From positions 2,672 through 66,671 of the forward strand of contig JBEDKQ010000002.1 of NCBI GenBank assembly GCA_041172085.1: a stretch of DNA of 64,000 bases, read 5' to 3'. Both the position numbers and the translations under genes were made by a program. The notes under the pieces are model-generated. The model saw only the letters and a list, made by a program, of their open reading frames with translations, made no database searches and was not told where the DNA came from. This DNA comes from Pseudomonadota bacterium. Lineage in GTDB: Bacteria; Pseudomonadota; Gammaproteobacteria; Burkholderiales; Burkholderiaceae_C. How positions within the stretch are numbered: the first letter of the stretch is position 1; each line of letters starts with the position of its first letter. Positions 1 to 64,000 of the stretch are shown here, one piece after another.

Positions 1-431
1 TTGTCTTCATCTCTGGTTATTTGTTTGGTACCTTGAGCCAAACCAAGCACGCACTCCACAACCGCCACGGCCTTCAGGCTTTTCTTTTTCTGATATTTGC
101 CATTTACTTTACTTGGCTGTGGTCCAAAGGACAAACCTTGGCCATGAAAACTTGGCACATCCAAGTCTTGGACAAATCAGGGCATCGTCTATCTCAAGGG
201 CGCGCGCTTTGGCGCTACTTGCTCAGCTGGGTCTGGGTTTTACCGCCCATGGTCTTCACAGCCCCCTTCAATTTACCTGCCCCCGAAGTTGCTGTCTTGG
301 TGGTTGGATGGGTTGTGATTTGGGCCATTTTGAGCAAGTTTCAATCACGTAGACAATATTGGCATGATGTTTGGGCCGGAACTCAATTGGTTGATGTTCA
401 AAAAGCGCCCCCTCCTTCTACCTCGTCCTAA
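1..431 (+). CDS. RDD family membrane protein (5' truncated by window edge)
   Basis: GQTLAMKTW..I.V and YWHDVWAGT motifs typical of RDD; the frame stays open to the left edge (VFISGYLFG...). Confidence 0.8.
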   Translation, partial: VFISGYLFGTLSQTKHALHNRHGLQAFLFLIFAIYFTWLWSKGQTLAMKTWHIQVLDKSGHRLSQGRALWRYLLSWVWVLPPMVFTAPFNLPAPEVAVLVVGWVVIWAILSKFQSRRQYWHDVWAGTQLVDVQKAPPPSTSS

Positions 432-438
432 TTCGCCA

Positions 439-828
439 ATGACAGACAACAACGTCAACCCACAAAAAGCCCGCAAGGGTCTGTCTCGTATTTTTCACGC
501 AGGCGGTTACTCGATTGCAGGACTTAAAGCGGGTTGGGGTGAAACTGCATTCAGGCAAGAGGCCATTTTGTCTTGTGTCATGTTGCCAGCGGCTTTTTGG
601 CTAGGTCAATCATGGGTTGAAGTGGCATTGCTGTGTGGCTCAGTCATCCTTGTAATGGTCGTTGAGCTTTTGAACACTGGCATCGAAACAGCCATAGACC
701 GAATTGGCACCGATTGGCATGCATTGTCCAAACGTGCCAAAGACATGGGCAGTGCGGCCGTGCTCCTCAGCTTGCTACTGTGCCTTGGTATTTGGGCTGC
801 TGCAGTTTGGAAGTACATCCATGGCTGA
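439..828 (+). CDS. dgkA: Diacylglycerol kinase (membrane type)
   Basis: YSIAGL..ETAFRQE, ELLNTGIETAID, KRAKDMGSAAV; ATG at 439. Confidence 0.92.
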   Translation: MTDNNVNPQKARKGLSRIFHAGGYSIAGLKAGWGETAFRQEAILSCVMLPAAFWLGQSWVEVALLCGSVILVMVVELLNTGIETAIDRIGTDWHALSKRAKDMGSAAVLLSLLLCLGIWAAAVWKYIHG

Positions 829-1408
829 CCCTACTTTCTCGATCTGCGTCTATTGCGGCTCCAAGCCTGGAGACCTTCCTTCGTTTGCTGAATCGGCACA
901 ACAAGTAGGCCAATGGATTGGAAAGCATGGCGGCCAATTGGTTTATGGCGGCGGCAGAAATGGACTCATGGGTATTGTGGCCAATGCAACACTGGCTGCG
1001 GGTGGCCGTGTGGTGGGCGTCATTCCCAGGGCTCTGGTCGAAAAAGAGTGGGCCCACACCGAATGCACCGAGTTGCACATTGTTGAAACCATGCACGAAC
1101 GTAAGCAAATGATGGCCGAACGGGCTGATGCATTTCTGGCTTTGCCTGGTGGCATTGGTACGTTTGAAGAGTTTTACGAAGTTTGGACTTGGCGCCAGCT
1201 GGGCTATCACAACAAACCCATTGGTCTGCTGAATTTGAATGGTTTTTACGATCCCATGCTGAGTTTTTTAAACTCAGTGGTGACGCACGGATTTCTGGGA
1301 ACTTGGCAAATGGACCTGATTCAAACGGATTCAGACGCCCTCAAATTGCTACCGAACTTGGTTCAGGCTGCTGCGCTGCCTACGCCCTTTCAAAGCGAGG
1401 CCATCTAG
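821..1408 (+). CDS. LOG family (TIGR00730) nucleotide phosphoribohydrolase
   Basis: CVYCGS, LVYGGG..GLMG, MHERK, PGGIGTFEE motifs. Confidence 0.9.
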   Translation: MADPTFSICVYCGSKPGDLPSFAESAQQVGQWIGKHGGQLVYGGGRNGLMGIVANATLAAGGRVVGVIPRALVEKEWAHTECTELHIVETMHERKQMMAERADAFLALPGGIGTFEEFYEVWTWRQLGYHNKPIGLLNLNGFYDPMLSFLNSVVTHGFLGTWQMDLIQTDSDALKLLPNLVQAAALPTPFQSEAI

Positions 1409-1433
1409 CGCCATTGAGCCCCAACACTCCCCC

Positions 1434-1463
1434 AAAAAAAATGCCGCAAAATGCGGCATTTTT
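1434..1463. terminator. Bidirectional intrinsic terminator between convergent LOG and glnB
   Basis: A-run, TGCCGCA-aaa-TGCGGCA, T-run. Confidence 0.8.
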
Positions 1464-1482
1464 GGTTTGATCAGTGACAAAT

Positions 1483-3491
<2,009 letters not shown>

Positions 3492-3495
3492 ACAG

Positions 3496-4665
3496 GTGCA
3501 GGAATTCAGTTCCAACAATTATGTCATTGCAGTGCAAGATTCCATGCGAAATATCACTGCGCTCGCTTGGGATTCTTTGTTGGCCACACAATCCGACCCG
3601 ACGCCCTTCATGCGTCATGCATATTTGAGCGCCATGGAGGAAAGCGCATCCGCAAGTCCAGAAACCGGGTGGACACCACGGGTTCTTTCAATTCGGCACA
3701 AAGACAGTCCCAAAGATGCGCCTTTGGCAGCTGCCGCTGTCATGTACATCAAGCCCCATTCTTACGGTGAATATGTGTTCGATTGGGCCTGGGCTGACGC
3801 GTACCAACGCCATGGCTTGAATTATTTTCCAAAAGCAGTTGGTGCTGTGCCTTTCACACCCGTACCGGGTTCCCGTTTGCTGGCTGACAGCCCAGAGAGC
3901 AAAGCTTGTTTGATTGAGAGCATGGTGGCACTGGCGCAACAGTGGCAATGGTCTTCAGTCCATGTATTGTTTTTATCAGAGGAAGACCGGCTGGCCACAG
4001 AAGCGGCTGGATGGCTTAGCCGCTACACCGTTCAGTTTCATTGGCACAACAACCGTTATGCAGACTTTGACCATTTTTTGGCCAGCCTCAGCCAAGAAAA
4101 ACGCAAAAAAATCAGACAAGAGCGGCGCAAAGTGAGCGACGCTGGCGTGACTTTTCAAACCCTTCAGGGTCAAGCCATTCAAGCCGCCGATTGGGATTTC
4201 TTTTACAAATGTTACGCCCAAACCTATTTTGAGCATGGCAACGCGCCTTACCTCAGTCGCGACTTTTTTCAGCGCATGCAAGACCACATGCCAGAAAACT
4301 GGGTCTTGTTCATTGCGAAAAAAGAAGGTCAGCGCATAGCTTGCAGTTTGATTGCCGTTCAAGACAACGTGGCCTATGGTCGTTATTGGGGCGCCCTTGA
4401 ACGCGTGGACTGCCTGCACTTTGAGGCTTGCTACTACCAGCCTATCGCTTGGTGCATCACCCATGGTTTTGTGCGCTTTGAGGGCGGCGCTCAAGGCGAA
4501 CACAAAATGGCCCGTGCATTGCTACCCATCAAGGCCAGCAGTGCACATTGGTTGGCACACCCAGACTTTGCGGATGCTGTTGAGCGCTATCTCGAAAAAG
4601 AAGGCCGCGGGGTTGCGGCCTATTTGGAGAATTTGGAAGCCAGGTCACCTTTGAAAAAAGTTTGA
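3496..4665 (+). CDS. FemAB-like GNAT protein (DUF482-type)
   Basis: HSYGEYVFDWAWADAY, PFTPVPG.RL, YGRYWG, LHFEACYYQ, FEGGAQGEHK; start codon uncertain. Confidence 0.85.
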   Translation: MQEFSSNNYVIAVQDSMRNITALAWDSLLATQSDPTPFMRHAYLSAMEESASASPETGWTPRVLSIRHKDSPKDAPLAAAAVMYIKPHSYGEYVFDWAWADAYQRHGLNYFPKAVGAVPFTPVPGSRLLADSPESKACLIESMVALAQQWQWSSVHVLFLSEEDRLATEAAGWLSRYTVQFHWHNNRYADFDHFLASLSQEKRKKIRQERRKVSDAGVTFQTLQGQAIQAADWDFFYKCYAQTYFEHGNAPYLSRDFFQRMQDHMPENWVLFIAKKEGQRIACSLIAVQDNVAYGRYWGALERVDCLHFEACYYQPIAWCITHGFVRFEGGAQGEHKMARALLPIKASSAHWLAHPDFADAVERYLEKEGRGVAAYLENLEARSPLKKV

Positions 4666-4704
4666 CCCAGGTTCAATGAGCCCCTTCGGGCTAATTTTCA
4701 GGAT

Positions 4705-5241
4705 TCAGGCGTTGGCTTTTTGGTAATTCGCAATGCCGTCCAAGATTTCTTTCTTGGCTGACTCTGGGCCTTCCCAGCCCAAAATCTTGACCCATTTACC
4801 CTCTTCCAAGTCTTTGTAGTGCTCAAAGAAATGGGCAATGGTTTTCAAGCGCAGAGGGTTCAAGTCTTCTGGTTTTTGCCATTGCGTGTAGATCGACAAG
4901 ATTTTGTCGGTAGGAACCGCCAAGACTTTACCGTCTTCACCGGCTTCATCTTGCATTTTGAGAATGCCAATGGGGCGGCAAGGAACCACCACACCAGGAA
5001 TCAAAGGCACGGGGGTAATGACCAACACGTCCACGGGGTCGCCGTCGCCGCTGATGGTTTTGGGCACGTAGCCGTAATTGGTGGGGTAATGCATGGCCGT
5101 GCTCATGAAACGGTCCACAAAAATAGCGCCAGTGGCTTTGTCCACTTCATATTTCACAGGGTCGGCATTCATCGGAATTTCGATGATGACGTTGAATTGT
5201 TCAGGCACTTTGCTACCGGGGGTGACGTTGTCTAAGGACAT
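4705..5241 (-). CDS. ppa: Soluble family I inorganic pyrophosphatase
   Basis: [29 protein letters not shown]. Confidence 0.95.
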
Positions 5242-5356
5242 ATTTTCAAAAGTCTCAAGAGTTGAAGTAAATCTGTGAAGGTAAGGATTAACCCCGATTT
5301 TACTTTCACAGGGCTTGCTTCTTCGCAACAATCCCTTTTTAATGACTTTGTTGGCC

Positions 5357-5449
5357 AATCGTCTCCTAGTGGGAGCGAGGAAGCAACGCCGGGAGGTGTT
5401 CCTCGAGCGTTGCACCTCCTTTCAGCGGTAACAACTAAGGAGATTGATT
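5357..5449 (+). promoter_or_regulatory. Structured 5' leader of hppA (candidate cis-regulatory RNA)
   Basis: Three 7-bp perfect complementary pairs plus two segments complementary to the SD (see findings). Confidence 0.55.
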
Positions 5450-5450
5450 T

Positions 5451-7517
5451 ATGACAGGCAATTCAGCGTTGATTTTGGCGCTTGTTTGCGGACTGATCGC
5501 CGTAATTTATGGCATTTGGGCCCGTGGATGGATTCTGGCTCAAGACGCCGGCAATGCGCGAATGCAAGAAATTGCAGCCGCGATTCAAGCCGGTGCGGCA
5601 GCTTACCTTTCAAGACAATACAAAACCATTGCCGTGGTGGGCGTGGTTTTGGCCATCTTGATGGGTGTTTTCCTCGACATGACCACGGCCATTGGTTTTG
5701 TCATTGGCGCGGTGCTTTCTGGGGCTTGCGGTTTCATTGGAATGAACGTCTCTGTTCGCGCCAATGTTCGCACGGCACAAGCGGCCACCAAGGGCATTGG
5801 CCCTGCCCTTGATGTCGCCTTTCGCGGCGGCGCTATCACCGGCATGCTGGTGGTGGGCTTGGGACTTTTGGGCGTAACTGGCTTCTACTGGTTCTTGGCC
5901 GGTAACGGCAACCTCACACCCGACGTCAAGTTGTCTGTCATCTTGAACCCCCTCATCGGCTTTGCCTTTGGCTCATCCCTGATCTCTATTTTTGCGCGTT
6001 TGGGCGGCGGTATCTTCACAAAAGGCGCCGACGTGGGCGCCGACTTGGTCGGTAAAGTGGAGGCCGGCATTCCTGAGGACGACCCCCGCAACCCTGCGGT
6101 CATTGCCGACAACGTAGGCGACAACGTGGGTGACTGTGCGGGTATGGCCGCCGACTTGTTCGAAACCTATGCTGTCACGCTCATTGCCACCATGGTGTTG
6201 GGCTCTTTGTTGGTTGCCGGCGCACCTGGTAATGCGGTCATGTACCCGCTCGCCTTGGGTGCGGTGTCCATTGTGGCTTCCATCATTGGCTGCTTCTTTG
6301 TCAAAGCCTCACCGGGCATGACCAATGTCATGCCTGCCCTTTACAAAGGATTGGCCATCGCGGGCGTTTTGTCCCTCATTGCTTTCTACTTTGTGACCCT
6401 GTGGATCATGCCTGACAACGCCATTTCGGCCAGCGGTAGCCAAATGAAACTGTTTGGCGCCTGTGCAGTGGGCTTGGTCTTGACTGCGGCCTTGGTGTGG
6501 ATCACAGAGTTCTACACGGGCACACAGTACAGCCCTGTTCAGCACATTGCACAAGCCTCTACAACAGGCCATGGCACCAACATCATTGCAGGCTTGGGAG
6601 TTTCAATGCGCTCTACAGCTTGGCCCGTGATATTCGTCTGCCTTGCCATCATTGCTTCTTACAGCCTTGCTGGCTTGTACGGCATTGCTGTGGCCGCCAT
6701 GTCGATGTTGTCGATGGCGGGCATTGTGGTGGCCTTGGATGCATATGGCCCCATCACTGACAACGCGGGTGGCATTGCCGAAATGGCCGAATTGCCCAGT
6801 AGCGTGCGTGACATTACCGACCCGCTGGATGCCGTGGGCAACACCACCAAAGCTGTGACCAAGGGCTATGCCATCGGTTCAGCAGGCTTGGCTTCCTTGG
6901 TTTTGTTTGCGGACTACACCCACAAGCTGGAAACCTACGGCAAGGCCATCACCTTTGACCTGTCCGACCCCCTGGTCATTGTGGGCTTGTTCATTGGTGG
7001 CCTTATCCCCTACTTGTTCGGTGCCATGGCCATGGAAGCGGTGGGCCGTGCAGCCGGCGCTGTGGTGGTGGAGGTGCGGCGCCAGTTCAGCGAAATCAAG
7101 GGCATCATGGAAGGTACTGCCAAGCCAGAATACGGCCGCGCGGTCGACATGCTGACCACAGCGGCCATCAAAGAGATGGTGATTCCTAGCTTGTTGCCCG
7201 TGGTTGTGCCCATTGTGGTGGGCTTGCTGTTAGGCCCCAAGGCCTTGGGCGGTTTGCTGATGGGCACCATCGTGACCGGCCTGTTTGTGGCCATTTCCAT
7301 GTGTACCGGTGGCGGTGCTTGGGACAATGCCAAAAAGTACATCGAAGACGGCCATCACGGCGGCAAAGGCTCCGAAGCGCACAAAGCTGCCGTAACTGGC
7401 GACACCGTGGGCGATCCCTACAAGGACACGGCTGGCCCCGCCATCAACCCGCTGATCAAAATCATCAACATTGTGGCCCTGCTCATTGTGCCGCTGGTCA
7501 TGAAGTTCCACAGCTGA
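5451..7517 (+). CDS. hppA: Membrane-bound ion-pumping pyrophosphatase, K+-independent type
   Basis: [26 protein letters not shown] (Lys marks K+-independence), [10 protein letters not shown]; SD AAGGAG at 5437-5442. Confidence 0.95.
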
Positions 7518-7533
7518 TCGGTCCAACTTGCTT

Positions 7534-7602
7534 GTGGCGTACTTCAGGTACGCCACGCAAGTGACACAAAGCCCGCGCATGGCCTTCATCGCGGGCTTTT
7601 TT
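7534..7602 (+). terminator. Hairpin plus intrinsic terminator after hppA
   Basis: GTGGCGTAC/GTACGCCAC at 7534-7556; AAAGCCCGCG...CGCGGGCTTTTTT at 7568-7602. Confidence 0.75.
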
Positions 7603-7619
7603 ACGCGCAAAATAGCACC

Positions 7620-9053
7620 ATGCAACTCAATTTCATTCACAACCAATCGGTGGCCAGTCAAAGCGGGCAAACATTGCCTGTGATTGACCCCTCTGACGGT
7701 CAAACCTTTGACCATATTCAACGCAGCAATGCAGACGACATCGACGCAGCGGTCAAGTCTTCACGCGATTGCTTTGAAGGACCGTGGTCCAAATTGAACG
7801 CCGCAGAACGCGGCCGCTTGCTGATGGCTTTGTCTCGCAAAGTGACAGAACATGCCGACGAGTTGATGAAGCTCGAGCAGCGTGATTGCGGCAAGCCCAC
7901 ACAACAAGCCATGGCAGATGCCAAAGCCTTGGCGCGTTACTTTGAGTTTTATGCAGGGGCATGTGACAAGTTTCACGGCGAAACCATTCCCTACCAGAAC
8001 GGTTACAGCGTTTTGACATGGCGCGAACCGCATGGTGTCACGGGCCATGTGGTGCCCTGGAATTACCCCATGCAAATTTTTGGCAGATGTGTGGGCGGTG
8101 CATTGGCCGCAGGCAACGTCTGCGTGGTCAAGCCCGCTGAAGATGCCTGCTTGAGTTTGATCCGTGTTGCGCAATTGGCCGCAGAAGTCGGCTTTCCGCC
8201 AGGCGCCATCAACATCGTGACGGGACTGGGTCATGAGGTGGGCGATGCGTTGGCCAAACACCCCGGCATTGATCACATCAGTTTCACAGGCAGCCCCAGC
8301 GTGGGCACGCTCATTCAACAAGCCGCGGCCGCCAGACACTGCCCTGTCACTTTGGAGCTTGGCGGCAAAAGCCCCCAAATCCTTTTTGCTGATGCCGACT
8401 TGGATGCCGCCATTCCCGTCATCATCAATGCCATTGTTCAAAACTCCGGGCAGACCTGCAGTGCCGGCTCGCGAGTGCTGATTGAGAAAAGCATCTATGA
8501 GCCATTGCTTGCCAGACTGGGCGAAGCCTTCTCGAAACTTCGCGTTGGGCCGGCAAGCGCTGACTTAAATTTAGGGCCCCTGATTCGCGCCACCCAAAAG
8601 CAACGCGTACAAGGCTTCTTAGACGATGCCAAAGCAGCAGGCATTCAGACCGTTGCGCAAGGCAGTGTTGCGGCTGACGCCCCAGCGTCTGGTTTTTACC
8701 AAGCGCCCGTTCTCTTGCGAGATGTGCCTGTCGATCACAGAGTGGCCCAAGAAGAAGTTTTTGGCCCCGTGCTGTCTGCCATGTGCTTTGAGGGAGAAGA
8801 CCACGCCATCGAATTGGCCAACGCCACAGCCTTCGGATTGGTGGCTGGGGTATGGACGCGCGATGGTGGCCGTCAATTCAGAATGGCCAAGCGCTTGCGC
8901 AGTGGTCAGGTGTTCATCAACAACTACGGCGCCGGCGGCGGCGTTGAATTGCCCTTTGGTGGCGTGAAGTCTTCAGGGCACGGACGTGAAAAAGGTTTCG
9001 AAGCCCTGTATGGATTCACCACCTTGAAAACAGTGGCCATTCACCACGGCTAA
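7620..9053 (+). CDS. NAD-dependent aldehyde dehydrogenase
   Basis: PWNYP, FTGS, LELGGKSP, GQTCSAG, EEVFGPV, PFGGVK.SG.GRE. Confidence 0.92.
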   Translation: MQLNFIHNQSVASQSGQTLPVIDPSDGQTFDHIQRSNADDIDAAVKSSRDCFEGPWSKLNAAERGRLLMALSRKVTEHADELMKLEQRDCGKPTQQAMADAKALARYFEFYAGACDKFHGETIPYQNGYSVLTWREPHGVTGHVVPWNYPMQIFGRCVGGALAAGNVCVVKPAEDACLSLIRVAQLAAEVGFPPGAINIVTGLGHEVGDALAKHPGIDHISFTGSPSVGTLIQQAAAARHCPVTLELGGKSPQILFADADLDAAIPVIINAIVQNSGQTCSAGSRVLIEKSIYEPLLARLGEAFSKLRVGPASADLNLGPLIRATQKQRVQGFLDDAKAAGIQTVAQGSVAADAPASGFYQAPVLLRDVPVDHRVAQEEVFGPVLSAMCFEGEDHAIELANATAFGLVAGVWTRDGGRQFRMAKRLRSGQVFINNYGAGGGVELPFGGVKSSGHGREKGFEALYGFTTLKTVAIHHG

Positions 9054-9083
9054 AGCATCATTCAAAGAACAACAGGATCCCCC

Positions 9084-9845
9084 ATGAACATCCAACAAAA
9101 AGTCATCATCGTCACAGGTTCTGGCGGCGGCATTGGCGAAGGCATTGCCAAACATTTTGCTGCCCACGGCGCCAAGGTCTTGGTCAATGACATCAACAGC
9201 GCAGCTGGGCTAAAAGTGGTGAAAGACATTCAAGCCGCTGGTGGTACGGCCGCATTTTTTGCCGCAGACGTGACCCGCTCGGACGACGTCAAGGCCATGG
9301 TGCAAGAAGCCGTCAAACTTTGGGGACACTTGGACGTGATGGTCAACAACGCAGGTTGGACGCATCGCAACCGCCCTGCCCTTGAAGTGAGCGAAGAAGA
9401 GTTCGACAAATGTTTTGCAGTCAACATGAAAAGCATTTACTTGGCCACGGTTCACGCAGTGCCAGAATTTCGTAAAAACGGGGGTGGCTCGTTCATCAAC
9501 ATCGCATCGACAGCAGGCATTCGCCCTCGCCCAGGCCTGACCTGGTACAACGGCTCTAAAGGTGCGGTCATTACCACCAGCAAATCGTTGGCCGCCGAGT
9601 TAGGCCCCGACAACATTCGTGTGAACTGCATCAACCCTGTGTTCAATCCAGACACCGGCTTGTCGGCAGAATTTGCAGGCGGCCCTGTGGACGATGCCAA
9701 GCGCGCCAAGTTCATGGCCACCATTCCATTGGGCCGTTTCTCAACTGCCCTCGATGTGGCCAATGCGGCTTTGTACTTGGCCAGCGATGAAGGCGCCTTC
9801 ATCAGCGGTGTTTGTATCGAAGTGGATGGTGCGCGTTGTGTCTAA
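9084..9845 (+). CDS. SDR family oxidoreductase
   Basis: [17 protein letters not shown]. Confidence 0.9.
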
Positions 9846-10998
9846 ACGCATCATTCCAGTCATCAGCCAGCCCTTGGGCAATTTGCCCATTCCGCCCTTT
9901 GTGCAAACCACCCATGGTTTGCGGGGTCAGTCATTGAAAGATGGCTTGAACAGGCCCTTGAAAGACCTTCGAATCAGTGTGACCGATCGGTGCAATTTTC
10001 GGTGTAGCTATTGCATGCCAAAAGAGGTCTTCAACAGCGATTACAAGTATTTGCCGCAGGGGGCACTGCTCAGTTTTGAAGAAATTACGCTTGCCGCCAA
10101 GAGTTTCATTTCTTTAGGCGTCGAAAAGCTCAGGCTTACTGGGGGTGAACCGCTGCTTCGAAAAAATTTAGAAATTCTGATTGAACAACTGGCAGCCCTG
10201 CGCACTGTCTCAGGGGAGCCATTGGACATCACGCTGACCACCAACGGCTCTTTGTTAGCGCGCAAAGCGCAAAGCTTGAAAGATGCGGGTTTGAAACGCG
10301 TCACCATCAGCTTGGATGGCTTGGACGATGCGGTGTTCAAACGCATGAACGATGTTGACTTTCCTGTGAGCGATGTCTTGGAAGGCATTGCCGCCGCGCA
10401 AGCTGCGGGCCTTGGCCCTATCAAAGTCAACATGGTGGTGAAGCGCGGCACCAATGAGCAAGAAATCTTGCCCATGGCACGTTACTTCAAAGGCACGGGC
10501 ATAGCGCTTCGTTTCATTGAATACATGGACGTGGGTGCGACCAACGGTTGGCGCATGAACGAAGTGATGCCCAGCGCAGAAGTTCTGAAAATTTTGCAAA
10601 CTGAACTGTCACTCACGCCTTTGTCGCCTGCCCAAAAAGGTGAAACAGCAGAACGTTGGGGCTATCTCAACGAACAAGGCGTGCACGACGCCAGCTTGGG
10701 TGAAATAGGCTTCATCAGCAGCGTCACCAAAGCATTTTGCAGTGATTGCAATCGGGCTAGGTTAACCACAGAAGGTCAACTTTATCTGTGCTTGTTCGCC
10801 AGCCAAGGTTATGACTTAAAACCGCTGATTCGCAGCAGCCAACAACCCCAGACATTGACCGAAGCCATTACCGCCATTTGGTCACAACGCACCGACAGGT
10901 ATTCTGAATTGCGGCAACAAGAACCAGACGTTTCACCCAGCGAAGATGGCGCTGCGCCCAAACGACGCAAAGTTGAAATGAGCTACATCGGCGGCTAA
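9838..10998 (+). CDS. moaA: GTP 3',8-cyclase
   Basis: [28 protein letters not shown]-terminal MSYIGG; GTG start overlapping the SDR stop. Confidence 0.93.
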
Positions 10999-11049
10999 AG
11001 TCTTGCCTGTTGCCAAAGCTTCCAGACTTCTTATTTCAATGAACCTCCT

Positions 11050-11673
11050 ATGAACGATCACAGCATTACGGGCTTAATTTTGGCGGGTGGCCGCGGTGCC
11101 CGCATGGGGGGCGTTGACAAAGGACTGCAAAACTTTAATGGCACGCCCTTAACCCTGCATGCCTTGATGCGTTTACAAATGCAGGAAGGCTCGCCACTGT
11201 CAGAGGTCATGATTGTGGCCAATCGCAATTTATCGGCCTACGAGTCTCTAGGGGTTCAAGTCTGGCCCGATAGCACCGATGGTTTTGCGGGGCCCCTGGC
11301 TGGTTTTTTAACGGGCATGGAGCGCTGCGAATCAGAGTTTCTTCTCACCGTGCCTTGTGACAGTCCGCTTTTTCCTTTGAACCTTGTTGAAAAACTGCAA
11401 GATGCCCTGCTAGAAAAAAATGCAGACATTGCAGTAGCGGCGGCCAGAGAAGAAGACGGCAACATCAGACCTCAGCCTGTGTTTTGCTTGATGCGCACCA
11501 GCTTGCTTGAAAGCTTGGTCAAATTCATGCAATCGGGTGGCCGAAAAATTGATGCATGGACAGCGCAGCACGCATGTGTGGTGGTGCCCTTTGACACACC
11601 AGACACCGACCCACGGGCGTTTTTCAATGCCAACACCCTTGAAGAGTTGCACCGCCTCGAACAAAACGCATGA
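11050..11673 (+). CDS. mobA: Molybdenum cofactor guanylyltransferase
   Basis: [33 protein letters not shown]. Confidence 0.92.
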
Positions 11674-12944
11674 CACATCCCAAGTCACTGGCAGAGATTG
11701 CTGCCCAACTTCAAGGCTACGATCCACAGGCCTTGCCTGCGCAGGAAGTGTTGAATTTTCTGGGGCAATTGGTCAATGTCGTTCACGACACTGAAGACGT
11801 TCCTATTTTTGAAGCGCTTAACCGTGTCATTGCAAGTGATGTGATCAGCCCGATCGATGTGCCGCCACACGACAACTCGGCCATGGACGGCTTTGCTTTC
11901 AATGGGTCAGCGCTTCAAGCGGGACAAGCCCTGACACTGAAAGTGGTGGGCACCGCCCTGGCTGGCAAAGCTTGGCAAGGCAAGGTGCAAGCCGGTGAGT
12001 GCGTCAAAATCATGACCGGCGCCATCATGCCAACCGGGCTGGACACCGTGGTCCCTCAAGAGCTGTGTGAAGTGACAACAGAGGAAGTTCGCATTCCCGC
12101 CAACATGCTCAAAGCGGGTGACAACCGGCGCCTGCGCGGCGAGGATCTAAAAAAAGACAGTCCTGCTTTGCACCAAGGCACTTTTGTCACGCCTGCTGGG
12201 GTGGGCTTGTTGGCCAGCTTGGGTCTGCCCAAGGTCAAAGTGATGCGGCGACTTAAGGTGGCTTACTTTTCAACTGGCGATGAAATACTCAGTTTAGGTG
12301 AGGCACCCCGCGAAGGCGCTGTGTACGACAGCAACCGCTACACCGTTTTTGGGATGTTGCAAAACATGGGGTGCGACATGATTGACATGGGCGTTGTGCG
12401 CGATGACCCTGCGTTGCTAGAAGCGGCATTTACGAAAGCCGCGCAACAAGCAGACGCCGTGATCACCAGTGGCGGTGTCAGCGTGGGAGAAGCCGACTTC
12501 ACCAAAGCCATGATGAAGAAATTAGGCGATGTGGTCTTTTGGAAAATTGCAATGCGGCCAGGTCGGCCCATGGCAGTCGGTCGGCTCACGCAAGGCCATC
12601 ATTCCGCTGTGTTGTTTGGTCTGCCAGGCAATCCTGTGGCCGTCATGGTGACCTTCTTGGCCTTCGTCAAACCTGCGCTACAGCAAATGATGGGCATCAA
12701 AGAAGCACCCGTGCCCCTGATGCGCGCCAAGTCGCAGGAAATATTGCGCAAAAAACCTGGCCGCACGGAATACCAACGCGGTATCGCCACGCGCAACGCA
12801 CAAGGTGAATTGCAAGTTGTCACCACAGGCAATCAAGGCTCCGGCGTCTTGAGCTCGATGGTGCAAGCCAATTGCTTGATTGTGTTGTCACACACCCAGT
12901 CCACCGCGCAAGTGGGTGACTGGGTGGATGTGTTAATGCTCTGA
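11670..12944 (+). CDS. moeA: Molybdopterin molybdotransferase
   Basis: [35 protein letters not shown]. Confidence 0.93.
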
Positions 12945-12945
12945 C

Positions 12946-15900
12946 CTAAGAATGAGCGTGACTTGCCGCAGCAGGCGAGTCATTCACTTCTTGCTTGTTG
13001 GGTCCGGGCACAGACTTGCGTGCAAACAGGCTGTACATGGTGGGCACCACAAACACCGTCAACAGTGTGCCAAAGGACATGCCGCCCACAATGACCCAAC
13101 CAATTTGAATACGGCTTTCGGCACCTGCACCAGTAGCAAGGGCCAGTGGCAAAGCGCCCAACACCATGGCACCCGTGGTCATCAAAATAGGACGCAAACG
13201 CTGACCTGAGGCTTTGACAATGGCTTCGAAGGTGTCAACGCCCTGCTCGCGCAATTGGTTGGTAAATTCCACAATCAAAATGCCGTGCTTGGTAATCAGA
13301 CCCACCAAGGTGATCAATCCGATTTGGGAGTACACGTTGAGCGTCCCTCCGGTGAGCTTCAAGGTTATCAGCGCACCGAACATGGACAGTGGCACCGACA
13401 ACATGATCACAAACGGGTCAATGAAACTTTCAAATTGTGCCGCCAAGACCAAGAAGATAAAGAACAAGGCCAGCACAAACACAATGACCAATGCACCTTG
13501 TGAGCTGCGGAACTCACGAGACGTACCGTTCAATTCGGTGGTGTACCCTGTTTTCAAAATACCAGCAGCGGTAGCGTCCAGGAATTTCAGCGCATCACCC
13601 AGGGCGTAATCGGGGGCCAAGTTGGACGTAATGGACACCGAACGGCGCTGACCGAAGTGATTCAATTCGCGGGGAGAAACGCTTTCACGGATTTTGACCA
13701 ATGCAGACAATGGAATGACGGTGTCGTTGCGACCACGAACGTAAATGTTGTCAATGTCATCGGGTGCGTTGCGACCGCTGGCATGGGTTTGAACAATGAC
13801 ATCGTATTGCTCTGCATCGCGTTTGTAACGCGTGACCGCGCGGCCACCCAACATGGTTTCAACAGCACGGGCCACCACGTCAACACCAACGCCTAACTCG
13901 GCCGCTTTGACGCGATCGACATCAATTCGCAGCTCGGGCTTGTTGAGGCGCAAGTCGACGTCGGGTGAGATGAAACCAGGATTTTTGGCCATGGCATCTA
14001 GCATTTGTCGCGTGACGGCATTCAAATTTTGGTAACTGTCAGAGGTTTGGATCACGAAGTTAACCGGCCGTTCGCGAAAGCCTTGGCCCAAGGACGGTGG
14101 CGTGATGGGAAATGCATTGATGCCTGCCACACCATTGAACTTGCCCTGAAGTTCACGCGCAATTTCTAAGGTGGTGCGTTTGCGATCATCCCAATCGACA
14201 GCGCGATAAATCACACTGCCCTGAGCCACTGTTGGATTGCCCAAGTTGGCAAAAATTCGATCGAACTCTGGATAGGCGCTGCCAATTTTTTCCAGGGCTT
14301 TGGCGTATTTGTCTGTGTAATCTAAGGTAGAACCATCGGGCGCTGTGACGGTGGCCAAAATGGTGCCACGGTCTTCTAAGGGCGACAGTTCTTGCTTCAT
14401 GGTGGGATAAACCAACACAATGCCCACACCGCAAGCCGCCATGGTCAACACCACCACCCAGCGGGCTTTTTTCAAGACCCATCGAAGGAAGTTTTCATAA
14501 CCCCTTGAAAGTCCCGTGAGAATGCTCTCCATGAACCGGTCAAAGCGATTGGGATTGGGGTTGTGGCGCAACAGCAGCGAACTCATCATGGGCGATAAAG
14601 TGAGCGCCACCAAGCCAGAAACCAACACAGCGCCAGCCAAAGCCAGCGCAAATTCGCTGAACAATTTGCCGGTACGGCCAGGTGTGAACGCCAAGGGCGC
14701 GAACACCGCTGCCAAAGTAAGCGACATGGCCACAATGGCAAAACCAATTTCTTTGGCGCCCTTGATGGCCGCCGAGAATGGGTCCAAGCCCTCTTCAATG
14801 TGCCGATAGATGTTCTCTAACATCACAATGGCATCGTCCACCACCAAGCCAATGGCCAACACCAAGGCCAAAAGCGTCAGGGTGTTGATGGTAAAACCTG
14901 CCAAGGCCATGATGGCAAACGTGCCAATCAGACTCACTGGAATGGTGATGATGGGAATGATAGAGGCGCGAAAGGTTCTGAGGAAGACAAAAATGACCAG
15001 CGCCACCAAGACAACGGCTTCGACAATGGTTTTAAACACGCTCTTAATGGACTTGTCGATGAAGACCGAGTTGTCGTTGGCCACATCAATGCCCAAATCT
15101 GCCGGCAGATCTTGCTTCAGGCGAGGCATCATTTCGCGCACACCTTTTGACAGCTCCAAGGGGTTGGCTGTCGCTTGTCGAATCACGCCAGCCGAAATGG
15201 CAGATTTGCCATTCAAGCGAACGCGACTGCGATCGTCTGCGGTGCCTTCTTCCACTTTGGCCACATCGCGAATTTTGACGGGAAAGCCATTGACGTTGCG
15301 AATGGTGATGTCGCCAAATTGGCCCGCCTTGATCAGGTCAGTTTGTGACGTGACACTGAATTCACGCAACTGCGATTCAATGCGACCTGCTGGCAACTCA
15401 AGGTTGCTGCGCCGAATGGCATCTTCAACATCTTGCGAGGTTAAACGGTAAGCGGCCATGCGGCCCGCATCCAACCAAACGCGCATGGCGTATTTGCGCT
15501 CACCATAAATGCGAACGTCAGCAACACCTGTGACGGTTTGCAGTCGCGGCTTGACCACACGGTTGATCAAATCATTGATTTGCAAAGGCGACAAAGTGTC
15601 GCTGGAAAATGCCAACCAAATGACCGGAAAAGCATCAGCCTCGACCTTGGCAATGACAGGCTCTTCAATGGCTTGAGGCAAGCGACCGCGAATTCGAGAT
15701 GTTCTGTCGCGCACTTCAGCAGCGGCAGTATCGGCATCTTTTTCTAAGCGGAAGCGAACCGTGATTTGCGACTGATCGGCACGGCTAATGGACGTGATGA
15801 CGTCGACCGCATCGATACCTGCAATGGAATCCTCTAGCGGCTTGGTGACTTGGGATTCAATCACCTCAGCCGAAGCGCCCGGATACTTCACGCTGACGGT

Positions 15901-16035
15901 GACGGTGGGCTCATCGATCTTGGGATATTCACGCAAAGACAGTCGATTGAAACTGACTGCACCAATGAGCAAAATGAGGAGCGACAGCACGGTCGCGAAG
16001 ACCGGCCTGCGAATGGAGGTTTCAGCGAGCAGCAT
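12946..16035 (-). CDS. RND efflux permease (HAE1)
   Basis: 1029 aa; RRPVFA, GLVVDDAIV, RLRPILMT. Confidence 0.93.
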   Translation of the reverse strand: MLLAETSIRRPVFATVLSLLILLIGAVSFNRLSLREYPKIDEPTVTVSVKYPGASAEVIESQVTKPLEDSIAGIDAVDVITSISRADQSQITVRFRLEKDADTAAAEVRDRTSRIRGRLPQAIEEPVIAKVEADAFPVIWLAFSSDTLSPLQINDLINRVVKPRLQTVTGVADVRIYGERKYAMRVWLDAGRMAAYRLTSQDVEDAIRRSNLELPAGRIESQLREFSVTSQTDLIKAGQFGDITIRNVNGFPVKIRDVAKVEEGTADDRSRVRLNGKSAISAGVIRQATANPLELSKGVREMMPRLKQDLPADLGIDVANDNSVFIDKSIKSVFKTIVEAVVLVALVIFVFLRTFRASIIPIITIPVSLIGTFAIMALAGFTINTLTLLALVLAIGLVVDDAIVMLENIYRHIEEGLDPFSAAIKGAKEIGFAIVAMSLTLAAVFAPLAFTPGRTGKLFSEFALALAGAVLVSGLVALTLSPMMSSLLLRHNPNPNRFDRFMESILTGLSRGYENFLRWVLKKARWVVVLTMAACGVGIVLVYPTMKQELSPLEDRGTILATVTAPDGSTLDYTDKYAKALEKIGSAYPEFDRIFANLGNPTVAQGSVIYRAVDWDDRKRTTLEIARELQGKFNGVAGINAFPITPPSLGQGFRERPVNFVIQTSDSYQNLNAVTRQMLDAMAKNPGFISPDVDLRLNKPELRIDVDRVKAAELGVGVDVVARAVETMLGGRAVTRYKRDAEQYDVIVQTHASGRNAPDDIDNIYVRGRNDTVIPLSALVKIRESVSPRELNHFGQRRSVSITSNLAPDYALGDALKFLDATAAGILKTGYTTELNGTSREFRSSQGALVIVFVLALFFIFLVLAAQFESFIDPFVIMLSVPLSMFGALITLKLTGGTLNVYSQIGLITLVGLITKHGILIVEFTNQLREQGVDTFEAIVKASGQRLRPILMTTGAMVLGALPLALATGAGAESRIQIGWVIVGGMSFGTLLTVFVVPTMYSLFARKSVPGPNKQEVNDSPAAASHAHS

Positions 16036-17428
16036 TCAGACCTCTTGCGCAGGGGTTCTCGCCCGTAACGGGGGGCATCTTGGGCTTGCCTTTACCTTTG
16101 TCTGCGCCTTTTTCTGCACCTTTGTCTGCACCCTTGGCTTGAGTCGACTCTGCAGGCTTGCCCGCATTGGGGCCACCTGGTGCATTTCCAGGCGCAGCGC
16201 CTGCAGCATTTGCGGGTCCACCGGCTGGCGCATTGGCTGCTGCTTGACCCTTGGAAGGGTCAATGATGCGAACCAAGGTGCCGTCTTTTTGCAAGCGCTG
16301 TTGACCAGCGATCACCACTGAATCACCCAAGCTCAAGCCTTCCAGAATTTCAACTTTGCCTGGTTGGCGCAAACCGATCTTGACATTCACGCGCTCTGAA
16401 ACGAGCTCGTCTTTGTTGGGGCCTGGCACCACTTTAACTACAAAAGTACGGCCACCTTGGGGCACGATGGCTTCTTCAGGAATGACCATTGCGTCGGCGC
16501 GCTCGCCAAACACAGCATTGACGCGGGCAAACATGCCTGGACGCAATTGCATTTGACGATTGTCAATGCAACCCCTGATACCAACTGATCGTCCATTGGC
16601 ATCAATCAGAGGGTCAATGGCTTGGATGATGGCGGTGAACTTACGGCCGGGCAGCGCGTCAAACGTCACTTCGGCCTTCTGCCCTGGTTTCACTTTGGTT
16701 TGGAATCGCTCTGCCAAACGGAAATCAAGCAACACGGCTTCAATGTCTTCAATGTTGACCATGTCGGCACCGTCTTTAAGATAGTCGCCAACGTTGATTT
16801 GACGCAGACCTGCTACGCCATCAAAAGGCGCAAACACTTTCAAACGTTGCAAAGTGGCTTGCGCCAATGCCAATTTGGCCTGTGCCACCTGCAATGCAGC
16901 ATCACTTTCATCCAAAGAGCGTTTGCTGATGAAATTTTGAGCCACCAGTTCTTGATTGCGTTTGTGGTTGGCCTGGGCAATTGACAACTCGGCAGTCGCC
17001 TGCATCACTTGCGCTACAGGCAGTTGGTCATCAAATTGAACCAAAAGCTGGCCTTTTTTAACCCGCTGGCCGTCTTTGAACAAAACCTGGCTGACACGTC
17101 CGCCCACTTCTGGTCGAAGCACCACGCCTTGGTTGGATTTCAAGCTGCCCACAGACTGGGTTTCATCCACCAACATGGCTTTTTCGACCTGGGTCACCTC
17201 AACAGCGGTGGGTTTTGCTGGTCCACCTGCCCCACCTGCTGCGGCACCACCGGCGGCTGGACCACTGGCTGGGGCCCCCGCTGCGTTTGTTGCAGGCCCA
17301 GAGTTGTTAGCGGCTGTTGCAACCATCTCCGCGGTTTGAGCAGGTTTATTTTGGAGCCACCATGCTGCGCCAGAGGCCGCAGCGACACCAACCAAAGCGA
17401 TCGCGAGATAAGGTTTTTTGAAAGACAT
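16022..17428 (-). CDS. RND periplasmic adaptor (membrane fusion protein)
   Basis: N-terminal anchor, APFDG, PGMFAR, IPEEAI; low-complexity termini. Confidence 0.9.
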   Translation of the reverse strand: MSFKKPYLAIALVGVAAASGAAWWLQNKPAQTAEMVATAANNSGPATNAAGAPASGPAAGGAAAGGAGGPAKPTAVEVTQVEKAMLVDETQSVGSLKSNQGVVLRPEVGGRVSQVLFKDGQRVKKGQLLVQFDDQLPVAQVMQATAELSIAQANHKRNQELVAQNFISKRSLDESDAALQVAQAKLALAQATLQRLKVFAPFDGVAGLRQINVGDYLKDGADMVNIEDIEAVLLDFRLAERFQTKVKPGQKAEVTFDALPGRKFTAIIQAIDPLIDANGRSVGIRGCIDNRQMQLRPGMFARVNAVFGERADAMVIPEEAIVPQGGRTFVVKVVPGPNKDELVSERVNVKIGLRQPGKVEILEGLSLGDSVVIAGQQRLQKDGTLVRIIDPSKGQAAANAPAGGPANAAGAAPGNAPGGPNAGKPAESTQAKGADKGAEKGADKGKGKPKMPPVTGENPCARGLNAAR

Positions 17429-17581
17429 CAATGTTTCCGAGCTGGACCAAAACAGTTCTGAAATGTAACAGTACTTGGGGTTGTCCCGCATCGGCAAAAA
17501 CCTCAGGTGTTTTGGCCAAAAACTCACGCCTGACAAGGCATTTACAAGAAAAAGCCAGTTCGACCTTGAAAATCTAGGCCA

Positions 17582-18028
17582 TTAGCGCCCCAAGGCCTTC
17601 TCAACGCCCTGATTGGCCAAGGCGTCAGCCCGCTCGTTGCCGGGGTCGCCAGCGTGCCCCTTCACCCAACGCCATTCAATTTGGTGTCCCGAACTGGCAA
17701 GCAAGGTATCGAGCTTTTGCCACAAATCGGCATTTTTAACGGGCTGCTTGGCGGCAGTTCGCCAGCCCTTGGCTTTCCAGCCATGTATCCATTCTGTGAT
17801 GCCCTTGCGAACATATTCACTGTCCAAATAAAGGGTGACTTTGCACGGCCTTTTGAGCGCCAAGAAGGCCTCAATGACAGCGGTCAGCTCCATCCGGTTG
17901 TTGGTGGTGTCAAGTTCGCCACCAAATATTTCTCGAACATTCTCGCCCGATCGCATCAAGGCCCCCCAACCGCCGGGCCCAGGGTTGCCCTTGCAGGCGC
18001 CATCGGTATGTATTTCAACGTGATTCAC
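17582..18028 (-). CDS. rnhA: Ribonuclease HI
   Basis: [37 protein letters not shown]; GTG start. Confidence 0.95.
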
Positions 18029-18845
18029 AATCGTTCTTTCTTTGAAGGCTGCTGTCGCCATTGGGCTTTAAATGCCTTTGCGCAATGCTAACGGCAGCCT
18101 TGGTTTGGGTACGCTGCGTTTTCCAACGCGCGCCCAAAATGCGTCCCCCATGGACTTTCTTAACGGCCACAATGATGTAAGCACCACCCAAGATGGGCCA
18201 CCACTGCGCACCCAACCGGTCCATCCACGACCATCGTTGAAACCACTTGGCTTTTTCCAAGGCAGGACGCCAACATCCGAACTGGCTGAGCCGAACTTCA
18301 AAACCCAGCAAGCTAAGCCAGTCACGAAGTCGCCAATAACCAATCATTTCTTCGCAAGGGGGTGCGCTCAGTCCCTCATAACCCCATTTTTGATACCACC
18401 GAGCGCGTTTGTGTCGCCAACCCCACAAACTGGTAGGGTTCAAGCCTGTGATCACCAAATGCCCTTCAGGTACCAAGACACGCTGAGCCTCACGCAAACT
18501 GATGTGCGCATCCAAACTCAGCTCCAAGGTGTGTGGCATGACCAACAAATCCAAACTGTCTGCTTGGAATGGCAACGCAACACTGTGTGCTGCAAAATTC
18601 ATGGGCGTTTGCGCTGGGGCAATATCCAGCTCAGAAGATGCAAGCCATTGATGGGGCATGCGGTTGGTCCGCAGCCCCTCAAGCTCAGGCATGCCCAATT
18701 GAACTGCATGGTAGCCAAAAATATCGGCCACCAGGTCGTCCAACTGAGCTTGCTCCCATTGAAGTAAATAACTTCCAGCGGGCGAACTTAGCCATTCACG
18801 CCAAACAGGTGTCACAGAGCCGCTTTCTATAATAGGATGATCCAA
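18015..18845 (-). CDS. SAM-dependent methyltransferase (YafS-like)
   Basis: LPF..DSLDLL..PHTLE, RVLVPEG.L.ITG.NP.SLWG; conserved rnhA-yafS/gloB-mltD synteny. Confidence 0.85.
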
Positions 18846-18857
18846 ATAAGATGATCC

Positions 18858-19631
18858 ATGAACCTAATTCCATTGCCTGCATTCTCAGATAACTACATTT
18901 GGTTGCTGCAGCACCAAGGCCATGCTTTGGTGGTCGATCCCGGCGATGCCGAGCCCGTCAAACTTTGGTTGGCTGAAAATCAGCACCAACTCGATGGCAT
19001 TTTAGTCACCCACCACCATGCTGACCACACAGGTGGGGTTGCCGCGCTTCAAAAGATGACGGGTGCACAAGTGTATGGGCCAGCCAGTGAGGCATTACCT
19101 TTCGATTTCAAGGCTATGCAGCAAGGGCGTGTGTTCAGTTGGCTTGGCATCGACTTTCAAACCTTGGATGTGCCCGGTCACACCGCGGGTCACATTGCTT
19201 ACTGGGCACAAGTAGATGCACAAGATCCCATCTTGTTTTGTGGTGATACCTTGTTTTCGGGTGGATGCGGCAGAATTTTTGAAGGCACGCCCACTCAAAT
19301 GCTCAAGGCCATGGACACCTTGGCTGCCCTGCCTGGCAACACCCGCGTCTGCTGCGCACATGAATACACCTTGAGTAATTTAAAGTTTGCCCTTGCTGTT
19401 GAACCAGACAACATCGCCCTCAAAAGCCATGTGCAACATTGTGCGCAACTGCGGTCTCAAAATTTACCCACATTGCCTGCACAATTGGCCAACGAACTGA
19501 ACATCAATCCCTTTTTGCGCAGCCGTCATCCTGCCGTCATCCAAGCTGTGAAGGCCTTCGCTCCCCAAACTTCCAACCAAGAAGTTGACATTTTTGCCAA
19601 CTTGCGCGCTTGGAAAAACGATTTCAAATGA
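18858..19631 (+). CDS. gloB: Hydroxyacylglutathione hydrolase
   Basis: DNYIW, THHHADH, PGHT, FCGDTLFSGGCGR, AHEYT. Confidence 0.93.
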   Translation: MNLIPLPAFSDNYIWLLQHQGHALVVDPGDAEPVKLWLAENQHQLDGILVTHHHADHTGGVAALQKMTGAQVYGPASEALPFDFKAMQQGRVFSWLGIDFQTLDVPGHTAGHIAYWAQVDAQDPILFCGDTLFSGGCGRIFEGTPTQMLKAMDTLAALPGNTRVCCAHEYTLSNLKFALAVEPDNIALKSHVQHCAQLRSQNLPTLPAQLANELNINPFLRSRHPAVIQAVKAFAPQTSNQEVDIFANLRAWKNDFK

Positions 19632-21274
19632 ACACACTTTTCTCACGCACCCTCATTCAATGGACCAGCCTCACGGTGCTGTCCTTGGCAATCACGGGTT
19701 GTGCCAACCTTGAAAAAAGCACACCCATCAGCAGTGTGTCACCAGCGCCTGAAACGCCCAATGCGACGGCTTCAGCAGCACCAGTCGCAGCAGCTGCTCC
19801 CTCAATGGGTATGGCGCAAGCGCCAGCAACAGAGAGCAAGGCAAAAGCGCCAAAGCTACCCGTCAAATTAGAGCCCAATACTGAACCCCCAGCCGATATT
19901 TGGGTGCGCATTCGTCAAGGTTTTGCCATGCCAGACCTTGAAACCGATTTGGTCAAAGATCGCGAAGAGTGGTATGCCGCCAGACCCGACTACATGTTGC
20001 GCATGACTGAGCGATCGCGCATGTACTTGTTTCACATTGTTGAAGAACTCGAGCGGCGTAACATGCCCACAGAATTGGCCTTGCTGCCATTCATTGAGTC
20101 TGCCTTCAATCCAGAGGCCGTCTCTACTGCCAAGGCTGCGGGCATGTGGCAGTTCATGCCAGCCACGGGCAAATACTTCGACCTCAAACAGAATATTTTT
20201 CGGGATGAACGCAGAGGCGTGATTGAGTCCACGCGTGCTGCCCTTGACTATTTGCAAAAGCTGTACGGCATGTTTGGTGACTGGCATTTGGCGCTTGCAG
20301 CTTACAACTGGGGGGAAGGCAGTGTCAGTCGCGCATTGGCCAAAAACAAGGCCGCTGGCCTGGGTTTAAGCTACACCGAACTGAGCATGCCCAACGAGAC
20401 ACGTTATTACGTTCCCAAGCTTCAGGCTGTTAAAAATATCATCGCGCAACCGGAAAATTTCAATGCCCGATTGCCTCTGATTCAGAATCACCCCTACTTC
20501 AAAACCGTCAACCTCACGCGTGACATTGATGTTAAATTGGCCGCCAATTTTGCGGGCATCAGTTTGAGTGATTTCAAAGCCCTCAACCCCTCCATGAGCC
20601 GACCCGTCATTTTGGCGGCAGGCACGCCTGAAATTTTGTTGCCTTGGGACAATGCCGACAAGTTTTTACGTCGGCTTGAAGAGCACGCCAACAAGCCTTT
20701 GGCAAGTTGGACGGCTTGGACAGTGCCCAAAACCATGAAGGTTTCTGAAGTCAGCAAGTTGGTCAACATGACTGAGGCTGAGCTCCGAAGTGTGAACCCC
20801 ATTCCCATTGGCATGCAGCTTAAGCAAGGTTCAACTTTGTTGGTCGCGCGTCAAGGCGCTTTGGACAGCGACGTCACCGAGCATTTGGCGGACAATGCGC
20901 AACTTTCATTTGCGCCTGAAGTCGTTTTGCGACGCATGATGGTCAAAGTGTTAAAGGGCGACACCTTGCTCACCTTGGCCAGCAGGCATGATGTGTCGCC
21001 TGCCAGCATTGCAGCGTGGAACAAATTGAAAATGCCCGTGGCGCTGAAACCCGGTCAATCCATTGCCATTTTGGTCCCCACCACGGCCAGTTCCAAGGGC
21101 AGCAAAGTGACTGCAAAAAAGAGCAGCATAAACACCGGCGCAAAGCAAGCGCCACGTTCAAATGCTGCCCAAAAGCCAACCCATGCTGCAAGCTCCAAAA
21201 ACAAAGTTGCCGCAAACACGCAGGCGCAGGCCGGTTCCAAGGTATCCGCCAAAAACAACAGCGCAACGCGCTGA
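19628..21274 (+). CDS. mltD: Lytic transglycosylase with LysM domain, lipoprotein
   Basis: Lipobox ITGC; LPFIESAF, AAGMWQFMP.TG, AAYNWG, ETRYYVPKL; LysM domain. Confidence 0.88.
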   Translation: MNTLFSRTLIQWTSLTVLSLAITGCANLEKSTPISSVSPAPETPNATASAAPVAAAAPSMGMAQAPATESKAKAPKLPVKLEPNTEPPADIWVRIRQGFAMPDLETDLVKDREEWYAARPDYMLRMTERSRMYLFHIVEELERRNMPTELALLPFIESAFNPEAVSTAKAAGMWQFMPATGKYFDLKQNIFRDERRGVIESTRAALDYLQKLYGMFGDWHLALAAYNWGEGSVSRALAKNKAAGLGLSYTELSMPNETRYYVPKLQAVKNIIAQPENFNARLPLIQNHPYFKTVNLTRDIDVKLAANFAGISLSDFKALNPSMSRPVILAAGTPEILLPWDNADKFLRRLEEHANKPLASWTAWTVPKTMKVSEVSKLVNMTEAELRSVNPIPIGMQLKQGSTLLVARQGALDSDVTEHLADNAQLSFAPEVVLRRMMVKVLKGDTLLTLASRHDVSPASIAAWNKLKMPVALKPGQSIAILVPTTASSKGSKVTAKKSSINTGAKQAPRSNAAQKPTHAASSKNKVAANTQAQAGSKVSAKNNSATR

Positions 21275-21275
21275 A

Positions 21276-22391
21276 TTAGACATGCAATTTGCGCTTGGCC
21301 AACAGCGCAAATTGATTCGTAAAGCTTCGGTCCAATGCATTCACGCTGCCTTGTTCAGAACCCATGCGAAGCGCCCTAGCGCGCCAGGCGGTTTGAAGGG
21401 CTTCGGCCCCAAAAATACCGTCCAAGCTGTAGCTTTCTCTGACCTTCTCAAGCGCCCCCAAATACATGGCCCGGTCGCCCATCCAATGTTGCGATGAAAC
21501 TGATTTCAAGATGTCTGTGGGCCCTGCTGTTTTGAGCCAACTTAAAGCGCGAACTACACCCATGGTCAGTGCTTGGGCAACCTCTGACCTTCGTTGTAGA
21601 AAATCAATTTTGCAATAAAGACAAGCTGAGGCCACAGTGCCGCCAAGCATGCGCTGTGAATTGGAAAGTGTGCGCACGTCGGCCACAATACGCACCTCAT
21701 TTTTTTGTTCCAAGTAATGCAAGATTGGATCGACGTGACACAAGGCATCAACGGTGCCTGCGCGCATGGCCTCCATCACTGCCGAAGTGCTAGCCCCCAG
21801 CTCGACAAATTGCACCGCATCTACGGGCAAACCCACTTGCCGCATCCAATGTTGGGCCACCCAATGCGTTGCTGAGCCCGCAGCAGACACGCCCAACTTC
21901 AATGATTTCAATTCGGCCATGTTCTTGACACCTGCCGCTTTTCGGTTGGCCAAGCCCACACTGAGTTGCGGCGTGCGTGCCATCAAAACGAAAGCGCGAT
22001 AAGCCGAGCCTGAGGTTTGCAAATCTAAGACATGCTCAAACGCGCCTGAGACAATGTCTGCTTGACCGTTGAGGGCCATCTGAACTGCTTGATGGCCTGA
22101 CTCGCAATCAACCCAATCGACTTGAAGCCCTTCGTTGCGCAGATAGCCCAATTGTTCGGCCAACACCAGTGGCAAGTGATAGAGGCTGTTGCGAGCAGCC
22201 AGCGCAATACTGACGCGCTGAGGAGACAAGGCGGCGAGTGTAGCAACAGGCCCACTTAGCAAAGAGGCCGCAGCCATTGCCGTAAAGTTGCGTCGACCTC
22301 GCCTTTCAAGCACCTCAATACCCCTTGATGAGTTCCTATGAATCTTAGAATCAGCATACAAAGGTTCATTTGTTTGCGCATTGGGAGACAT
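21276..22391 (-). CDS. NitT/TauT-type ABC substrate-binding protein (no permease nearby)
   Basis: RRNF Tat-like motif, LYHLPLVLAEQLGY..EGL.V, SGAFEH, LGVSAAGSATH; start uncertain. Confidence 0.75.
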   Translation of the reverse strand: MSPNAQTNEPLYADSKIHRNSSRGIEVLERRGRRNFTAMAAASLLSGPVATLAALSPQRVSIALAARNSLYHLPLVLAEQLGYLRNEGLQVDWVDCESGHQAVQMALNGQADIVSGAFEHVLDLQTSGSAYRAFVLMARTPQLSVGLANRKAAGVKNMAELKSLKLGVSAAGSATHWVAQHWMRQVGLPVDAVQFVELGASTSAVMEAMRAGTVDALCHVDPILHYLEQKNEVRIVADVRTLSNSQRMLGGTVASACLYCKIDFLQRRSEVAQALTMGVVRALSWLKTAGPTDILKSVSSQHWMGDRAMYLGALEKVRESYSLDGIFGAEALQTAWRARALRMGSEQGSVNALDRSFTNQFALLAKRKLHV

Positions 22392-22435
22392 CCCAAGCGG
22401 GTAATTACGTAATGAAGAACACTGAGTTAGGTGAA

Positions 22436-23032
22436 CTAGCGGCGATCGACCAGCGCATGGGCGATGGTGCCTAGATCGACATACTCGAGTTCACTGCCAG
22501 CGGGGACACCACGCGCCAAGCGGGTCACACGCAAACCACGTTTTTTAAGCATCTCTGCAATCACATGCGCGGTGGCTTCACCTTCACCGGTGAAATTGGT
22601 GGCCAATATAACCTCTTGCACAATGCCATCGCTGCAACGCTCTGACAGTTTGGCAAAGCCTAGGTCATGAGGGCCAACGCCATCCAAGGGGCTAAGCTTG
22701 CCCATGAGGACGAAATACAGGCCTCTAAAACTGGAGGTTCTTTCAATAGCGGCTTGGTCGGCCGGCGTTTCCACCACACACAACTGCGAGCGATCGCGCT
22801 CTGGGTCGGCACACATGCTGCAAACTTCGGTTTCAGTCAAGGTGTGGCAATTTGCACAGTGACGGACATGGTCGCACGCATGTTCAAGTGCCTTGGCCAA
22901 TTGAAGTGCCGCACCCCGCTCATGTTGCATCAAATGAAATGCCATGCGAGATGCAGACTTTGCCCCTACCCCTGGCAACACGCGCAGCGCTTGAATGAGC
23001 GCATCAAGTGCGTGTGGCGTGGGTTTTTGCAT
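22436..23032 (-). CDS. recR: Recombination mediator RecR
   Basis: [11 protein letters not shown]4 zinc finger, EVILATN..EGEATA, RLARGVP. Confidence 0.95.
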
Positions 23033-23066
23033 AATGCGCGCGAATGCTCTTGAGGGTTGAAATTGA

Positions 23067-23390
23067 TTAGAAAGGCAATTTCATGCCAGGCGGCAAGCCT
23101 GCTGTGAGTTTGCCCATTTTTTGTTGCGACACTTCTTCTGCTTGTCTTACGGCGTCGTTGAACGCAGCGGCTACCAAATCTTCCAACATGTCTTTGTCAT
23201 CGGCCAGCAAACTTGGATCGATGGTGACACGTTTCACAGCGTGCTTGCAGGTCATCAAGACTTTGACCATGCCGCTTCCTGAAGAGCCTTCTACTTCGAC
23301 AAACGCCAATTCATCTTGTGCTTTCTTAAGATTGTCTTGCATGGCTTGGGCTTGCTTCATCAAACCTGCGAGTTGACCTTTGTTAAACAT
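23067..23390 (-). CDS. ybaB: YbaB/EbfC nucleoid-associated protein
   Basis: [22 protein letters not shown]; located between dnaX and recR. Confidence 0.93.
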
Positions 23391-23407
23391 ATTTTTCCTT
23401 CGATAGA

Positions 23408-25162
23408 TTAAGAAATAAGTTTGATGCTGCCTGGCACAATTTTGGCGCCGAAGTCTTGCACCATGGCTTGGACCAGCGGGTCCGAGTGAATCAGCGCTTC
23501 AGCTGCTTTTTGCTTTTCTGCCAAGGCAGCCGCGTTTCTTTGTGCGGGCGAATCGGATACTTTACCAATTTCAACGACCAATTTCACTGCATGGCCTGCT
23601 TCAAGCAAGGCTGTTTGCAATCGCTCGCGCGCAACGCCTTGATTGAGTGATTCGCTTTCAATTCGCAAGTGCCACTGATCGGTATCACGTGCGATCAGCT
23701 GAGACTGCAATGCAAACTCTCTGACCAACGCATTGATGGCATCTGCGCTGATCAATTGACGAACTGTGTGGGTCCAAAAGTCGCCTTCTTCAGTGGCCAC
23801 CAAGGTACGGGGGGCGGTTCTTTCAGTGGGCTCACTGGCTTGCCGAACTTGCAAAGTTTGCACTTGTGGCGTTGGGACCGCTGAGGGAATTTCTGTGTCT
23901 GGCTCAGCCGGAGGCTGCAGTTGCGTAGCCTTGGGCGCAGATTGACGGGCCACTCGCTCGACTGACTCGGCACGATGCGCAGGCTCAATCCTGGGAGTCT
24001 GCGCTGTTGTTAGAGTTTTTTTTTCAGCCGAAGGAAGAGTGCCCGATGCTGCATGGGCTGGTTTGGGTTTAAAAGCCAACAATCGCAACAAGACCATGGT
24101 CAATGCGGCGTATTCATCGGGTGCCAAACCCAGTTCGCCCCGGCCGTGCAAGCACATGCTGTAAAGCAATTGTGTTTCATCGGCTGGCATGGCTTGCGAC
24201 AAACGCACCAACTCAAGGTGGTCAGGATCGTCAGATTCAGAAGCAGTTTGCGGTACCGCTTGCAGAACAGCCATTCTTTGCAGCGCAACAGACATGTCTT
24301 CCAAAGCGGAAGCCGCCGACAAACCATTGACTCGCAATGTCTCAGAGATGCGCACCACCTCAGCACCATTGGCACGAGCCAAAGCATCAATCAAGCCCAG
24401 CACATGACTTTGGTCAACACTGCCCAACATCAGCCGAACTGTGGCCTCTTGCAATTGACCACTGCCAAATGCAATGGCTTGGTCCGTTAAGCTAAGTGCA
24501 TCTCGCATAGAACCGCGAGCAGCTCGCGCCAAGAGTCTGAGTGCCATGGGTTCGGCAGGCAAATTCTCTTGCACCAGCACTTTGGTCAAATGCTCATAGA
24601 CGGTTTCAGGCGCCATGGGCCGCAAATTGAATTGCAAGCAACGCGACAACACAGTAACAGGTACTTTTTGTGGATCGGTGGTGGCCAGTACAAACTTTAA
24701 ATACTCTGGCGGCTCTTCCAAGGTTTTCAACATGGCATTGAAAGCCGTGTTGGTGAGCATGTGAACCTCGTCAATCATGAACACTTTAAAGCGGCCTTGC
24801 ACGGGTTTGTAAACCGCTTGCTCTAACAAACTTTGCACTTCGTCCACACCCCGATTGGACGCTGCGTCCAATTCGGTGTAATCGACAAATCGACCAGCAT
24901 CAATGTCTTGGCAGGCCTGACACACGCCGCATGGCTCAGCAGTAATGCCGCCTTGGCCATCAATGCCTTGGCAATTGAGGGATTTGGCCAAAATTCTAGA
25001 AACGGTGGTTTTGCCAACGCCTCGGGTGCCCGTGAACAAATAAGCGTGATGCAACCTTTGTTGAATCAGGGCATTGGTCAGCGCTTGCACCACGTGCTCT
25101 TGCCCCACCATTTCGGTGAAGTTGCGAGGACGGTATTTTCGTGCAAGAACTAAATAAGACAT
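23408..25162 (-). CDS. dnaX: DNA polymerase III subunit gamma/tau
   Basis: [25 protein letters not shown] motif. Confidence 0.96.
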
Positions 25163-25196
25163 GTGCTGATTCTATCGGTGTCTTACAATAACACCC

Positions 25197-25290
25197 GACG
25201 GGCCTTCCCGCATGGTAAAGCGGCCAACCGAGTCAGGTGGGGAACCAAGCAGCTCTAACTGTGGCGCCAGTGCCGGGGTCAAGGCTCGTC
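25197..25290 (+). ncRNA. ffs: SRP 4.5S RNA
   Basis: GACGGGCCTT...AAGGCTCGTC closing stem; TCAGGT-GGGAA-CC-AAGCAGC helix-8 motif; TACAAT -10 at 25184-25189; divergent from dnaX. Confidence 0.88.
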
Positions 25291-26553
25291 TAGCAAATAG
25301 CCACCTGTTGGGGCTTCCCAATCCAACATTTCACCTGCACAAAACACACCGGGTAAAGCTTTGACTTCAAGGCCAGGCCCCATGCCATCCCACGCCACGC
25401 CACCCGCCGAACTGATGGCCTCATCAATAGGCCTGGTGGCAGACACCTTCACGTGCAAGGCTTTGATGGCCCGGGCCAGCTTCAATGGGTCATGCAGTTC
25501 TTCAGTCGTTAACAATTCATTGAGCAGACCCATTTTCACGCCCTCTAGACCCAAGCGGCTTTTTAAATGCGACGACAAACTGCGAGTGCCCCTTGGGTGC
25601 GAAACCTCTTTGATGACCTGATCCAATGCGCGGTCTGGCACCAAATCCAATTGAAATTGTGCTTGACCCTGTTGCTTGATTTGCTCTCGCAAATCGGCAG
25701 AGGCGGTGTAAATCAAACTACCCTCTACACCATAGTTGGTGGCCACGAATTCGCCCTGCCGTCTGAGCGTCTCGCCGGCTTGGGCTTGCCATGTCAGCGC
25801 CACAGATTTCAGGGGATGTCCTGCAAAACGCGATTCAAAGAAGGGCGTCCAGCCCGCCCCGGTGCGACCTGCCACATGAAAGCCACAGTTGGATGCTACT
25901 AAAGGGTTAACGGGCACCCCCCATCTTTCAAGCAAAGGAACCCAGGCCCCATCAGAGCCTAAGCGGGCCCAACTCCCTCCTCCTAAGGCCAAAATGACCC
26001 ACTTGGCTGCAACTTGACGGGGGTATTCGTGGCCAGAGGACACATCTAGAACTTGAAAGGTCAATGTGGTTTGAGCCAGCCTCCCATTTTGTTCTGAGTT
26101 CAGTGCCGTCAATTTGTGACGCATGTGAAATTGGACAGGCACCCCACTGATGGGGTGGCGCAAACGTTGTAACCAAGCTCGCAGCAATGGTGCCGCTTTC
26201 ATCTCTGTTGGGAAAATACGGCCAGAGGTGCCCACAAAAGTATCTATGCCCAGGCCATGGGCCCACGCTTGAAGTTCTTCGGCCCCCCAGGCTTGGAGCA
26301 CGGGCGCCAGTTGGTGGCGATGGGCGCCATAGCGACCCTCAAACAAATCAGTGGGTTCTGAATGTGTCAGGTTGAGACCGCCACGGCCTGCCAGAAGAAA
26401 TTTACGCCCAACAGAGGGCATGGCATCAAACAAATGGACAGCGTGTCCCCAACTCGACAAAAGTTCAGCGGCCATCAATCCGGCCGGCCCCCCGCCCACA
26501 ATGGCCACATCCGATGTGGTTAAAGCCAAGGGCACTGTTGTGTTTGAAGTCAT
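25279..26553 (-). pseudogene. HI0933/BaiN-family flavoprotein, C-terminally truncated
   Basis: [44 protein letters not shown]; the frame then runs into ffs antisense (DEP*) without the usual final helix. Confidence 0.65.
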
Positions 26554-26683
26554 GAAGCGCCTTAGGGCCAATAAATATGAAAAGATCGCCCTCTTGAATG
26601 AGCGGCTAATGGGTTTCTGTCAAAATACGAGCAGTTTTCAAAGGCACGTTCGTTGCAATTCACATTCAAACAAGGAAAAGGCC

Positions 26684-27016
26684 ATGGCCAGCGATTTGAT
26701 CAAACACACTTCTGATGCCACATTTGACGCTGACGTTATCAAGTCAGCCACACCTGTGGTGGTTGATTTCTGGGCTGAATGGTGTGGCCCTTGCAAAATG
26801 ATTGCCCCTATTTTGGACGATGTCGCAGGCGCCTACCAAGGCAAACTGCAAATCACTAAAATGAATGTCGATGAAAACCGCGACATCCCTGCCAAGTATG
26901 GCATTCGCGGCATTCCCACCCTGATGATTTTCAAAGACGGTCAATTGGCAGCCACCAAGGTGGGCGCCATGAGCAAAGCCCAATTGACAGCCTTCATTGA
27001 CCAGCAATTGGCCTGA
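26684..27016 (+). CDS. trxA: Thioredoxin
   Basis: [14 protein letters not shown]; upstream of rho. Confidence 0.96.
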
Positions 27017-27272
27017 AGATTGACAAACCTTTAACAGGACGCGCCACCCAATGCGTCCTGTCCTGAAAATTCCTGTCATAATCCGCTCCGATGTCCCCCA
27101 AAAGGGGTTCATCACAGTTTCAAGATAGAAACTTTTAAAAAGCCCCCCGCGTCCGTTTATCCCCCTGACGCATCTTTTCAGGCTTTGGTTTCTAGACGTT
27201 TGAAATTTCGGTTTCTTCCTCCCCCAGATTTTTGACATCAACCCACCAGGGTTGCTTTACGCAGGTAAATCC

Positions 27273-28535
27273 ATGCACTTAAATGAACTCAAGGCACTCC
27301 ACGTGTCTGAAGTCCTCAAGCAGGCTGAAGCGCTTGAGATTGAAAACACGGGCCGCATGCGCAAACAAGAGTTGATGTTTGCCATCATCAAAAAGCGCGC
27401 GCGCGCTGGCGAACAAGTCTTCGCCGACGGCGTCTTAGAAATCTTGCCCGACGGCTTTGGTTTCTTGCGCAGCCCCGACACCAGCTACACGGCCAGCACT
27501 GACGACATCTACATCAGCCCCAGCCAAGTGCGCCGATTCAATCTGCACACCGGTGACATGATTGAAGGTGAAGTGCGCATCCCCAAAGACGGCGAGCGCT
27601 ACTTTGCCCTCACCAAGCTTGACAAGGTCAATGGCGATTTGCCAGAGAACAACAAGCACAAAATCATGTTTGAGAACTTGACCCCCTTGTTCCCTAACAT
27701 TCAAATGCGTCTTGAGCGTGACATCAAGGCTGAAGAAAACATCACCAGCCGTGTGATCGACATCATTGCCCCTATTGGCAAAGGCCAACGCGCCCTGATC
27801 GTGGCCCAGCCCAAGTCGGGCAAAACCGTCATGATGCAGCACATTGCGCATGCCATTACAGCCAACAACCCCGACGTTCATCTCATGGTTTTGCTGGTCG
27901 ACGAGCGCCCAGAAGAGGTGACTGAAATGCAGCGCACTGTGCGCGGCGAAGTGATTGCATCAACCTTTGACGAACCTGCCGCACGTCACGTGCACGTGGC
28001 CGAGATGGTCATCGAGCGCGCCAAGCGTTTGGTCGAACTCAAAAAAGACGTGGTCATCTTGCTTGACTCCATCACCCGCTTGGCACGCGCCTACAACAAC
28101 GTGGTGCCCAGTTCAGGCAAGGTCTTGACCGGTGGTGTCGACGCCAATGCGTTGCAGCGTCCCAAGCGTTTCTTTGGTGCTGCCCGCAATGTAGAAGAAG
28201 GCGGCAGTCTTACCATCATCGCGACGGCCTTGGTCGATACAGGAAGCCGCATGGACGAGGTGATCTTTGAAGAATTCAAAGGCACAGGCAATTGCGAGAT
28301 TCATTTGGAACGCCGCTTGTACGAGAAACGCGTGTTCCCTGCCATCAACTTGAACCGAAGCGGCACGCGTCGTGAAGAGATGTTGTTGCAACCCGAAGTG
28401 CTGCAAAAAACCCGAATCCTGCGCCAGTTCATGTACAACATGGACGAAATTGAGGCCATGGAAATGGTTCTCAAGAGCATGAAAGCAACCAAGAGCAATG
28501 TCGAATTCTTCGACATGATGCGTCGAGGCGGCTAA
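27273..28535 (+). CDS. rho: Transcription termination factor Rho
   Basis: [29 protein letters not shown]. Confidence 0.97.
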
Positions 28536-28662
28536 AAAGTAGCCCCACTGCGCCTAAGTAGGCATGCAAGTCATTGATTTCATGCCATAATCTCGTTTTT
28601 CGCGAAAAGTACCCTGGAATGGTCCATGGGCGGCTGTCGCAACTGAACTCAAGGAAAAGACC

Positions 28663-28923
28663 ATGAAAGAAGGCATTCACCCCAACTACCGAGAAGTTTG
28701 CTTCTTGGATTTGTCAAACGGTTTCAAGTTCGTGACACGCTCTTGCGTTAACGCCAAAGAAATGGTGAAGATGGACGACGGCCGTGAGTTGCCTTTGTTC
28801 AAACTGGATACTTCCAGCGAATCACACCCCTTCTACACAGGTACACAAAAATCTGTGGACAACATGGGTGGCCGCGTTGAGAAATTCCGCAATCGTTTCG
28901 GTAAAACCACCATTACCAAGTAA
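28663..28923 (+). CDS. rpmE2: 50S ribosomal protein L31 type B
   Basis: [25 protein letters not shown]; 86 aa, no CxxC pairs. Confidence 0.92.
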
Positions 28924-28952
28924 TTTCAAATTACGTCACTTTGTGACATCGC

Positions 28953-28988
28953 AGGGCAGCCCGGGCAACCGGCCTGCCCTTGTTTTTT
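28953..28988 (+). terminator. Intrinsic terminator after rpmE2
   Basis: AGGGCAG..CCGG-gcaa-CCGG..CTGCCCT followed by T-rich tail. Confidence 0.75.
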
Positions 28989-29028
28989 GGTCGTTGACAC
29001 GACTGACATCTCTGCTATCTTCTAAGCT

Positions 29029-30795
29029 GTGACATTCAACGCTTCAGATTCATCTTCCAATCCTGCCATCGTGGCTCAAAACGCTGTCAGGCGTTTACCG
29101 CGCTGGGTGCTGCTGACGTTTTGCTTGGCCTATGTATTGCCAGGATTTGTAGGAAGAACGCCTTGGAAAGCAGACGACATGGAAGCCTTTGGCTTCATGT
29201 TGCATTTGGCCCAGGCCATGGGGCCAGAGACTGTCTCTTGGCTCAAGCCTAGCTTGCTGGGGCAATCAGACATTCACGCGGCACTTTTGCCTTATTGGTT
29301 GGGTGCTTGGGCCATTCAAATCAGTCCCAATGTGATGCCCATTGACTTGGCAGCGCGTGTTCCTTTCATGGGCTTGTTGGCCATCACTTTGGGTGCCACT
29401 TGGTACGGTGTTTACGCCTTGGCGCGAACACCATCAGCCCAACCCGTAACCTTTGCATTTGGTGGCGAAGCTCGACCCGCCGATTACGCCAGAGCCATAG
29501 CAGATGGCGGCTTGTTGGCTTTGTTGGCGTGCCTGGGTCTGGCTCGTCTATCGCATGAAGCCACACCCGCACTGGCTCAGTTGTGCTTTTCAACGGTTTT
29601 ATTTTTTGCGCTGGCCAATCTGCCTCGCAAACGTGGTGGTGCTTGGATCAGTTCTGCCATTGCCATTGTGGGCCTTGCACTTTCAGGTGCCCCCGCATTG
29701 GCCATGATCTTGGGCGTGGGCGGCGCCATTGTCATGGCCCTTGATTCCAACAAACCCAGCGCATTGCGAGCAAGGCGCGTCGATGTTGCTTGGGTTTTGA
29801 TGATTTGTTTCGCTACAGCTGCACTTGTCAGCGCGCTAGGTCTTTGGCGTTGGCGCTTGGCCTATTCGCACATCTTTGACATTCAAGCCATGACGCGTCT
29901 GCTGTTGTGGTTTACGTGGCCAGCTTGGCCCTTGGCCATTTGGACACTCTGGCGCTGGCGATACCAACTGCGGCAACTTGCTGCCAATCCTCACCTCTCT
30001 TTGCCGCTTTGGTTTGTCACTGTTGCCATCTGTTCAACCTGGCTGTCAGGCTTAAGCGATCGCGCGTTGTTACTGGGTTTGCCCGCAATGGCTTCCCTTG
30101 CAGCGTTTGCATTGCCCACGCTACGGCGCAGTGTGAGTGCATTCATCGATTGGTTTACGCTGGTTTTTTTCAGTGCAGGCGCATTGATCATTTGGGTGGT
30201 TTGGATGTCCATGCAAACGGGTGTACCTGCTCAACCTGCGATCAATGTCTCGCGCTTGGCACCTGGTTTTGAACCCGTCTTTTCTGCAATCGCCTTGACT
30301 TTTGCCTTGTTGGCGACATTGATGTGGGCCAGTTTGGTCAAGTGGCGAGCAGGTCGCCATCGATCAGCCATGTGGAAAAGCATGGCCTTGCCTGCGGGGG
30401 GCGCTACTTTATGTTGGCTTTTGGTCATGACGCTGTGGTTGCCCGTGCTTAATTTTGCACGAAGCTACGAGCCCTTGGTTGTCAAAGTCCGCGGCATGAT
30501 GGGCGATGTTCAATGTGTTCACTACTATGGGCTGACGCGTGCGCAAGGTGCAGCTTTTGAGTACCACGGCAAATTAAAGCTATTGCCAATGCCCACCGCC
30601 TCTTCTGCTGCCGCCTCTTCCAACAATTCCGCCTGTGAATGGTTGATCGTCGACACCCAAGCCATCAACACGCTGGGCAAAGACTTGCCCATGTCAATGT
30701 GGCAGTACCAGAGCACTGTGCGCCGCCCATCTGACAACAACGAAGACATTGTTTTGTACAAAAAACAAACGCCGTCATCGGTTGCAAAACCTTGA
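29029..30795 (+). CDS. ArnT/GT-C-like polytopic membrane protein
   Basis: GRTPWK.DD, many TM helices, WFTWPAWP; family assignment is by recall of motifs. Confidence 0.6.
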   Translation: MTFNASDSSSNPAIVAQNAVRRLPRWVLLTFCLAYVLPGFVGRTPWKADDMEAFGFMLHLAQAMGPETVSWLKPSLLGQSDIHAALLPYWLGAWAIQISPNVMPIDLAARVPFMGLLAITLGATWYGVYALARTPSAQPVTFAFGGEARPADYARAIADGGLLALLACLGLARLSHEATPALAQLCFSTVLFFALANLPRKRGGAWISSAIAIVGLALSGAPALAMILGVGGAIVMALDSNKPSALRARRVDVAWVLMICFATAALVSALGLWRWRLAYSHIFDIQAMTRLLLWFTWPAWPLAIWTLWRWRYQLRQLAANPHLSLPLWFVTVAICSTWLSGLSDRALLLGLPAMASLAAFALPTLRRSVSAFIDWFTLVFFSAGALIIWVVWMSMQTGVPAQPAINVSRLAPGFEPVFSAIALTFALLATLMWASLVKWRAGRHRSAMWKSMALPAGGATLCWLLVMTLWLPVLNFARSYEPLVVKVRGMMGDVQCVHYYGLTRAQGAAFEYHGKLKLLPMPTASSAAASSNNSACEWLIVDTQAINTLGKDLPMSMWQYQSTVRRPSDNNEDIVLYKKQTPSSVAKP

Positions 30796-30809
30796 CCTTG
30801 GCATGTTGA

Positions 30810-32150
30810 ATGTTTGAAGCACGAACCATTGTTCGCCATGCGGGTACCGTCTTGGTTGGCCAATTGGCCGTGATGGCATTTGGCATTGCCGACACCCTCA
30901 TTGCGGGACGTTATGACGCTTCAGCATTGGCTGCGCTGTCGGTTGGTACGGCCATTTACATCAGCATCTATGTGGCATTGAATGGCTTGATGCAAGCGCT
31001 GTTACCCGTGTGGTCCGAATTGCGCGGTGCAGGACAAAAAGCTGCATTGGGCCGTTCGGTTCGTCAAGCTTTGTATTTGTGTTCAGCAGTCAGTTTGTTC
31101 GGCACGTTTGCACTTTTATGGCCCGACCCATGGCTCAATGCAACCCAAGTGCCAATGGAACTTCAAGCGAATGTCCGTGCCTATTTGCAAGTCTTGGCAG
31201 TCGCGTTGGCCCCCTCTTTGTTGTTTCGAATGTATGCCACCTTGAATCAAAGTTTGGGCAAGCCCTTGCGTGTCACGGCGCTTCAAATTGCAGCACTGTG
31301 CATCAAAATTCCTTTGTCCATTTGGTTCACCCTAGGCGGTTGGGGTCTAGAGGCACAAGGTGTGGTGGGCTGCGCTTGGGCCACCTTGGTGGTCAACACC
31401 TGGCTCATGCTGATGGGCATTCATTATTTACGCAGCGAAGCGCTTTATGCTGACTACAAAATTTGGCAGCCGCTAGAAGCTGTTCATTGGCCCACAATTC
31501 GGCAATTTCTCCATTTAGGCATTCCTTCTTCTCTTTCACTGATGGTGGAAGTGACAGCCTTCACCATGATGGCCTTGTTCATTTCGCGGCAAGGCGTGGT
31601 CGCAGCCGCCAGCCATCAAATTGCCACCAGTTTGGCAAGCCTCATGTACATGGTGCCATTGGCGCTGGGCATTGCTTGCAGTGCGCGTGTGGGTTTTTGG
31701 CTAGGCGCCAACCAAGCCAAGCTCGCAGAGCAAGCGGCTCACACGGGCTTGAAACTTTGTCTTGGCATGGCTTTGCTGTGCAGCGGCATGTTGGCATTGA
31801 ATCGCGAGCTTCTGGCCCATTTGTTTTCGGCCAATCCAGAGGTCGCTCTTGCAGCCAGTGGGGTGCTGGCATGGGTGGCCATTTATCACTGGGTGGATGC
31901 ACTTCAAGCTGTGTGCGCATTTATTTTGCGCTGCTACCGCATCACGCTGTTACCCTTGGCCATCTACGGCGTGATGTTGTGGGGCGTTGGCTTGGGTGGC
32001 GCTTACATTTGGGCCTATCAAGGCATGGGCAATTGGCCGGCCCGACCTGAGGTCAGTACCTTTTGGGCTGCAAGCAGTTTTGCATTGAGCATTGTGACTG
32101 TATTTTTTGTCTCGCTGGTCTTGTGGATTGCCAAACAGCGACGACTCTAA
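30810..32150 (+). CDS. MATE family efflux transporter
   Basis: GQLAVMAFG..DT..AGR, EVTAFT, AASHQI, DALQ. Confidence 0.9.
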   Translation: MFEARTIVRHAGTVLVGQLAVMAFGIADTLIAGRYDASALAALSVGTAIYISIYVALNGLMQALLPVWSELRGAGQKAALGRSVRQALYLCSAVSLFGTFALLWPDPWLNATQVPMELQANVRAYLQVLAVALAPSLLFRMYATLNQSLGKPLRVTALQIAALCIKIPLSIWFTLGGWGLEAQGVVGCAWATLVVNTWLMLMGIHYLRSEALYADYKIWQPLEAVHWPTIRQFLHLGIPSSLSLMVEVTAFTMMALFISRQGVVAAASHQIATSLASLMYMVPLALGIACSARVGFWLGANQAKLAEQAAHTGLKLCLGMALLCSGMLALNRELLAHLFSANPEVALAASGVLAWVAIYHWVDALQAVCAFILRCYRITLLPLAIYGVMLWGVGLGGAYIWAYQGMGNWPARPEVSTFWAASSFALSIVTVFFVSLVLWIAKQRRL

Positions 32151-32205
32151 TTTAGCCATATCATGACGTTTCTCATCAACCCTAGCCAGCAGACAAAGGT
32201 GCCCC

Positions 32206-32505
32206 ATGATTCTCGAACTTGCCGACATACGCATCACACCCGGACAACAACAAGCCTTTGAGGAAGCCATTGCACGGGGCTTGAAAACGGTGATCTCGCG
32301 CGCCAAGGGATTTCAAGGTGCCAAGGTCAATCGCGGCATCGAAAGTCCTGATCGCTTTGTCTTGCAAATATTTTGGGACACCTTGGAAGATCACACGGTG
32401 GGCTTTAGAGAGTCGCCCTTGTTTGCAGAATGGCGCGCTATTGTGGGCCCCTTCTTTGCAGCCCCCCCCGTGGTCGAGCACTTTGAATTGACTTACAAAA
32501 GTTAA
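32206..32505 (+). CDS. Antibiotic biosynthesis monooxygenase (ABM) domain protein
   Basis: MILELADI, W.TLEDH..GFR.S. Confidence 0.85.
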   Translation: MILELADIRITPGQQQAFEEAIARGLKTVISRAKGFQGAKVNRGIESPDRFVLQIFWDTLEDHTVGFRESPLFAEWRAIVGPFFAAPPVVEHFELTYKS

Positions 32506-32574
32506 GTTGGCTATAAGCGATGGGCTGTTGCTTGCAAGCAATCTGCCCATGCTGTGCTCAGCTTCGGCCTTGAA

Positions 32575-33021
32575 TTAGCCGTCAGACTTGCCTTCGTGGC
32601 CCGCTACCAACTTGGTCAGCAAGGTCATCAGCATTTGCGACTCTTCAGGGCTGAGGGGGGCCAGTATTTTTTCTTGCACCAAATCGACAGCACGCTTCAT
32701 TTGCAAAGTTGCTTCATGACCTGCGGGCGTTAACCACAAGAGTTTGCGTCGGCGATCGGCTTGGTCGGGTTCTCGCCGAACCCAAGCCTTGGCCTCTAAT
32801 CGACCGATCACGGAACCCGATGTGGCTGCATCAAACGCAACGCGATTGGCCAGCGTCACCTGATCCACGCCAGGCGTGTCCATGACGGCGTTTAAAAGTG
32901 CAAATTGCACAGGCGTGACATCTTCTTTCGCCAATTCGCTCATGAACAGCGCCACCGCAATTTGATGCGCGCGGCGTACCAAATGACCTGGCGCTTGTGC
33001 AAAATCAAAACTCTTGTTCAT
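32575..33021 (-). CDS. MarR family regulator
   Basis: PGHLVRR, TPVQFA, RLE..DRRR..L.LT..G. Confidence 0.9.
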   Translation of the reverse strand: MNKSFDFAQAPGHLVRRAHQIAVALFMSELAKEDVTPVQFALLNAVMDTPGVDQVTLANRVAFDAATSGSVIGRLEAKAWVRREPDQADRRRKLLWLTPAGHEATLQMKRAVDLVQEKILAPLSPEESQMLMTLLTKLVAGHEGKSDG

Positions 33022-33060
33022 AACGCTGTGATGGATTCCGTTGGACAGACATGTCTCTTA

Positions 33061-33074
33061 GTAAGTATACTTAC
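33061..33074. promoter_or_regulatory. Probable MarR operator
   Basis: Perfect 14-bp palindrome GTAAGTATACTTAC in the divergent intergenic region. Confidence 0.65.
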
Positions 33075-33115
33075 GAAAAGTAATTTGTGATCACTTTGAT
33101 TGAAAGGTTTCCCGC

Positions 33116-33823
33116 ATGAGCTTTGTTTTTGCCCCAACCGAAGTCGCTTCTGTCCCCATCTTGGGACAATCAGAGCGTTTTCCCGTTCGCCGTATTTATT
33201 GTGTCGGACGCAATTACGAGGAACATGCCAAAGAAATGGGTTTCACTGGCCGTGAACCACCCTTCTTTTTCTTGAAACCCGCAGACGCTTTGGTGGTGGT
33301 CAACGCTGGCGAAACCGGCCACATGGCCTATCCAAGCCTGACCAAAAACCTGCACCACGAAATTGAATTGGTTGTTGCCATTGGCACAGGTGGCCGAAAC
33401 ATCAAAGCAGCCGATGCCGAAAAACACATTTTTGGCTATGCCGTTGGTCTTGACATGACTCGCCGTGATCTTCAAAACGACATGAAAAAACAAGGTCGCC
33501 CTTGGTGCATAGGCAAAGCTTTTGACGAGTCAGCCCCCATCGGCCCCATCACGCCCAAAGCCCAAGCAGGCGATGTGAACAACGCAGCCCTCGACTTGTT
33601 GGTCAATGGCGAGGTCAAGCAAGTCAGCAATGTGTCCAAATTGATCTGGAACGTGGCTGAAACCATTGAGCATTTGTCTGCCGCATGGGAATTGCAACCA
33701 GGCGACTTGATTTACACAGGTACGCCAGAAGGTGTGGCGGCTGTGGTTGCGGGCGATACACTTGTGGGGCAAGTGGCAGGCTTAGGTACCTTGACTGTCA
33801 AAATCGATCCTGCTCACGCCTAA
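33116..33823 (+). CDS. Fumarylacetoacetate hydrolase family (fumarylpyruvate hydrolase-like)
   Basis: RRIYCVGRNY..HA.EMG, HHEIEL, DMTRRDLQ, TGTPEGV. Confidence 0.88.
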   Translation: MSFVFAPTEVASVPILGQSERFPVRRIYCVGRNYEEHAKEMGFTGREPPFFFLKPADALVVVNAGETGHMAYPSLTKNLHHEIELVVAIGTGGRNIKAADAEKHIFGYAVGLDMTRRDLQNDMKKQGRPWCIGKAFDESAPIGPITPKAQAGDVNNAALDLLVNGEVKQVSNVSKLIWNVAETIEHLSAAWELQPGDLIYTGTPEGVAAVVAGDTLVGQVAGLGTLTVKIDPAHA

Positions 33824-33870
33824 AGCGAGGCAACCAACGGGGCCCCATGCCCCGTTGTTAGGAAGACACA

Positions 33871-34359
33871 ATGAAAATTCTTGAATTACTGGCCAAGTTG
33901 TGCAGTGTGCTGTCTGGCATTTTGCTCACCTTCATCACACTCATGACCTGCTACAGCTTGATTGGCAGAAACACCACAGGTAACACCATTGTGGGTGACT
34001 TCGAACTGACAGGTGTGGCCACAGGTGCGGCCATCGCCTTGTTCATGCCCTTGTGTCAGCTCAAAAAAGCCAACATCATCGTGGACTTTTTCACAGCCAA
34101 GGCCAGCGAAAGCACCATCGTTCAATTGGATCGCCTAGGTGCTTTGTTCATGGCCGTGGCTTTCGGACTTTTGGCATGGCGCACCTACTTGGGAGGCATG
34201 AACGCGTGGGTCTCCCAATCGGGGTCCATGATGCTAGGGTTTCCCGAATGGATTGTTTACGCGGCCATGACGCCCCCGCTGGCCTTGAGCGCAGTCATTG
34301 CATTGGCGCAAACCATCATGGGTGACAAGTTTGTCGTTTCAGAAGGGGCGGCAGCATGA
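33871..34359 (+). CDS. TRAP transporter small permease
   Basis: About 4 TM helices, I.VDF motif; precedes the large permease. Confidence 0.85.
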   Translation: MKILELLAKLCSVLSGILLTFITLMTCYSLIGRNTTGNTIVGDFELTGVATGAAIALFMPLCQLKKANIIVDFFTAKASESTIVQLDRLGALFMAVAFGLLAWRTYLGGMNAWVSQSGSMMLGFPEWIVYAAMTPPLALSAVIALAQTIMGDKFVVSEGAAA

Positions 34360-35675
34360 GCGCCCTCACCCTTTGCTTGATTATATTTGGCGCCATGTTG
34401 GTCTTGATGGCCTTGCGCGTTCCTATTGCGGTGGCCATGTTTTCTGCGGGCACGCTGGGTTATCTGATTCAAACGGGTTGGGGTGCTTATTCCAGCTTTC
34501 TGAACAACTTGGCGTTCGCACGATTTGCCAGCTATGACTTGTCGGTCATTCCTTTGTTCATCTTGATGGGCCACTTTGCAACGCAAGGCGGCATCAGCAA
34601 AGCCTTGTTTCAATTTGCAGCCAGTGTCATGGGCCGCTTCAAAGGTGGTTTGGCCATGGCCGCCGTGTTGGCCAGCGCAGCGTTTGGCTCCATCTGCGGT
34701 TCCTCGGTGGCCACTGCCGCCACCATCACCGGTGTGGCACTGCCCGAGATGAAACGCCATGGTTATTCCGGCCGCCTGTCAACAGGTACCTTGGCCGCTG
34801 GTGGCACCTTGGGCATTTTGATTCCGCCTTCTGTGCCTCTGGTCATCTATGCCATCTTGACCGAACAAAACATTGCCAAACTGTTTGCTGCGGCAATGAT
34901 CCCGGGCATCATTGCCATGGTGGGCTACATGATTGCCATTGCCATTTATGTTCGCTTGGTACCAGGCCAAGCGCCTGAAGTTGATGACAACATCGAGCGC
35001 TTTACCTTGGCTGCTTTAAAAGGCATTGCACCCATTGCTGCCGTGTTTGTCATTGTGTTCGGCGGCATTTATGGCGGCTTCTTTACACCTACTGAAGGTG
35101 CCGGTGTTGGTGCGGCCTCCACCTTTGTGGCAGCGCTTCTCAAACGAGAGATCAATTGGGCTAAATTCAAACAGTGCTTCTATGCCACGGCTGAAAGCTC
35201 AGCCATGATCTTCATGATTTTCATTGGCGCTGATGTGATGAATTCCTCTTTGGCCCTCACCCAAGTTCCCAACCAATTGGCCGAAGTGGTCAGCAGTTGG
35301 GGCTTGGCGCCCTTGATGGTGGTCACCGCCATCTTGTTGTTCTATGTTGTGTTGGGCGCCGTGATGGACGAGTTGAGCATGATTTTGCTCACCATTCCCA
35401 TCTTTTTCCCAATGATCATGGGTTTGGACTTTGGCATGGGCAAAGAAGCCACAGCCATTTGGTTTGGCATCATGGTCTTGATGACTGTTGGTTTTGGCAT
35501 GTTGGCACCTCCTGTCGGCTTGAATGTCTATGTGGTCAACAGCATGGCCAAGGATGTCCCTATCTCGGAGAGCTACAAGGGTGTCATGCCTTTCCTGATC
35601 AGCGACACCCTGCGAACCACATTGTTGCTGTTCTTCCCCGGGATTTCCCTGTGGTTGATTCAATACGTTGCTTAA
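34356..35675 (+). CDS. TRAP transporter large permease
   Basis: IPLFILMG, GSSVATAA, GGTLGILIPPS, PPVGLN. Confidence 0.92.
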   Translation: MSALTLCLIIFGAMLVLMALRVPIAVAMFSAGTLGYLIQTGWGAYSSFLNNLAFARFASYDLSVIPLFILMGHFATQGGISKALFQFAASVMGRFKGGLAMAAVLASAAFGSICGSSVATAATITGVALPEMKRHGYSGRLSTGTLAAGGTLGILIPPSVPLVIYAILTEQNIAKLFAAAMIPGIIAMVGYMIAIAIYVRLVPGQAPEVDDNIERFTLAALKGIAPIAAVFVIVFGGIYGGFFTPTEGAGVGAASTFVAALLKREINWAKFKQCFYATAESSAMIFMIFIGADVMNSSLALTQVPNQLAEVVSSWGLAPLMVVTAILLFYVVLGAVMDELSMILLTIPIFFPMIMGLDFGMGKEATAIWFGIMVLMTVGFGMLAPPVGLNVYVVNSMAKDVPISESYKGVMPFLISDTLRTTLLLFFPGISLWLIQYVA

Positions 35676-35739
35676 CGGGATTTGCGTTTTAACCAGATTG
35701 TTCCGTTAACATTCAACCCGTTATCTATTGGAGACTTTC

Positions 35740-36813
35740 ATGATTCAACGTCGTTCACTTTTGAAATCGGGTGCAGCCGCTGCCATTGCAGCCCCCGCCC
35801 TCACAGGTTTTGCGCAACAAACCGTCACCCTCAAATTTCACACCTTCATGGCCCCACAGTCCAATGTGTGGCTGAACATGCACAAAGCATGGATGAACAA
35901 GGTGGAGAAAGACTCCGGTGGTCGCATCAAATTTGAAGCCTACCCAGCCATGCAATTGGGTGGTACACCCGTGCAGTTGTACGACCAAGCACGTGATGGC
36001 GTGGTTGACATCATCTGGACTTTGCCAGGCAACACAGCCGGCCGATTCCCGCGTGTTGAAGTGTTTGAACTGCCATTCATGATGACCAATGCTGAGGCCA
36101 CCTCCAAAGCCTATTGGGAATATGTGCAAACCATGGCACCCGATGAATTCAAAGAAACTCACGTTATTGCGTTGCAGGTTCACGGCCCAGGCGTCATTCA
36201 CACCACCGACAAAGCGGTCCGCAACGTGGCAGACATGAAGGGTTTGAAGATGCGTGCGCCTACCCGTCAGGTCACCAAACTGATGGGCACTCTGGGCGCA
36301 ATTCCTGTGGGCATGCCTTTGCCTGGCATTCCCGATGCCTTGTCTAAAGGAACCATCAATGGTGCGGTCATTCCCTGGGAAGTAGTTCCTGCCGTCAAGG
36401 TTCACGAACTGACCAAATTCCACGCAGAGTTTGACCCTGCTGGTGGCAGCCTTTACACCACCACCTTTGTCATGGCCATGAACAAGGCCAAGTACAACTC
36501 GCTGCCACCTGACCTGAAAAAAATCATCGACGACAACAGTGGCATGGAGACATCTGCTTGGTTGGGCAAGGTTCAACAAGAAGGCGATTTGCCAGGACGC
36601 AAAGCAGCCAGCGACCGCAACAACACCATCTTCACAGTCAGCCCTGCTGAAGCCCAAGAGTTCCGCCGCAAGTCTCGCACCTTGGAAGTGGAATGGGTTG
36701 AAGACATGAACAAGCGTGGCTACGATGGTCGCAAACTCTTGGACACGGCACGTGCCTTGATTGAAAAGCACAGCAAAGCGCCAGCGGCCAAAGCCCCAGC
36801 GAAAAAAGCTTGA
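35740..36813 (+). CDS. TRAP substrate-binding protein (Tat signal)
   Basis: QRRSLLK, GRFP..EVFELPF, GLKMR. Confidence 0.9.
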   Translation: MIQRRSLLKSGAAAAIAAPALTGFAQQTVTLKFHTFMAPQSNVWLNMHKAWMNKVEKDSGGRIKFEAYPAMQLGGTPVQLYDQARDGVVDIIWTLPGNTAGRFPRVEVFELPFMMTNAEATSKAYWEYVQTMAPDEFKETHVIALQVHGPGVIHTTDKAVRNVADMKGLKMRAPTRQVTKLMGTLGAIPVGMPLPGIPDALSKGTINGAVIPWEVVPAVKVHELTKFHAEFDPAGGSLYTTTFVMAMNKAKYNSLPPDLKKIIDDNSGMETSAWLGKVQQEGDLPGRKAASDRNNTIFTVSPAEAQEFRRKSRTLEVEWVEDMNKRGYDGRKLLDTARALIEKHSKAPAAKAPAKKA

Positions 36814-37361
36814 GCTATCAGCGCCAACTGATCAAATTCTGCCGAGCCTGTGGTTCGGCAGTTTTGTATCGACTGCCGGATGACGGTGACACCAAAGAAC
36901 GCGCCGTCTGTACCGTCTGCCATCTCGTGCACTATGAAAACCCACTCAATGTCGTGGGAACGGTGCCCCACCTTGGCAATCGGGTGTTGCTGTGTAAACG
37001 CAACATTGAGCCTCGCAAAGGCAAATGGACTTTGCCTGCCGGATTCATGGAGTTAGGCGAAAGCACCGCTGATGGTGCGGCGCGTGAAACCCTTGAAGAA
37101 GCCGGCGCGCAATTTAACATGGGCGAACTTCTCACCGTCATGAGTGTGCCGCGCGTGGGTCAAGTCCATCTTTACTATTTGGCTCAATTGACCAGTGATC
37201 AATTCAACCCAGGTTTTGAAACTCAAGAAGCGCGTTTGTTTCTTGAATCTGAAATTCCATGGGATGAGCTCGCCTTCCGAACCGTCCAAGAAACATTGCG
37301 ACATTACTTTGAAGACCGTCAATCTGGACAATTTCAAGTTCACGCCTTCAACATTGATTAA
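36810..37361 (+). CDS. NUDIX hydrolase with N-terminal zinc ribbon
   Basis: FCRACG..C..C..HYENP; PAGFME.GES..GAARETLEEAG Nudix box. Confidence 0.9.
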   Translation: MSYQRQLIKFCRACGSAVLYRLPDDGDTKERAVCTVCHLVHYENPLNVVGTVPHLGNRVLLCKRNIEPRKGKWTLPAGFMELGESTADGAARETLEEAGAQFNMGELLTVMSVPRVGQVHLYYLAQLTSDQFNPGFETQEARLFLESEIPWDELAFRTVQETLRHYFEDRQSGQFQVHAFNID

Positions 37362-37430
37362 GGTCAGACAGAACCCACGTCAATTCGTTGTATCCTCTGA
37401 ATGTTTCGCATTTATCTCGAAGGAAGTTCC

Positions 37431-37667
37431 ATGTACAAACTCATCGTTGCGGGTGCTTTAAGCGCTTTGACTCTGGCCTCTGTGGCCCAAACAGCGGCCC
37501 CGACTGCACCCGTCATCCCTGCGGCGCCTGCGCCTGCATCCGCGCCAGCTGCTGCACCCGCTGCTGCACCCTCAGCTGCACCCGCTAAGCCAGCTGCTGA
37601 AACACCCAAGGCCGCCAAAAAGGCAGCCAAAAAGAAGAAAACCAAAGCTAAAAAGAAAGCCGCTTGA
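37431..37667 (+). CDS. Small secreted Pro/Ala-rich protein with Lys-rich tail
   Basis: Signal-peptide-like N-terminus ending SVA-Q, AAGGAAG upstream, terminator downstream. Confidence 0.7.
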   Translation: MYKLIVAGALSALTLASVAQTAAPTAPVIPAAPAPASAPAAAPAAAPSAAPAKPAAETPKAAKKAAKKKKTKAKKKAA

Positions 37668-37686
37668 CCTTTACGCGCTGACAGAC

Positions 37687-37711
37687 AAGCCCTGCAAAGC
37701 AGGGCTTTTTT
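37687..37711 (+). terminator. Intrinsic terminator
   Basis: AAGCCCTGC-aaa-GCAGGGCTTTTTT. Confidence 0.8.
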
Positions 37712-37749
37712 GTACCCAATCCAGTCTGAACTTGGGTGAAAATAGACCC

Positions 37750-39780
37750 GTGGCCATTCCTCAATCATTTATTCAAGAACTGCTTTCCCGCGTTGATGTG
37801 GTGGAGGTTGTGGGGCGCTATGTGCAGCTAAAAAAAGGGGGGGCCAATTTCATGGGCCTGTGCCCATTTCACGGCGAGAAATCCCCCAGCTTCACAGTCA
37901 GCCCCACCAAACAATTTTTTCATTGTTTCGGCTGCGGTAAAAATGGCAATGCCATTGGCTTTTTGATGGACCATGCAGGCATGACCTTCGTCGAGGCTGT
38001 CAAAGATTTGGCACAACAAACGGGCATGACGGTGCCAGAGGATGACGTGTCGCCGCAAGACCGCGCCAAAGCCGCAGAACAAAAGCGCAAACAAACCACA
38101 CTGACCGACATGCTTGAGCAAGCGGGCGAGTCCTACAAACAGCATCTGAAGAATGCACCCAAAGCAGTGGCCTACCTCAAAGGTCGGGGCCTGTCTGGTC
38201 AAATTGCAAAACGCTTTGGTCTAGGTTATTCGCCTGAAGGCTGGCGCAGTTTGGCCAGCGTCTTCCCAAATTATGACGACCCCCTGTTGGTTGAAAGTGG
38301 CTTGGTCATTGTGAACGAGGACGACGAAAAGCGGTACGACCGTTTTCGAGATCGCGTGATGTTTCCCATCCGCAACATCAAGGGCGAATGCATTGGATTT
38401 GGGGGACGCGTCATGGGTGACGGCACCCCAAAATATTTGAATTCACCCGAGACACCGGTGTTTCACAAAGGTCGCGAGTTATACGGCCTGTTTGAGGCCA
38501 GAGACAGCATTCACAGCGCGGGTTATGTGCTGGTCACCGAAGGCTATATGGACGTAGTGGCGTTAGCGCAGTGGGGCTTTCCCAATGCGGTGGCCACTTT
38601 AGGCACAGCCTGTACCCCCGATCATGTGCAAAAACTGTTCAGGTTCACAGATTCGGTGGTCTTCAGTTTTGATGGTGACAATGCAGGTCGACGTGCGGCG
38701 CGAAAGGCCTTGGACGGTGCGCTCAGCTACGCCACCGATGTACGCAGCATCAAATTTTTATTCTTACCGCAAGAGCACGACCCCGACAGTTACATTCGCG
38801 AACTTGGCTCTGAAGCATTTTCGCAGTGCGTTGCACAGGCCACGCCGCTCTCCAAATTCTTAATCGAGGTGGCCTCAGAAGGCTGCGACCTTCAATCGGC
38901 AGAGGGACGGGCACATTTGTCGAGCAATGCAAGTCCCTTATGGCGTTCTTTGCCAGATGGTGCGCTTAAACGGCAATTGCTGAGCGAGTTGGCCAATCTG
39001 ATTCAACTCGACCCTGCTGAATTGGCAGGCTTGTGGTTGCAACAAGCCGAGGCTGCGGCAGCCCGTGGACAAACTCGTGCCAGCACCGCAAATCAGGCAA
39101 GCACCTCTGCCAACGGCATGCGTAGCTTCATAGATTCTGCCGCTTCAGCCGCCGCTGCCTTTGACCCAGAAGGCCAGTCGTCTCCTTATGAGGCCGCAAG
39201 CACGAGCTTTGTCAAAACAGGCGCCCGCAAGCGCCCAGATGGCAAATCATGGCAAAAAGACACCAACGGCAAATGGCGTTTGGTCGGTGGCAACGACGCC
39301 CCCAGCAACTTAGGACCTAGAACGCCTCCGGCCAGTCGAGCCGATCATGCTGTGCGCTTGGTGCTAGGCAACATGGCACTTTGGGACACCTTGTCTGCAG
39401 AGGACCATGCCCTCCTTTGTGATTTACCCGGACAACATGGTGAGCTGATGCGTTGGCTAGAAAGTCAATTCCACGACCACGGCCCATTGGCATGGGGAAC
39501 GCTGCAAGCGGAGTTGCAAAGTCAGGCATTTGTCAATTTGGCAGCCAAACTGATGGGGGGACACTTGCCCGTATCCCCCGGTGCGGCTTCTGAGGGCGAG
39601 CCTGGTGAGGCTCACAAAGAGTTGCGTCAGCTGCTCAACTTGATGCTGATTGATGAGCTGAAAATGCTAGAAACAGCTGCCTTGAAGGACGCTGAAAGCA
39701 GCCAAGATCCTGCCGCTTTTCAGCGGTGGCGCGATTTGCACCAAAGGCGCAGAACCCTGATTGGCACTCAGGTCACTTGA
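37750..39780 (+). CDS. dnaG: DNA primase
   Basis: CPFHGEKSPSF..CFGCG, RFRDRVMFPI, KYLNSPET, EGYMDV, FDGD.AG. Confidence 0.96.
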   Translation: MAIPQSFIQELLSRVDVVEVVGRYVQLKKGGANFMGLCPFHGEKSPSFTVSPTKQFFHCFGCGKNGNAIGFLMDHAGMTFVEAVKDLAQQTGMTVPEDDVSPQDRAKAAEQKRKQTTLTDMLEQAGESYKQHLKNAPKAVAYLKGRGLSGQIAKRFGLGYSPEGWRSLASVFPNYDDPLLVESGLVIVNEDDEKRYDRFRDRVMFPIRNIKGECIGFGGRVMGDGTPKYLNSPETPVFHKGRELYGLFEARDSIHSAGYVLVTEGYMDVVALAQWGFPNAVATLGTACTPDHVQKLFRFTDSVVFSFDGDNAGRRAARKALDGALSYATDVRSIKFLFLPQEHDPDSYIRELGSEAFSQCVAQATPLSKFLIEVASEGCDLQSAEGRAHLSSNASPLWRSLPDGALKRQLLSELANLIQLDPAELAGLWLQQAEAAAARGQTRASTANQASTSANGMRSFIDSAASAAAAFDPEGQSSPYEAASTSFVKTGARKRPDGKSWQKDTNGKWRLVGGNDAPSNLGPRTPPASRADHAVRLVLGNMALWDTLSAEDHALLCDLPGQHGELMRWLESQFHDHGPLAWGTLQAELQSQAFVNLAAKLMGGHLPVSPGAASEGEPGEAHKELRQLLNLMLIDELKMLETAALKDAESSQDPAAFQRWRDLHQRRRTLIGTQVT

Positions 39781-39806
39781 AATTTCAGAGCCTACTTGGG
39801 TATAAT
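39777..39806 (+). promoter_or_regulatory. Sigma70-like promoter for rpoD
   Basis: TTGAAA-N18-TATAAT. Confidence 0.5.
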
Positions 39807-40048
39807 CCATTTTTCAGGCAAGAGCGACAGCAGCACCTCCGGACCCGGCCAACGCCACAGCGCACCTCCCGACAAGGGACGGCCAACCTACCGCAAGGAC
39901 TGCACTCCAAATGTTCGCCCAGACATCTTGCCCAAAACCTTGCCAATGATTTCGCCTGCTCGCAGGCGTCCATTTGCATTTCACATCGCGTCAGAAGTTT
40001 GTGACGCAGCGTTTGTTTCCGAGTTCATTTGCAGTATTGAGGTCCATC

Positions 40049-42730
40049 ATGCCCGCTCCAAAGCCGAAGAAGCCCGTCAAAGCACAAGTTACATCTGGCG
40101 CTAAAAAATCCGTCAAACCCATTGCGAAAGTTGCTGCCAAACCAGCCGCCAAGGCCAGTGCAAAGCCCGTTGCAAAATCAGCACCCGCAAAGGCCTCAAA
40201 GCCAGCGGTCAAAGTTGCCTCTAAACCAGCAACTAAGTCTGCAACTAAACCTGCAACTAAGCCTGCAACTAAACCTGCAACCAAGTCTGCAACTAAGCCT
40301 GCAACCAAGCCCGCCGTCAAAGCAGCAACCAAAGCAAGTCCGGCCAATGCCAAACCAACCGTCAAAGCACCCCCTAAAGCAGTTGTGAAGACACCTGTGA
40401 AAGTGGCTGCCAAGCCTGTTGCAAAGGCAACAACACCGGCCAAGAAAGTCAGCGCAGTGCCCGTTTCCAAAAAAGAAGCGCCCGTTAAAACGGTCGCCAA
40501 AGCAAGCCCTAAAGTTGCAAAACCTGAACCCATCAAAACAGTTGCGAAAGCAACACCCAAGGCAAGCTCAAAAGAGACAGTGAAAGATACTGTCAAGGCT
40601 GAGGTCAAAGCCGCTGCCACAAAACCTGCCAAAACAACGCCTCCAGAAGCAGAGTCCAAAGCGACTGCTGCAAAACGAGGTCGCAAAGCCAAGCCAGATG
40701 CAGCACCCGTTGAAGAAGATTTGAGTGACATTGAAGACGACTTGGCTGGCGAGCCCGTTCCAGAATCAACCGAAAAAGTCAAACCACTTCGCATGAAGAT
40801 CAGCAAGGCCAAAGAACGTGCCTTGATGAAAGAATTTGGTCTGGATGAAACTGTTTTGTCCGAAGAAGACATGGCCAAACGCCGTCAACGCCTGAAGGCT
40901 TTGATCAAGCTGGGCAAAACACGTGGCTACCTCACTCACGGCGAAATTTCCGATCACTTGCCCGACAAGCTGGTCGATGCTGAAACACTCGAAGTGGTGA
41001 TTGCCACCTTGAACGATTTGGGTGTGGCTGTTTACGAACAAACACCCGATGCCGAAACACTGATCATCACAGACAACGCGCCCACAGGTTCTACCGAAGA
41101 AGAGGCCGAAGAAGCCGCCGAAGCCGCCTTGTCCACGGTAGACAGTGAGTTCGGCCGCACCACCGACCCCGTTCGCATGTACATGCGCGAAATGGGCACC
41201 GTTGAGTTGCTGACACGCGAAGGCGAAATTGAAATTGCCAAGCGCATTGAAGGCGGCTTGATGGACATGATGACTGCCATCAGCGCATCACCCGCCACCA
41301 TTGCAGAAATCTTGCGATTGGCCGGTGAAATTCGCGAAGGCAAAGTGGTCATCTCAACCGTGGTCGATGGCTTCTCCAACATCAACGAAGCCGACGACTA
41401 TGTGGCCGAAGAAGACTTCGACGAATTTGACGAGTCCGATGATGACGATGGCAAAGGCGGCTCCAAAGCACTCACCAAGAAATTGGAAGAGTTAAAGAAC
41501 CAAGCCTTGGAACGCTTTGACCGCATCACCGAACTCTTTGAAACCGTTCACAAAATTTCGGCCAAAGAAGGCTGGGGTACGCCCGCCTACCAAAAGGCCC
41601 AGAAGGAATTGTCTGACGAGTTGATGACCATTCGATTCACAGCCAAAACCATCGAGAAGCTGTGTGACATGGTGCGTGGCCATGTGGACGATGTGCGCAA
41701 AAAAGAACGCGAATTGCGCCGCATCATCGTGGACAAGTGCGGCTACCCCCAAGACTTGTTCATTGCAGAGTTCAGCGGTCGTGACAAAAACAACCAACGC
41801 ATCGCCTCGCACCTGCTCGATCTGAAATGGATTGAGAGGCAAGCCGCTGCAGGCAAGCCTTGGAGTGCCGTCATGGGCCGCAACATTCCGCCTGTTCAAG
41901 ATTTGCAGCAAAAGCTGACAGACTTGCAGACCAATGTGGTGGTGCCTTTGGACGAACTCAAAGACATCAACAAACGCATGAATGCAGGCGAGCGTGCCTC
42001 ACGTCACGCCAAGAAAGAAATGATCGAAGCCAACTTGCGCTTGGTCATTTCAATTGCCAAGAAGTACACCAATCGTGGTTTGCAGTTCCTTGATTTGATT
42101 CAAGAAGGCAACATCGGTTTGATGAAGGCCGTGGACAAGTTCGAATACCGTCGTGGTTATAAGTTCTCTACGTATGCCACTTGGTGGATTCGTCAGGCCA
42201 TCACCCGCTCCATTGCGGACCAAGCCCGCACCATTCGCATTCCGGTTCACATGATCGAGACGATCAACAAGATGAACCGCATTTCGCGTCAGCACTTGCA
42301 GGAGTTTGGCTTTGAGCCCGATGCCAGCATCTTGGCCGAGAAGATGGAAATTCCGGAAGACAAAATCCGCAAGATCATGAAGATTGCCAAAGAGCCGATC
42401 TCCATGGAAACGCCCATCGGTGACGACGACGACAGCCACTTGGGTGACTTCATTGAAGACAGCGCCAACACAGCGCCCATCGATGCCGCCATGCAAGCTG
42501 GTTTGCGCGATGTGGTCAAAGACATCTTGGACAGCCTCACCCCACGCGAAGCCAAAGTGCTGCGCATGCGTTTTGGCATTGAAATGTCGACCGACCACAC
42601 CTTAGAAGAAGTGGGCAAACAATTTGATGTCACGCGCGAGCGCATTCGTCAAATAGAAGCCAAGGCACTTCGCAAGTTGAAGCACCCTAGCCGCAGTGAC
42701 AAACTGCGCAGCTTCATTGACACGATGTAA
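40049..42730 (+). CDS. rpoD: RNA polymerase sigma factor RpoD with long K/A/P-rich N-terminal extension
   Basis: [55 protein letters not shown]. Confidence 0.96.
40223..40306 (+). repeat. Seven 12-bp coding tandem repeats (K[P/S]AT)
   Basis: AA[AG][CT]C[AT]GCAAC[TC] x7 encoding [28 protein letters not shown]. Confidence 0.85.
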
Positions 42731-42733
42731 CAA

Positions 42734-42803
42734 AAAGGCTGCATATGCAGCCTTTCTTTCATGAAAAAATCCCCTCAAGCACAAGCCTGAGGGGATTTTT
42801 TTT
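42734..42803. terminator. Palindrome plus bidirectional terminator after rpoD
   Basis: AAAGGCTGCATATGCAGCCTTT, then AAAAAATCCCCTCA...TGAGGGGATTTTTTTT. Confidence 0.85.
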
Positions 42804-42815
42804 AAGTAAGTTCAG

Positions 42816-43271
42816 TTACTCGCTGGCCATCACAATGGCTGCACTCATGGCCAAGACGCCACTTGGCACAGCCCAAGTTGACTTTTGTTGAGGCTGCTCT
42901 GATGTAACAGGGTCCAGATTAACGGCCATCTTGGGTCTGCGTGCATCAATCACACGCGCAGGTCCCACTTCGCCCTTGATCTGCTTGGTCAACTCAGACA
43001 GAGCGCCATGTGCAACACGAACGCTGACCGTGTTGCCACCACCTGCGAGTTTTTGGGCCAACTCAGACGTTGCTTCTTGCGTCCAATCTTGACGCCACTT
43101 CTTCTGCGCAGTGTGTGTCAACCAACGACCCGTATGACGGTTTAGCCGCGGCGGGCATCCAATCAAAATCCAATTTGCTGCTTGTGGTGTCTGGCCACTC
43201 ACAGGTAGCATGAGAATAACTTGTTGGAGTGCATATTGCTTGTCGTCTATGTAAACAATGAATGTTTCCAT
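42816..43271 (-). CDS. Hypothetical protein (151 aa) with C-terminal hydrophobic segment
   Basis: AGGAG SD before ATG 43271; 28 bp downstream of terC on the same strand. Confidence 0.7.
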   Translation of the reverse strand: METFIVYIDDKQYALQQVILMLPVSGQTPQAANWILIGCPPRLNRHTGRWLTHTAQKKWRQDWTQEATSELAQKLAGGGNTVSVRVAHGALSELTKQIKGEVGPARVIDARRPKMAVNLDPVTSEQPQQKSTWAVPSGVLAMSAAIVMASE

Positions 43272-43299
43272 TATTTTTCTCCTGGTTAAAAAAAATTGA

Positions 43300-44007
43300 T
43301 TAGATGGATTGGGTATCTGATTCGTCTTGCACCTGCTTGCGAGTTGCCCACCAGCCCATTGCCAAGACACCAGCGACAGCCACGATGTAAGTGGCGCCAC
43401 GCGCCAAGTTGTTGATGGTTTCACCGCCATCAAATACGGGATCGAGCAACTTTTCATTGATGATCATTTGCGCTGCGGTGAATGCCAAAACAGCTGCACC
43501 GATGTGAATGATCACGGGCCATTTTTCGACCAAGCGCAAAACCAATTTGCTGCCCAACACCACAATGGGAATACTGATGAGCAACCCAATGACCACCAAG
43601 TCGAAGGAGCCGTTGGCAGCGCCAGCAACACCCAAGACGTTGTCGACACCCATCAAGGCATCTGCCACGATGATGGTTTTCATAGCACCCCAGAACGTGG
43701 TGGCGCCCACACCTTGATGCTCATCCTCAGACGTGTCGGAAATGAGTTTGTAGGCAATCCACAAGAGGCCCAAACCGCCCACCAACATGAGGCCAGGGAT
43801 TTTGAGAAGCCACACCACACCCACCGTCATGGCAGAGCGAACCACAATGGCACCAACGGTTCCCCAGATGATGGCTTTGTTTTGATGTTCTGGTGGGAGA
43901 TTACGCGCAGCAAGCGCAATGACGATGGCGTTGTCGCCAGCTAAAACTAAGTCGATGAGAATGATGGCCAGCAATGCTGACCACCATGGCACTGAAAACA
44001 ATTCCAT
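43300..44007 (-). CDS. TerC family (YjbE-like) membrane protein
   Basis: DLVLAGDNAIVIALAAR, ADALMGVDNVLGVAGAA, GLLISIPIVV. Confidence 0.9.
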   Translation of the reverse strand: MELFSVPWWSALLAIILIDLVLAGDNAIVIALAARNLPPEHQNKAIIWGTVGAIVVRSAMTVGVVWLLKIPGLMLVGGLGLLWIAYKLISDTSEDEHQGVGATTFWGAMKTIIVADALMGVDNVLGVAGAANGSFDLVVIGLLISIPIVVLGSKLVLRLVEKWPVIIHIGAAVLAFTAAQMIINEKLLDPVFDGGETINNLARGATYIVAVAGVLAMGWWATRKQVQDESDTQSI

Positions 44008-44070
44008 GAAAGACCTTCAATAACGATCCGAACAAGTCACAAAGGTCTTAGAGACACCTGTGGCACGAGA

Positions 44071-44230
44071 GATCGAAGGTCTTGCTTTGCTTGTAATGAA
44101 TCAGTTATATGCCCAACAAACCGGGAGTCAAAAAGACGCCGTATTGACGATTTGTTGATCCCCTTGTGTTGCCGGAATTGAATCCGTGCTTTTCACTGAA
44201 CACAAAGGAATTGAGCTACTCCCCAACGAT
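44071..44230 (-). ncRNA. yybP-ykoY (Mn2+) riboswitch
   Basis: Minus strand reads ATCGTTGGGGAGTAGC...CGTCAATAC...GCAAGACCTTCGAT; upstream of a TerC gene, the usual context. Confidence 0.82.
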
Positions 44231-44316
44231 GTGCACATTAGAAATGAAGCAAATTGTTTTGCCAACCCGGCGCTCAATTAGGCTTAGTATTCGTGGGGAT
44301 TTTGTGTCAACTTGGC

Positions 44317-46362
44317 TTAACGCTTTTTGGCCACCAAGGTCAGAATGTCGTAGCTGGCCACCAGTTCTTTGTCCTGATTGGTCACTTCCACGTCCCATGC
44401 CACCACGCCCTGGCCATGGCCATTGGCGTCTTTTTTGTTGCGGTCAATTTTGCGTTTGCAAGTCAGGCGAACTTGAATGCTGTCACCCAATCCAACTGGC
44501 TTGACGAATCGCAAAGTATCCAAGCCGTAATTGGCTAACACGGGACCCGGCTCGGCCACCACAAACAAACCGGCAGCGTCCGACAGCACCAAGTAACCAT
44601 GCGCAATGCGTTTGCCAAAGGCTGAGGCTTTGGCAGCCTCGTCGTCAAAGTGCATGTAGAACATGTCACCTGTGAGTTCGCCAAAGGCTCTGACATCGGC
44701 TTCGCCAATGACCTTGGAGTCAGTTAACAAAGACTCGCCAATTTGTAACTCTTCAAAGTAACGTTTGAAGGGGTGCGTCCCTGTTTCAATGACCTTGGCG
44801 CCTCTCGCATATTCACGCGTGATGGCGGTCAACATGGTGGGTGAACCTTGCACTGCAGCGCGTTGCATCATGTGTGTGACGGCGCGAATACCGCCCAACT
44901 CTTCTCCACCACCCGCACGGCCTGGACCACCGTGTTTCAGGGATGGCAAGGGTGAGCCATGGCCGGTTGATTCACCTGCTGACTCTCGGTCGAGCACATG
45001 CAAACGGCCATGGTTGGCAGCAAGACGTGGCACCACTTGGGCAGCCACTTCAGGCGTCTTGGTGATCAAGGACCCCACCAAACTGCCCTTGCCGCGCTTG
45101 GCCAAGGCCATGGCCTCTTCCATGTTGTCATAAGGCATGAGGGTACTGACAGGTCCGAAAGCTTCGATGTCGTGAACGCTGTCGGTGGTCATGGGCTTTT
45201 GGCACAACAACAATGTCGGTTGGAAGAATGCGCCATTGGCAACGCCCTCGCCGACCAAGCTGACATTGGCATCAGCACCGTACACCAATTCGGCACTTTG
45301 GCGAAGCAAGGCGACGCGCTCTGCGACGTCGGCTTGTTGTGATTTAGAAGCCAAGGCGCCCATCTTCACGCCGTCAACCGAAGGGTCGCCCACCACGACT
45401 TTTGACAGGCGTGCTTTGATTTTTTCTGCCACTGCGTCCAAGTGTTTGCGCGGTACGATGGCGCGGCGAATGGCAGTGCATTTTTGGCCCGCTTTGACGG
45501 TCATTTCACGCACCACTTCTTTGACGAACAAATCGAATTCTTCGTCATCGGGTGTGACGTCATCTGCCAAGATGGCACAGTTCAATGAATCGGCTTCTGC
45601 ATTGAAAGGAATGCTGTTGCGGACCACGTTGGCGTTGACGCGCAACTTGGCCGCCGTGTCTGCTGAGCCCGTGAAGGTGACCACATCTTCCACCGCCAAG
45701 CGGTCTAGCAAATCGCCGGTGCTGCCAATGACCAATTGCAAGGCGCCCTTGGGCAAGATCCCCGATTGGTCAATCATGCGCACCAAAGCTTCTGTGAGGT
45801 AACTTGTGGCGGTCGCTGGTTTGCCGATACAAGGCATGCCCGCCAAAAAGGTGGGCGCGAATTTTTCTAACAAACCCCAAACGGGAAAGTTGAAAGCATT
45901 GATGTGCACCGCCACGCCACCACGTGGCACCAAAATGTGGGTACCGGCAAAAGTGTTTTTCTTGCCCAAAGAAGCCACCGGACCTTCATGAATCAAATTG
46001 CCACTGGGCAATTCACTGGCAGCCATGCCTGCATAGGCAAACAAAGTGCCAGTGCCGCCTTCAATGTCAACCCACGAATCGATGCGCGTTGCACCCGTGT
46101 GGGCCGAAATGGCGTAAAGCTCTTCTTTGCGCTCACCCAAATATTTGGCCAAGGCACGCAGTGCCGCAGCGCGTTGCTGAAAGTCCATTGCCAGCATGCT
46201 TTGAAGACCCGTTGTGCGGCCATATTGAAGGGCCTCCGCAAAGTCGAGGGTTTCGGCATGGGCAAAGGCCACTTCTTTGCCATTGATGGCGCTGTGGAGG
46301 GCTTGGGCAGCTTGTTGTCCGATCCAGCGGCCGGCGACAAAACTTTGGAGAACGGTGGTCAT
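44317..46362 (-). CDS. paaZ: Bifunctional oxepin-CoA hydrolase / aldehyde dehydrogenase
   Basis: 681 aa; INAFNFPVWG, EADSLN, KAGQKCTAIRR, GHGSPLP plus MaoC domain (GDMFYMH, IAHGY, LANYG). Confidence 0.92.
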   Translation of the reverse strand: MTTVLQSFVAGRWIGQQAAQALHSAINGKEVAFAHAETLDFAEALQYGRTTGLQSMLAMDFQQRAAALRALAKYLGERKEELYAISAHTGATRIDSWVDIEGGTGTLFAYAGMAASELPSGNLIHEGPVASLGKKNTFAGTHILVPRGGVAVHINAFNFPVWGLLEKFAPTFLAGMPCIGKPATATSYLTEALVRMIDQSGILPKGALQLVIGSTGDLLDRLAVEDVVTFTGSADTAAKLRVNANVVRNSIPFNAEADSLNCAILADDVTPDDEEFDLFVKEVVREMTVKAGQKCTAIRRAIVPRKHLDAVAEKIKARLSKVVVGDPSVDGVKMGALASKSQQADVAERVALLRQSAELVYGADANVSLVGEGVANGAFFQPTLLLCQKPMTTDSVHDIEAFGPVSTLMPYDNMEEAMALAKRGKGSLVGSLITKTPEVAAQVVPRLAANHGRLHVLDRESAGESTGHGSPLPSLKHGGPGRAGGGEELGGIRAVTHMMQRAAVQGSPTMLTAITREYARGAKVIETGTHPFKRYFEELQIGESLLTDSKVIGEADVRAFGELTGDMFYMHFDDEAAKASAFGKRIAHGYLVLSDAAGLFVVAEPGPVLANYGLDTLRFVKPVGLGDSIQVRLTCKRKIDRNKKDANGHGQGVVAWDVEVTNQDKELVASYDILTLVAKKR

Positions 46363-46600
46363 AGGAGATGCGCCCTTTGGCGATGGAAAGACAAACGAGA
46401 AACATGCAGTTGAAAACCATTTTAAGAATTAACCAACCGCACAGACTGGAAATATTATGCATGTTTCCGTCTTTTTAAGCGACCCCTCAAGATGCGGGTT
46501 AACCCTAAATCGCATTTGTAAACATTCGTTTCGCAGCAGTTTTCAAGCTCACGAATCCTTTTGTTGCACATTCAATTAGACGACATGACAAAATCAGTTC

Positions 46601-46972
46601 ATGAAATTTTGGTTCACAGGAGTCGCATTAGCACTCATTCAAGCCATGGCCAGTGCAGCGTCTGATCGACCTGTATCTGCGGGCTATGACATCATGACCT
46701 CACGCCAATCAGGCAACTGCTTGGCCTGTCATGAATTACCCGGCGTTGAAGGCCTCGTTAGCAATTTAGGTCCAAGCCTGAAGGGCGTTGGAAGCAAGTG
46801 GACCCGAGCAGAGCTGACACAGTGGGTCAAAGATGCACGTCAAATTAACCCTCAAACCCTCATGCCACCCTTTGGCGCTTCAAGCAGCCTGACAAAAGCT
46901 AACCCACCGCGTGCCATCTTGTCAGATGCACTGATTGAACAAGTGGTAGATACTTTGCAATCATGGAAATAA
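46601..46972 (+). CDS. soxX: SoxX-like c-type cytochrome
   Basis: Signal peptide, GNCLACH, LGPSL, INPQTLMPPFG. Confidence 0.8.
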   Translation: MKFWFTGVALALIQAMASAASDRPVSAGYDIMTSRQSGNCLACHELPGVEGLVSNLGPSLKGVGSKWTRAELTQWVKDARQINPQTLMPPFGASSSLTKANPPRAILSDALIEQVVDTLQSWK

Positions 46973-47412
46973 ACCCTCACACTTCACAAATGCTATTGAA
47001 GAATCCAACGCGCAGAACCGGCATGCTATGGGCTGCGGGTGCATGGTGGATGGCCGCACACGGCCAAGCCATCGGCAAAGACAAGCCCATGACGGAATTG
47101 TCATCAGAAGGCATTGAGTTGGTATTTCCACGTCTGGCCGATACGGGCAATGCTGTTCCACTTCAGGCCAACATTCGCGCGCCCCATGGAGCCCACTTGA
47201 AATCTCTGCGCGTGATCTTGCCCGAGAATCCAAATCCTCTGGCTTTGCAACTCAAGTTGCATGGCGAATTGGAAAACTACCAACTCAATACACGATTGCG
47301 TTTGTTGGCCAGTCAATCCGTTTGGGTTGTGGCCAGCTTCAGCAACGGCATTGAGCGCGCCAACAGTGCGCCAACCGTCATCACCTCAACTGCTTGTTTG
47401 GACGATTCCTGA
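46963..47412 (+). CDS. SoxY paralog with non-canonical C-terminal arm (..STACLDDS)
   Basis: P.LADTGNAVP, ENPNP, TRLRL..SQ.V..VA; RR-containing leader; alternative start at 46990. Confidence 0.78.
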   Translation: MEINPHTSQMLLKNPTRRTGMLWAAGAWWMAAHGQAIGKDKPMTELSSEGIELVFPRLADTGNAVPLQANIRAPHGAHLKSLRVILPENPNPLALQLKLHGELENYQLNTRLRLLASQSVWVVASFSNGIERANSAPTVITSTACLDDS

Positions 47413-47741
47413 TGAGCGGCCTCATCCTTTCAAGATTGGCTTTTGCTGGCCCGCTCAAAGCAGGTGCCACTGTTGAGGCGCGCTGGTCTGCAGCACACCC
47501 AATGGACTCTGGCTTTCGCATCGACGACTCGGGCAACAAAATTCCACGCAACATCATCCACACGGTCAAAGTGTTGCTGAACGAGCAATTGATTTTGGAA
47601 GCAGATTTAGGAACCGCCATGACCTCGCCCGTCTATCTGGCCTTTCCTCTCAAAGTGCCAGCAGGTGGCGGCGTGGTTAAAGTGCTTTGGCAAGATGATG
47701 CAGGCCAAGTAGGCGAAACCGTGCAGCGACTCATCCTCTAA
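47412..47741 (+). CDS. soxZ: SoxZ-like protein
   Basis: HPMDSGFR.D..G..IP, W.DD.G; TGATG overlap with the soxY-like stop. Confidence 0.82.
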   Translation: MSGLILSRLAFAGPLKAGATVEARWSAAHPMDSGFRIDDSGNKIPRNIIHTVKVLLNEQLILEADLGTAMTSPVYLAFPLKVPAGGGVVKVLWQDDAGQVGETVQRLIL

Positions 47742-47744
47742 AGC

Positions 47745-48563
47745 ATGCAAGTGTTCGGTTCAAGCGTGCATTGGATCTGTGCCATTGGGCTTGCAAGCCC
47801 TTTGGTGCTGACGGCGCAAACTTCCTTGCAATTGCCAACGAATGCACCATTAACGCAGCAACGATCAGCACTCAGTGGAAATGCTTTCTTAAGCCCTGAT
47901 TTGCTGGCACTTCAAAACGATGCGTCGCGCAACCCAACGCAATTGTGGGTGGCGCAAGGGCAAGAAATTTGGGGTTCGCCTCAAAAAAAGGGCGCATGTA
48001 TCGAGTGTCACAACACGCCCAATCAGCTCAAAAATAGCGCACCTCAATTTCCAAAATGGTCCGTTGAGAGGCAACAACTGATCAACTTAGAAGATCAAAT
48101 ATTGTCTTGCGCACAACGCACGGGTCAGCCCTTCAAAGGCTTGGAAGATCCCAATGTGTTGGCGTTAAGCGCCCTCTTACACCAAGCCAGCCAAGGACAG
48201 GTCATTGCAGTCAAGCCAACACCCGGTTATGAAGCGCAATGGCAAGCAGCACTCAATGAAGGTGCGAAAGAATTCACCACACGCTTGGGCCGAATGAATT
48301 TGGCTTGCACACACTGCCATGACCAAAATATCGGCAAACAAATGCGTGCCGATATCATTTCACCCGGGCACCCCACCGGGTTTCCTATTTTCAAAATGAG
48401 TTGGCAAAGCATGGGCTCGATCGATCGTCGCCTTCGCGCTTGTTATTCAGGCGTGCAAGCGCAAGTTCCGACGCCCAGCAGCCCGGTTCTAAGACAACTT
48501 GAACTGTTTCTCAAAATGCGCGCGCAAGGCATGCCCATGGATGGGCCCTCCTTGCGGCGTTGA
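47745..48563 (+). CDS. soxA: SoxA-like diheme cytochrome
   Basis: CIECH and CTHCH hemes, NLEDQI..C, G.MNLAC, RRLRAC, LELFL..RA.G. Confidence 0.85.
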   Translation: MQVFGSSVHWICAIGLASPLVLTAQTSLQLPTNAPLTQQRSALSGNAFLSPDLLALQNDASRNPTQLWVAQGQEIWGSPQKKGACIECHNTPNQLKNSAPQFPKWSVERQQLINLEDQILSCAQRTGQPFKGLEDPNVLALSALLHQASQGQVIAVKPTPGYEAQWQAALNEGAKEFTTRLGRMNLACTHCHDQNIGKQMRADIISPGHPTGFPIFKMSWQSMGSIDRRLRACYSGVQAQVPTPSSPVLRQLELFLKMRAQGMPMDGPSLRR

Positions 48564-48571
48564 CGCAGAAT

Positions 48572-48596
48572 GAGGGGCCATCCGAAGACGGCCCTC
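48572..48596. terminator. Hairpin between convergent soxA and the Mo-enzyme gene
   Basis: GAGGGGCC-atccgaagac-GGCCCTC; no clear U-tract. Confidence 0.5.
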
Positions 48597-48603
48597 CTAG
48601 CGC

Positions 48604-50808
48604 TTAGATAAATTTCAGGCCAGCGTTTTTCAATGGCAGGTCACGAATGGGCTTGCCGATGGCGGCTGAAATAGCATTGATCACTGCAGGCGCCACCACA
48701 CAAATGGTGGGTTCACCCACACCGCCCCAGAAGTCGTAAGTGGGCACCAAGACGGTTTCAACTCTAGGCATCTGAGCCAGCTTGAGCAACTGGTACGTGT
48801 CAAAGTTCTTTTCTTTGATGCGGCCATTCTCAACGGTGCATTCACCAAAGAAAGTTGCGCTGAGACCCATCACCACACCGCCTTCCACCTGTGCCGCAAC
48901 TTGGTGCGGGTTCACAAAGTGGCCTGCATTGGTGGCCAATACCATGCGCAACACTTTCACTTCACCCTTGGGGCTAACCGTGACTTCGGCCACGGCAGCA
49001 GAATAGGCGCCATAGCCCATGAACTGCGCAATGCCTCTGAACACGCCGGGTGCAGCGGGCTTGCCCCAATCGCCTTTTTCAGCAGCCGCATTGAGCACTT
49101 GCAAGTGTTTGGGGTGCTTTTGCATCAAAGCTTGACGAAATGCCAAAGAATCTTTGCCTGCAGCGCGCGCAACTTCTTCGATGAAACACTCCATATACAC
49201 ACCATTTTGATTGGTGTTCACACCGCGCCATGGACCGACCGGCACATGGGTGTTACGAATGGCGTATTCGGTTAGAAGATTGGGAATGGTGTAACCCAAT
49301 TGAGCATCACCCGGCTGAGACCAAAATCCTTGCAGTTGACGTTCATCCTTGCCATCTTTGATGGCGGAGGGGTTCACCCATGCATTGATCGATTGACCTG
49401 AAGAGCGAAGTGTGAGGCCAACCAAATTGCCCTTGTCATCTAAACCAGCCTTCATGTGGCATTGTGAAACTGGACGATAGTAATCGTGGGTTTGATCTTC
49501 TTCTCGGGTCCAAATCATTTTGATGGGCGTACCCGGAAATTGCTTGGCGATGTTGACAGCTTGTGCCACGTAATCTTGTTGGCCACCTTTGCGACCAAAC
49601 GCACCGCCCAAATCCGTGACGTAGACATCGCACTTCTCCAAAGGCAATCCAGCAGTTTCGGCCAGCACTGCCAATGAGGCCTCAGCATTTTGAGTTGGAA
49701 CCCAAACTTCTGCCTTGTCAGTGGTCCAGCGCGCCGTGCAATTCATGGGCTCCATGGGCGCATGAGACAAGAAGGGTGTGCTGTAAATGGCTTCGACTTT
49801 TTTGAATGCATTGGCAACCGCATTGATGGCATCGCCCTCGTTTCGACCTGCAAAGTCGCCACGTGCAGTCAGACCTTCGCGCACATGTTCGGTAATCATG
49901 GCGCTGTTGACTTTGGCGTTAGGACCTTCATCCCACACAATGGGCAGTTGTGACAATGCATTTTTGGCACGCCACCAGGTGTCGGCCACCACAGCCACCG
50001 TGGTGGCATCGACTCGAACCACACCTTTGACACCGCGCAATGTTTTGACTTTGCTGTCGTCAAAGCTGACAAGCTTGCCGCCAAAGACGGGGCAATCCAT
50101 GACAGAGGCACACAGCATGCCGTCCATCTTCAAATCAATGCCATAGACCAATTTACCGTTGATCTTGCTGGGTGTGTCCAAGCGTTTGACGGATTTACCC
50201 GCAATCTTCCAAGACCGTGGGTCTTTCAAGACCACAGCCTTCATGTCGGGCACAGGCAACTTGGCGGCGGCGGCGGCAACTTTGCCATAGCTTGTCTTAC
50301 GACCAGATACCGTGTGCGTGATGATGCTGTTGGCGGTTGTGAGTTCGGACACCGGTACATTCCACTCATTGGCTGCAGCTTGGACCAGCATCATGCGAGC
50401 CACGGCTCCGCCCCGGCGCACATAATCTTGCGATGTGCGAATACCCCGGCTACCACCAGTGCTCATGTCGCCCCAAGCGCGTTTGCGCTTTAAGTTCTGG
50501 CCAGGCGTAGGCGATTCGGTGGTGATTTTGGACCAATCGCACTCTAATTCTTCAGCCACCAATTGGGCCAAACCGGTGCGCGTGCCCTGCCCCATTTCAG
50601 AACGAACCACGCGGACGACGCACGTATCGTCAGGCTTTACAACCACCCAGATACCCACTTCAGGCGAGGTGTCTGCGCTTTGCGCCAATGCTTCAGAAGA
50701 AGACATTAAGTTAAAGCCCAAGGCCAAACCACCACTGGCCATGGCAGAGGTACCCACCATGAAGCTGCGACGTGAAATTTGAGCAGGAGATGTTTGAATT
50801 TGATTCAC
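48604..50808 (-). CDS. Xanthine-oxidase-family Mo-binding subunit (IorB-like), Tat signal
   Basis: SRRSFM, RSEMGQG, TGGS, HAPMEPMN, GGAFGRK, GPWRGV, QVEGG, GGVGEP. Confidence 0.9.
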   Translation of the reverse strand: MNQIQTSPAQISRRSFMVGTSAMASGGLALGFNLMSSSEALAQSADTSPEVGIWVVVKPDDTCVVRVVRSEMGQGTRTGLAQLVAEELECDWSKITTESPTPGQNLKRKRAWGDMSTGGSRGIRTSQDYVRRGGAVARMMLVQAAANEWNVPVSELTTANSIITHTVSGRKTSYGKVAAAAAKLPVPDMKAVVLKDPRSWKIAGKSVKRLDTPSKINGKLVYGIDLKMDGMLCASVMDCPVFGGKLVSFDDSKVKTLRGVKGVVRVDATTVAVVADTWWRAKNALSQLPIVWDEGPNAKVNSAMITEHVREGLTARGDFAGRNEGDAINAVANAFKKVEAIYSTPFLSHAPMEPMNCTARWTTDKAEVWVPTQNAEASLAVLAETAGLPLEKCDVYVTDLGGAFGRKGGQQDYVAQAVNIAKQFPGTPIKMIWTREEDQTHDYYRPVSQCHMKAGLDDKGNLVGLTLRSSGQSINAWVNPSAIKDGKDERQLQGFWSQPGDAQLGYTIPNLLTEYAIRNTHVPVGPWRGVNTNQNGVYMECFIEEVARAAGKDSLAFRQALMQKHPKHLQVLNAAAEKGDWGKPAAPGVFRGIAQFMGYGAYSAAVAEVTVSPKGEVKVLRMVLATNAGHFVNPHQVAAQVEGGVVMGLSATFFGECTVENGRIKEKNFDTYQLLKLAQMPRVETVLVPTYDFWGGVGEPTICVVAPAVINAISAAIGKPIRDLPLKNAGLKFI

Positions 50809-50819
50809 GATGTTTCTCC

Positions 50820-51326
50820 TTAAACTTTGATTTGTTGTACCAAGGCGGCGACTTCACCGGTGTCTGACTTGGCCAGCTTCTTAGTACCAGCGGCCACATG
50901 AATGGCCTCGCGAATACGCTGGTAGGTACCGCAGCGACAGATGTTGGTCATGGCCTCATCAATGTCCTTGTTGGTAGGCTTGGCTTTGCGTTTGAGTAAC
51001 GCAGATGCCGCCATGATTTGACCCGATTGGCAATATCCGCACTGAGGCACATCCACCTCGGCCCAAGCTTTTTGAACTGGGTGATTGCTGTCCTGCGACA
51101 GGCCTTCAATGGTGGTAATTTTGCGGCCGGCCATGCTAGACCCTGGCACAACACAGGAGCGAATGGCTTGGCCATCGACGTGCACAGTACACGCCCCACA
51201 CTGGGCAATGCCGCAGCCAAATTTGGTACCGGTGAGGCCGACCACTTCTCGAATGACCCACAACAGGGGCATCTCGGGTTCAGCATCAATTTTTTGGACT
51301 TTGCCATTGACATTGAGGGAATACAT
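50820..51326 (-). CDS. (2Fe-2S) small subunit (IorA-like)
   Basis: [32 protein letters not shown]. Confidence 0.92.
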
Positions 51327-51420
51327 TCGCGTCTCCTAATTTTGGACAATCATTTGAATACTGACTCATTTTGCAGTTTTCTTTCAAAACGCGCTTCATG
51401 TTGTCTTGAGTTTTTTTCAC

Positions 51421-51444
51421 AAAAAAAAGAGGCCGAAGCCTCTT
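51421..51444 (-). terminator. Intrinsic terminator after the aldo/keto reductase gene
   Basis: Minus strand AAGAGGC-TTCG-GCCTC followed by a T-run. Confidence 0.8.
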
Positions 51445-51478
51445 CAAGGGTTTTCACCCATTACATAGACTTGATGAA

Positions 51479-52492
51479 TCAAGTCAAGTTTTCAAAAACT
51501 TCTGTATCTACCTCAGAGTTTGCCTGCGCGTTGTAGCGGCTGCCTTGCACTGTATTTTGGTTGACAAGCGCTTCAAGCTTGCTGAGAAGCTCGGCACTGA
51601 GTTGCACATTGCTTGCACCCAAATCGTCTAACAAATGCTGTTCACTGGTGGTGCCAGGAATTGGAATGATGTGCGGCGCTTTGTTCAGCAACCACGCCAG
51701 TGCCAACTGTGCGGGTGAACAGCCTGCCTCGTGAGCCAATTGCACATAAGGCGCAAAAAGTTTGAAATTGGCGGCATAGTTTTCGGGTGTGAAACGCGGC
51801 ATCGATTTGCGAATGTCTTTGGCATCCAAGGCTTGAATGTCCAAGGGGCCACACAAGAAGCCGCGGGCTACTGGACTGAAGGCCACAAAGGTGGCGCCCA
51901 ATTCCTCGCAAGCTTGGAGCACCGCAATTTCTGGATTGCGCGTCCACAAAGAATATTCTGTTTGAACCGCCGTGACAGGATGCACGGCATGGGCTTTGCG
52001 CAATGTGCTGGCCGATACTTCGGACAAGCCAATGCTTTGAATTTTGCCTTGACGCACCAAATCACTGAGTGCCCCAACGCTGTCTTCAATAGGGATTTTT
52101 TTGTCCCATCGGTGCAAATAATACAAATCGATCACATCGGTTTGCAAACGCTTCAAGGCGTCTTCGCAGGTCTTGCGGATGGTTTCGGGTCGACCGTCAA
52201 TGACCCTCACCAATTTGCCATCGCCATTGACGTCCACACCTGTCATGCCGCATTTGCTGGCCAAGGTGAACTTTTGCCGGTGCGACTTCAAGACTTTGCC
52301 AACCAAGCGTTCATTGGCGCCGAAACCATAAAGGGCGGCTGTATCGAAAAATGTGACGCCAGCATCTAAGGCGGTCAGCAAAACCTTTTCGGCTTGCGCT
52401 TCTGATACAGGTGCACCGTATGCATGGCTCAAATTCATGCAGCCCAAGCCAATTTCACTGACTTGGAATTGTCCGAGTTTTCTATTTTTCAT
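51479..52492 (-). CDS. Aldo/keto reductase
   Basis: IGLGCM, DTAALYG, DLYYLHR, IGLSE, IPIPGT. Confidence 0.9.
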   Translation of the reverse strand: MKNRKLGQFQVSEIGLGCMNLSHAYGAPVSEAQAEKVLLTALDAGVTFFDTAALYGFGANERLVGKVLKSHRQKFTLASKCGMTGVDVNGDGKLVRVIDGRPETIRKTCEDALKRLQTDVIDLYYLHRWDKKIPIEDSVGALSDLVRQGKIQSIGLSEVSASTLRKAHAVHPVTAVQTEYSLWTRNPEIAVLQACEELGATFVAFSPVARGFLCGPLDIQALDAKDIRKSMPRFTPENYAANFKLFAPYVQLAHEAGCSPAQLALAWLLNKAPHIIPIPGTTSEQHLLDDLGASNVQLSAELLSKLEALVNQNTVQGSRYNAQANSEVDTEVFENLT

Positions 52493-53382
52493 TCGTTCAC
52501 CTTGTGGTAATTTTGGGCCCAAGCGGGCAAAGGCGCAGATCTGTGCAACACGTCTTGATGTAACCAGGTGGCGCTTTTGCGTGCGCGCTCGGCCACAGTT
52601 TCAAGTGGTAACTGTTGGTAATCGTCATTGAAGACTTCAAAGCTGTAGTCGCCACGATAACCGATCCGCTCTAATCTGAGAACCAAGTCTGCCAGTTGCT
52701 CGCTGTGCACGCCCTCACCTGGAAAAACGCGGAAGGTCCGTGCGGTGGTCATGCGCTCTTCAAAGGAGGGCGTTTCATGCCACATGAAATCGGACAACTG
52801 AGCCAAGTAAATGCGTTCTGGATCAATGTCCTCGATGGCATCGAGTGGCGTTTTGGCGGCAAATATATGAAAGGAATCAATGCCGATGCCTAGGTTAGGA
52901 CAATCTGCCCGGCACACCACATCCCAACTGCTTGTAAATTCGTTGATCGTTCGGCCCCACGACAATCCCTCATAGGCCACCTTGATGCCCAAAGGAATGG
53001 CCATCATGGCCAACTTCTTCAAGTCCTTGGCAATCAAATCAAGATCATCTGTTGCATGGCGCGAGGTTGATGAACAGGCCAACAAAACTTTGCTGCCAGT
53101 GGCTGCGCACATCTCGAGCATCGACTTGGCAATGTCAACTTTGTAGCTGTGCAAATGACCTGACAAGCCTTCAAAGTCTCTGAGCACTTGAAAACCTGTA
53201 GGTCGCAAGCCACTGTTTTGCACAGCTTTGACCGCAGCTTTGACACCCCCGGGGTGTCCTACCAAATCGCGCGCCATGAGCATGACCTGTGAGAAGCCCA
53301 CACTTTTCATGGCCTCCAACTTGGCCTCGAGTGAGCCTGCCATGGTGATGGTGTCCATGCCATATCCGTCGAGCATATTCAT
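52489..53382 (-). CDS. Sugar-phosphate-isomerase TIM-barrel protein, probable 3-dehydroshikimate dehydratase
   Basis: FQ.LRDFEG, AYEGLSWG, DSFH, QLSD, R.FPGEG, SFEVFND, resembling the QuiC1 catalytic domain; pathway context. Confidence 0.75.
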   Translation of the reverse strand: MNMLDGYGMDTITMAGSLEAKLEAMKSVGFSQVMLMARDLVGHPGGVKAAVKAVQNSGLRPTGFQVLRDFEGLSGHLHSYKVDIAKSMLEMCAATGSKVLLACSSTSRHATDDLDLIAKDLKKLAMMAIPLGIKVAYEGLSWGRTINEFTSSWDVVCRADCPNLGIGIDSFHIFAAKTPLDAIEDIDPERIYLAQLSDFMWHETPSFEERMTTARTFRVFPGEGVHSEQLADLVLRLERIGYRGDYSFEVFNDDYQQLPLETVAERARKSATWLHQDVLHRSAPLPAWAQNYHKVNE

Positions 53383-53391
53383 GACAGATCC

Positions 53392-54273
53392 TTAAGCAAC
53401 CAGGTGAACCAGCTCAAACGACACTGAGCCCAATGCACTGCGCGTTAAGGCGCCCCTGTCTTCAGGGTGCAATTCTTTGGACTCTACAAATTCAACCCCA
53501 TTGGCCTTCAGTGTTTTGACGGCCTGCGCCACATCTTTGACACCAAAGCCTATGCGCTTCAAGGACTCGGGTGCATCGTCGCCCTCCATCCAAGGATCGG
53601 GCTCAATCAATTGCCAAAGAAATTGTCCGCACGGGCTTTTCATCAATTTGCCTTTGGGCAAAATACCGAAACGCTCTTCGTCTGAAATAACGCTGAAGTC
53701 AAACATGTGTTCGTAGTAGGCCATCCAATCTTCACTGCGGGACGCACCGATGTACTGCACCACGCCGAAGTAACTCATGCCCTCAACGGCAGCAGGATGC
53801 TGATCAACAGTTGGAATGGGTTTGAAGTCAATGTCGTAAATGGAAAACTCTTGCCAGCGATCGACAAAGTAATAACGCGTTCCACCAGGGCCATGAATGG
53901 CGGGAATGTGCAACTCCATGGCTTGTGCATGGCTGGCCACAGACCAGGCACCTAAATCGATGCAACGGGTGTGTGCCTTGAGTGCATCTTGGACCCGAAA
54001 AGCAACTGCAGAAATTTCAGCTTGACCATCGGCAGTGGCGCTCACGCGTGCATCATCAGGGTTGGCATTGACGACCAAGTTCATGCCACCTTGTCGGTAC
54101 AGGGTTACTTCGCGTGAACGATGACGGGCAATGGGCCGAAAACCCATGGCCTCTAAAACTTGACCTAAGGCTTGTGGGCGATTGGTGGCGTACTCAATGA
54201 ACTCAATGCCTTGAATGCCCAAGCGATTGGGCATTTCTGGGACGTCTTCACGATCGGTTGTGCGTAAATTCAT
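53392..54273 (-). CDS. HPPD-like (VOC-fold) protein, probably non-catalytic
   Basis: GIEFIEYA, HRSR.V.LYRQG, IPAI.G.GG..YFVD; the HPPD His ligands are not evident. Confidence 0.75.
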   Translation of the reverse strand: MNLRTTDREDVPEMPNRLGIQGIEFIEYATNRPQALGQVLEAMGFRPIARHRSREVTLYRQGGMNLVVNANPDDARVSATADGQAEISAVAFRVQDALKAHTRCIDLGAWSVASHAQAMELHIPAIHGPGGTRYYFVDRWQEFSIYDIDFKPIPTVDQHPAAVEGMSYFGVVQYIGASRSEDWMAYYEHMFDFSVISDEERFGILPKGKLMKSPCGQFLWQLIEPDPWMEGDDAPESLKRIGFGVKDVAQAVKTLKANGVEFVESKELHPEDRGALTRSALGSVSFELVHLVA

Positions 54274-54295
54274 GGCTTACTCCAAACTAAAATTT

Positions 54296-55129
54296 TCAGC
54301 CCAAACGGGCCACGCTGCGCAACACGTCTGCTGTCGTTGTCTTGAAGCCGAAGTATTCCAAATAGGCTGGAATTTGCTCAAACAACATGTCTGAGCCTAC
54401 TTGAACTCGGCATCCTCTTTTTTGTGCAGCCAGCAGGAATGACGTCATCTCTGTGCGCATGACCACTTCACCGACAAACGTATCGGGAGAAATTCTGGCA
54501 ACATCCATTGGCAAAGGATCACCCTCGTTCATGCCCATGGGTGTGGCGTTGACCACCAGATCATGCCCCTCAGGATCGTTGGAACCTGTGTGCACCTCGA
54601 TCTTAGGATACTCATGCTTGAGGCGCTGTGCCAAATCTTCACATGATTGCATGTTGACATCGAAGAGGCTGATGGCCTTGATATTTTCAGCCGCCAAAGA
54701 AGCTGCAATGGCCGAACCCACGCCACCGGTACCCACGACCAAAACGCGCTTGTCTGTCAGAACAAATCCTTTTCTTTGCACACCGCGCACAAAGCCTGCA
54801 CCGTCAAACATGTCACCGACCAAACGGCCGTTTTGATCCAATTTGACAGCGTTGCAGGCACCGGCCACTTTGACGGTGGGTGTGACCTCGTCTAGCAATG
54901 TCAAGGTTGTGACTTTGTGTGGCATGGTGATCAAGGCCCCACGAATGTTGGACAACTGGAAGACAGACTTTAAAAAAGCGGGGTAATGTTCAGCCTTGCA
55001 GCCCATGGGAACAACCAAGGCATTGATGCCCTCTTTTTCAAAGTAAGGGTTGTAAATCAATGGCGATTTAAAACTGTGCGTTGGATAGCCAATGTGGGCG
55101 ATCAACTCTGTGTTGCCGTCAATGTTCAT
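54296..55129 (-). CDS. Shikimate/quinate dehydrogenase family
   Basis: SFKSP, TMPHK, GACNA, DG.GF, GTGGVG, NATP.GM. Confidence 0.88.
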   Translation of the reverse strand: MNIDGNTELIAHIGYPTHSFKSPLIYNPYFEKEGINALVVPMGCKAEHYPAFLKSVFQLSNIRGALITMPHKVTTLTLLDEVTPTVKVAGACNAVKLDQNGRLVGDMFDGAGFVRGVQRKGFVLTDKRVLVVGTGGVGSAIAASLAAENIKAISLFDVNMQSCEDLAQRLKHEYPKIEVHTGSNDPEGHDLVVNATPMGMNEGDPLPMDVARISPDTFVGEVVMRTEMTSFLLAAQKRGCRVQVGSDMLFEQIPAYLEYFGFKTTTADVLRSVARLG

Positions 55130-55140
55130 GTTCTCAAAAT

Positions 55141-55178
55141 AAAAAAGCGAAGCCTTAAGACACGCTTAAAGGCTTCGC
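55141..55178 (-). terminator. Intra-operon terminator/stabilising hairpin after the TRAP binding-protein gene
   Basis: GCGAAGCCTT...AAGGCTTCGC followed by T6 on the minus strand. Confidence 0.7.
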
Positions 55179-55225
55179 GTTGTAGCGATGTCAAAGGCCT
55201 TGCGACAGACCCTGTTCATCTCAAG

Positions 55226-56221
55226 TTACTTGCGCAACTTGGCCAATTCAGCTTGCAACTCAGCCACGGTTGCAGCAATGGGTTCACCATGTTTTGCAAT
55301 TACGGGCTTCATTTTTTCACGCAAAGCAGTCATTTCGGCAGCTGGCAATGTGGTGATCTGCATGCCATTTTTCTTCAAGTTTTCGGTGATGCTGGCCACT
55401 TGGTTGCGAGACTGTGCGCGTTGAAATTTGACAGACTCTGCCAAGGCTTCTTCTATGATTTTCTTTTCTGCAGCAGACAAGGTGTCATAGAATTTTTTGC
55501 TGATCAGCACAGACTGTGGGTTGTACTGGTGGTTGGTCATGACCAAATGCTTTTGCACTTCGTACAACTTGGCGGAGTTGATGGTGGCAACTGGGTTTTC
55601 TTGTCCGTCAACCGCTTTTTGCTCCAAAGCTGCGTACAACTCTGGGAAAGGCAGCGGTGTGGGGTTGGCACCCAAAGCTTTGACCCAGTCCACGTTGATG
55701 GGGTTGGGAATGACGCGCAACTTCAAGCCTTCAATGTCAGCCAACTTGTTGATGGGGCGCTTGCCGTTCGACATGTTGCGAAAACCGAGTTCGTAGTAAC
55801 CCAAGCCCACAATGCCTTTTTCCAAAAGCTTGTCGTGCATTTTTTTACCGAAGGCCCCATCCACCACCGCATCGGCTTCTTTTTCATTCCCAAACATGAA
55901 GGGGAAGTCAAACACCGCAAAGTCTTTCACTTGGCTGGCCAAGATGCCGGAGTTCAATGAAACCATTTCCAAAGAACCGCCCTGCACTGCCGACACATTG
56001 GCTTGGTCGTTGCCCAAGGCGCCACCTGGGAAGACATTGACTTTGAGCTTTCCACCTGATTTGCTCTCAACCACTTCTTTGAATTTTTCCATGCCCAAAA
56101 TGATGGGATGGCCCGCCGAGTTTTGATTTGCAAACTTAATGGTTTTCTCTTGAGCAGAAGCCATGCCCATAGCAGCCAAGGCAAGCGTTGCCAAAACAGT
56201 CTTGATAAAAACACGTTTCAT
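55226..56221 (-). CDS. TRAP substrate-binding protein (DctP family)
   Basis: Signal peptide, GFRN, GLKLRV, ALEQKAVDGQENP. Confidence 0.92.
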   Translation of the reverse strand: MKRVFIKTVLATLALAAMGMASAQEKTIKFANQNSAGHPIILGMEKFKEVVESKSGGKLKVNVFPGGALGNDQANVSAVQGGSLEMVSLNSGILASQVKDFAVFDFPFMFGNEKEADAVVDGAFGKKMHDKLLEKGIVGLGYYELGFRNMSNGKRPINKLADIEGLKLRVIPNPINVDWVKALGANPTPLPFPELYAALEQKAVDGQENPVATINSAKLYEVQKHLVMTNHQYNPQSVLISKKFYDTLSAAEKKIIEEALAESVKFQRAQSRNQVASITENLKKNGMQITTLPAAEMTALREKMKPVIAKHGEPIAATVAELQAELAKLRK

Positions 56222-56308
56222 GTCAGTGTCTCCTGATGAAATGAATGGTCGTACGCCGAACAAGGATTCCACTGCCTGGCGTACCCGGACAGACTGTGGA
56301 AAGAAAAA

Positions 56309-57586
56309 TCAATAAAACCAACGCGCTGGCACCATCACCAAAGCTGGCCAAGCCACCATGGCAAACATGATGGCAAACTGCGCCACCATGAACGGCATCA
56401 CGCCACGGGTCACTTCGTCCATGCTGACTTTGCCAACGCCTGCAACGGCGTTGAGTACGGTCCCCACAGGCGGTGTGATCAAACCAATGGCATTGTTGAT
56501 GATGAACAAAACGCCAAAGTAAACAGGGTCGATGCCTGCCGCCTTGACCACCGGCATCAAGACGGGGGTCAACAGCAGAATGGTGGGTGTCATGTCCAAC
56601 GCGGTTCCGACAATCATTGTGATGATCATGATGGTTAGCATCAACAAACGAGGGCTGTCCAGCAAGGGTTGCAACAACGAAATTAATTCTGCTGGTAAAT
56701 TAGCAACTGTGATCAACCAAGCAGAAACCATTGCAGCAGCCACCAAGAACATCACAATGGCGCTGGTTTTAGCGGCCGAGACAAACAAAGGAAAGATCGA
56801 CTTGAAATTCAATTCCTTGTACACAAACAAAGAGATGAGCAGCGCATAAACCGCAGCAACCACGGCAGCCTCGGTGGGCGTGAACACACCGAACTTTAAG
56901 CCGAACACCACAATCAGTGGCAATACCAAGGCCCAAGTTGCCTCACGCATGGCAACACCAATTTCTGACATTGATTTGCGCGGTGGCACAGACACCACTT
57001 CACTGCGCGCAAGCCACCACCACGTGACCCATAAAGCAGCGCCCAACATGATGCCCGGCACAATGCCCGCCATGAAGAGCTTGGAAATGGACACGTTGCC
57101 AGCAACACCAAAAATGACGAAGCCAATGCTTGGCGGAATGACTGGGGCAATGATGCCTGCAGAAGCGATGAGGCCGGCAGAGCGTGCACGGTCATGTCCC
57201 GCCGCCACCATCATGGGCAAGAGCAAAGAGGCCAATGCGGCAGCATCTGCTACAGCCGAACCCGACAAAGCCGCCATGATGACAGCCGCCATGATGGTGA
57301 CATAGCCCAAGCCACCTTTGATGTGGCCCACACAGGCCATGGCGAAATTAACAATGCGGCGTGACAGCCCCCCCGCATTCATGATTTCACCCGCCAGCAT
57401 GAAAAATGGCACAGCCAGAAGCGGAAAACTGTTCGAACCTTCAATGAGGTTTTGGGCCAAGATTTGCGCGTCAAACATGTTGAGGTGAACCATCAAGGCC
57501 ACGCCACAAAGCAGCAAAGAAAACGCAATGGGCACCCCCAGTGCCATGGCACCCAGCAAAGAAAGAACGAATACAGCAATGGTCAT
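56309..57586 (-). CDS. TRAP large permease
   Basis: LAVPFFMLAG, SGSAVAD, IPPSI, ITPPVG. Confidence 0.92.
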   Translation of the reverse strand: MTIAVFVLSLLGAMALGVPIAFSLLLCGVALMVHLNMFDAQILAQNLIEGSNSFPLLAVPFFMLAGEIMNAGGLSRRIVNFAMACVGHIKGGLGYVTIMAAVIMAALSGSAVADAAALASLLLPMMVAAGHDRARSAGLIASAGIIAPVIPPSIGFVIFGVAGNVSISKLFMAGIVPGIMLGAALWVTWWWLARSEVVSVPPRKSMSEIGVAMREATWALVLPLIVVFGLKFGVFTPTEAAVVAAVYALLISLFVYKELNFKSIFPLFVSAAKTSAIVMFLVAAAMVSAWLITVANLPAELISLLQPLLDSPRLLMLTIMIITMIVGTALDMTPTILLLTPVLMPVVKAAGIDPVYFGVLFIINNAIGLITPPVGTVLNAVAGVGKVSMDEVTRGVMPFMVAQFAIMFAMVAWPALVMVPARWFY

Positions 57587-57608
57587 TGGAAAGTCTCTGT
57601 TGGATGGC

Positions 57609-58136
57609 TTAGCGTGATTCGCCGTGCGGTGTGTCTTCGGACTCTTGAAACATCACCAGTTCTTCATTCTTGGTTTGACCTGTGATCAATTTAAAAAAAT
57701 CAAGCGCGATCATCAAGCCGCCCAGTACCGCAAAAATGATGCCGGGAAAGTAAACCCAACTCAGCGACACTTCCATCACGGCGCTGGTACTTGTCCAGTT
57801 GATGACGGCCTGCTCGTAGGCACCTTTGTACAAAAGACCACAGACAAACAGCATGAGCAGTTGTGACACACCCATGCAGATTTTTTTGCCCACAGGACCC
57901 AGCCGCCCTACCAGCATGTCTGTGCCCAAATGCTCGTGAGAACGAAGGGCCACGATGGCGCCCATGAATGTCATCCAAACAAACAACCACCGACTGAGCT
58001 CTTCAGAAAGCGTGATGCCCGAATTGAAGCCGTAACGCAGGAATACATTGCCGAAGACCAAGACCACCATGCCAGCCATGCAAGCTGCAATGAGGTACTC
58101 GATACCTTTGCAAGTGATGTCGAAAAAACGGGTCAT
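57609..58136 (-). CDS. TRAP small permease
   Basis: NVFLRY, SEELSRWLFVW.TF.GA, HL..D. Confidence 0.9.
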   Translation of the reverse strand: MTRFFDITCKGIEYLIAACMAGMVVLVFGNVFLRYGFNSGITLSEELSRWLFVWMTFMGAIVALRSHEHLGTDMLVGRLGPVGKKICMGVSQLLMLFVCGLLYKGAYEQAVINWTSTSAVMEVSLSWVYFPGIIFAVLGGLMIALDFFKLITGQTKNEELVMFQESEDTPHGESR

Positions 58137-58276
58137 CTATGGATTCCTAGAACTTGAAGCACAAACCATAATGTACGAACTAGTTAGTTTTTAATGATCA
58201 GTAATAACCCTTAGGTTTCTAGCGCATGGCTGGCTACCTGTTATGCAAAATTGAAATAGCTGAATCCGTCCGTCTT

Positions 58277-58939
58277 TTAAAGACAAACGTAGCTCATGAG
58301 CATGTCCACCACTTGGGTTTTCTTCAAGGTCTGCGCTTTGCCTTGCGGTGTCTTGCCTTTGAAGATCAAACCAAACGTGTGCTGATTCGACACATTGAAA
58401 AAAGTCAGCGCAGAAATTGCGGAGTGAATTTCTAAGGGCGTGAGATTCTTTTTGAAGACGCCCTTCTTCAGACCCCGCGTGTACAAATCTTGGATGGTCT
58501 GCAATGCGGATCCGTTCAGTTTTTGAATTTCTTTGCTTTGGGCCAAATATTCACCACGCTGCACGTTCTCGCTCATGACCAATCGAATGAACTCTTCGTT
58601 GCTTTGGTGATGGTCGTAGGTGAATTCAACCAAACGCTTTAAGGCCTCTACTGGCTCTAGGTCGTTCAGGTGAAGGTCCGCTTCAATTTGTCGCATGCGG
58701 CCATAAGCGGCCTCAAGCACGGCCACATACAAGCCCTCTTTGCTACCGAAATAGTAGTAAATCATGCGCTTGCTGGTGCGTGTGGCGGCCGCGATTTCAT
58801 CAATTCGCGCCCCAGCAAGCCCCTTGCCAGCGAACTCCTGGGTCGCAACGTTCAAGATTTCGGACATGGTCCGCTCAGGATCGTTGGTTCGACTTGGGCT
58901 GCTGGTTTTGCGACGGGTTGAGGAAACAGGTGTCATCAT
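58277..58939 (-). CDS. TetR family regulator
   Basis: EFA.KGL.GARIDEIA..TSKRMIYYYFGSKEGLY. Confidence 0.92.
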   Translation of the reverse strand: MMTPVSSTRRKTSSPSRTNDPERTMSEILNVATQEFAGKGLAGARIDEIAAATRTSKRMIYYYFGSKEGLYVAVLEAAYGRMRQIEADLHLNDLEPVEALKRLVEFTYDHHQSNEEFIRLVMSENVQRGEYLAQSKEIQKLNGSALQTIQDLYTRGLKKGVFKKNLTPLEIHSAISALTFFNVSNQHTFGLIFKGKTPQGKAQTLKKTQVVDMLMSYVCL

Positions 58940-59033
58940 TTGATAAATGTACTACTTGGTTAATTATCAAATGAAAAGTGCGTCAAGGTCAACAGGCCAT
59001 CACCTTGGTCAAGTGATGGCCTTAGAAACGTCT

Positions 59034-59990
59034 TCAAGCGTTGAGTTGCAACTCCAATTGATGCAAAACTTTGTAACAAGGTAAAACCTGCGCAACGCTA
59101 GAGTTTGGCTCTCTGCCCTCTTTGATGGCGGCAAAGAACTCGCGGTCTTGCAACTCAATGCCGTTCATAGACACATCCACTTTTGAAACGTCGATTTGCT
59201 CTTCTTTGCCAGTGTACAAATCGTCATAACGGGCAAGGTATGTGCCTGTGTCACCGATGTAACGGAAATAGGTGCCCAGCGGCCCATCGTTGTTGAATGA
59301 CAAACTCAACGTACAAATGGCGCCGTTGGCCGCCTGCAACTGGATGCTCATGTCCATGGCAATGCCAAGGCTTGGGTGAATCGGCCCTTGAAGCGCATTG
59401 GCTTTGACAATGGGACTGCCCGCCTGGTAAGCAAACAGATCAACCGTGTGAGCTGCGTGGTGCCACAGCAAATGATCGGTCCAGCTGCGCGCTTGGCCCA
59501 GGGCATTCATGTTGGTGCGACGGAAGAAATAGGTCTGCACATCCATTTGCTGAATGTTAAATTCGCCCGCTTTGATTTTTTTGTTAACCCATTGGTGGCT
59601 GGGGTTGAAACGACGGGTGTGTCCGCACATGGCCACTTTGCCAGTTTCTTTGGCCAAGCGAACCACCTCTTCTGCGTCTGTCCAGCGATCGGCCAAAGGA
59701 ATCTCAACTTGCACATGTTTGCCTGCCTTCAGGCAAGCAATGGACTGCGCTGCGTGCATTTGCGTGGGCGTGCAAAGAATGACCGCATCTACTTCGGGCA
59801 ATGCCAAACTGTCAGCCAAGTCTGTGGTGACATGACCAATGCCGTACTTGTCGGCCACTTCTTTGGTTTTGGCAAATTCACGACCAATCAGTGACACCAC
59901 TTCAACGCCATCGATGTTCTTGATGCCATCCAGGTGTTTGATACCAAAAGCACCGGCACCGGCCAATGCAACCTTGATTGTTTTAGACAT
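59034..59990 (-). CDS. ligC: 4-carboxy-2-hydroxymuconate-6-semialdehyde dehydrogenase (LigC/PmdC)
   Basis: GAGAFG.KHL, TPTQMHA, VEIP, HTRRFNPSHQ, RSWTDHLLWHH; operon context. Confidence 0.9.
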   Translation of the reverse strand: MSKTIKVALAGAGAFGIKHLDGIKNIDGVEVVSLIGREFAKTKEVADKYGIGHVTTDLADSLALPEVDAVILCTPTQMHAAQSIACLKAGKHVQVEIPLADRWTDAEEVVRLAKETGKVAMCGHTRRFNPSHQWVNKKIKAGEFNIQQMDVQTYFFRRTNMNALGQARSWTDHLLWHHAAHTVDLFAYQAGSPIVKANALQGPIHPSLGIAMDMSIQLQAANGAICTLSLSFNNDGPLGTYFRYIGDTGTYLARYDDLYTGKEEQIDVSKVDVSMNGIELQDREFFAAIKEGREPNSSVAQVLPCYKVLHQLELQLNA

Positions 59991-60005
59991 GTTGTTTTCC
60001 TCAGT

Positions 60006-61317
<1,312 letters not shown>

Positions 61318-61318
<1 letters not shown>

Positions 61319-62247
61319 TAAATTTTCTCCTCTGGCCAATACAAACGCATGGGATTGTCAACCAACAGTTTCTTTTGTTTCTCTGGCGTGGTGGCAATGT
61401 GAGGAATGAAATCGACCAACAAGCCATCGTCAGGCATGTGCTTTTTCAGGTTGGGGTGCGGCCAATCGGTGCCCCACAATACGCGGTCAGGAAACTCGTC
61501 CACAATGGCTTTGGCAAATGGCACCACATCTTGGTATGCGTTTTGTTCGCCATTCAAGGCTGGTGCGCCCGTGACCGACAAGCGCTCTGGACAGGTCACT
61601 TTGCACCACACATTGTTGTGCTCGCGCATGAACTTCAAGAACAATTGGAATTGAGGCCCATTCACGGGCAACTTAACATCGGGGGTGCCCATGTGATCCA
61701 CCACCACGGTGGTGGGCAAACCTGTGAAGAAATCCCACAATTCGGGCAAATCGACGGCCTCGAAGTAAATCACCACGTGCCAACCCAGCTTGGCAATGCG
61801 ACCGGCAATTTCCATCAACTCCTCTTTGGGCGTGAAATCGACCAAGCGCTTCACAAAATTAAAGCGAACACCGCGAATGCCAGCATCATGCAAAGCTTGC
61901 AACTCTTCATCTGAAACGCTGCGTTTCACGCACCCCACACCCCTTGCTTTGCCACCTGAATTTATCAAGGCGTCGACTGTGGCGCGGTTGTCTGAGCCGT
62001 GGCAAGTTGCACCCACCACAATGTTGCGGGCAAAACCCAAATGATCACGCAGCGCATAAAGTTGCTGCTTAGAGGCATCACAGGGTGTGTATTTGCGCTC
62101 GGGTGCATAAGGGAATTCAGCGCCTGGGCCAAACACGTGGCAATGTGCATCGACAGCACCTTCAGGCAATTTGAATTTGGGTTTGCTAGGGCCAGAATAC
62201 CAGTCCAGCCAGCCAGGGGTCTTTTGAAATTCCATCACTTCTCTCAC
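61318..62247 (-). CDS. ligI: 2-pyrone-4,6-dicarboxylate hydrolase (LigI/PmdD)
   Basis: DAHCHVFGP, RGVRFNF, VDHMG, WGTDWPHPN; start may be 62235. Confidence 0.9.
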
Positions 62248-62282
62248 TCAGGTTAAAGACAAATTGTTGCAGCGGTTGAATC

Positions 62283-63137
62283 TCAGTCGCGCGCAGTACC
62301 GCGCAGTCCTGATCGGTGAATAGCCTTGCTTAAGTCACCATTGGACTCAAGCTCTTTGGCAAAATTTTGAATGTATGGGCGGGCCACATCGCGGCCTTTG
62401 GGAATGGCAATGGCCAAGTTTTCGAGGCCCCATCGGCCGTCTAAAACTCGGCTACCAGGCAAACCATCGGACATTTCAAACAAGATGCCTTTGTTGGTTG
62501 CAAATGCATCAATCTGTTTGGCGTTCAACATCGCTTGCGCCTTGGCCAATGAATCGGCAGGTATCACTTTGGCTTGCGTGTAGAGTTGCGTCAGCACACC
62601 TTGAGATGAACTGCCCTGGCTCACACCGACGCGAATGCCTGCTTGGTCGATTTCATTGACGGACTTGAGGGGGCTGCTGCCCACGACCAAATAGCCCAAT
62701 TCCAACTTCACCATAGGGGACGTAAAGTCCATGTCTTTCGCACGCACTGCTGTGGCATTGGTAAATGTGATGTCCACTTTTCCAACTTTCAGGGCGTCTA
62801 AAACTTGCGCAACGCGGTCAAACTCAACCACTTGAACCGGCACGTTCAAACGTTTTGCCAACGCTTTGCCCAGATCTAGCGCAATGCCCACACTCTCACC
62901 CGTCTTGGGATCTTTGACCCAAGATGTCGGACTGCCTGGGTAAACACCCACCCGCAACGTACCTGTTGGTGCAAGTGCCTGCCGAACTTCAACAGGCGCT
63001 GAAACAGCTTGTGCAACCGTTGATGAATCTGCATTGGCGTTTAAAAAAGCCAAGTTAGAACAACCCACCAATGCAGCACCTAGCAGGACGGCGAAGGACA
63101 AGCGACCCGCCCTGTAAAGTAGATGATTAGAAATCAC
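62283..63137 (-). CDS. Family-3-type ABC substrate-binding lipoprotein (orphan)
   Basis: Lipobox LVGC; LAPTGTLRVG, G.A.DLG, AIAIPKGR. Confidence 0.78.
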   Translation of the reverse strand: MISNHLLYRAGRLSFAVLLGAALVGCSNLAFLNANADSSTVAQAVSAPVEVRQALAPTGTLRVGVYPGSPTSWVKDPKTGESVGIALDLGKALAKRLNVPVQVVEFDRVAQVLDALKVGKVDITFTNATAVRAKDMDFTSPMVKLELGYLVVGSSPLKSVNEIDQAGIRVGVSQGSSSQGVLTQLYTQAKVIPADSLAKAQAMLNAKQIDAFATNKGILFEMSDGLPGSRVLDGRWGLENLAIAIPKGRDVARPYIQNFAKELESNGDLSKAIHRSGLRGTARD

Positions 63138-63192
63138 GTGAGACCCTGTTGAATGGTTGGTTGAAGGTGCACAAAAATACGTTGGGGCAGAC

Positions 63193-63876
63193 TCAATCGA
63201 TGTACTTCAAGCCTGCCTTGGCCAAAGGTTCGCGCATGTTGTACATGTCTAAGCCCAACACACCCGAAGCCAGTTTGGCGCGCTTCTCGCCTTCGTTGGC
63301 TTCGCGGGCTTCCGCTGCATCAGCCACTTTTTGAGCCCAAGCAGCGGGCACCACCACCACACCATCGTCATCCGCCACAATGGCATCGCCAGGGTTCACA
63401 TTGACGCCAGCACACACCACGGGAATGTTGACTGAGCCCAAGGTTGATTTGATCGTGCCCTTGGCACTGATGCCTTTGCTCCAGACAGGAAAGCCCATGG
63501 CCGTCAGTTCACGAACATCACGCACACCGGCATCAATCACCAAAGCCTTTGCGCCACGCGCCATGAAGGATGTGGCCAGCAAGTCGCCAAAGAAACCATC
63601 GCAGTTGTCTGCACTGATGGCCGCAACAACGATATCGCCAGGTTGAATTTGTTCTGCAACCACGTGCATCATCCAGTTGTCACCGGGGTGCAGCAACACA
63701 GTGACAGCTGTTCCAGACACAGGTACACCACTGTAAATGGGGCGCATGTACCGCTGCATCAAGCCAACACGTCCCATGGCTTCGTGAACAGTGGCCACAC
63801 CAAAACGGCCTAATTTTTCAACAGCTGATTTGTCTGCGCGAGAGATGTTGCGCTTCACAATTCCGAGTTCAGTCAT
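63193..63876 (-). CDS. ligK: 4-carboxy-4-hydroxy-2-oxoadipate aldolase (LigK/PmdF)
   Basis: [33 protein letters not shown]. Confidence 0.92.
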
Positions 63877-63926
63877 CACAATTCCAATCAATTTTTTCAA
63901 AGATAAGGTGAATGGCCTTAAAGGCC

Positions 63927-64000
63927 TTACAAGCCTTTAGCCTTCAAGTGCGCATCTAAGCGAGGGAATACGCGGCGTGTGTTGCCTTCGTAAATTTTGT
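63927..64000 (-). CDS. ligJ: 3' end of 4-oxalomesaconate hydratase (LigJ/PmdE), truncated by window edge
   Basis: Reads [23 protein letters not shown]; position upstream of ligK fits the pmdEFDABC order. Confidence 0.7.

What the first reader, a model, noticed from the sequence alone, without database searches (positions are those of the whole stretch)
5357..5449. Candidate new riboswitch: pseudoknot and anti-SD switch in the hppA leader
Seen: perfect interleaved pairs A=CGAGGAA (5376-82)/TTCCTCG (5399-5405), B=GCAACGC (5383-89)/GCGTTGC (5407-13) and C=GGAGGTG (5392-98)/CACCTCC (5413-19), in the order A-B-C-A'-B'-C'. A and B together form an H-type pseudoknot, while C/C' is a competing hairpin. 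C' overlaps CTCCTT (5416-21), the exact complement of the SD AAGGAG (5437-42). In addition AATCGTCTCCTAGT (5357-70) can pair over about 14 bp with ACTAAGGAGATTGATT (5434-49), closing the element over the RBS, or fold locally with GGGAG (5371-75). Inference: a two-state translational switch, possibly sensing an ion, pH, or a PPi/nucleotide energy signal. It loosely resembles the fluoride aptamer (GGUGUUC...CACC) but lacks its GAUG and UAAUG..CUAC elements, and I do not recognise it as a known family.
Basis: partly seen in the sequence, partly recalled or inferred. Interest (0 to 1): 0.75.

Follow-up and report, generated by a model that had tools for sequence, protein, structure and literature searches.

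The report
New RNA switch candidate before hppA
The sequence just ahead of a proton-pumping pyrophosphatase gene is conserved across a whole branch of Comamonadaceae bacteria and matches no catalogued RNA family; it is predicted to fold in two alternative ways, one hiding the ribosome-binding site, and is likely a new riboswitch whose trigger molecule is still untested.

Summary
The element is real and larger than proposed: window 5350-5453, beginning at the predicted transcription start. Its core (GUUGGCCAAU, variable hairpin, GAGGAAGCAACGC) occurs in 100 of 301 family genomes (control 0), before hppA in 115 of 119 collection hits, and in one HppA clade. Rfam gives no relevant hit.

Comparison corrects the model. 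A/A' and C'/SD are not conserved, so the A-B pseudoknot fails. C/C' and the 5' hairpin covary in tree-aware tests; B/B' stays about 92% paired; the leader's two halves co-evolve to pair.

Best model: a translational ON switch. The first-folding hairpin (5' GUUG with CAAC, near-invariant 5x5 loop) plus C/C' keeps the SD more open. Otherwise B' captures B and the 5' strand pairs with the SD.

The ligand is untested. PPi is first by gene logic. The P1 ends match the glutamine-I consensus weakly, but it is not a member. No TSS, probing or reporter data were found. The scan has no earlier look-alike, only unrelated hppA leaders.

The parts
5315..5320 (+). putative -35 (TTGCTT), 17 bp from the -10
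   Evidence: sequence; weakly conserved: TTG[C/A/T] at exactly -35 in 22 of 164 homologues; inferred
5338..5343 (+). putative -10 hexamer (TTTAAT) at -12..-7 relative to G5350
   Evidence: T..A.T at -12..-7 in 137 of 164 homologues; commonest TAAATT, TACAGT, TATATT, TACATT; start site inferred, not measured
5350..5353 (+). predicted +1 and 5' strand of P1a (GUUG); pairs with 5384-87 in the ON fold
   Evidence: 100% conserved in 165 distinct leaders (selection allowed 1 mismatch in the 10-mer, and most loci were found by exact patterns); 46 of 46 paired but never varying, so no covariation
5354..5358 (+). 5' strand of the near-invariant 5x5 internal loop (GCCAA)
   Evidence: 99-100% conserved
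5359..5378 (+). P1b (UCG 5359-61 / CGA 5376-78) and variable hairpin P2 (CUCCU 5363-67 / GGGAG 5371-75); the 5' strand doubles as anti-SD in the OFF fold
   Evidence: swap test 32:13, p=0.003; G-C to A-U changes at 5361/5376 among the top covarying column pairs; spacer 10-41 nt with no mod-3 bias, 59/56/50
5379..5389 (+). 3' loop strand GGAAG, P1a 3' strand CAAC and GC (segment B = 5383-89); the switching strand
   Evidence: 96-100% conserved; same 3' sequence as the glutamine-I consensus GAAG-S-AACGC
5392..5398 (+). P3 5' strand (C)
   Evidence: C/C' swap test 26:5, p=1e-4; its pairs are ranks 1, 2 and 4 of 6844 column pairs; 5 of 6 pairs with changes on both sides
5407..5413 (+). B' (GCGUUGC): anti-P1 strand that captures B in the OFF fold
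   Evidence: 6 of 6 Watson-Crick pairs in 109 of 164; double changes in L163 and L032/L033; broken in L094, L104, L165; 91.9% of cells paired
5413..5419 (+). P3 3' strand (C')
   Evidence: covaries with C, not with the SD
5434..5453 (+). SD (AAGGAG 5437-42) and hppA start codon (5451-53), paired with 5357-70 in the predicted OFF fold
   Evidence: SD unpaired probability under 0.1 in 91 of 152 motif leaders against 5 of 58 motif-less hppA leaders
5451..7517 (+). hppA, membrane pyrophosphatase, 688 aa; GNTTKA at residues 463-468 marks the K+-independent, H+-pumping type
   Evidence: NCBIfam NF001951 and TIGR01104 (the NF names say 'sodium-translocating'); motif; reading of the Lys determinant rests on recalled knowledge, the A460K paper title in a reference list and the K+-dependent GNTTAA motif in PMC7053079
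4705..5238 (-). divergent ppa, soluble inorganic pyrophosphatase (context, not part of the RNA)
   Evidence: NF002317, E 1e-78

Best explanation
The conserved 101-base stretch ahead of hppA, likely the 5' leader of its mRNA, is predicted to be a two-state translational ON switch, likely a riboswitch for a small anionic metabolite, with pyrophosphate as the untested first candidate. Steps: (1) inferred: transcription starts at G5350. (2) Predicted: the first 39 bases fold into P1a (GUUG/CAAC), a near-invariant GCCAA/GGAAG loop, P1b and P2, which bury the anti-SD strand; P1b/P2 covariation is shown. (3) Predicted: when B' (5407-13) emerges it competes for CAAC at a narrowly tuned cost of about 2.5 kcal/mol. 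(4) Inferred: ligand bound at the P1 core holds P1; C/C' (covariation shown) then closes B' into the P3 loop, and the SD stays more open for the ribosome (ON). (5) Predicted, with co-evolution of the two halves shown: without ligand, B' takes B, P1 opens, and the leader zips into a long rod in which 5357-70 pairs with the SD and start region (OFF), about 10 kcal/mol more stable. The decision would thus be co-transcriptional. Purpose (inferred): make the proton-pumping pyrophosphatase only when PPi is worth harvesting, beside the divergent soluble PPase. My ligand odds, given a riboswitch: PPi/Pi/nucleotide phosphate 0.35, glutamine or a related acid 0.2, H+/cation 0.2, fluoride 0.1, other 0.15.
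For: Spread: 100 of 301 family genomes in 76 of 201 genera, reversed-pattern control 0 (a few are chance, e.g. L040). 115 of 119 collection hits lie before hppA. One change on the HppA tree, support 97. Single copy in the genome. About 23 near-invariant bases in two blocks separated by a 10-41 nt hairpin. Tree-aware swap tests on 60 independent pairs: P3 26:5, P1b/P2 32:13. In an unbiased window scan the top hits are P3, P2, then P2-3'/tail and 5'-strand/SD-upstream (z 3.0-3.4 against a control maximum of 2.3, at tree distance >=0.2). Native leaders fold better than 5'/3' swapped ones in 34:15, 30:9 (p=5e-4) and 16:6 pairs, with both controls null. Free ensemble: B/B' 0.80, SD unpaired 0.14, 5' strand the main SD partner in 114 of 152. 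Forcing P1 opens the SD in 88 of 152 and closes it in 11. Cost of the P1 state along transcription: 0.1, 2.5 (IQR 2.0-2.9), 3.8, 9.6 kcal/mol. SD closed in 91 of 152 motif leaders against 5 of 58 motif-less hppA leaders.
Against: No binding, probing, TSS or reporter data; RNA-library contigs cover the region but cannot show a start. P1a never varies, so it has no covariation. With P1 forced, mean SD opening is only 0.35, and in 76 of 152 the main predicted SD partner becomes the C'/tail region. In Variovorax-type leaders (L090, L106) a local hairpin keeps the SD shut in both folds. Direct 5'/SD swap tests depend on the window: 28:11 upstream of the SD but 14:21 downstream, and 20:15, 21:18, 25:17 for wide windows. 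With all 57 close pairs these hits did not beat the control maximum of 2.74. The element has one gene context and one clade, so gene association gives little on the ligand, and invariance may partly reflect recent common descent. Most homologues were found with exact core patterns, which inflates apparent invariance; the 10 found through hppA alone show core changes in L211, L213 and L214.
Confidence: 0.58

Rival explanations
1. Same two folds, but the trigger is a trans-acting factor, an RNA-binding protein or small RNA that recognises the invariant GCCAA/GGAAG loop or GAGGAAGCAACGC and shifts the fold.
For: Small symmetric internal loops of fixed sequence are typical protein sites (own knowledge). 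Single origin in one clade fits gain together with a regulator. A 10 kcal/mol gap to the full OFF rod is large for a small ligand at equilibrium.
Against: No RNA-binding regulator among the neighbouring ORFs I looked at (four were scanned). The only other copy of the B core in the genome, on either strand with one mismatch, has no motif context. The decision window of 2.5-3.8 kcal/mol before the SD is made suits a ligand.
Confidence: 0.2
2. A kinetic sensor without a binding pocket: transcription speed, pausing or pyrophosphorolysis at the invariant initially transcribed sequence (sensitive to PPi or NTP levels), or pH/temperature, decides which fold forms.
For: The invariant block begins exactly at the predicted +1. 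P1 is a predicted kinetic intermediate that is later out-competed. PPi is a product of RNA polymerase (own knowledge).
Against: This does not explain invariance of the 3' block 20-50 nt downstream, whose distance from +1 varies freely.
Confidence: 0.11
3. The functional state is a B-C-B'-C' pseudoknot in which both stems form together, leaving P1b/P2 intact and the SD free; a ligand would bind the pseudoknot and the released 5' end. This differs from the best explanation in the bound fold, not in being a switch.
For: Both stems are conserved. B' abuts C', and the B-to-B' distance has a sharp lower edge at 28-29 nt. The nested alternative X/X1 hairpin shows no covariation (11:15).
Against: It leaves the perfect complementarity of the invariant 5' GUUG to CAAC unexplained. 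The folding program cannot score pseudoknots, so it was not tested directly.
Confidence: 0.06
4. No switch: the 5' block is a DNA operator overlapping +1 (palindrome TTGGCCAA), and the rest is a static, stabilising or dampening leader.
For: TTGGCCAA is a perfect palindrome at +2..+9.
Against: It is the commonest palindromic 8-mer of this genome (649 copies), and only 1 of 54 GTTGGCCAAT copies follows a -10 box. Mutually exclusive helices both show evolutionary support.
Confidence: 0.05

Closest known systems
Glutamine-I riboswitch (glnA motif, Rfam RF01739)
   Same: P1 and its flanks: Rfam consensus CGUUCA...GAAGGAACGCA, with a G-C variant CGUUG...GAAGCAACGC in 8 of 119 natural copies and in the crystallised RNA (PMC5393176, passages), against GUUGG...GAAGCAACGCA here. 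A glutamine-I model built here picks the hppA motif as most of its top local hits in 31 loci, but only at 8-13 bits, E 0.3-9 per 81 kb.
   Different: No GGAAGUA junction strand, no three-way junction, no AGUA/GAA loop E. The ligand-contacting C1 is not conserved (C in 48%, and upstream of the predicted +1). There is a downstream P3/B' module instead. The gene is hppA, not a nitrogen gene. RF01739 gives no hit at this locus and none over cut-off in 61 family genomes.
Fluoride riboswitch (crcB motif, RF01734)
   Same: Small cis-acting ON switch; a logical target, since fluoride blocks soluble PPase while H+-PPase is resistant (PMC9959109, passage).
   Different: No score at this locus. The GGUGUUC look-alike lies in the non-conserved A' region. 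The B. cereus example works by an intrinsic terminator and an A40-U48 pair capping a pseudoknot (PMC8752731, passages); no terminator here.
Na+-I riboswitch (DUF1646, RF03071); Li+ riboswitches (nhaA-I/II)
   Same: Two-hairpin leader with GUUG at the base of P1 (PMC9337991 supplement passages); ion-gradient genes.
   Different: No hit at this locus. Lacks the UCAAG P1 strand seen in the supplement's constructs. This HppA has the K+-independent H+-type signature. hppA and pyrophosphatase are not mentioned in that paper's main text.
Translational ON riboswitches with a 5' aptamer hairpin hiding an anti-SD (general architecture; recalled)
   Same: Mutually exclusive P1 versus anti-P1 pairing; SD sequestered in the ground state.
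   Different: Sequence and fold of the core match no Rfam 15 family.

Membership tests
Glutamine-I riboswitch (RF01739) | Rfam model score at or above gathering (35 bits) | tested here: not met
   no match in own genome at E<=10, none in 126-nt scan, 0 of 61 family genomes over cut-off
Glutamine-I riboswitch (RF01739) | P1 GUUS/SAAC flanked by GAAG and GC(A) | tested here: met
   (weak local score 8-13 bits)
Glutamine-I riboswitch (RF01739) | three-way junction with GGAAGUA strand and loop E | tested here: not met
   the 31 middle model positions are skipped in the alignments shown that span P1; the strand opposite GAAG is GCCAA
Glutamine-I riboswitch (RF01739) | C1:G59 pair that contacts glutamine (PMC6698751, passages) | tested here: not met
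   position -1 is C in 48% and lies before the predicted start; B' could supply an equivalent C in the fold (95% conserved), which is speculation
Glutamine-I riboswitch (RF01739) | binds L-glutamine | not testable with these tools
   needs in-line probing or ITC
Fluoride riboswitch (RF01734) | Rfam model score at or above 34 bits | tested here: not met
   locus absent from the 8 weak own-genome matches
Fluoride riboswitch (RF01734) | conserved P1/pseudoknot equivalent to A-C-A'-C' | tested here: not met
   A/A' 37-41% paired, swap test 9:19
Na+-I riboswitch (RF03071) | Rfam model score at or above 40.5 bits | tested here: not met
   locus absent from the 6 weak own-genome matches
SAH, Li+-I/II and all other Rfam 15 families | covariance-model match | tested here: not met
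   no hit at the motif at E<=10 in the window or in 15 homologous loci
Riboswitch (as a kind) | cis position in the 5' UTR of one gene class | tested here: met
   115 of 119 hits before hppA; conserved -10 box directly upstream; start site itself inferred
Riboswitch (as a kind) | conserved core nucleotides plus covarying stems | tested here: met
Riboswitch (as a kind) | expression platform with mutually exclusive folds | tested here: met
   computational only; partial counter-evidence
Riboswitch (as a kind) | direct, protein-free ligand binding that changes expression | not testable with these tools
   needs probing and reporter assays
Leader peptide (uORF) attenuator | conserved reading frame through the leader | tested here: not met
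   spacer length mod 3 = 59/56/50 in 165 leaders

The most novel reading that the evidence does not exclude
It is the first riboswitch that senses inorganic pyrophosphate (or a PPi-linked signal). It is built on a rewired glutamine-I-like P1 pocket in which the B' strand supplies the missing C and G, and it sits at the very 5' end of the mRNA. It would let these bacteria choose between dissipating PPi with the soluble enzyme and harvesting it as proton-motive force.
Probability: 0.2. Interest if true: 0.92.

Novelty: new variant of a known kind. Interest (0 to 1): 0.74.

Why it matters
It is a strong orphan riboswitch candidate: about 23 near-invariant bases, covarying stems, and a co-evolving OFF fold over the SD. 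It is carried by widespread freshwater, soil and root bacteria (record titles include Limnohabitans, Rhodoferax, Polaromonas, Variovorax, Ramlibacter, Hydrogenophaga, Acidovorax). I found no PPi-sensing riboswitch and no RNA control of hppA in the searches run. How cells split PPi between soluble and membrane PPases is poorly known (own knowledge), and this 100-base RNA makes it directly testable. If the ligand is glutamine or a relative, it would be a third architecture around the glutamine pocket and would tie PPi energetics to nitrogen status. If it is PPi, it would give a genetically encodable PPi sensor.

Tried and rejected
A/A' helix and A-B pseudoknot: rejected. C' as co-evolving anti-SD: no signal, though C'/tail is the predicted residual SD partner when P1 is forced. 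Nested X/X1 hairpin inside B/B': in many MFEs but no covariation (11:15). In one search the permuted means for X/X1, A/A' and the promoter control were corrupted by uncapped energies and are not used; caps them. Leader ORF from TTG 5351: no frame conservation. Intrinsic terminator: none. DNA operator. Rfam families.

Homologues outside the family: model R1 gave only 20-26-bit hits in 8 of 147 other-family genomes; of these I read four (L267, L268, L270, L271) and none has the core. A 2-mismatch pattern hit 8 of 387 non-family genomes against 7 reversed-pattern control hits. There was none in 27 hppA leaders of other families or in 41 family leaders of the sister clade. One viral match (L055) and three collection matches (L062, L118, L130) lack the 3' module; L071 is a true copy cut by a contig end.

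RNA data: only assembled contigs were available. They cover the leader in four RNA libraries, but some span the promoter, so they show neither start nor strand. No TSS data set turned up. Alignment A1 held mis-specified rows and was replaced by A2. PMC4690532 and PMC4140402 are not held. Supplements of PMC11109978 and PMC5737381 could not be read and may list motifs that are not in Rfam; supplements of PMC8632094 and PMC6429828 were not opened.

Full report
Observation. All coordinates are right, and three interleaved 7-bp stems are far beyond chance in this genome: 0 of 5000 shuffles and 4 of 31,309 tiles. The element lies between a divergent soluble pyrophosphatase gene (ppa, 4705-5238, minus strand) and hppA (5451-7517). 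HppA has GNTTKA at 463-468. I read this as the K+-independent, H+-pumping type from recalled knowledge, the A460K paper title in a reference list, and the contrasting K+-dependent motif quoted in PMC7053079 (passages).

Conservation. BLAST found some part of the 271-nt query in 22 of 24 same-genus genomes, in four of them only 35-40 bases upstream of the motif. The 18 leaders with hppA on the locus aligned cleanly. A gapped core pattern matched 100 of 301 family genomes (76 of 201 genera), with no reversed-pattern match; a few are chance, for example L040. A scan of the species collection stopped at 119 hits, of which 115 lie directly before hppA; record titles are mostly Comamonadaceae. Of 80 pattern-negative family genomes, 54 have hppA. 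I read 50 of those leaders: 10 carry variants of the motif and 40 do not. On an HppA tree of 87 rows the motif needs one change (support 97), so it marks one clade. It was not found in the other families searched beyond chance-level scores. It is single-copy in the own genome.

Anatomy. In 165 distinct leaders, GTTGGCCAAT(C) and GAGGAAGCAACGC are 95-100% conserved per position and are separated by 10-41 variable bases without frame bias. Most of these loci were found by exact patterns, so the figure is inflated; the hppA-found ones show a few core changes (L211, L213, L214). The 5' GUUG can pair with CAAC (P1a) across a 5x5 loop GCCAA/GGAAG, followed by P1b and a variable hairpin P2. Downstream come C, a loop ending in B' (GCGUUG in 111 of 164), and C'.

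Which helices does evolution keep? On a sequence-only alignment of 46 diverse leaders, P1a+P1b+P3 is 92.5% paired with 54 doubly changed cells against 15 in shuffles, and slid controls give 44-64%. Alignment-free swap tests on 60 phylogenetically independent pairs (120 of 159 leaders had enough hppA for the tree) give C/C' 26:5, P1b/P2 32:13, A/A' 9:19, C'/SD 17:16 and X/X1 11:15. Among 6844 column pairs in 85 non-redundant leaders, ranks 1, 2 and 4 are P3 pairs and ranks 5 and 6 are P1b/P2 pairs; rank 3 is not a pairing, and rank 6 (24.1) falls just under the control maximum of 24.5. B/B' has two independent double changes (L163; L032/L033) and several breaks. P1a never varies, so it is supported only by complementarity and folding.

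The second fold. In 152 leaders folded from +1 into the coding region, the free ensemble has B/B' at 0.80, P1a at 0.00 and the SD 14% unpaired, with the 5' strand as main SD partner in 114. The SD is under 10% open in 91 of 152 motif leaders but only 5 of 58 motif-less hppA leaders. Swapping 5' and 3' halves between relatives at the invariant core weakens folding in 34:15, 30:9 and 16:6 pairs at three tree depths, while two controls are null, so the long-range OFF rod is under selection. Window-level tests of it are weaker. They exceed the control maximum only among deeper pairs (z 3.0-3.4 against 2.3) and depend on the window chosen. Forcing P1 raises SD opening in 88 of 152, lowers it in 11, and lets P3 form (0.61). 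But mean opening reaches only 0.35, C'/tail becomes the main SD partner in 76, and Variovorax-type leaders stay shut.

Mechanism. Folding by length shows P1 as the first structure (cost 0.1 kcal/mol). The cost rises to 2.5 when B' appears (IQR 2.0-2.9), 3.8 just before the SD, and 9.6 once the start region is made. This is the profile of a co-transcriptional ON switch: something must hold P1 for a short window so that C/C' locks B' away and a ribosome can load; otherwise the leader collapses onto the SD. Shown: conservation, position, covariation of P1b/P2 and P3, co-evolution of the halves. Predicted: the two folds and their order. Inferred: the start site, the direction of the switch and the existence of a ligand. 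A B-C-B'-C' pseudoknot is not excluded, because both stems are kept and the folding program cannot score it.

Ligand. Gene logic favours PPi, since an ON switch on a PPi-consuming pump would respond to PPi excess. Fluoride is also logical because it blocks soluble but not membrane PPase (PMC9959109, passages). A structural lead points elsewhere: the ends of P1 equal the glutamine-I consensus (Rfam line; 119 natural copies; crystallised sequences in PMC5393176, passages). A glutamine-I model built from 41 phage copies returns the hppA motif as most of its best local hits in 31 loci, but only at 8-13 bits and by skipping the junction. The glutamine-contacting C1 and G22 described in PMC6698751 (passages) have no positional equivalent. 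It may work with a related pocket; it is not a member of that family.

Known or new. There is no Rfam 15 match at the motif in the window or 15 homologues, and the Na+, glutamine and fluoride models do not score the locus. Full-text searches found no description: hppA + riboswitch + RNA motif gave 0 papers. The listing shows zero occurrences of hppA, pyrophosphatase or Comamonadaceae in the main texts of PMC8632094, PMC6429828 and PMC11109978. Supplements of PMC11109978 and PMC5737381 could not be read, and those of the other two were not opened, so a listing there is not excluded. For PMC9337991 I saw the first part, passages and supplement passages; for PMC8752731 and bioRxiv 2022.07.26.501614, passages. 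The scan's own index has no look-alike sequence. It does hold notes on other structured hppA leaders in unrelated lineages (unchecked), which suggests hppA is often controlled at its leader.

Verdict. A real, apparently undescribed cis-regulatory RNA motif of one Comamonadaceae clade, with evolutionary support for two mutually exclusive folds over the hppA ribosome-binding site. Probability that it is a ligand-binding riboswitch of the form described: about 0.6. Interest 0.74.

Noticed in passing
L214 (G085, hppA leader): A roughly 290-base element with long terminal inverted repeats is inserted between P3 and the SD tail of the motif; it looks like a MITE that interrupts the switch.
   Followed up: partly
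L034, L035, L068, L095, L109, L113: One lineage carries an extra roughly 55-base structured module (GGUC..GGACU hairpin plus a long stem) between the motif and the SD; no Rfam hit in L034.
   Followed up: partly
L073, L074, L090, L105, L106, L131, L141, L145, L153 (Variovorax-type): Variant with a hairpin inserted between B' and C' and a separate GUCUCC anti-SD hairpin over the SD; the SD stays closed in both predicted folds for the two displayed, L090 and L106.
   Followed up: partly
window 5285-5303: GGATTAACCCCGATTTTAC is conserved in the genus, and a related GGG(A/T)AAACCC.GATTCTA occurs in most family loci, including motif-less ones. It is probably the ppa promoter (-10 TAAAAT on the minus strand) with a palindromic GGGTTAATCC-type element.
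   Followed up: no
L220, L222-L260: hppA promoters of the motif-less sister clade often share GG(A/T)AAAC(ACC) and a TAGCAT/TAGGAT -10 box, a possible transcription-factor site that replaces the RNA switch.
   Followed up: no
window 1483-3448 (-): A PII-like gene and an NAD synthetase-like gene (named from the translations, not scanned) lie just beyond ppa; relevant if glutamine proves to be the ligand.
   Followed up: no
window 5350-5356 and 5457-5462: The 5' end can also pair with codons 3-4 of hppA (GGCAAY, 85-91% conserved at the first two bases), extending the OFF rod into the coding region; covariation not shown.
   Followed up: partly
L122, L136: Records titled Bordetella parapertussis and Anaerolinea carry a full motif before a Comamonadaceae-like hppA; more likely mislabelled or contaminated bins than transfer.
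   Followed up: no
L292, L295, L331 and others (viral contigs): Many viral contigs carry glutamine-I riboswitches, several in tandem; used here only as a comparison set.
   Followed up: no

Follow-up and report, generated by a model that had tools for sequence, protein, structure and literature searches.

The window, a stretch of 64,000 nucleotides on contig JBEDKQ010000002.1 of a member of the Burkholderiaceae_C (GenBank assembly GCA_041172085.1), contains soxX, soxY, soxZ and soxA genes facing the two genes of a xanthine-oxidase-family molybdenum enzyme, iorA and iorB. The features of the locus are as follows.

46601-46972, plus strand: soxX, monoheme c-type cytochrome with CxxCH at 40-44 and the Met ligand in LMPP (TIGR04485, 66.8 bits; cut-off 61)
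46963-47412, plus strand: variant soxY, carrier with a twin-arginine-like leader (TRRTGM) and a single cysteine, Cys145 (PF13501, 50.6 bits)
47374-47412, plus strand: non-canonical SoxY carrier arm TVITSTACLDDS, read from the sequence, with the Cys codon at 47395-47397
47412-47741, plus strand: soxZ, without a leader (PF08770, 65.2 bits; TIGR04490, 61.7 bits, under the cut-off of 76)
47745-48563, plus strand: diheme soxA with both CxxCH motifs, Cys122 and the active-site Arg/Cys233 (TIGR04484, 175 bits; cut-off 110)
48572-48596, no strand assigned: candidate terminator hairpin in the gap that separates the soxA and iorB stops, from fold energy against shuffles
48604-50808, minus strand: iorB-type xanthine-oxidase-family Mo subunit with a Tat-type leader (MoCoBD_1 and MoCoBD_2)
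50820-51326, minus strand: iorA, without a leader, with two [2Fe-2S] cysteine sets and eight cysteines (Fer2 and Fer2_2)
51426-51445, minus strand: intrinsic-terminator-like hairpin 3' of an aldo-keto reductase gene (z -3.7), with a T run after it

All six genes are located where the initial annotation had placed them, and soxB and soxCD are absent from the window. The only soxB- and soxC-like matches of the genome lie on another contig, C20, in a complete canonical sox cluster (GGCGG SoxY, soxB, soxCD), the separate cluster that the annotation had suggested looking for. The soxX and soxY genes overlap by 10 bases, and the soxZ ATG and the soxY stop have one base in common. The stops of soxA and iorB are 40 bases apart, confirming the described convergence on a Tat-type Mo large subunit (Tat motif judged by eye) with its 2Fe-2S subunit. 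The hairpin between these stops folds at -22.4 kcal/mol on the minus strand (z -3.4; equalled by 0 of 200 shuffles), with z -1.0 on the plus strand, and it is absent from the list of the terminator scan. The hairpin at 51426-51445 separates iorAB from the upstream hydroaromatic genes; iorAB as a part of that operon was rejected because this terminator-like structure intervenes. Shikimate-dehydrogenase-like genes were observed close to iorB in 5 of 79 metagenome loci. The dN/dS of the four sox genes was 0.06-0.13 in comparison with two relatives, so the locus reflects neither chance nor decay, and SoxYZ is under purifying selection. Contigs from freshwater RNA libraries (4 runs), in which DNA was possibly present, cover parts of soxX-soxY-soxZ and iorB.

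SoxA and SoxX exceed their family cut-offs and keep the haem and catalytic residues. The C, C, H and M columns of SoxX are invariant across 35 rows. SoxA carries CxxCH at 85 and 188, Cys122 and the RRLRAC motif (Cys233), and it was aligned to the diheme SoxA 1h31 (E 9e-27) and to 2c1d with the key columns invariant, in agreement with the two CxxCH motifs and the active-site Cys noted initially. This thiolate-type active site is kept in 93 of 95 SoxA sequences, 88 with the strict pattern and 5 with variant neighbours. The SoxA proteins include a class known as 'Type IV SoxA'. Three SoxA types are named in the accessible part of PMC4891895. SoxZ is under the TIGR04490 cut-off but meets the Pfam SoxZ model.

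The window SoxY ends in TVITSTACLDDS, where Cys145 is the sole cysteine and TSTACLDDS forms the arm; ITSTACLDDS was present in 92 of 120 homologues among the matches listed. The Ala-Cys pair of the arm is invariant (35 rows), and the variant arms, with close relatives counted in, have Ala at -1 in 95/99 and Asp or Glu at +2 in 92/99. The carrier cysteine is kept as the annotation had it, but the arm is better termed Ala-Cys-hydrophobic-acid than one with acids in place of the glycines. That the arm has a conserved pattern of its own implies a dedicated partner. The predicted structure of SoxY (pLDDT 92, last four residues at low confidence) gave a TM of 0.75 to SoxY 2oxg. The suspected kinship to SoxY paralogs with an AACIE arm was supported, as the best NCBIfam match was TIGR04487 (SoxY-related AACIE arm protein), though at 49.1 bits against a cut-off of 172; the score to TIGR04488 (GGCGG SoxY) was 43.7 bits against a cut-off of 125, compared with 165.9 for the SoxY of C20. 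Intermediate SoxYs with ESACLD arms reach about 150 bits against the TIGR04487 cut-off. In a FastTree phylogeny, the GGCGG and ASGCGM rows formed their own 99% group, the window SoxY was on a long branch, and the variant arms did not resolve into one clade.

IorB carries a Tat-type motif (SRRSFM) close to its N-terminus, has an IorB-type fold, and retains Gln373, Arg528 and the Glu699 base (GVGEP); it has Gly where xanthine oxidase has the substrate Glu. The closest solved structure is 8gy3_C (E 2e-73 by sequence, TM 0.89 by fold, 27% identity). IorA, which lacks a leader, is likely co-exported with IorB, and iorAB includes no gene for an FAD or cytochrome subunit. Between 38 sox-linked IorBs and 40 sox-free ones the active-site columns were identical, which suggests that the substrate is probably not carrier-bound. 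A docking signature was not seen in sox-linked IorBs (3 columns vs 3 in the reverse control, of 703). The top-ranked columns in the alignment of sox-linked and sox-free IorBs tracked lineage.

The variant SoxY adjoins this IorB clade in 22/22 loci of the phylum sample and 44/48 loci of the family sample, so that the linkage in either orientation, which the annotation had proposed to check, was found. The genes are co-oriented in 39 of the 44 linked family-sample loci, mostly as one operon, and in the lineage of the window soxXYZA is inverted relative to iorAB, giving separate, convergent units. The pairing occurs in both Alpha- and Betaproteobacteria, and within the window's family about one in five sampled genera has it. 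Of the supported splits in a quick IorB tree, 16/22 recur in the SoxA+SoxY+SoxZ tree, in which kin are not independent. The dependence is one-way: the module nearly always occurs with the enzyme, and the enzyme often without the module (4/27 loci, 4/47 plus 2 at contig edges, and 34/49 informative metagenome loci). No sox module was found at other exported IorB clades (0/5 outgroup loci). Partial modules were also found. In genome G206, which is a single contig and rated as complete, iorAB-soxX-soxA remains and SoxY has no match, while the sole SoxY match of G256 is of a long fused type; locus L161 has iorAB-soxYZ with no soxXA within 8 kb downstream, and L153 encodes a SoxX-SoxA fusion. Sox-free IorAB also occurs in genomes that encode the module or a canonical SoxY at another place (G351, G543, G463, G556 and G592; G262 and G350). 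Two Sinorhizobium plasmids and G350 have sox-free loci at which a stand-alone cytochrome c gene directly precedes iorA, and most sox-free metagenome loci have no cytochrome gene within 3.5 kb. A Methylobacterium plasmid also carries IorAB. Of the 22 phylum-sample modules, 16 encode the flavoprotein of flavocytochrome c sulfide dehydrogenase (FCSD). FCSD is seldom found in the family sample (2/48 loci) and is absent from the window's module, the FCSD of this genome being on C20. An 'fccB' BLAST label beside soxX in L016 was dropped, as the product is a ferredoxin-reductase-like protein; 8 other labels were confirmed by Pfam. Among the 79 metagenome loci, no transporter, regulator or catabolic gene was conserved as a neighbour.

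A soxB match was missing from 8 of the 22 module genomes, and each of these 8 is rated 100% complete. The variant Sox unit is thus independent of SoxB, as the annotation had supposed, and is not a part of ordinary thiosulfate oxidation. We take soxY2 of B. diazoefficiens to be this module. According to the accessible part of PMC5748708, which cites other work, soxY1 alone is essential for thiosulfate oxidation in B. diazoefficiens. In S. novella, SoxAX and SoxYZ of the second cluster were undetected by proteomics and their transcripts were very low under the tested conditions, thiosulfate included (PMC3797975, in the part available). These observations, together with the persistence of the linkage through inversion and across two classes, largely refute the view that the proteins are redundant isoenzymes working with SoxB and SoxCD of C20, with the proximity of iorAB as inherited synteny; this view is highly improbable, although soxB and soxCD do occur in the window's genome and in 14/22 module genomes.

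The initial annotation had the molybdenum enzyme take the place of SoxB and SoxCD and process cargo bound by SoxXA to the variant SoxY, in a second carrier-based route of sulfur or organosulfur oxidation. The single operon in most genomes, the conserved arm and the dispensability of soxB are consistent with such a route, and as genomes with sox-free IorAB hold SoxY elsewhere, some of these enzymes could act in trans with the module or a canonical SoxY. However, the IorB clade often lacks the module and has the same active-site residues with or without it, which argues against the replacement of SoxB/CD, as do G206, with no SoxY, and G256, with the fused type only. Moreover, enzymes of the xanthine oxidase family remove hydride from carbon, a chemistry unsuited to sulfane sulfur, which offers none, and a hydrolase for the release step was not seen at these loci. 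An obligate replacement was therefore not upheld, and a carrier-bound cargo is unlikely.

Two further explanations assign different roles to the Sox proteins. If SoxXA were the cytochrome subunit of the enzyme, a three-haem electron acceptor that makes up for the absent FAD or cytochrome subunit, and SoxYZ came along in a redox or stabilising role, the cytochrome c gene before iorA at some sox-free loci, the retention of soxX-soxA alone in G206, the fusion in L153 and the cytochrome c subunit of 8gy3 would fit. This is quite unlikely given the preserved SoxA active site and the purifying selection on SoxYZ, the lack of a nearby cytochrome gene at most sox-free metagenome loci, and the YZ-only locus L161. 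Alternatively, IorAB might oxidise an organosulfur compound and release sulfide or a thiol to be caught by SoxXA/SoxYZ and FCSD, in a shared pathway where contact is unnecessary. The one-way dependence, the frequency of FCSD, the lack of a docking signature in IorB and the split into two transcription units in the lineage of the window agree with such a pathway. We nevertheless consider it improbable, because an unloading enzyme is absent, none of the neighbouring transporter, regulator or catabolic genes is conserved, and the loss of GGCGG from the arm is left unexplained.

The alternative raised in the initial annotation, the supply of the Mo sulfido ligand, fits better than the replacement of SoxB/CD, and the Sox part is likely an optional sulfur-delivery accessory of IorAB. 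We tentatively suggest that SoxXA may load sulfane sulfur on the SoxY cysteine, thereby restoring the Mo=S ligand of the enzyme in the periplasm; the fuller claim, that repurposed SoxXA/SoxYZ with its own arm constitutes a periplasmic repair system returning the catalytic sulfido ligand to an exported molybdenum hydroxylase, is more doubtful. XdhC would supply IorAB with its sulfurated cofactor in the cytoplasm before Tat export. The enzyme would oxidise a small molecule in free form, with an aldehyde as the most likely substrate, and would gradually lose Mo=S in the oxic periplasm. SoxXA would oxidatively attach sulfur from sulfide, polysulfide or thiosulfate to Cys145 of SoxY, with the help of the linked FCSD where present. 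The arm, whose Ala-Cys-hydrophobic-acid form would no longer suit SoxB, would enter IorB and transfer the sulfane sulfur to the Mo in its reduced state, and electrons may also reach the respiratory chain through SoxX. In the accessible part of PMC13653126, the Mo sulfido ligand is described as being lost spontaneously or via reactive oxygen and re-inserted by sulfide under reducing conditions, and XdhC as obtaining the sulfido sulfur from a protein persulfide. A title among the references of PMC10254830, as far as accessible, concerns a rhodanese/thiosulfate/thiol system that turns sulfo into desulfo xanthine oxidase and back. XdhC was found in 5/5 module genomes examined, with an xdhC-like match on contig C63 of the window's genome; the module is thus not needed for the first sulfuration, and its role as a substitute for XdhC was rejected.

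Several observations stand against the repair proposal. G206 is left unexplained by it, sox-linked IorBs have no extra conserved patch, FCSD is rare in the family sample, and the outgroup IorBs lack the module. In addition, the SoxY arm is bulkier than GGCGG, and the Mo site is buried in the xanthine oxidase family.

Surveys count soxXYZA genes of this kind, with SoxA and SoxX above the standard cut-offs, as markers of thiosulfate oxidation, yet these genes track a molybdenum enzyme, also in genomes without a soxB match. Any of the three leading mechanisms would be a new use of the Sox carrier. If IorAB is indeed repaired in this way, bacteria would have their first example of a desulfo molybdoenzyme mended in vivo, and a Sox carrier would for the first time serve enzyme maintenance rather than energy metabolism. 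The natural sox-linked and sox-free versions of one enzyme allow direct testing.

Compared with the canonical Sox systems of Paracoccus pantotrophus and Rhodovulum sulfidophilum, the window unit shares the SoxY fold and carrier Cys, the diheme SoxA with catalytic Arg/Cys and the SoxX haem ligands, but it lacks the GGCGG arm, soxB and soxCD, and its kin occur in genomes without a soxB match. SoxYs without GGC were excluded in PMC11237559, and the module does not appear in the descriptions given in the accessible parts of PMC11237559, PMC2864759, PMC9774590, PMC4053727 and PMC3570799. We also take bll2737-bll2736 of Bradyrhizobium to be this module; the accessible part of PMC1698941 lists these genes among iron-enzyme operons. 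The TIGR04487 proteins have the same type of arm and gene context, with this IorAB adjoining in 13/13 genomes above the cut-off, although the window SoxY is only 22-30% identical to above-cut-off members and has a long branch of its own. The large subunit of the membrane-bound aldehyde dehydrogenase of Gluconobacter oxydans (8gy3_C), an enzyme with a cytochrome c subunit, resembles IorB in the Tat-type large subunit, the 2Fe-2S small subunit and the catalytic Glu, whereas the window IorB clade has the motifs GGSRG, WRGVNxNxN and WGGVGEP and no cytochrome subunit gene. The Moco sulfuration by XdhC/NifS4 in Rhodobacter capsulatus likewise uses a protein persulfide as the donor of the Mo sulfido sulfur, but through unrelated proteins in the cytoplasm before cofactor insertion, while the present proposal concerns repair of a folded, exported enzyme. 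Finally, calling the system undescribed was an overstatement. The accessible part of PMC3797975 reported in 2013 a second cluster in Starkeya novella, soxX2Y2Z2A2F2 (Snov_1982-1977), with a xanthine-oxidase-family Mo enzyme (Snov_1975/1976), and assigned no function; the locus tags were unmatched in its supplements. Likened by gene set, both loci have SoxXA and SoxYZ without SoxB/SoxCD beside a two-subunit Mo enzyme of this family, in a genome that also holds a full canonical cluster. The S. novella cluster is described there as one operon including the SoxF flavocytochrome, whereas the window has no FCSD and its soxXYZA is inverted to face iorAB. The window locus represents, in a divergent and rearranged form, a system that has been noticed but not explained.

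The six genes that the initial annotation reported at 46601-51326 were confirmed there in the window sequence, soxX, soxY, soxZ and soxA at 46601-48563 on the plus strand and iorB and iorA at 48604-51326 on the minus strand. soxX and soxY overlap by 10 bases, soxY and soxZ by 1 base, and 3 bases separate soxZ from soxA; iorA and iorB run antiparallel to the sox genes, and the 40 bases between their end and the soxA stop contain a hairpin with a good fold on the minus strand. SoxX and SoxA scored over their NCBIfam cut-offs, while SoxY and SoxZ fell under the canonical ones despite Pfam matches. SoxA aligned best with diheme SoxA structures and retained both CxxCH motifs, the haem-1 Cys and the catalytic Arg and Cys. 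The predicted SoxY structure was a SoxY fold whose C-terminal tail was free, and that of IorB resembled the large subunit of Gluconobacter aldehyde dehydrogenase (TM 0.89). The sox genes are clearly under purifying selection, although their dN/dS (0.06-0.13, two relatives compared) is above that of iorAB and the neighbours (0.02-0.04). The adjoining minus-strand region comprises a hydroaromatic and protocatechuate 4,5-cleavage cluster:

51479-63900, minus strand, hydroaromatic part: aldo-keto reductase, TIM-barrel, HPPD-like, shikimate-dehydrogenase-like, TRAP transporter and TetR regulator genes
51479-63900, minus strand, after the TetR gene, protocatechuate 4,5-cleavage part: LigC-, LigB-, LigA-, LigI- and LigK-like ORFs, named by eye

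Elsewhere in the window, a small ORF without a Pfam match (42816-43271, minus strand) lies immediately downstream of terC. On the upstream side of terC, RNA-library contigs likewise reached very high depth over 44000-44316; this stretch may be a structured leader RNA.

The separate canonical sox cluster that the initial annotation proposed to look for was found in the same genome, on contig C20 (soxC, D, Y with a GGCGG arm, Z, A, X and B, and a flavocytochrome c pair). The window unit is therefore a second copy; the two SoxA proteins share 25% identity. Another IorB paralog of this genome, on contig C45 (15489-18146), is apparently split into two frames, as is its iorA. The proposed independence of the module from SoxB was also upheld, as no soxB match was obtained in 8 of 22 module genomes, each rated 100% complete. 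In B. diazoefficiens, soxY1 is reported to be the sole soxY essential for thiosulfate oxidation (PMC5748708), and the matching cluster of S. novella yielded barely any transcript on glucose, methanol or thiosulfate, its SoxAX and SoxYZ being undetected by proteomics (PMC3797975). The module is conserved, real, and distinct from ordinary thiosulfate oxidation.

Among 16 close loci, iorB was convergent as in the window at 13, two ended too early, and at one (L017:11476-20209, genome G592) iorB lay in pieces among insertion-sequence-like ORFs. In a phylum sample of 401 genomes, 13 passed the TIGR04487 cut-off; their loci, and 9 more that scored below it but had a similar arm, without exception (22/22) carried iorA-iorB-(cytochrome-FCSD)-soxX-Y-Z-A on a single strand, FCSD being flavocytochrome c sulfide dehydrogenase, which follows soxA in G253. 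The window's family was sampled at about one genome per genus (201 genomes), and the best 52 new matches there comprised 48 variant and 4 ASGCGM arms; 39 of the 48 variant-arm loci were co-oriented with iorB and 5 were convergent as in the window, while the other 4, one of them at a contig edge, showed no linkage. The variant module thus adjoins iorB at 22/22 phylum and 44/48 family loci in either orientation, and iorB was absent from the stretches examined at control loci (five canonical clusters, one soxXA-only, six ASGCGM-arm). Supported IorB splits recurred in the SoxA+Y+Z tree in 16 of 22 cases (32 loci, 13 near-duplicates of the window's lineage omitted), which indicates shared history only, because kin are not independent.

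Searches with IorB, scoring up to two candidates per genome, gave 27 non-self matches of at least 766 bits, followed by a gap to 548; 22 had the full module, one (G206) soxX-soxA only, and four no sox genes. Of 47 family-sample matches, paired with modules by coordinates, 41 adjoined the module, 4 did not and 2 were at contig edges. The best 79 metagenome loci included 15 with Sox genes, 30 that were too short, and 34 lacking Sox genes over at least 2.5 kb downstream, whose genomes may hold a module elsewhere. Sox-linked and sox-free enzymes were interleaved in the IorB tree (10 and 9 single-label groups) and had cofactor and pocket columns in common; no alignment column set was specific to sox-linked IorBs beyond the reverse control. 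A small cytochrome c gene before iorA takes the place of the sox genes on two Sinorhizobium plasmids and in G350, and a Methylobacterium plasmid carries the full operon under NCBI's own gene names.

Partial forms were also found. L161:7074-11453 carries iorAB-soxY-soxZ and then a DoxX-family membrane protein gene, with no soxXA in the 8 kb downstream. L072:7783-11916, in G206, carries iorA-iorB-soxX-soxA without soxYZ, and in this genome, which is a single contig, neither SoxY nor soxB had a match. At L153 (5523-6671, minus strand), a 382-aa SoxX-SoxA fusion with three CxxCH motifs, passing both NCBIfam cut-offs, faces iorAB-soxYZ.

Several further loci were recorded. L212:383-7476 (G535) has a window-like neighbourhood (rpoD, soxXYZA, aldo-keto reductase, protocatechuate genes) without iorAB, and a clade iorAB sits on a different contig of that genome; in G592, an intact sox-free clade iorAB (L235) lies about 370 kb from L017 on the same contig. 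The ASGCGM arm defines a third SoxY type (L062, L063, L218-L221; six genomes of the window's family), adjoined by soxZ, two FCSD-like flavoprotein genes and a cytochrome, without soxXA, soxB or iorAB. L074:5690-9027 (G302) has the soxX-soxA pair twice in tandem, with soxYZ and iorAB absent within 16 kb. The single soxZ-soxA frame at L011:1363-2238, with one CxxCH, is probably a frameshift or assembly error. L006, titled Bordetella parapertussis, is probably a mislabelled MAG (93% identity to the window's IorB, synteny with freshwater Comamonadaceae).

Dependence is one-way, in that the enzyme can occur without the module and the module almost never without the enzyme; the IorAB active site is the same in both cases, and the module appears to retain sulfur-loading chemistry with a distinct arm. 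Together these form the pattern of an accessory serving the enzyme. Xanthine-oxidase-family enzymes need a terminal sulfur, which is open to loss and to restoration by sulfide under reducing conditions, its cellular source being protein persulfide via XdhC (PMC13653126). Exported IorAB would be beyond the reach of XdhC, and SoxXA, SoxYZ and FCSD would be the makers and carriers of sulfane sulfur in the periplasm. Because of this accessory pattern, the labile sulfur, the distance from XdhC and the periplasmic supply, we tentatively favour repair of the Mo=S group of exported IorAB by the Sox module, itself a doubtful reading in which we infer every step beyond the gene pairing. The iorAB-soxX-soxA locus of G206, with no SoxY match in the genome, contradicts such repair as a universal rule, and we know of no such repair elsewhere.

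The initial annotation had listed Sox supply of this sulfur as an alternative, and put first a Mo enzyme in place of SoxB/CD; we rank the latter, with the enzyme oxidising cargo on the Sox carrier, lower, as unlikely. That SoxXA accepts electrons from the Mo enzyme seems less likely again, and capture of the enzyme's product by the Sox module is the least probable of these three. Our guess for the IorAB substrate is an aldehyde, from the nearest structure and from a Gly presumably at the position of xanthine oxidase's purine-binding Glu.

To call the system undescribed goes too far. The same gene set received one paragraph in 2013 for S. novella, where it was judged possibly functionless (PMC3797975), and the carrier family is already named in NCBIfam. 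Our searches found no paper on the AACIE-arm SoxY or on soxY/soxA with isoquinoline 1-oxidoreductase, and no further description of the gene set in titles and abstract openings, a literature in which subscription papers are thinly covered. In the window's lineage, which is freshwater, inversion has turned soxXYZA to face iorAB, yet soxXYZA and iorAB are still neighbours in 13 close relatives, in five other genera and, beyond the close group, at one metagenome locus (L142); co-transcription is thus dispensable, whereas adjacency has been kept. The lineage lies on long tree branches, its soxXYZA has by its sequences diverged fast, and the window SoxY shares 22-30% identity with AACIE (TIGR04487) members.
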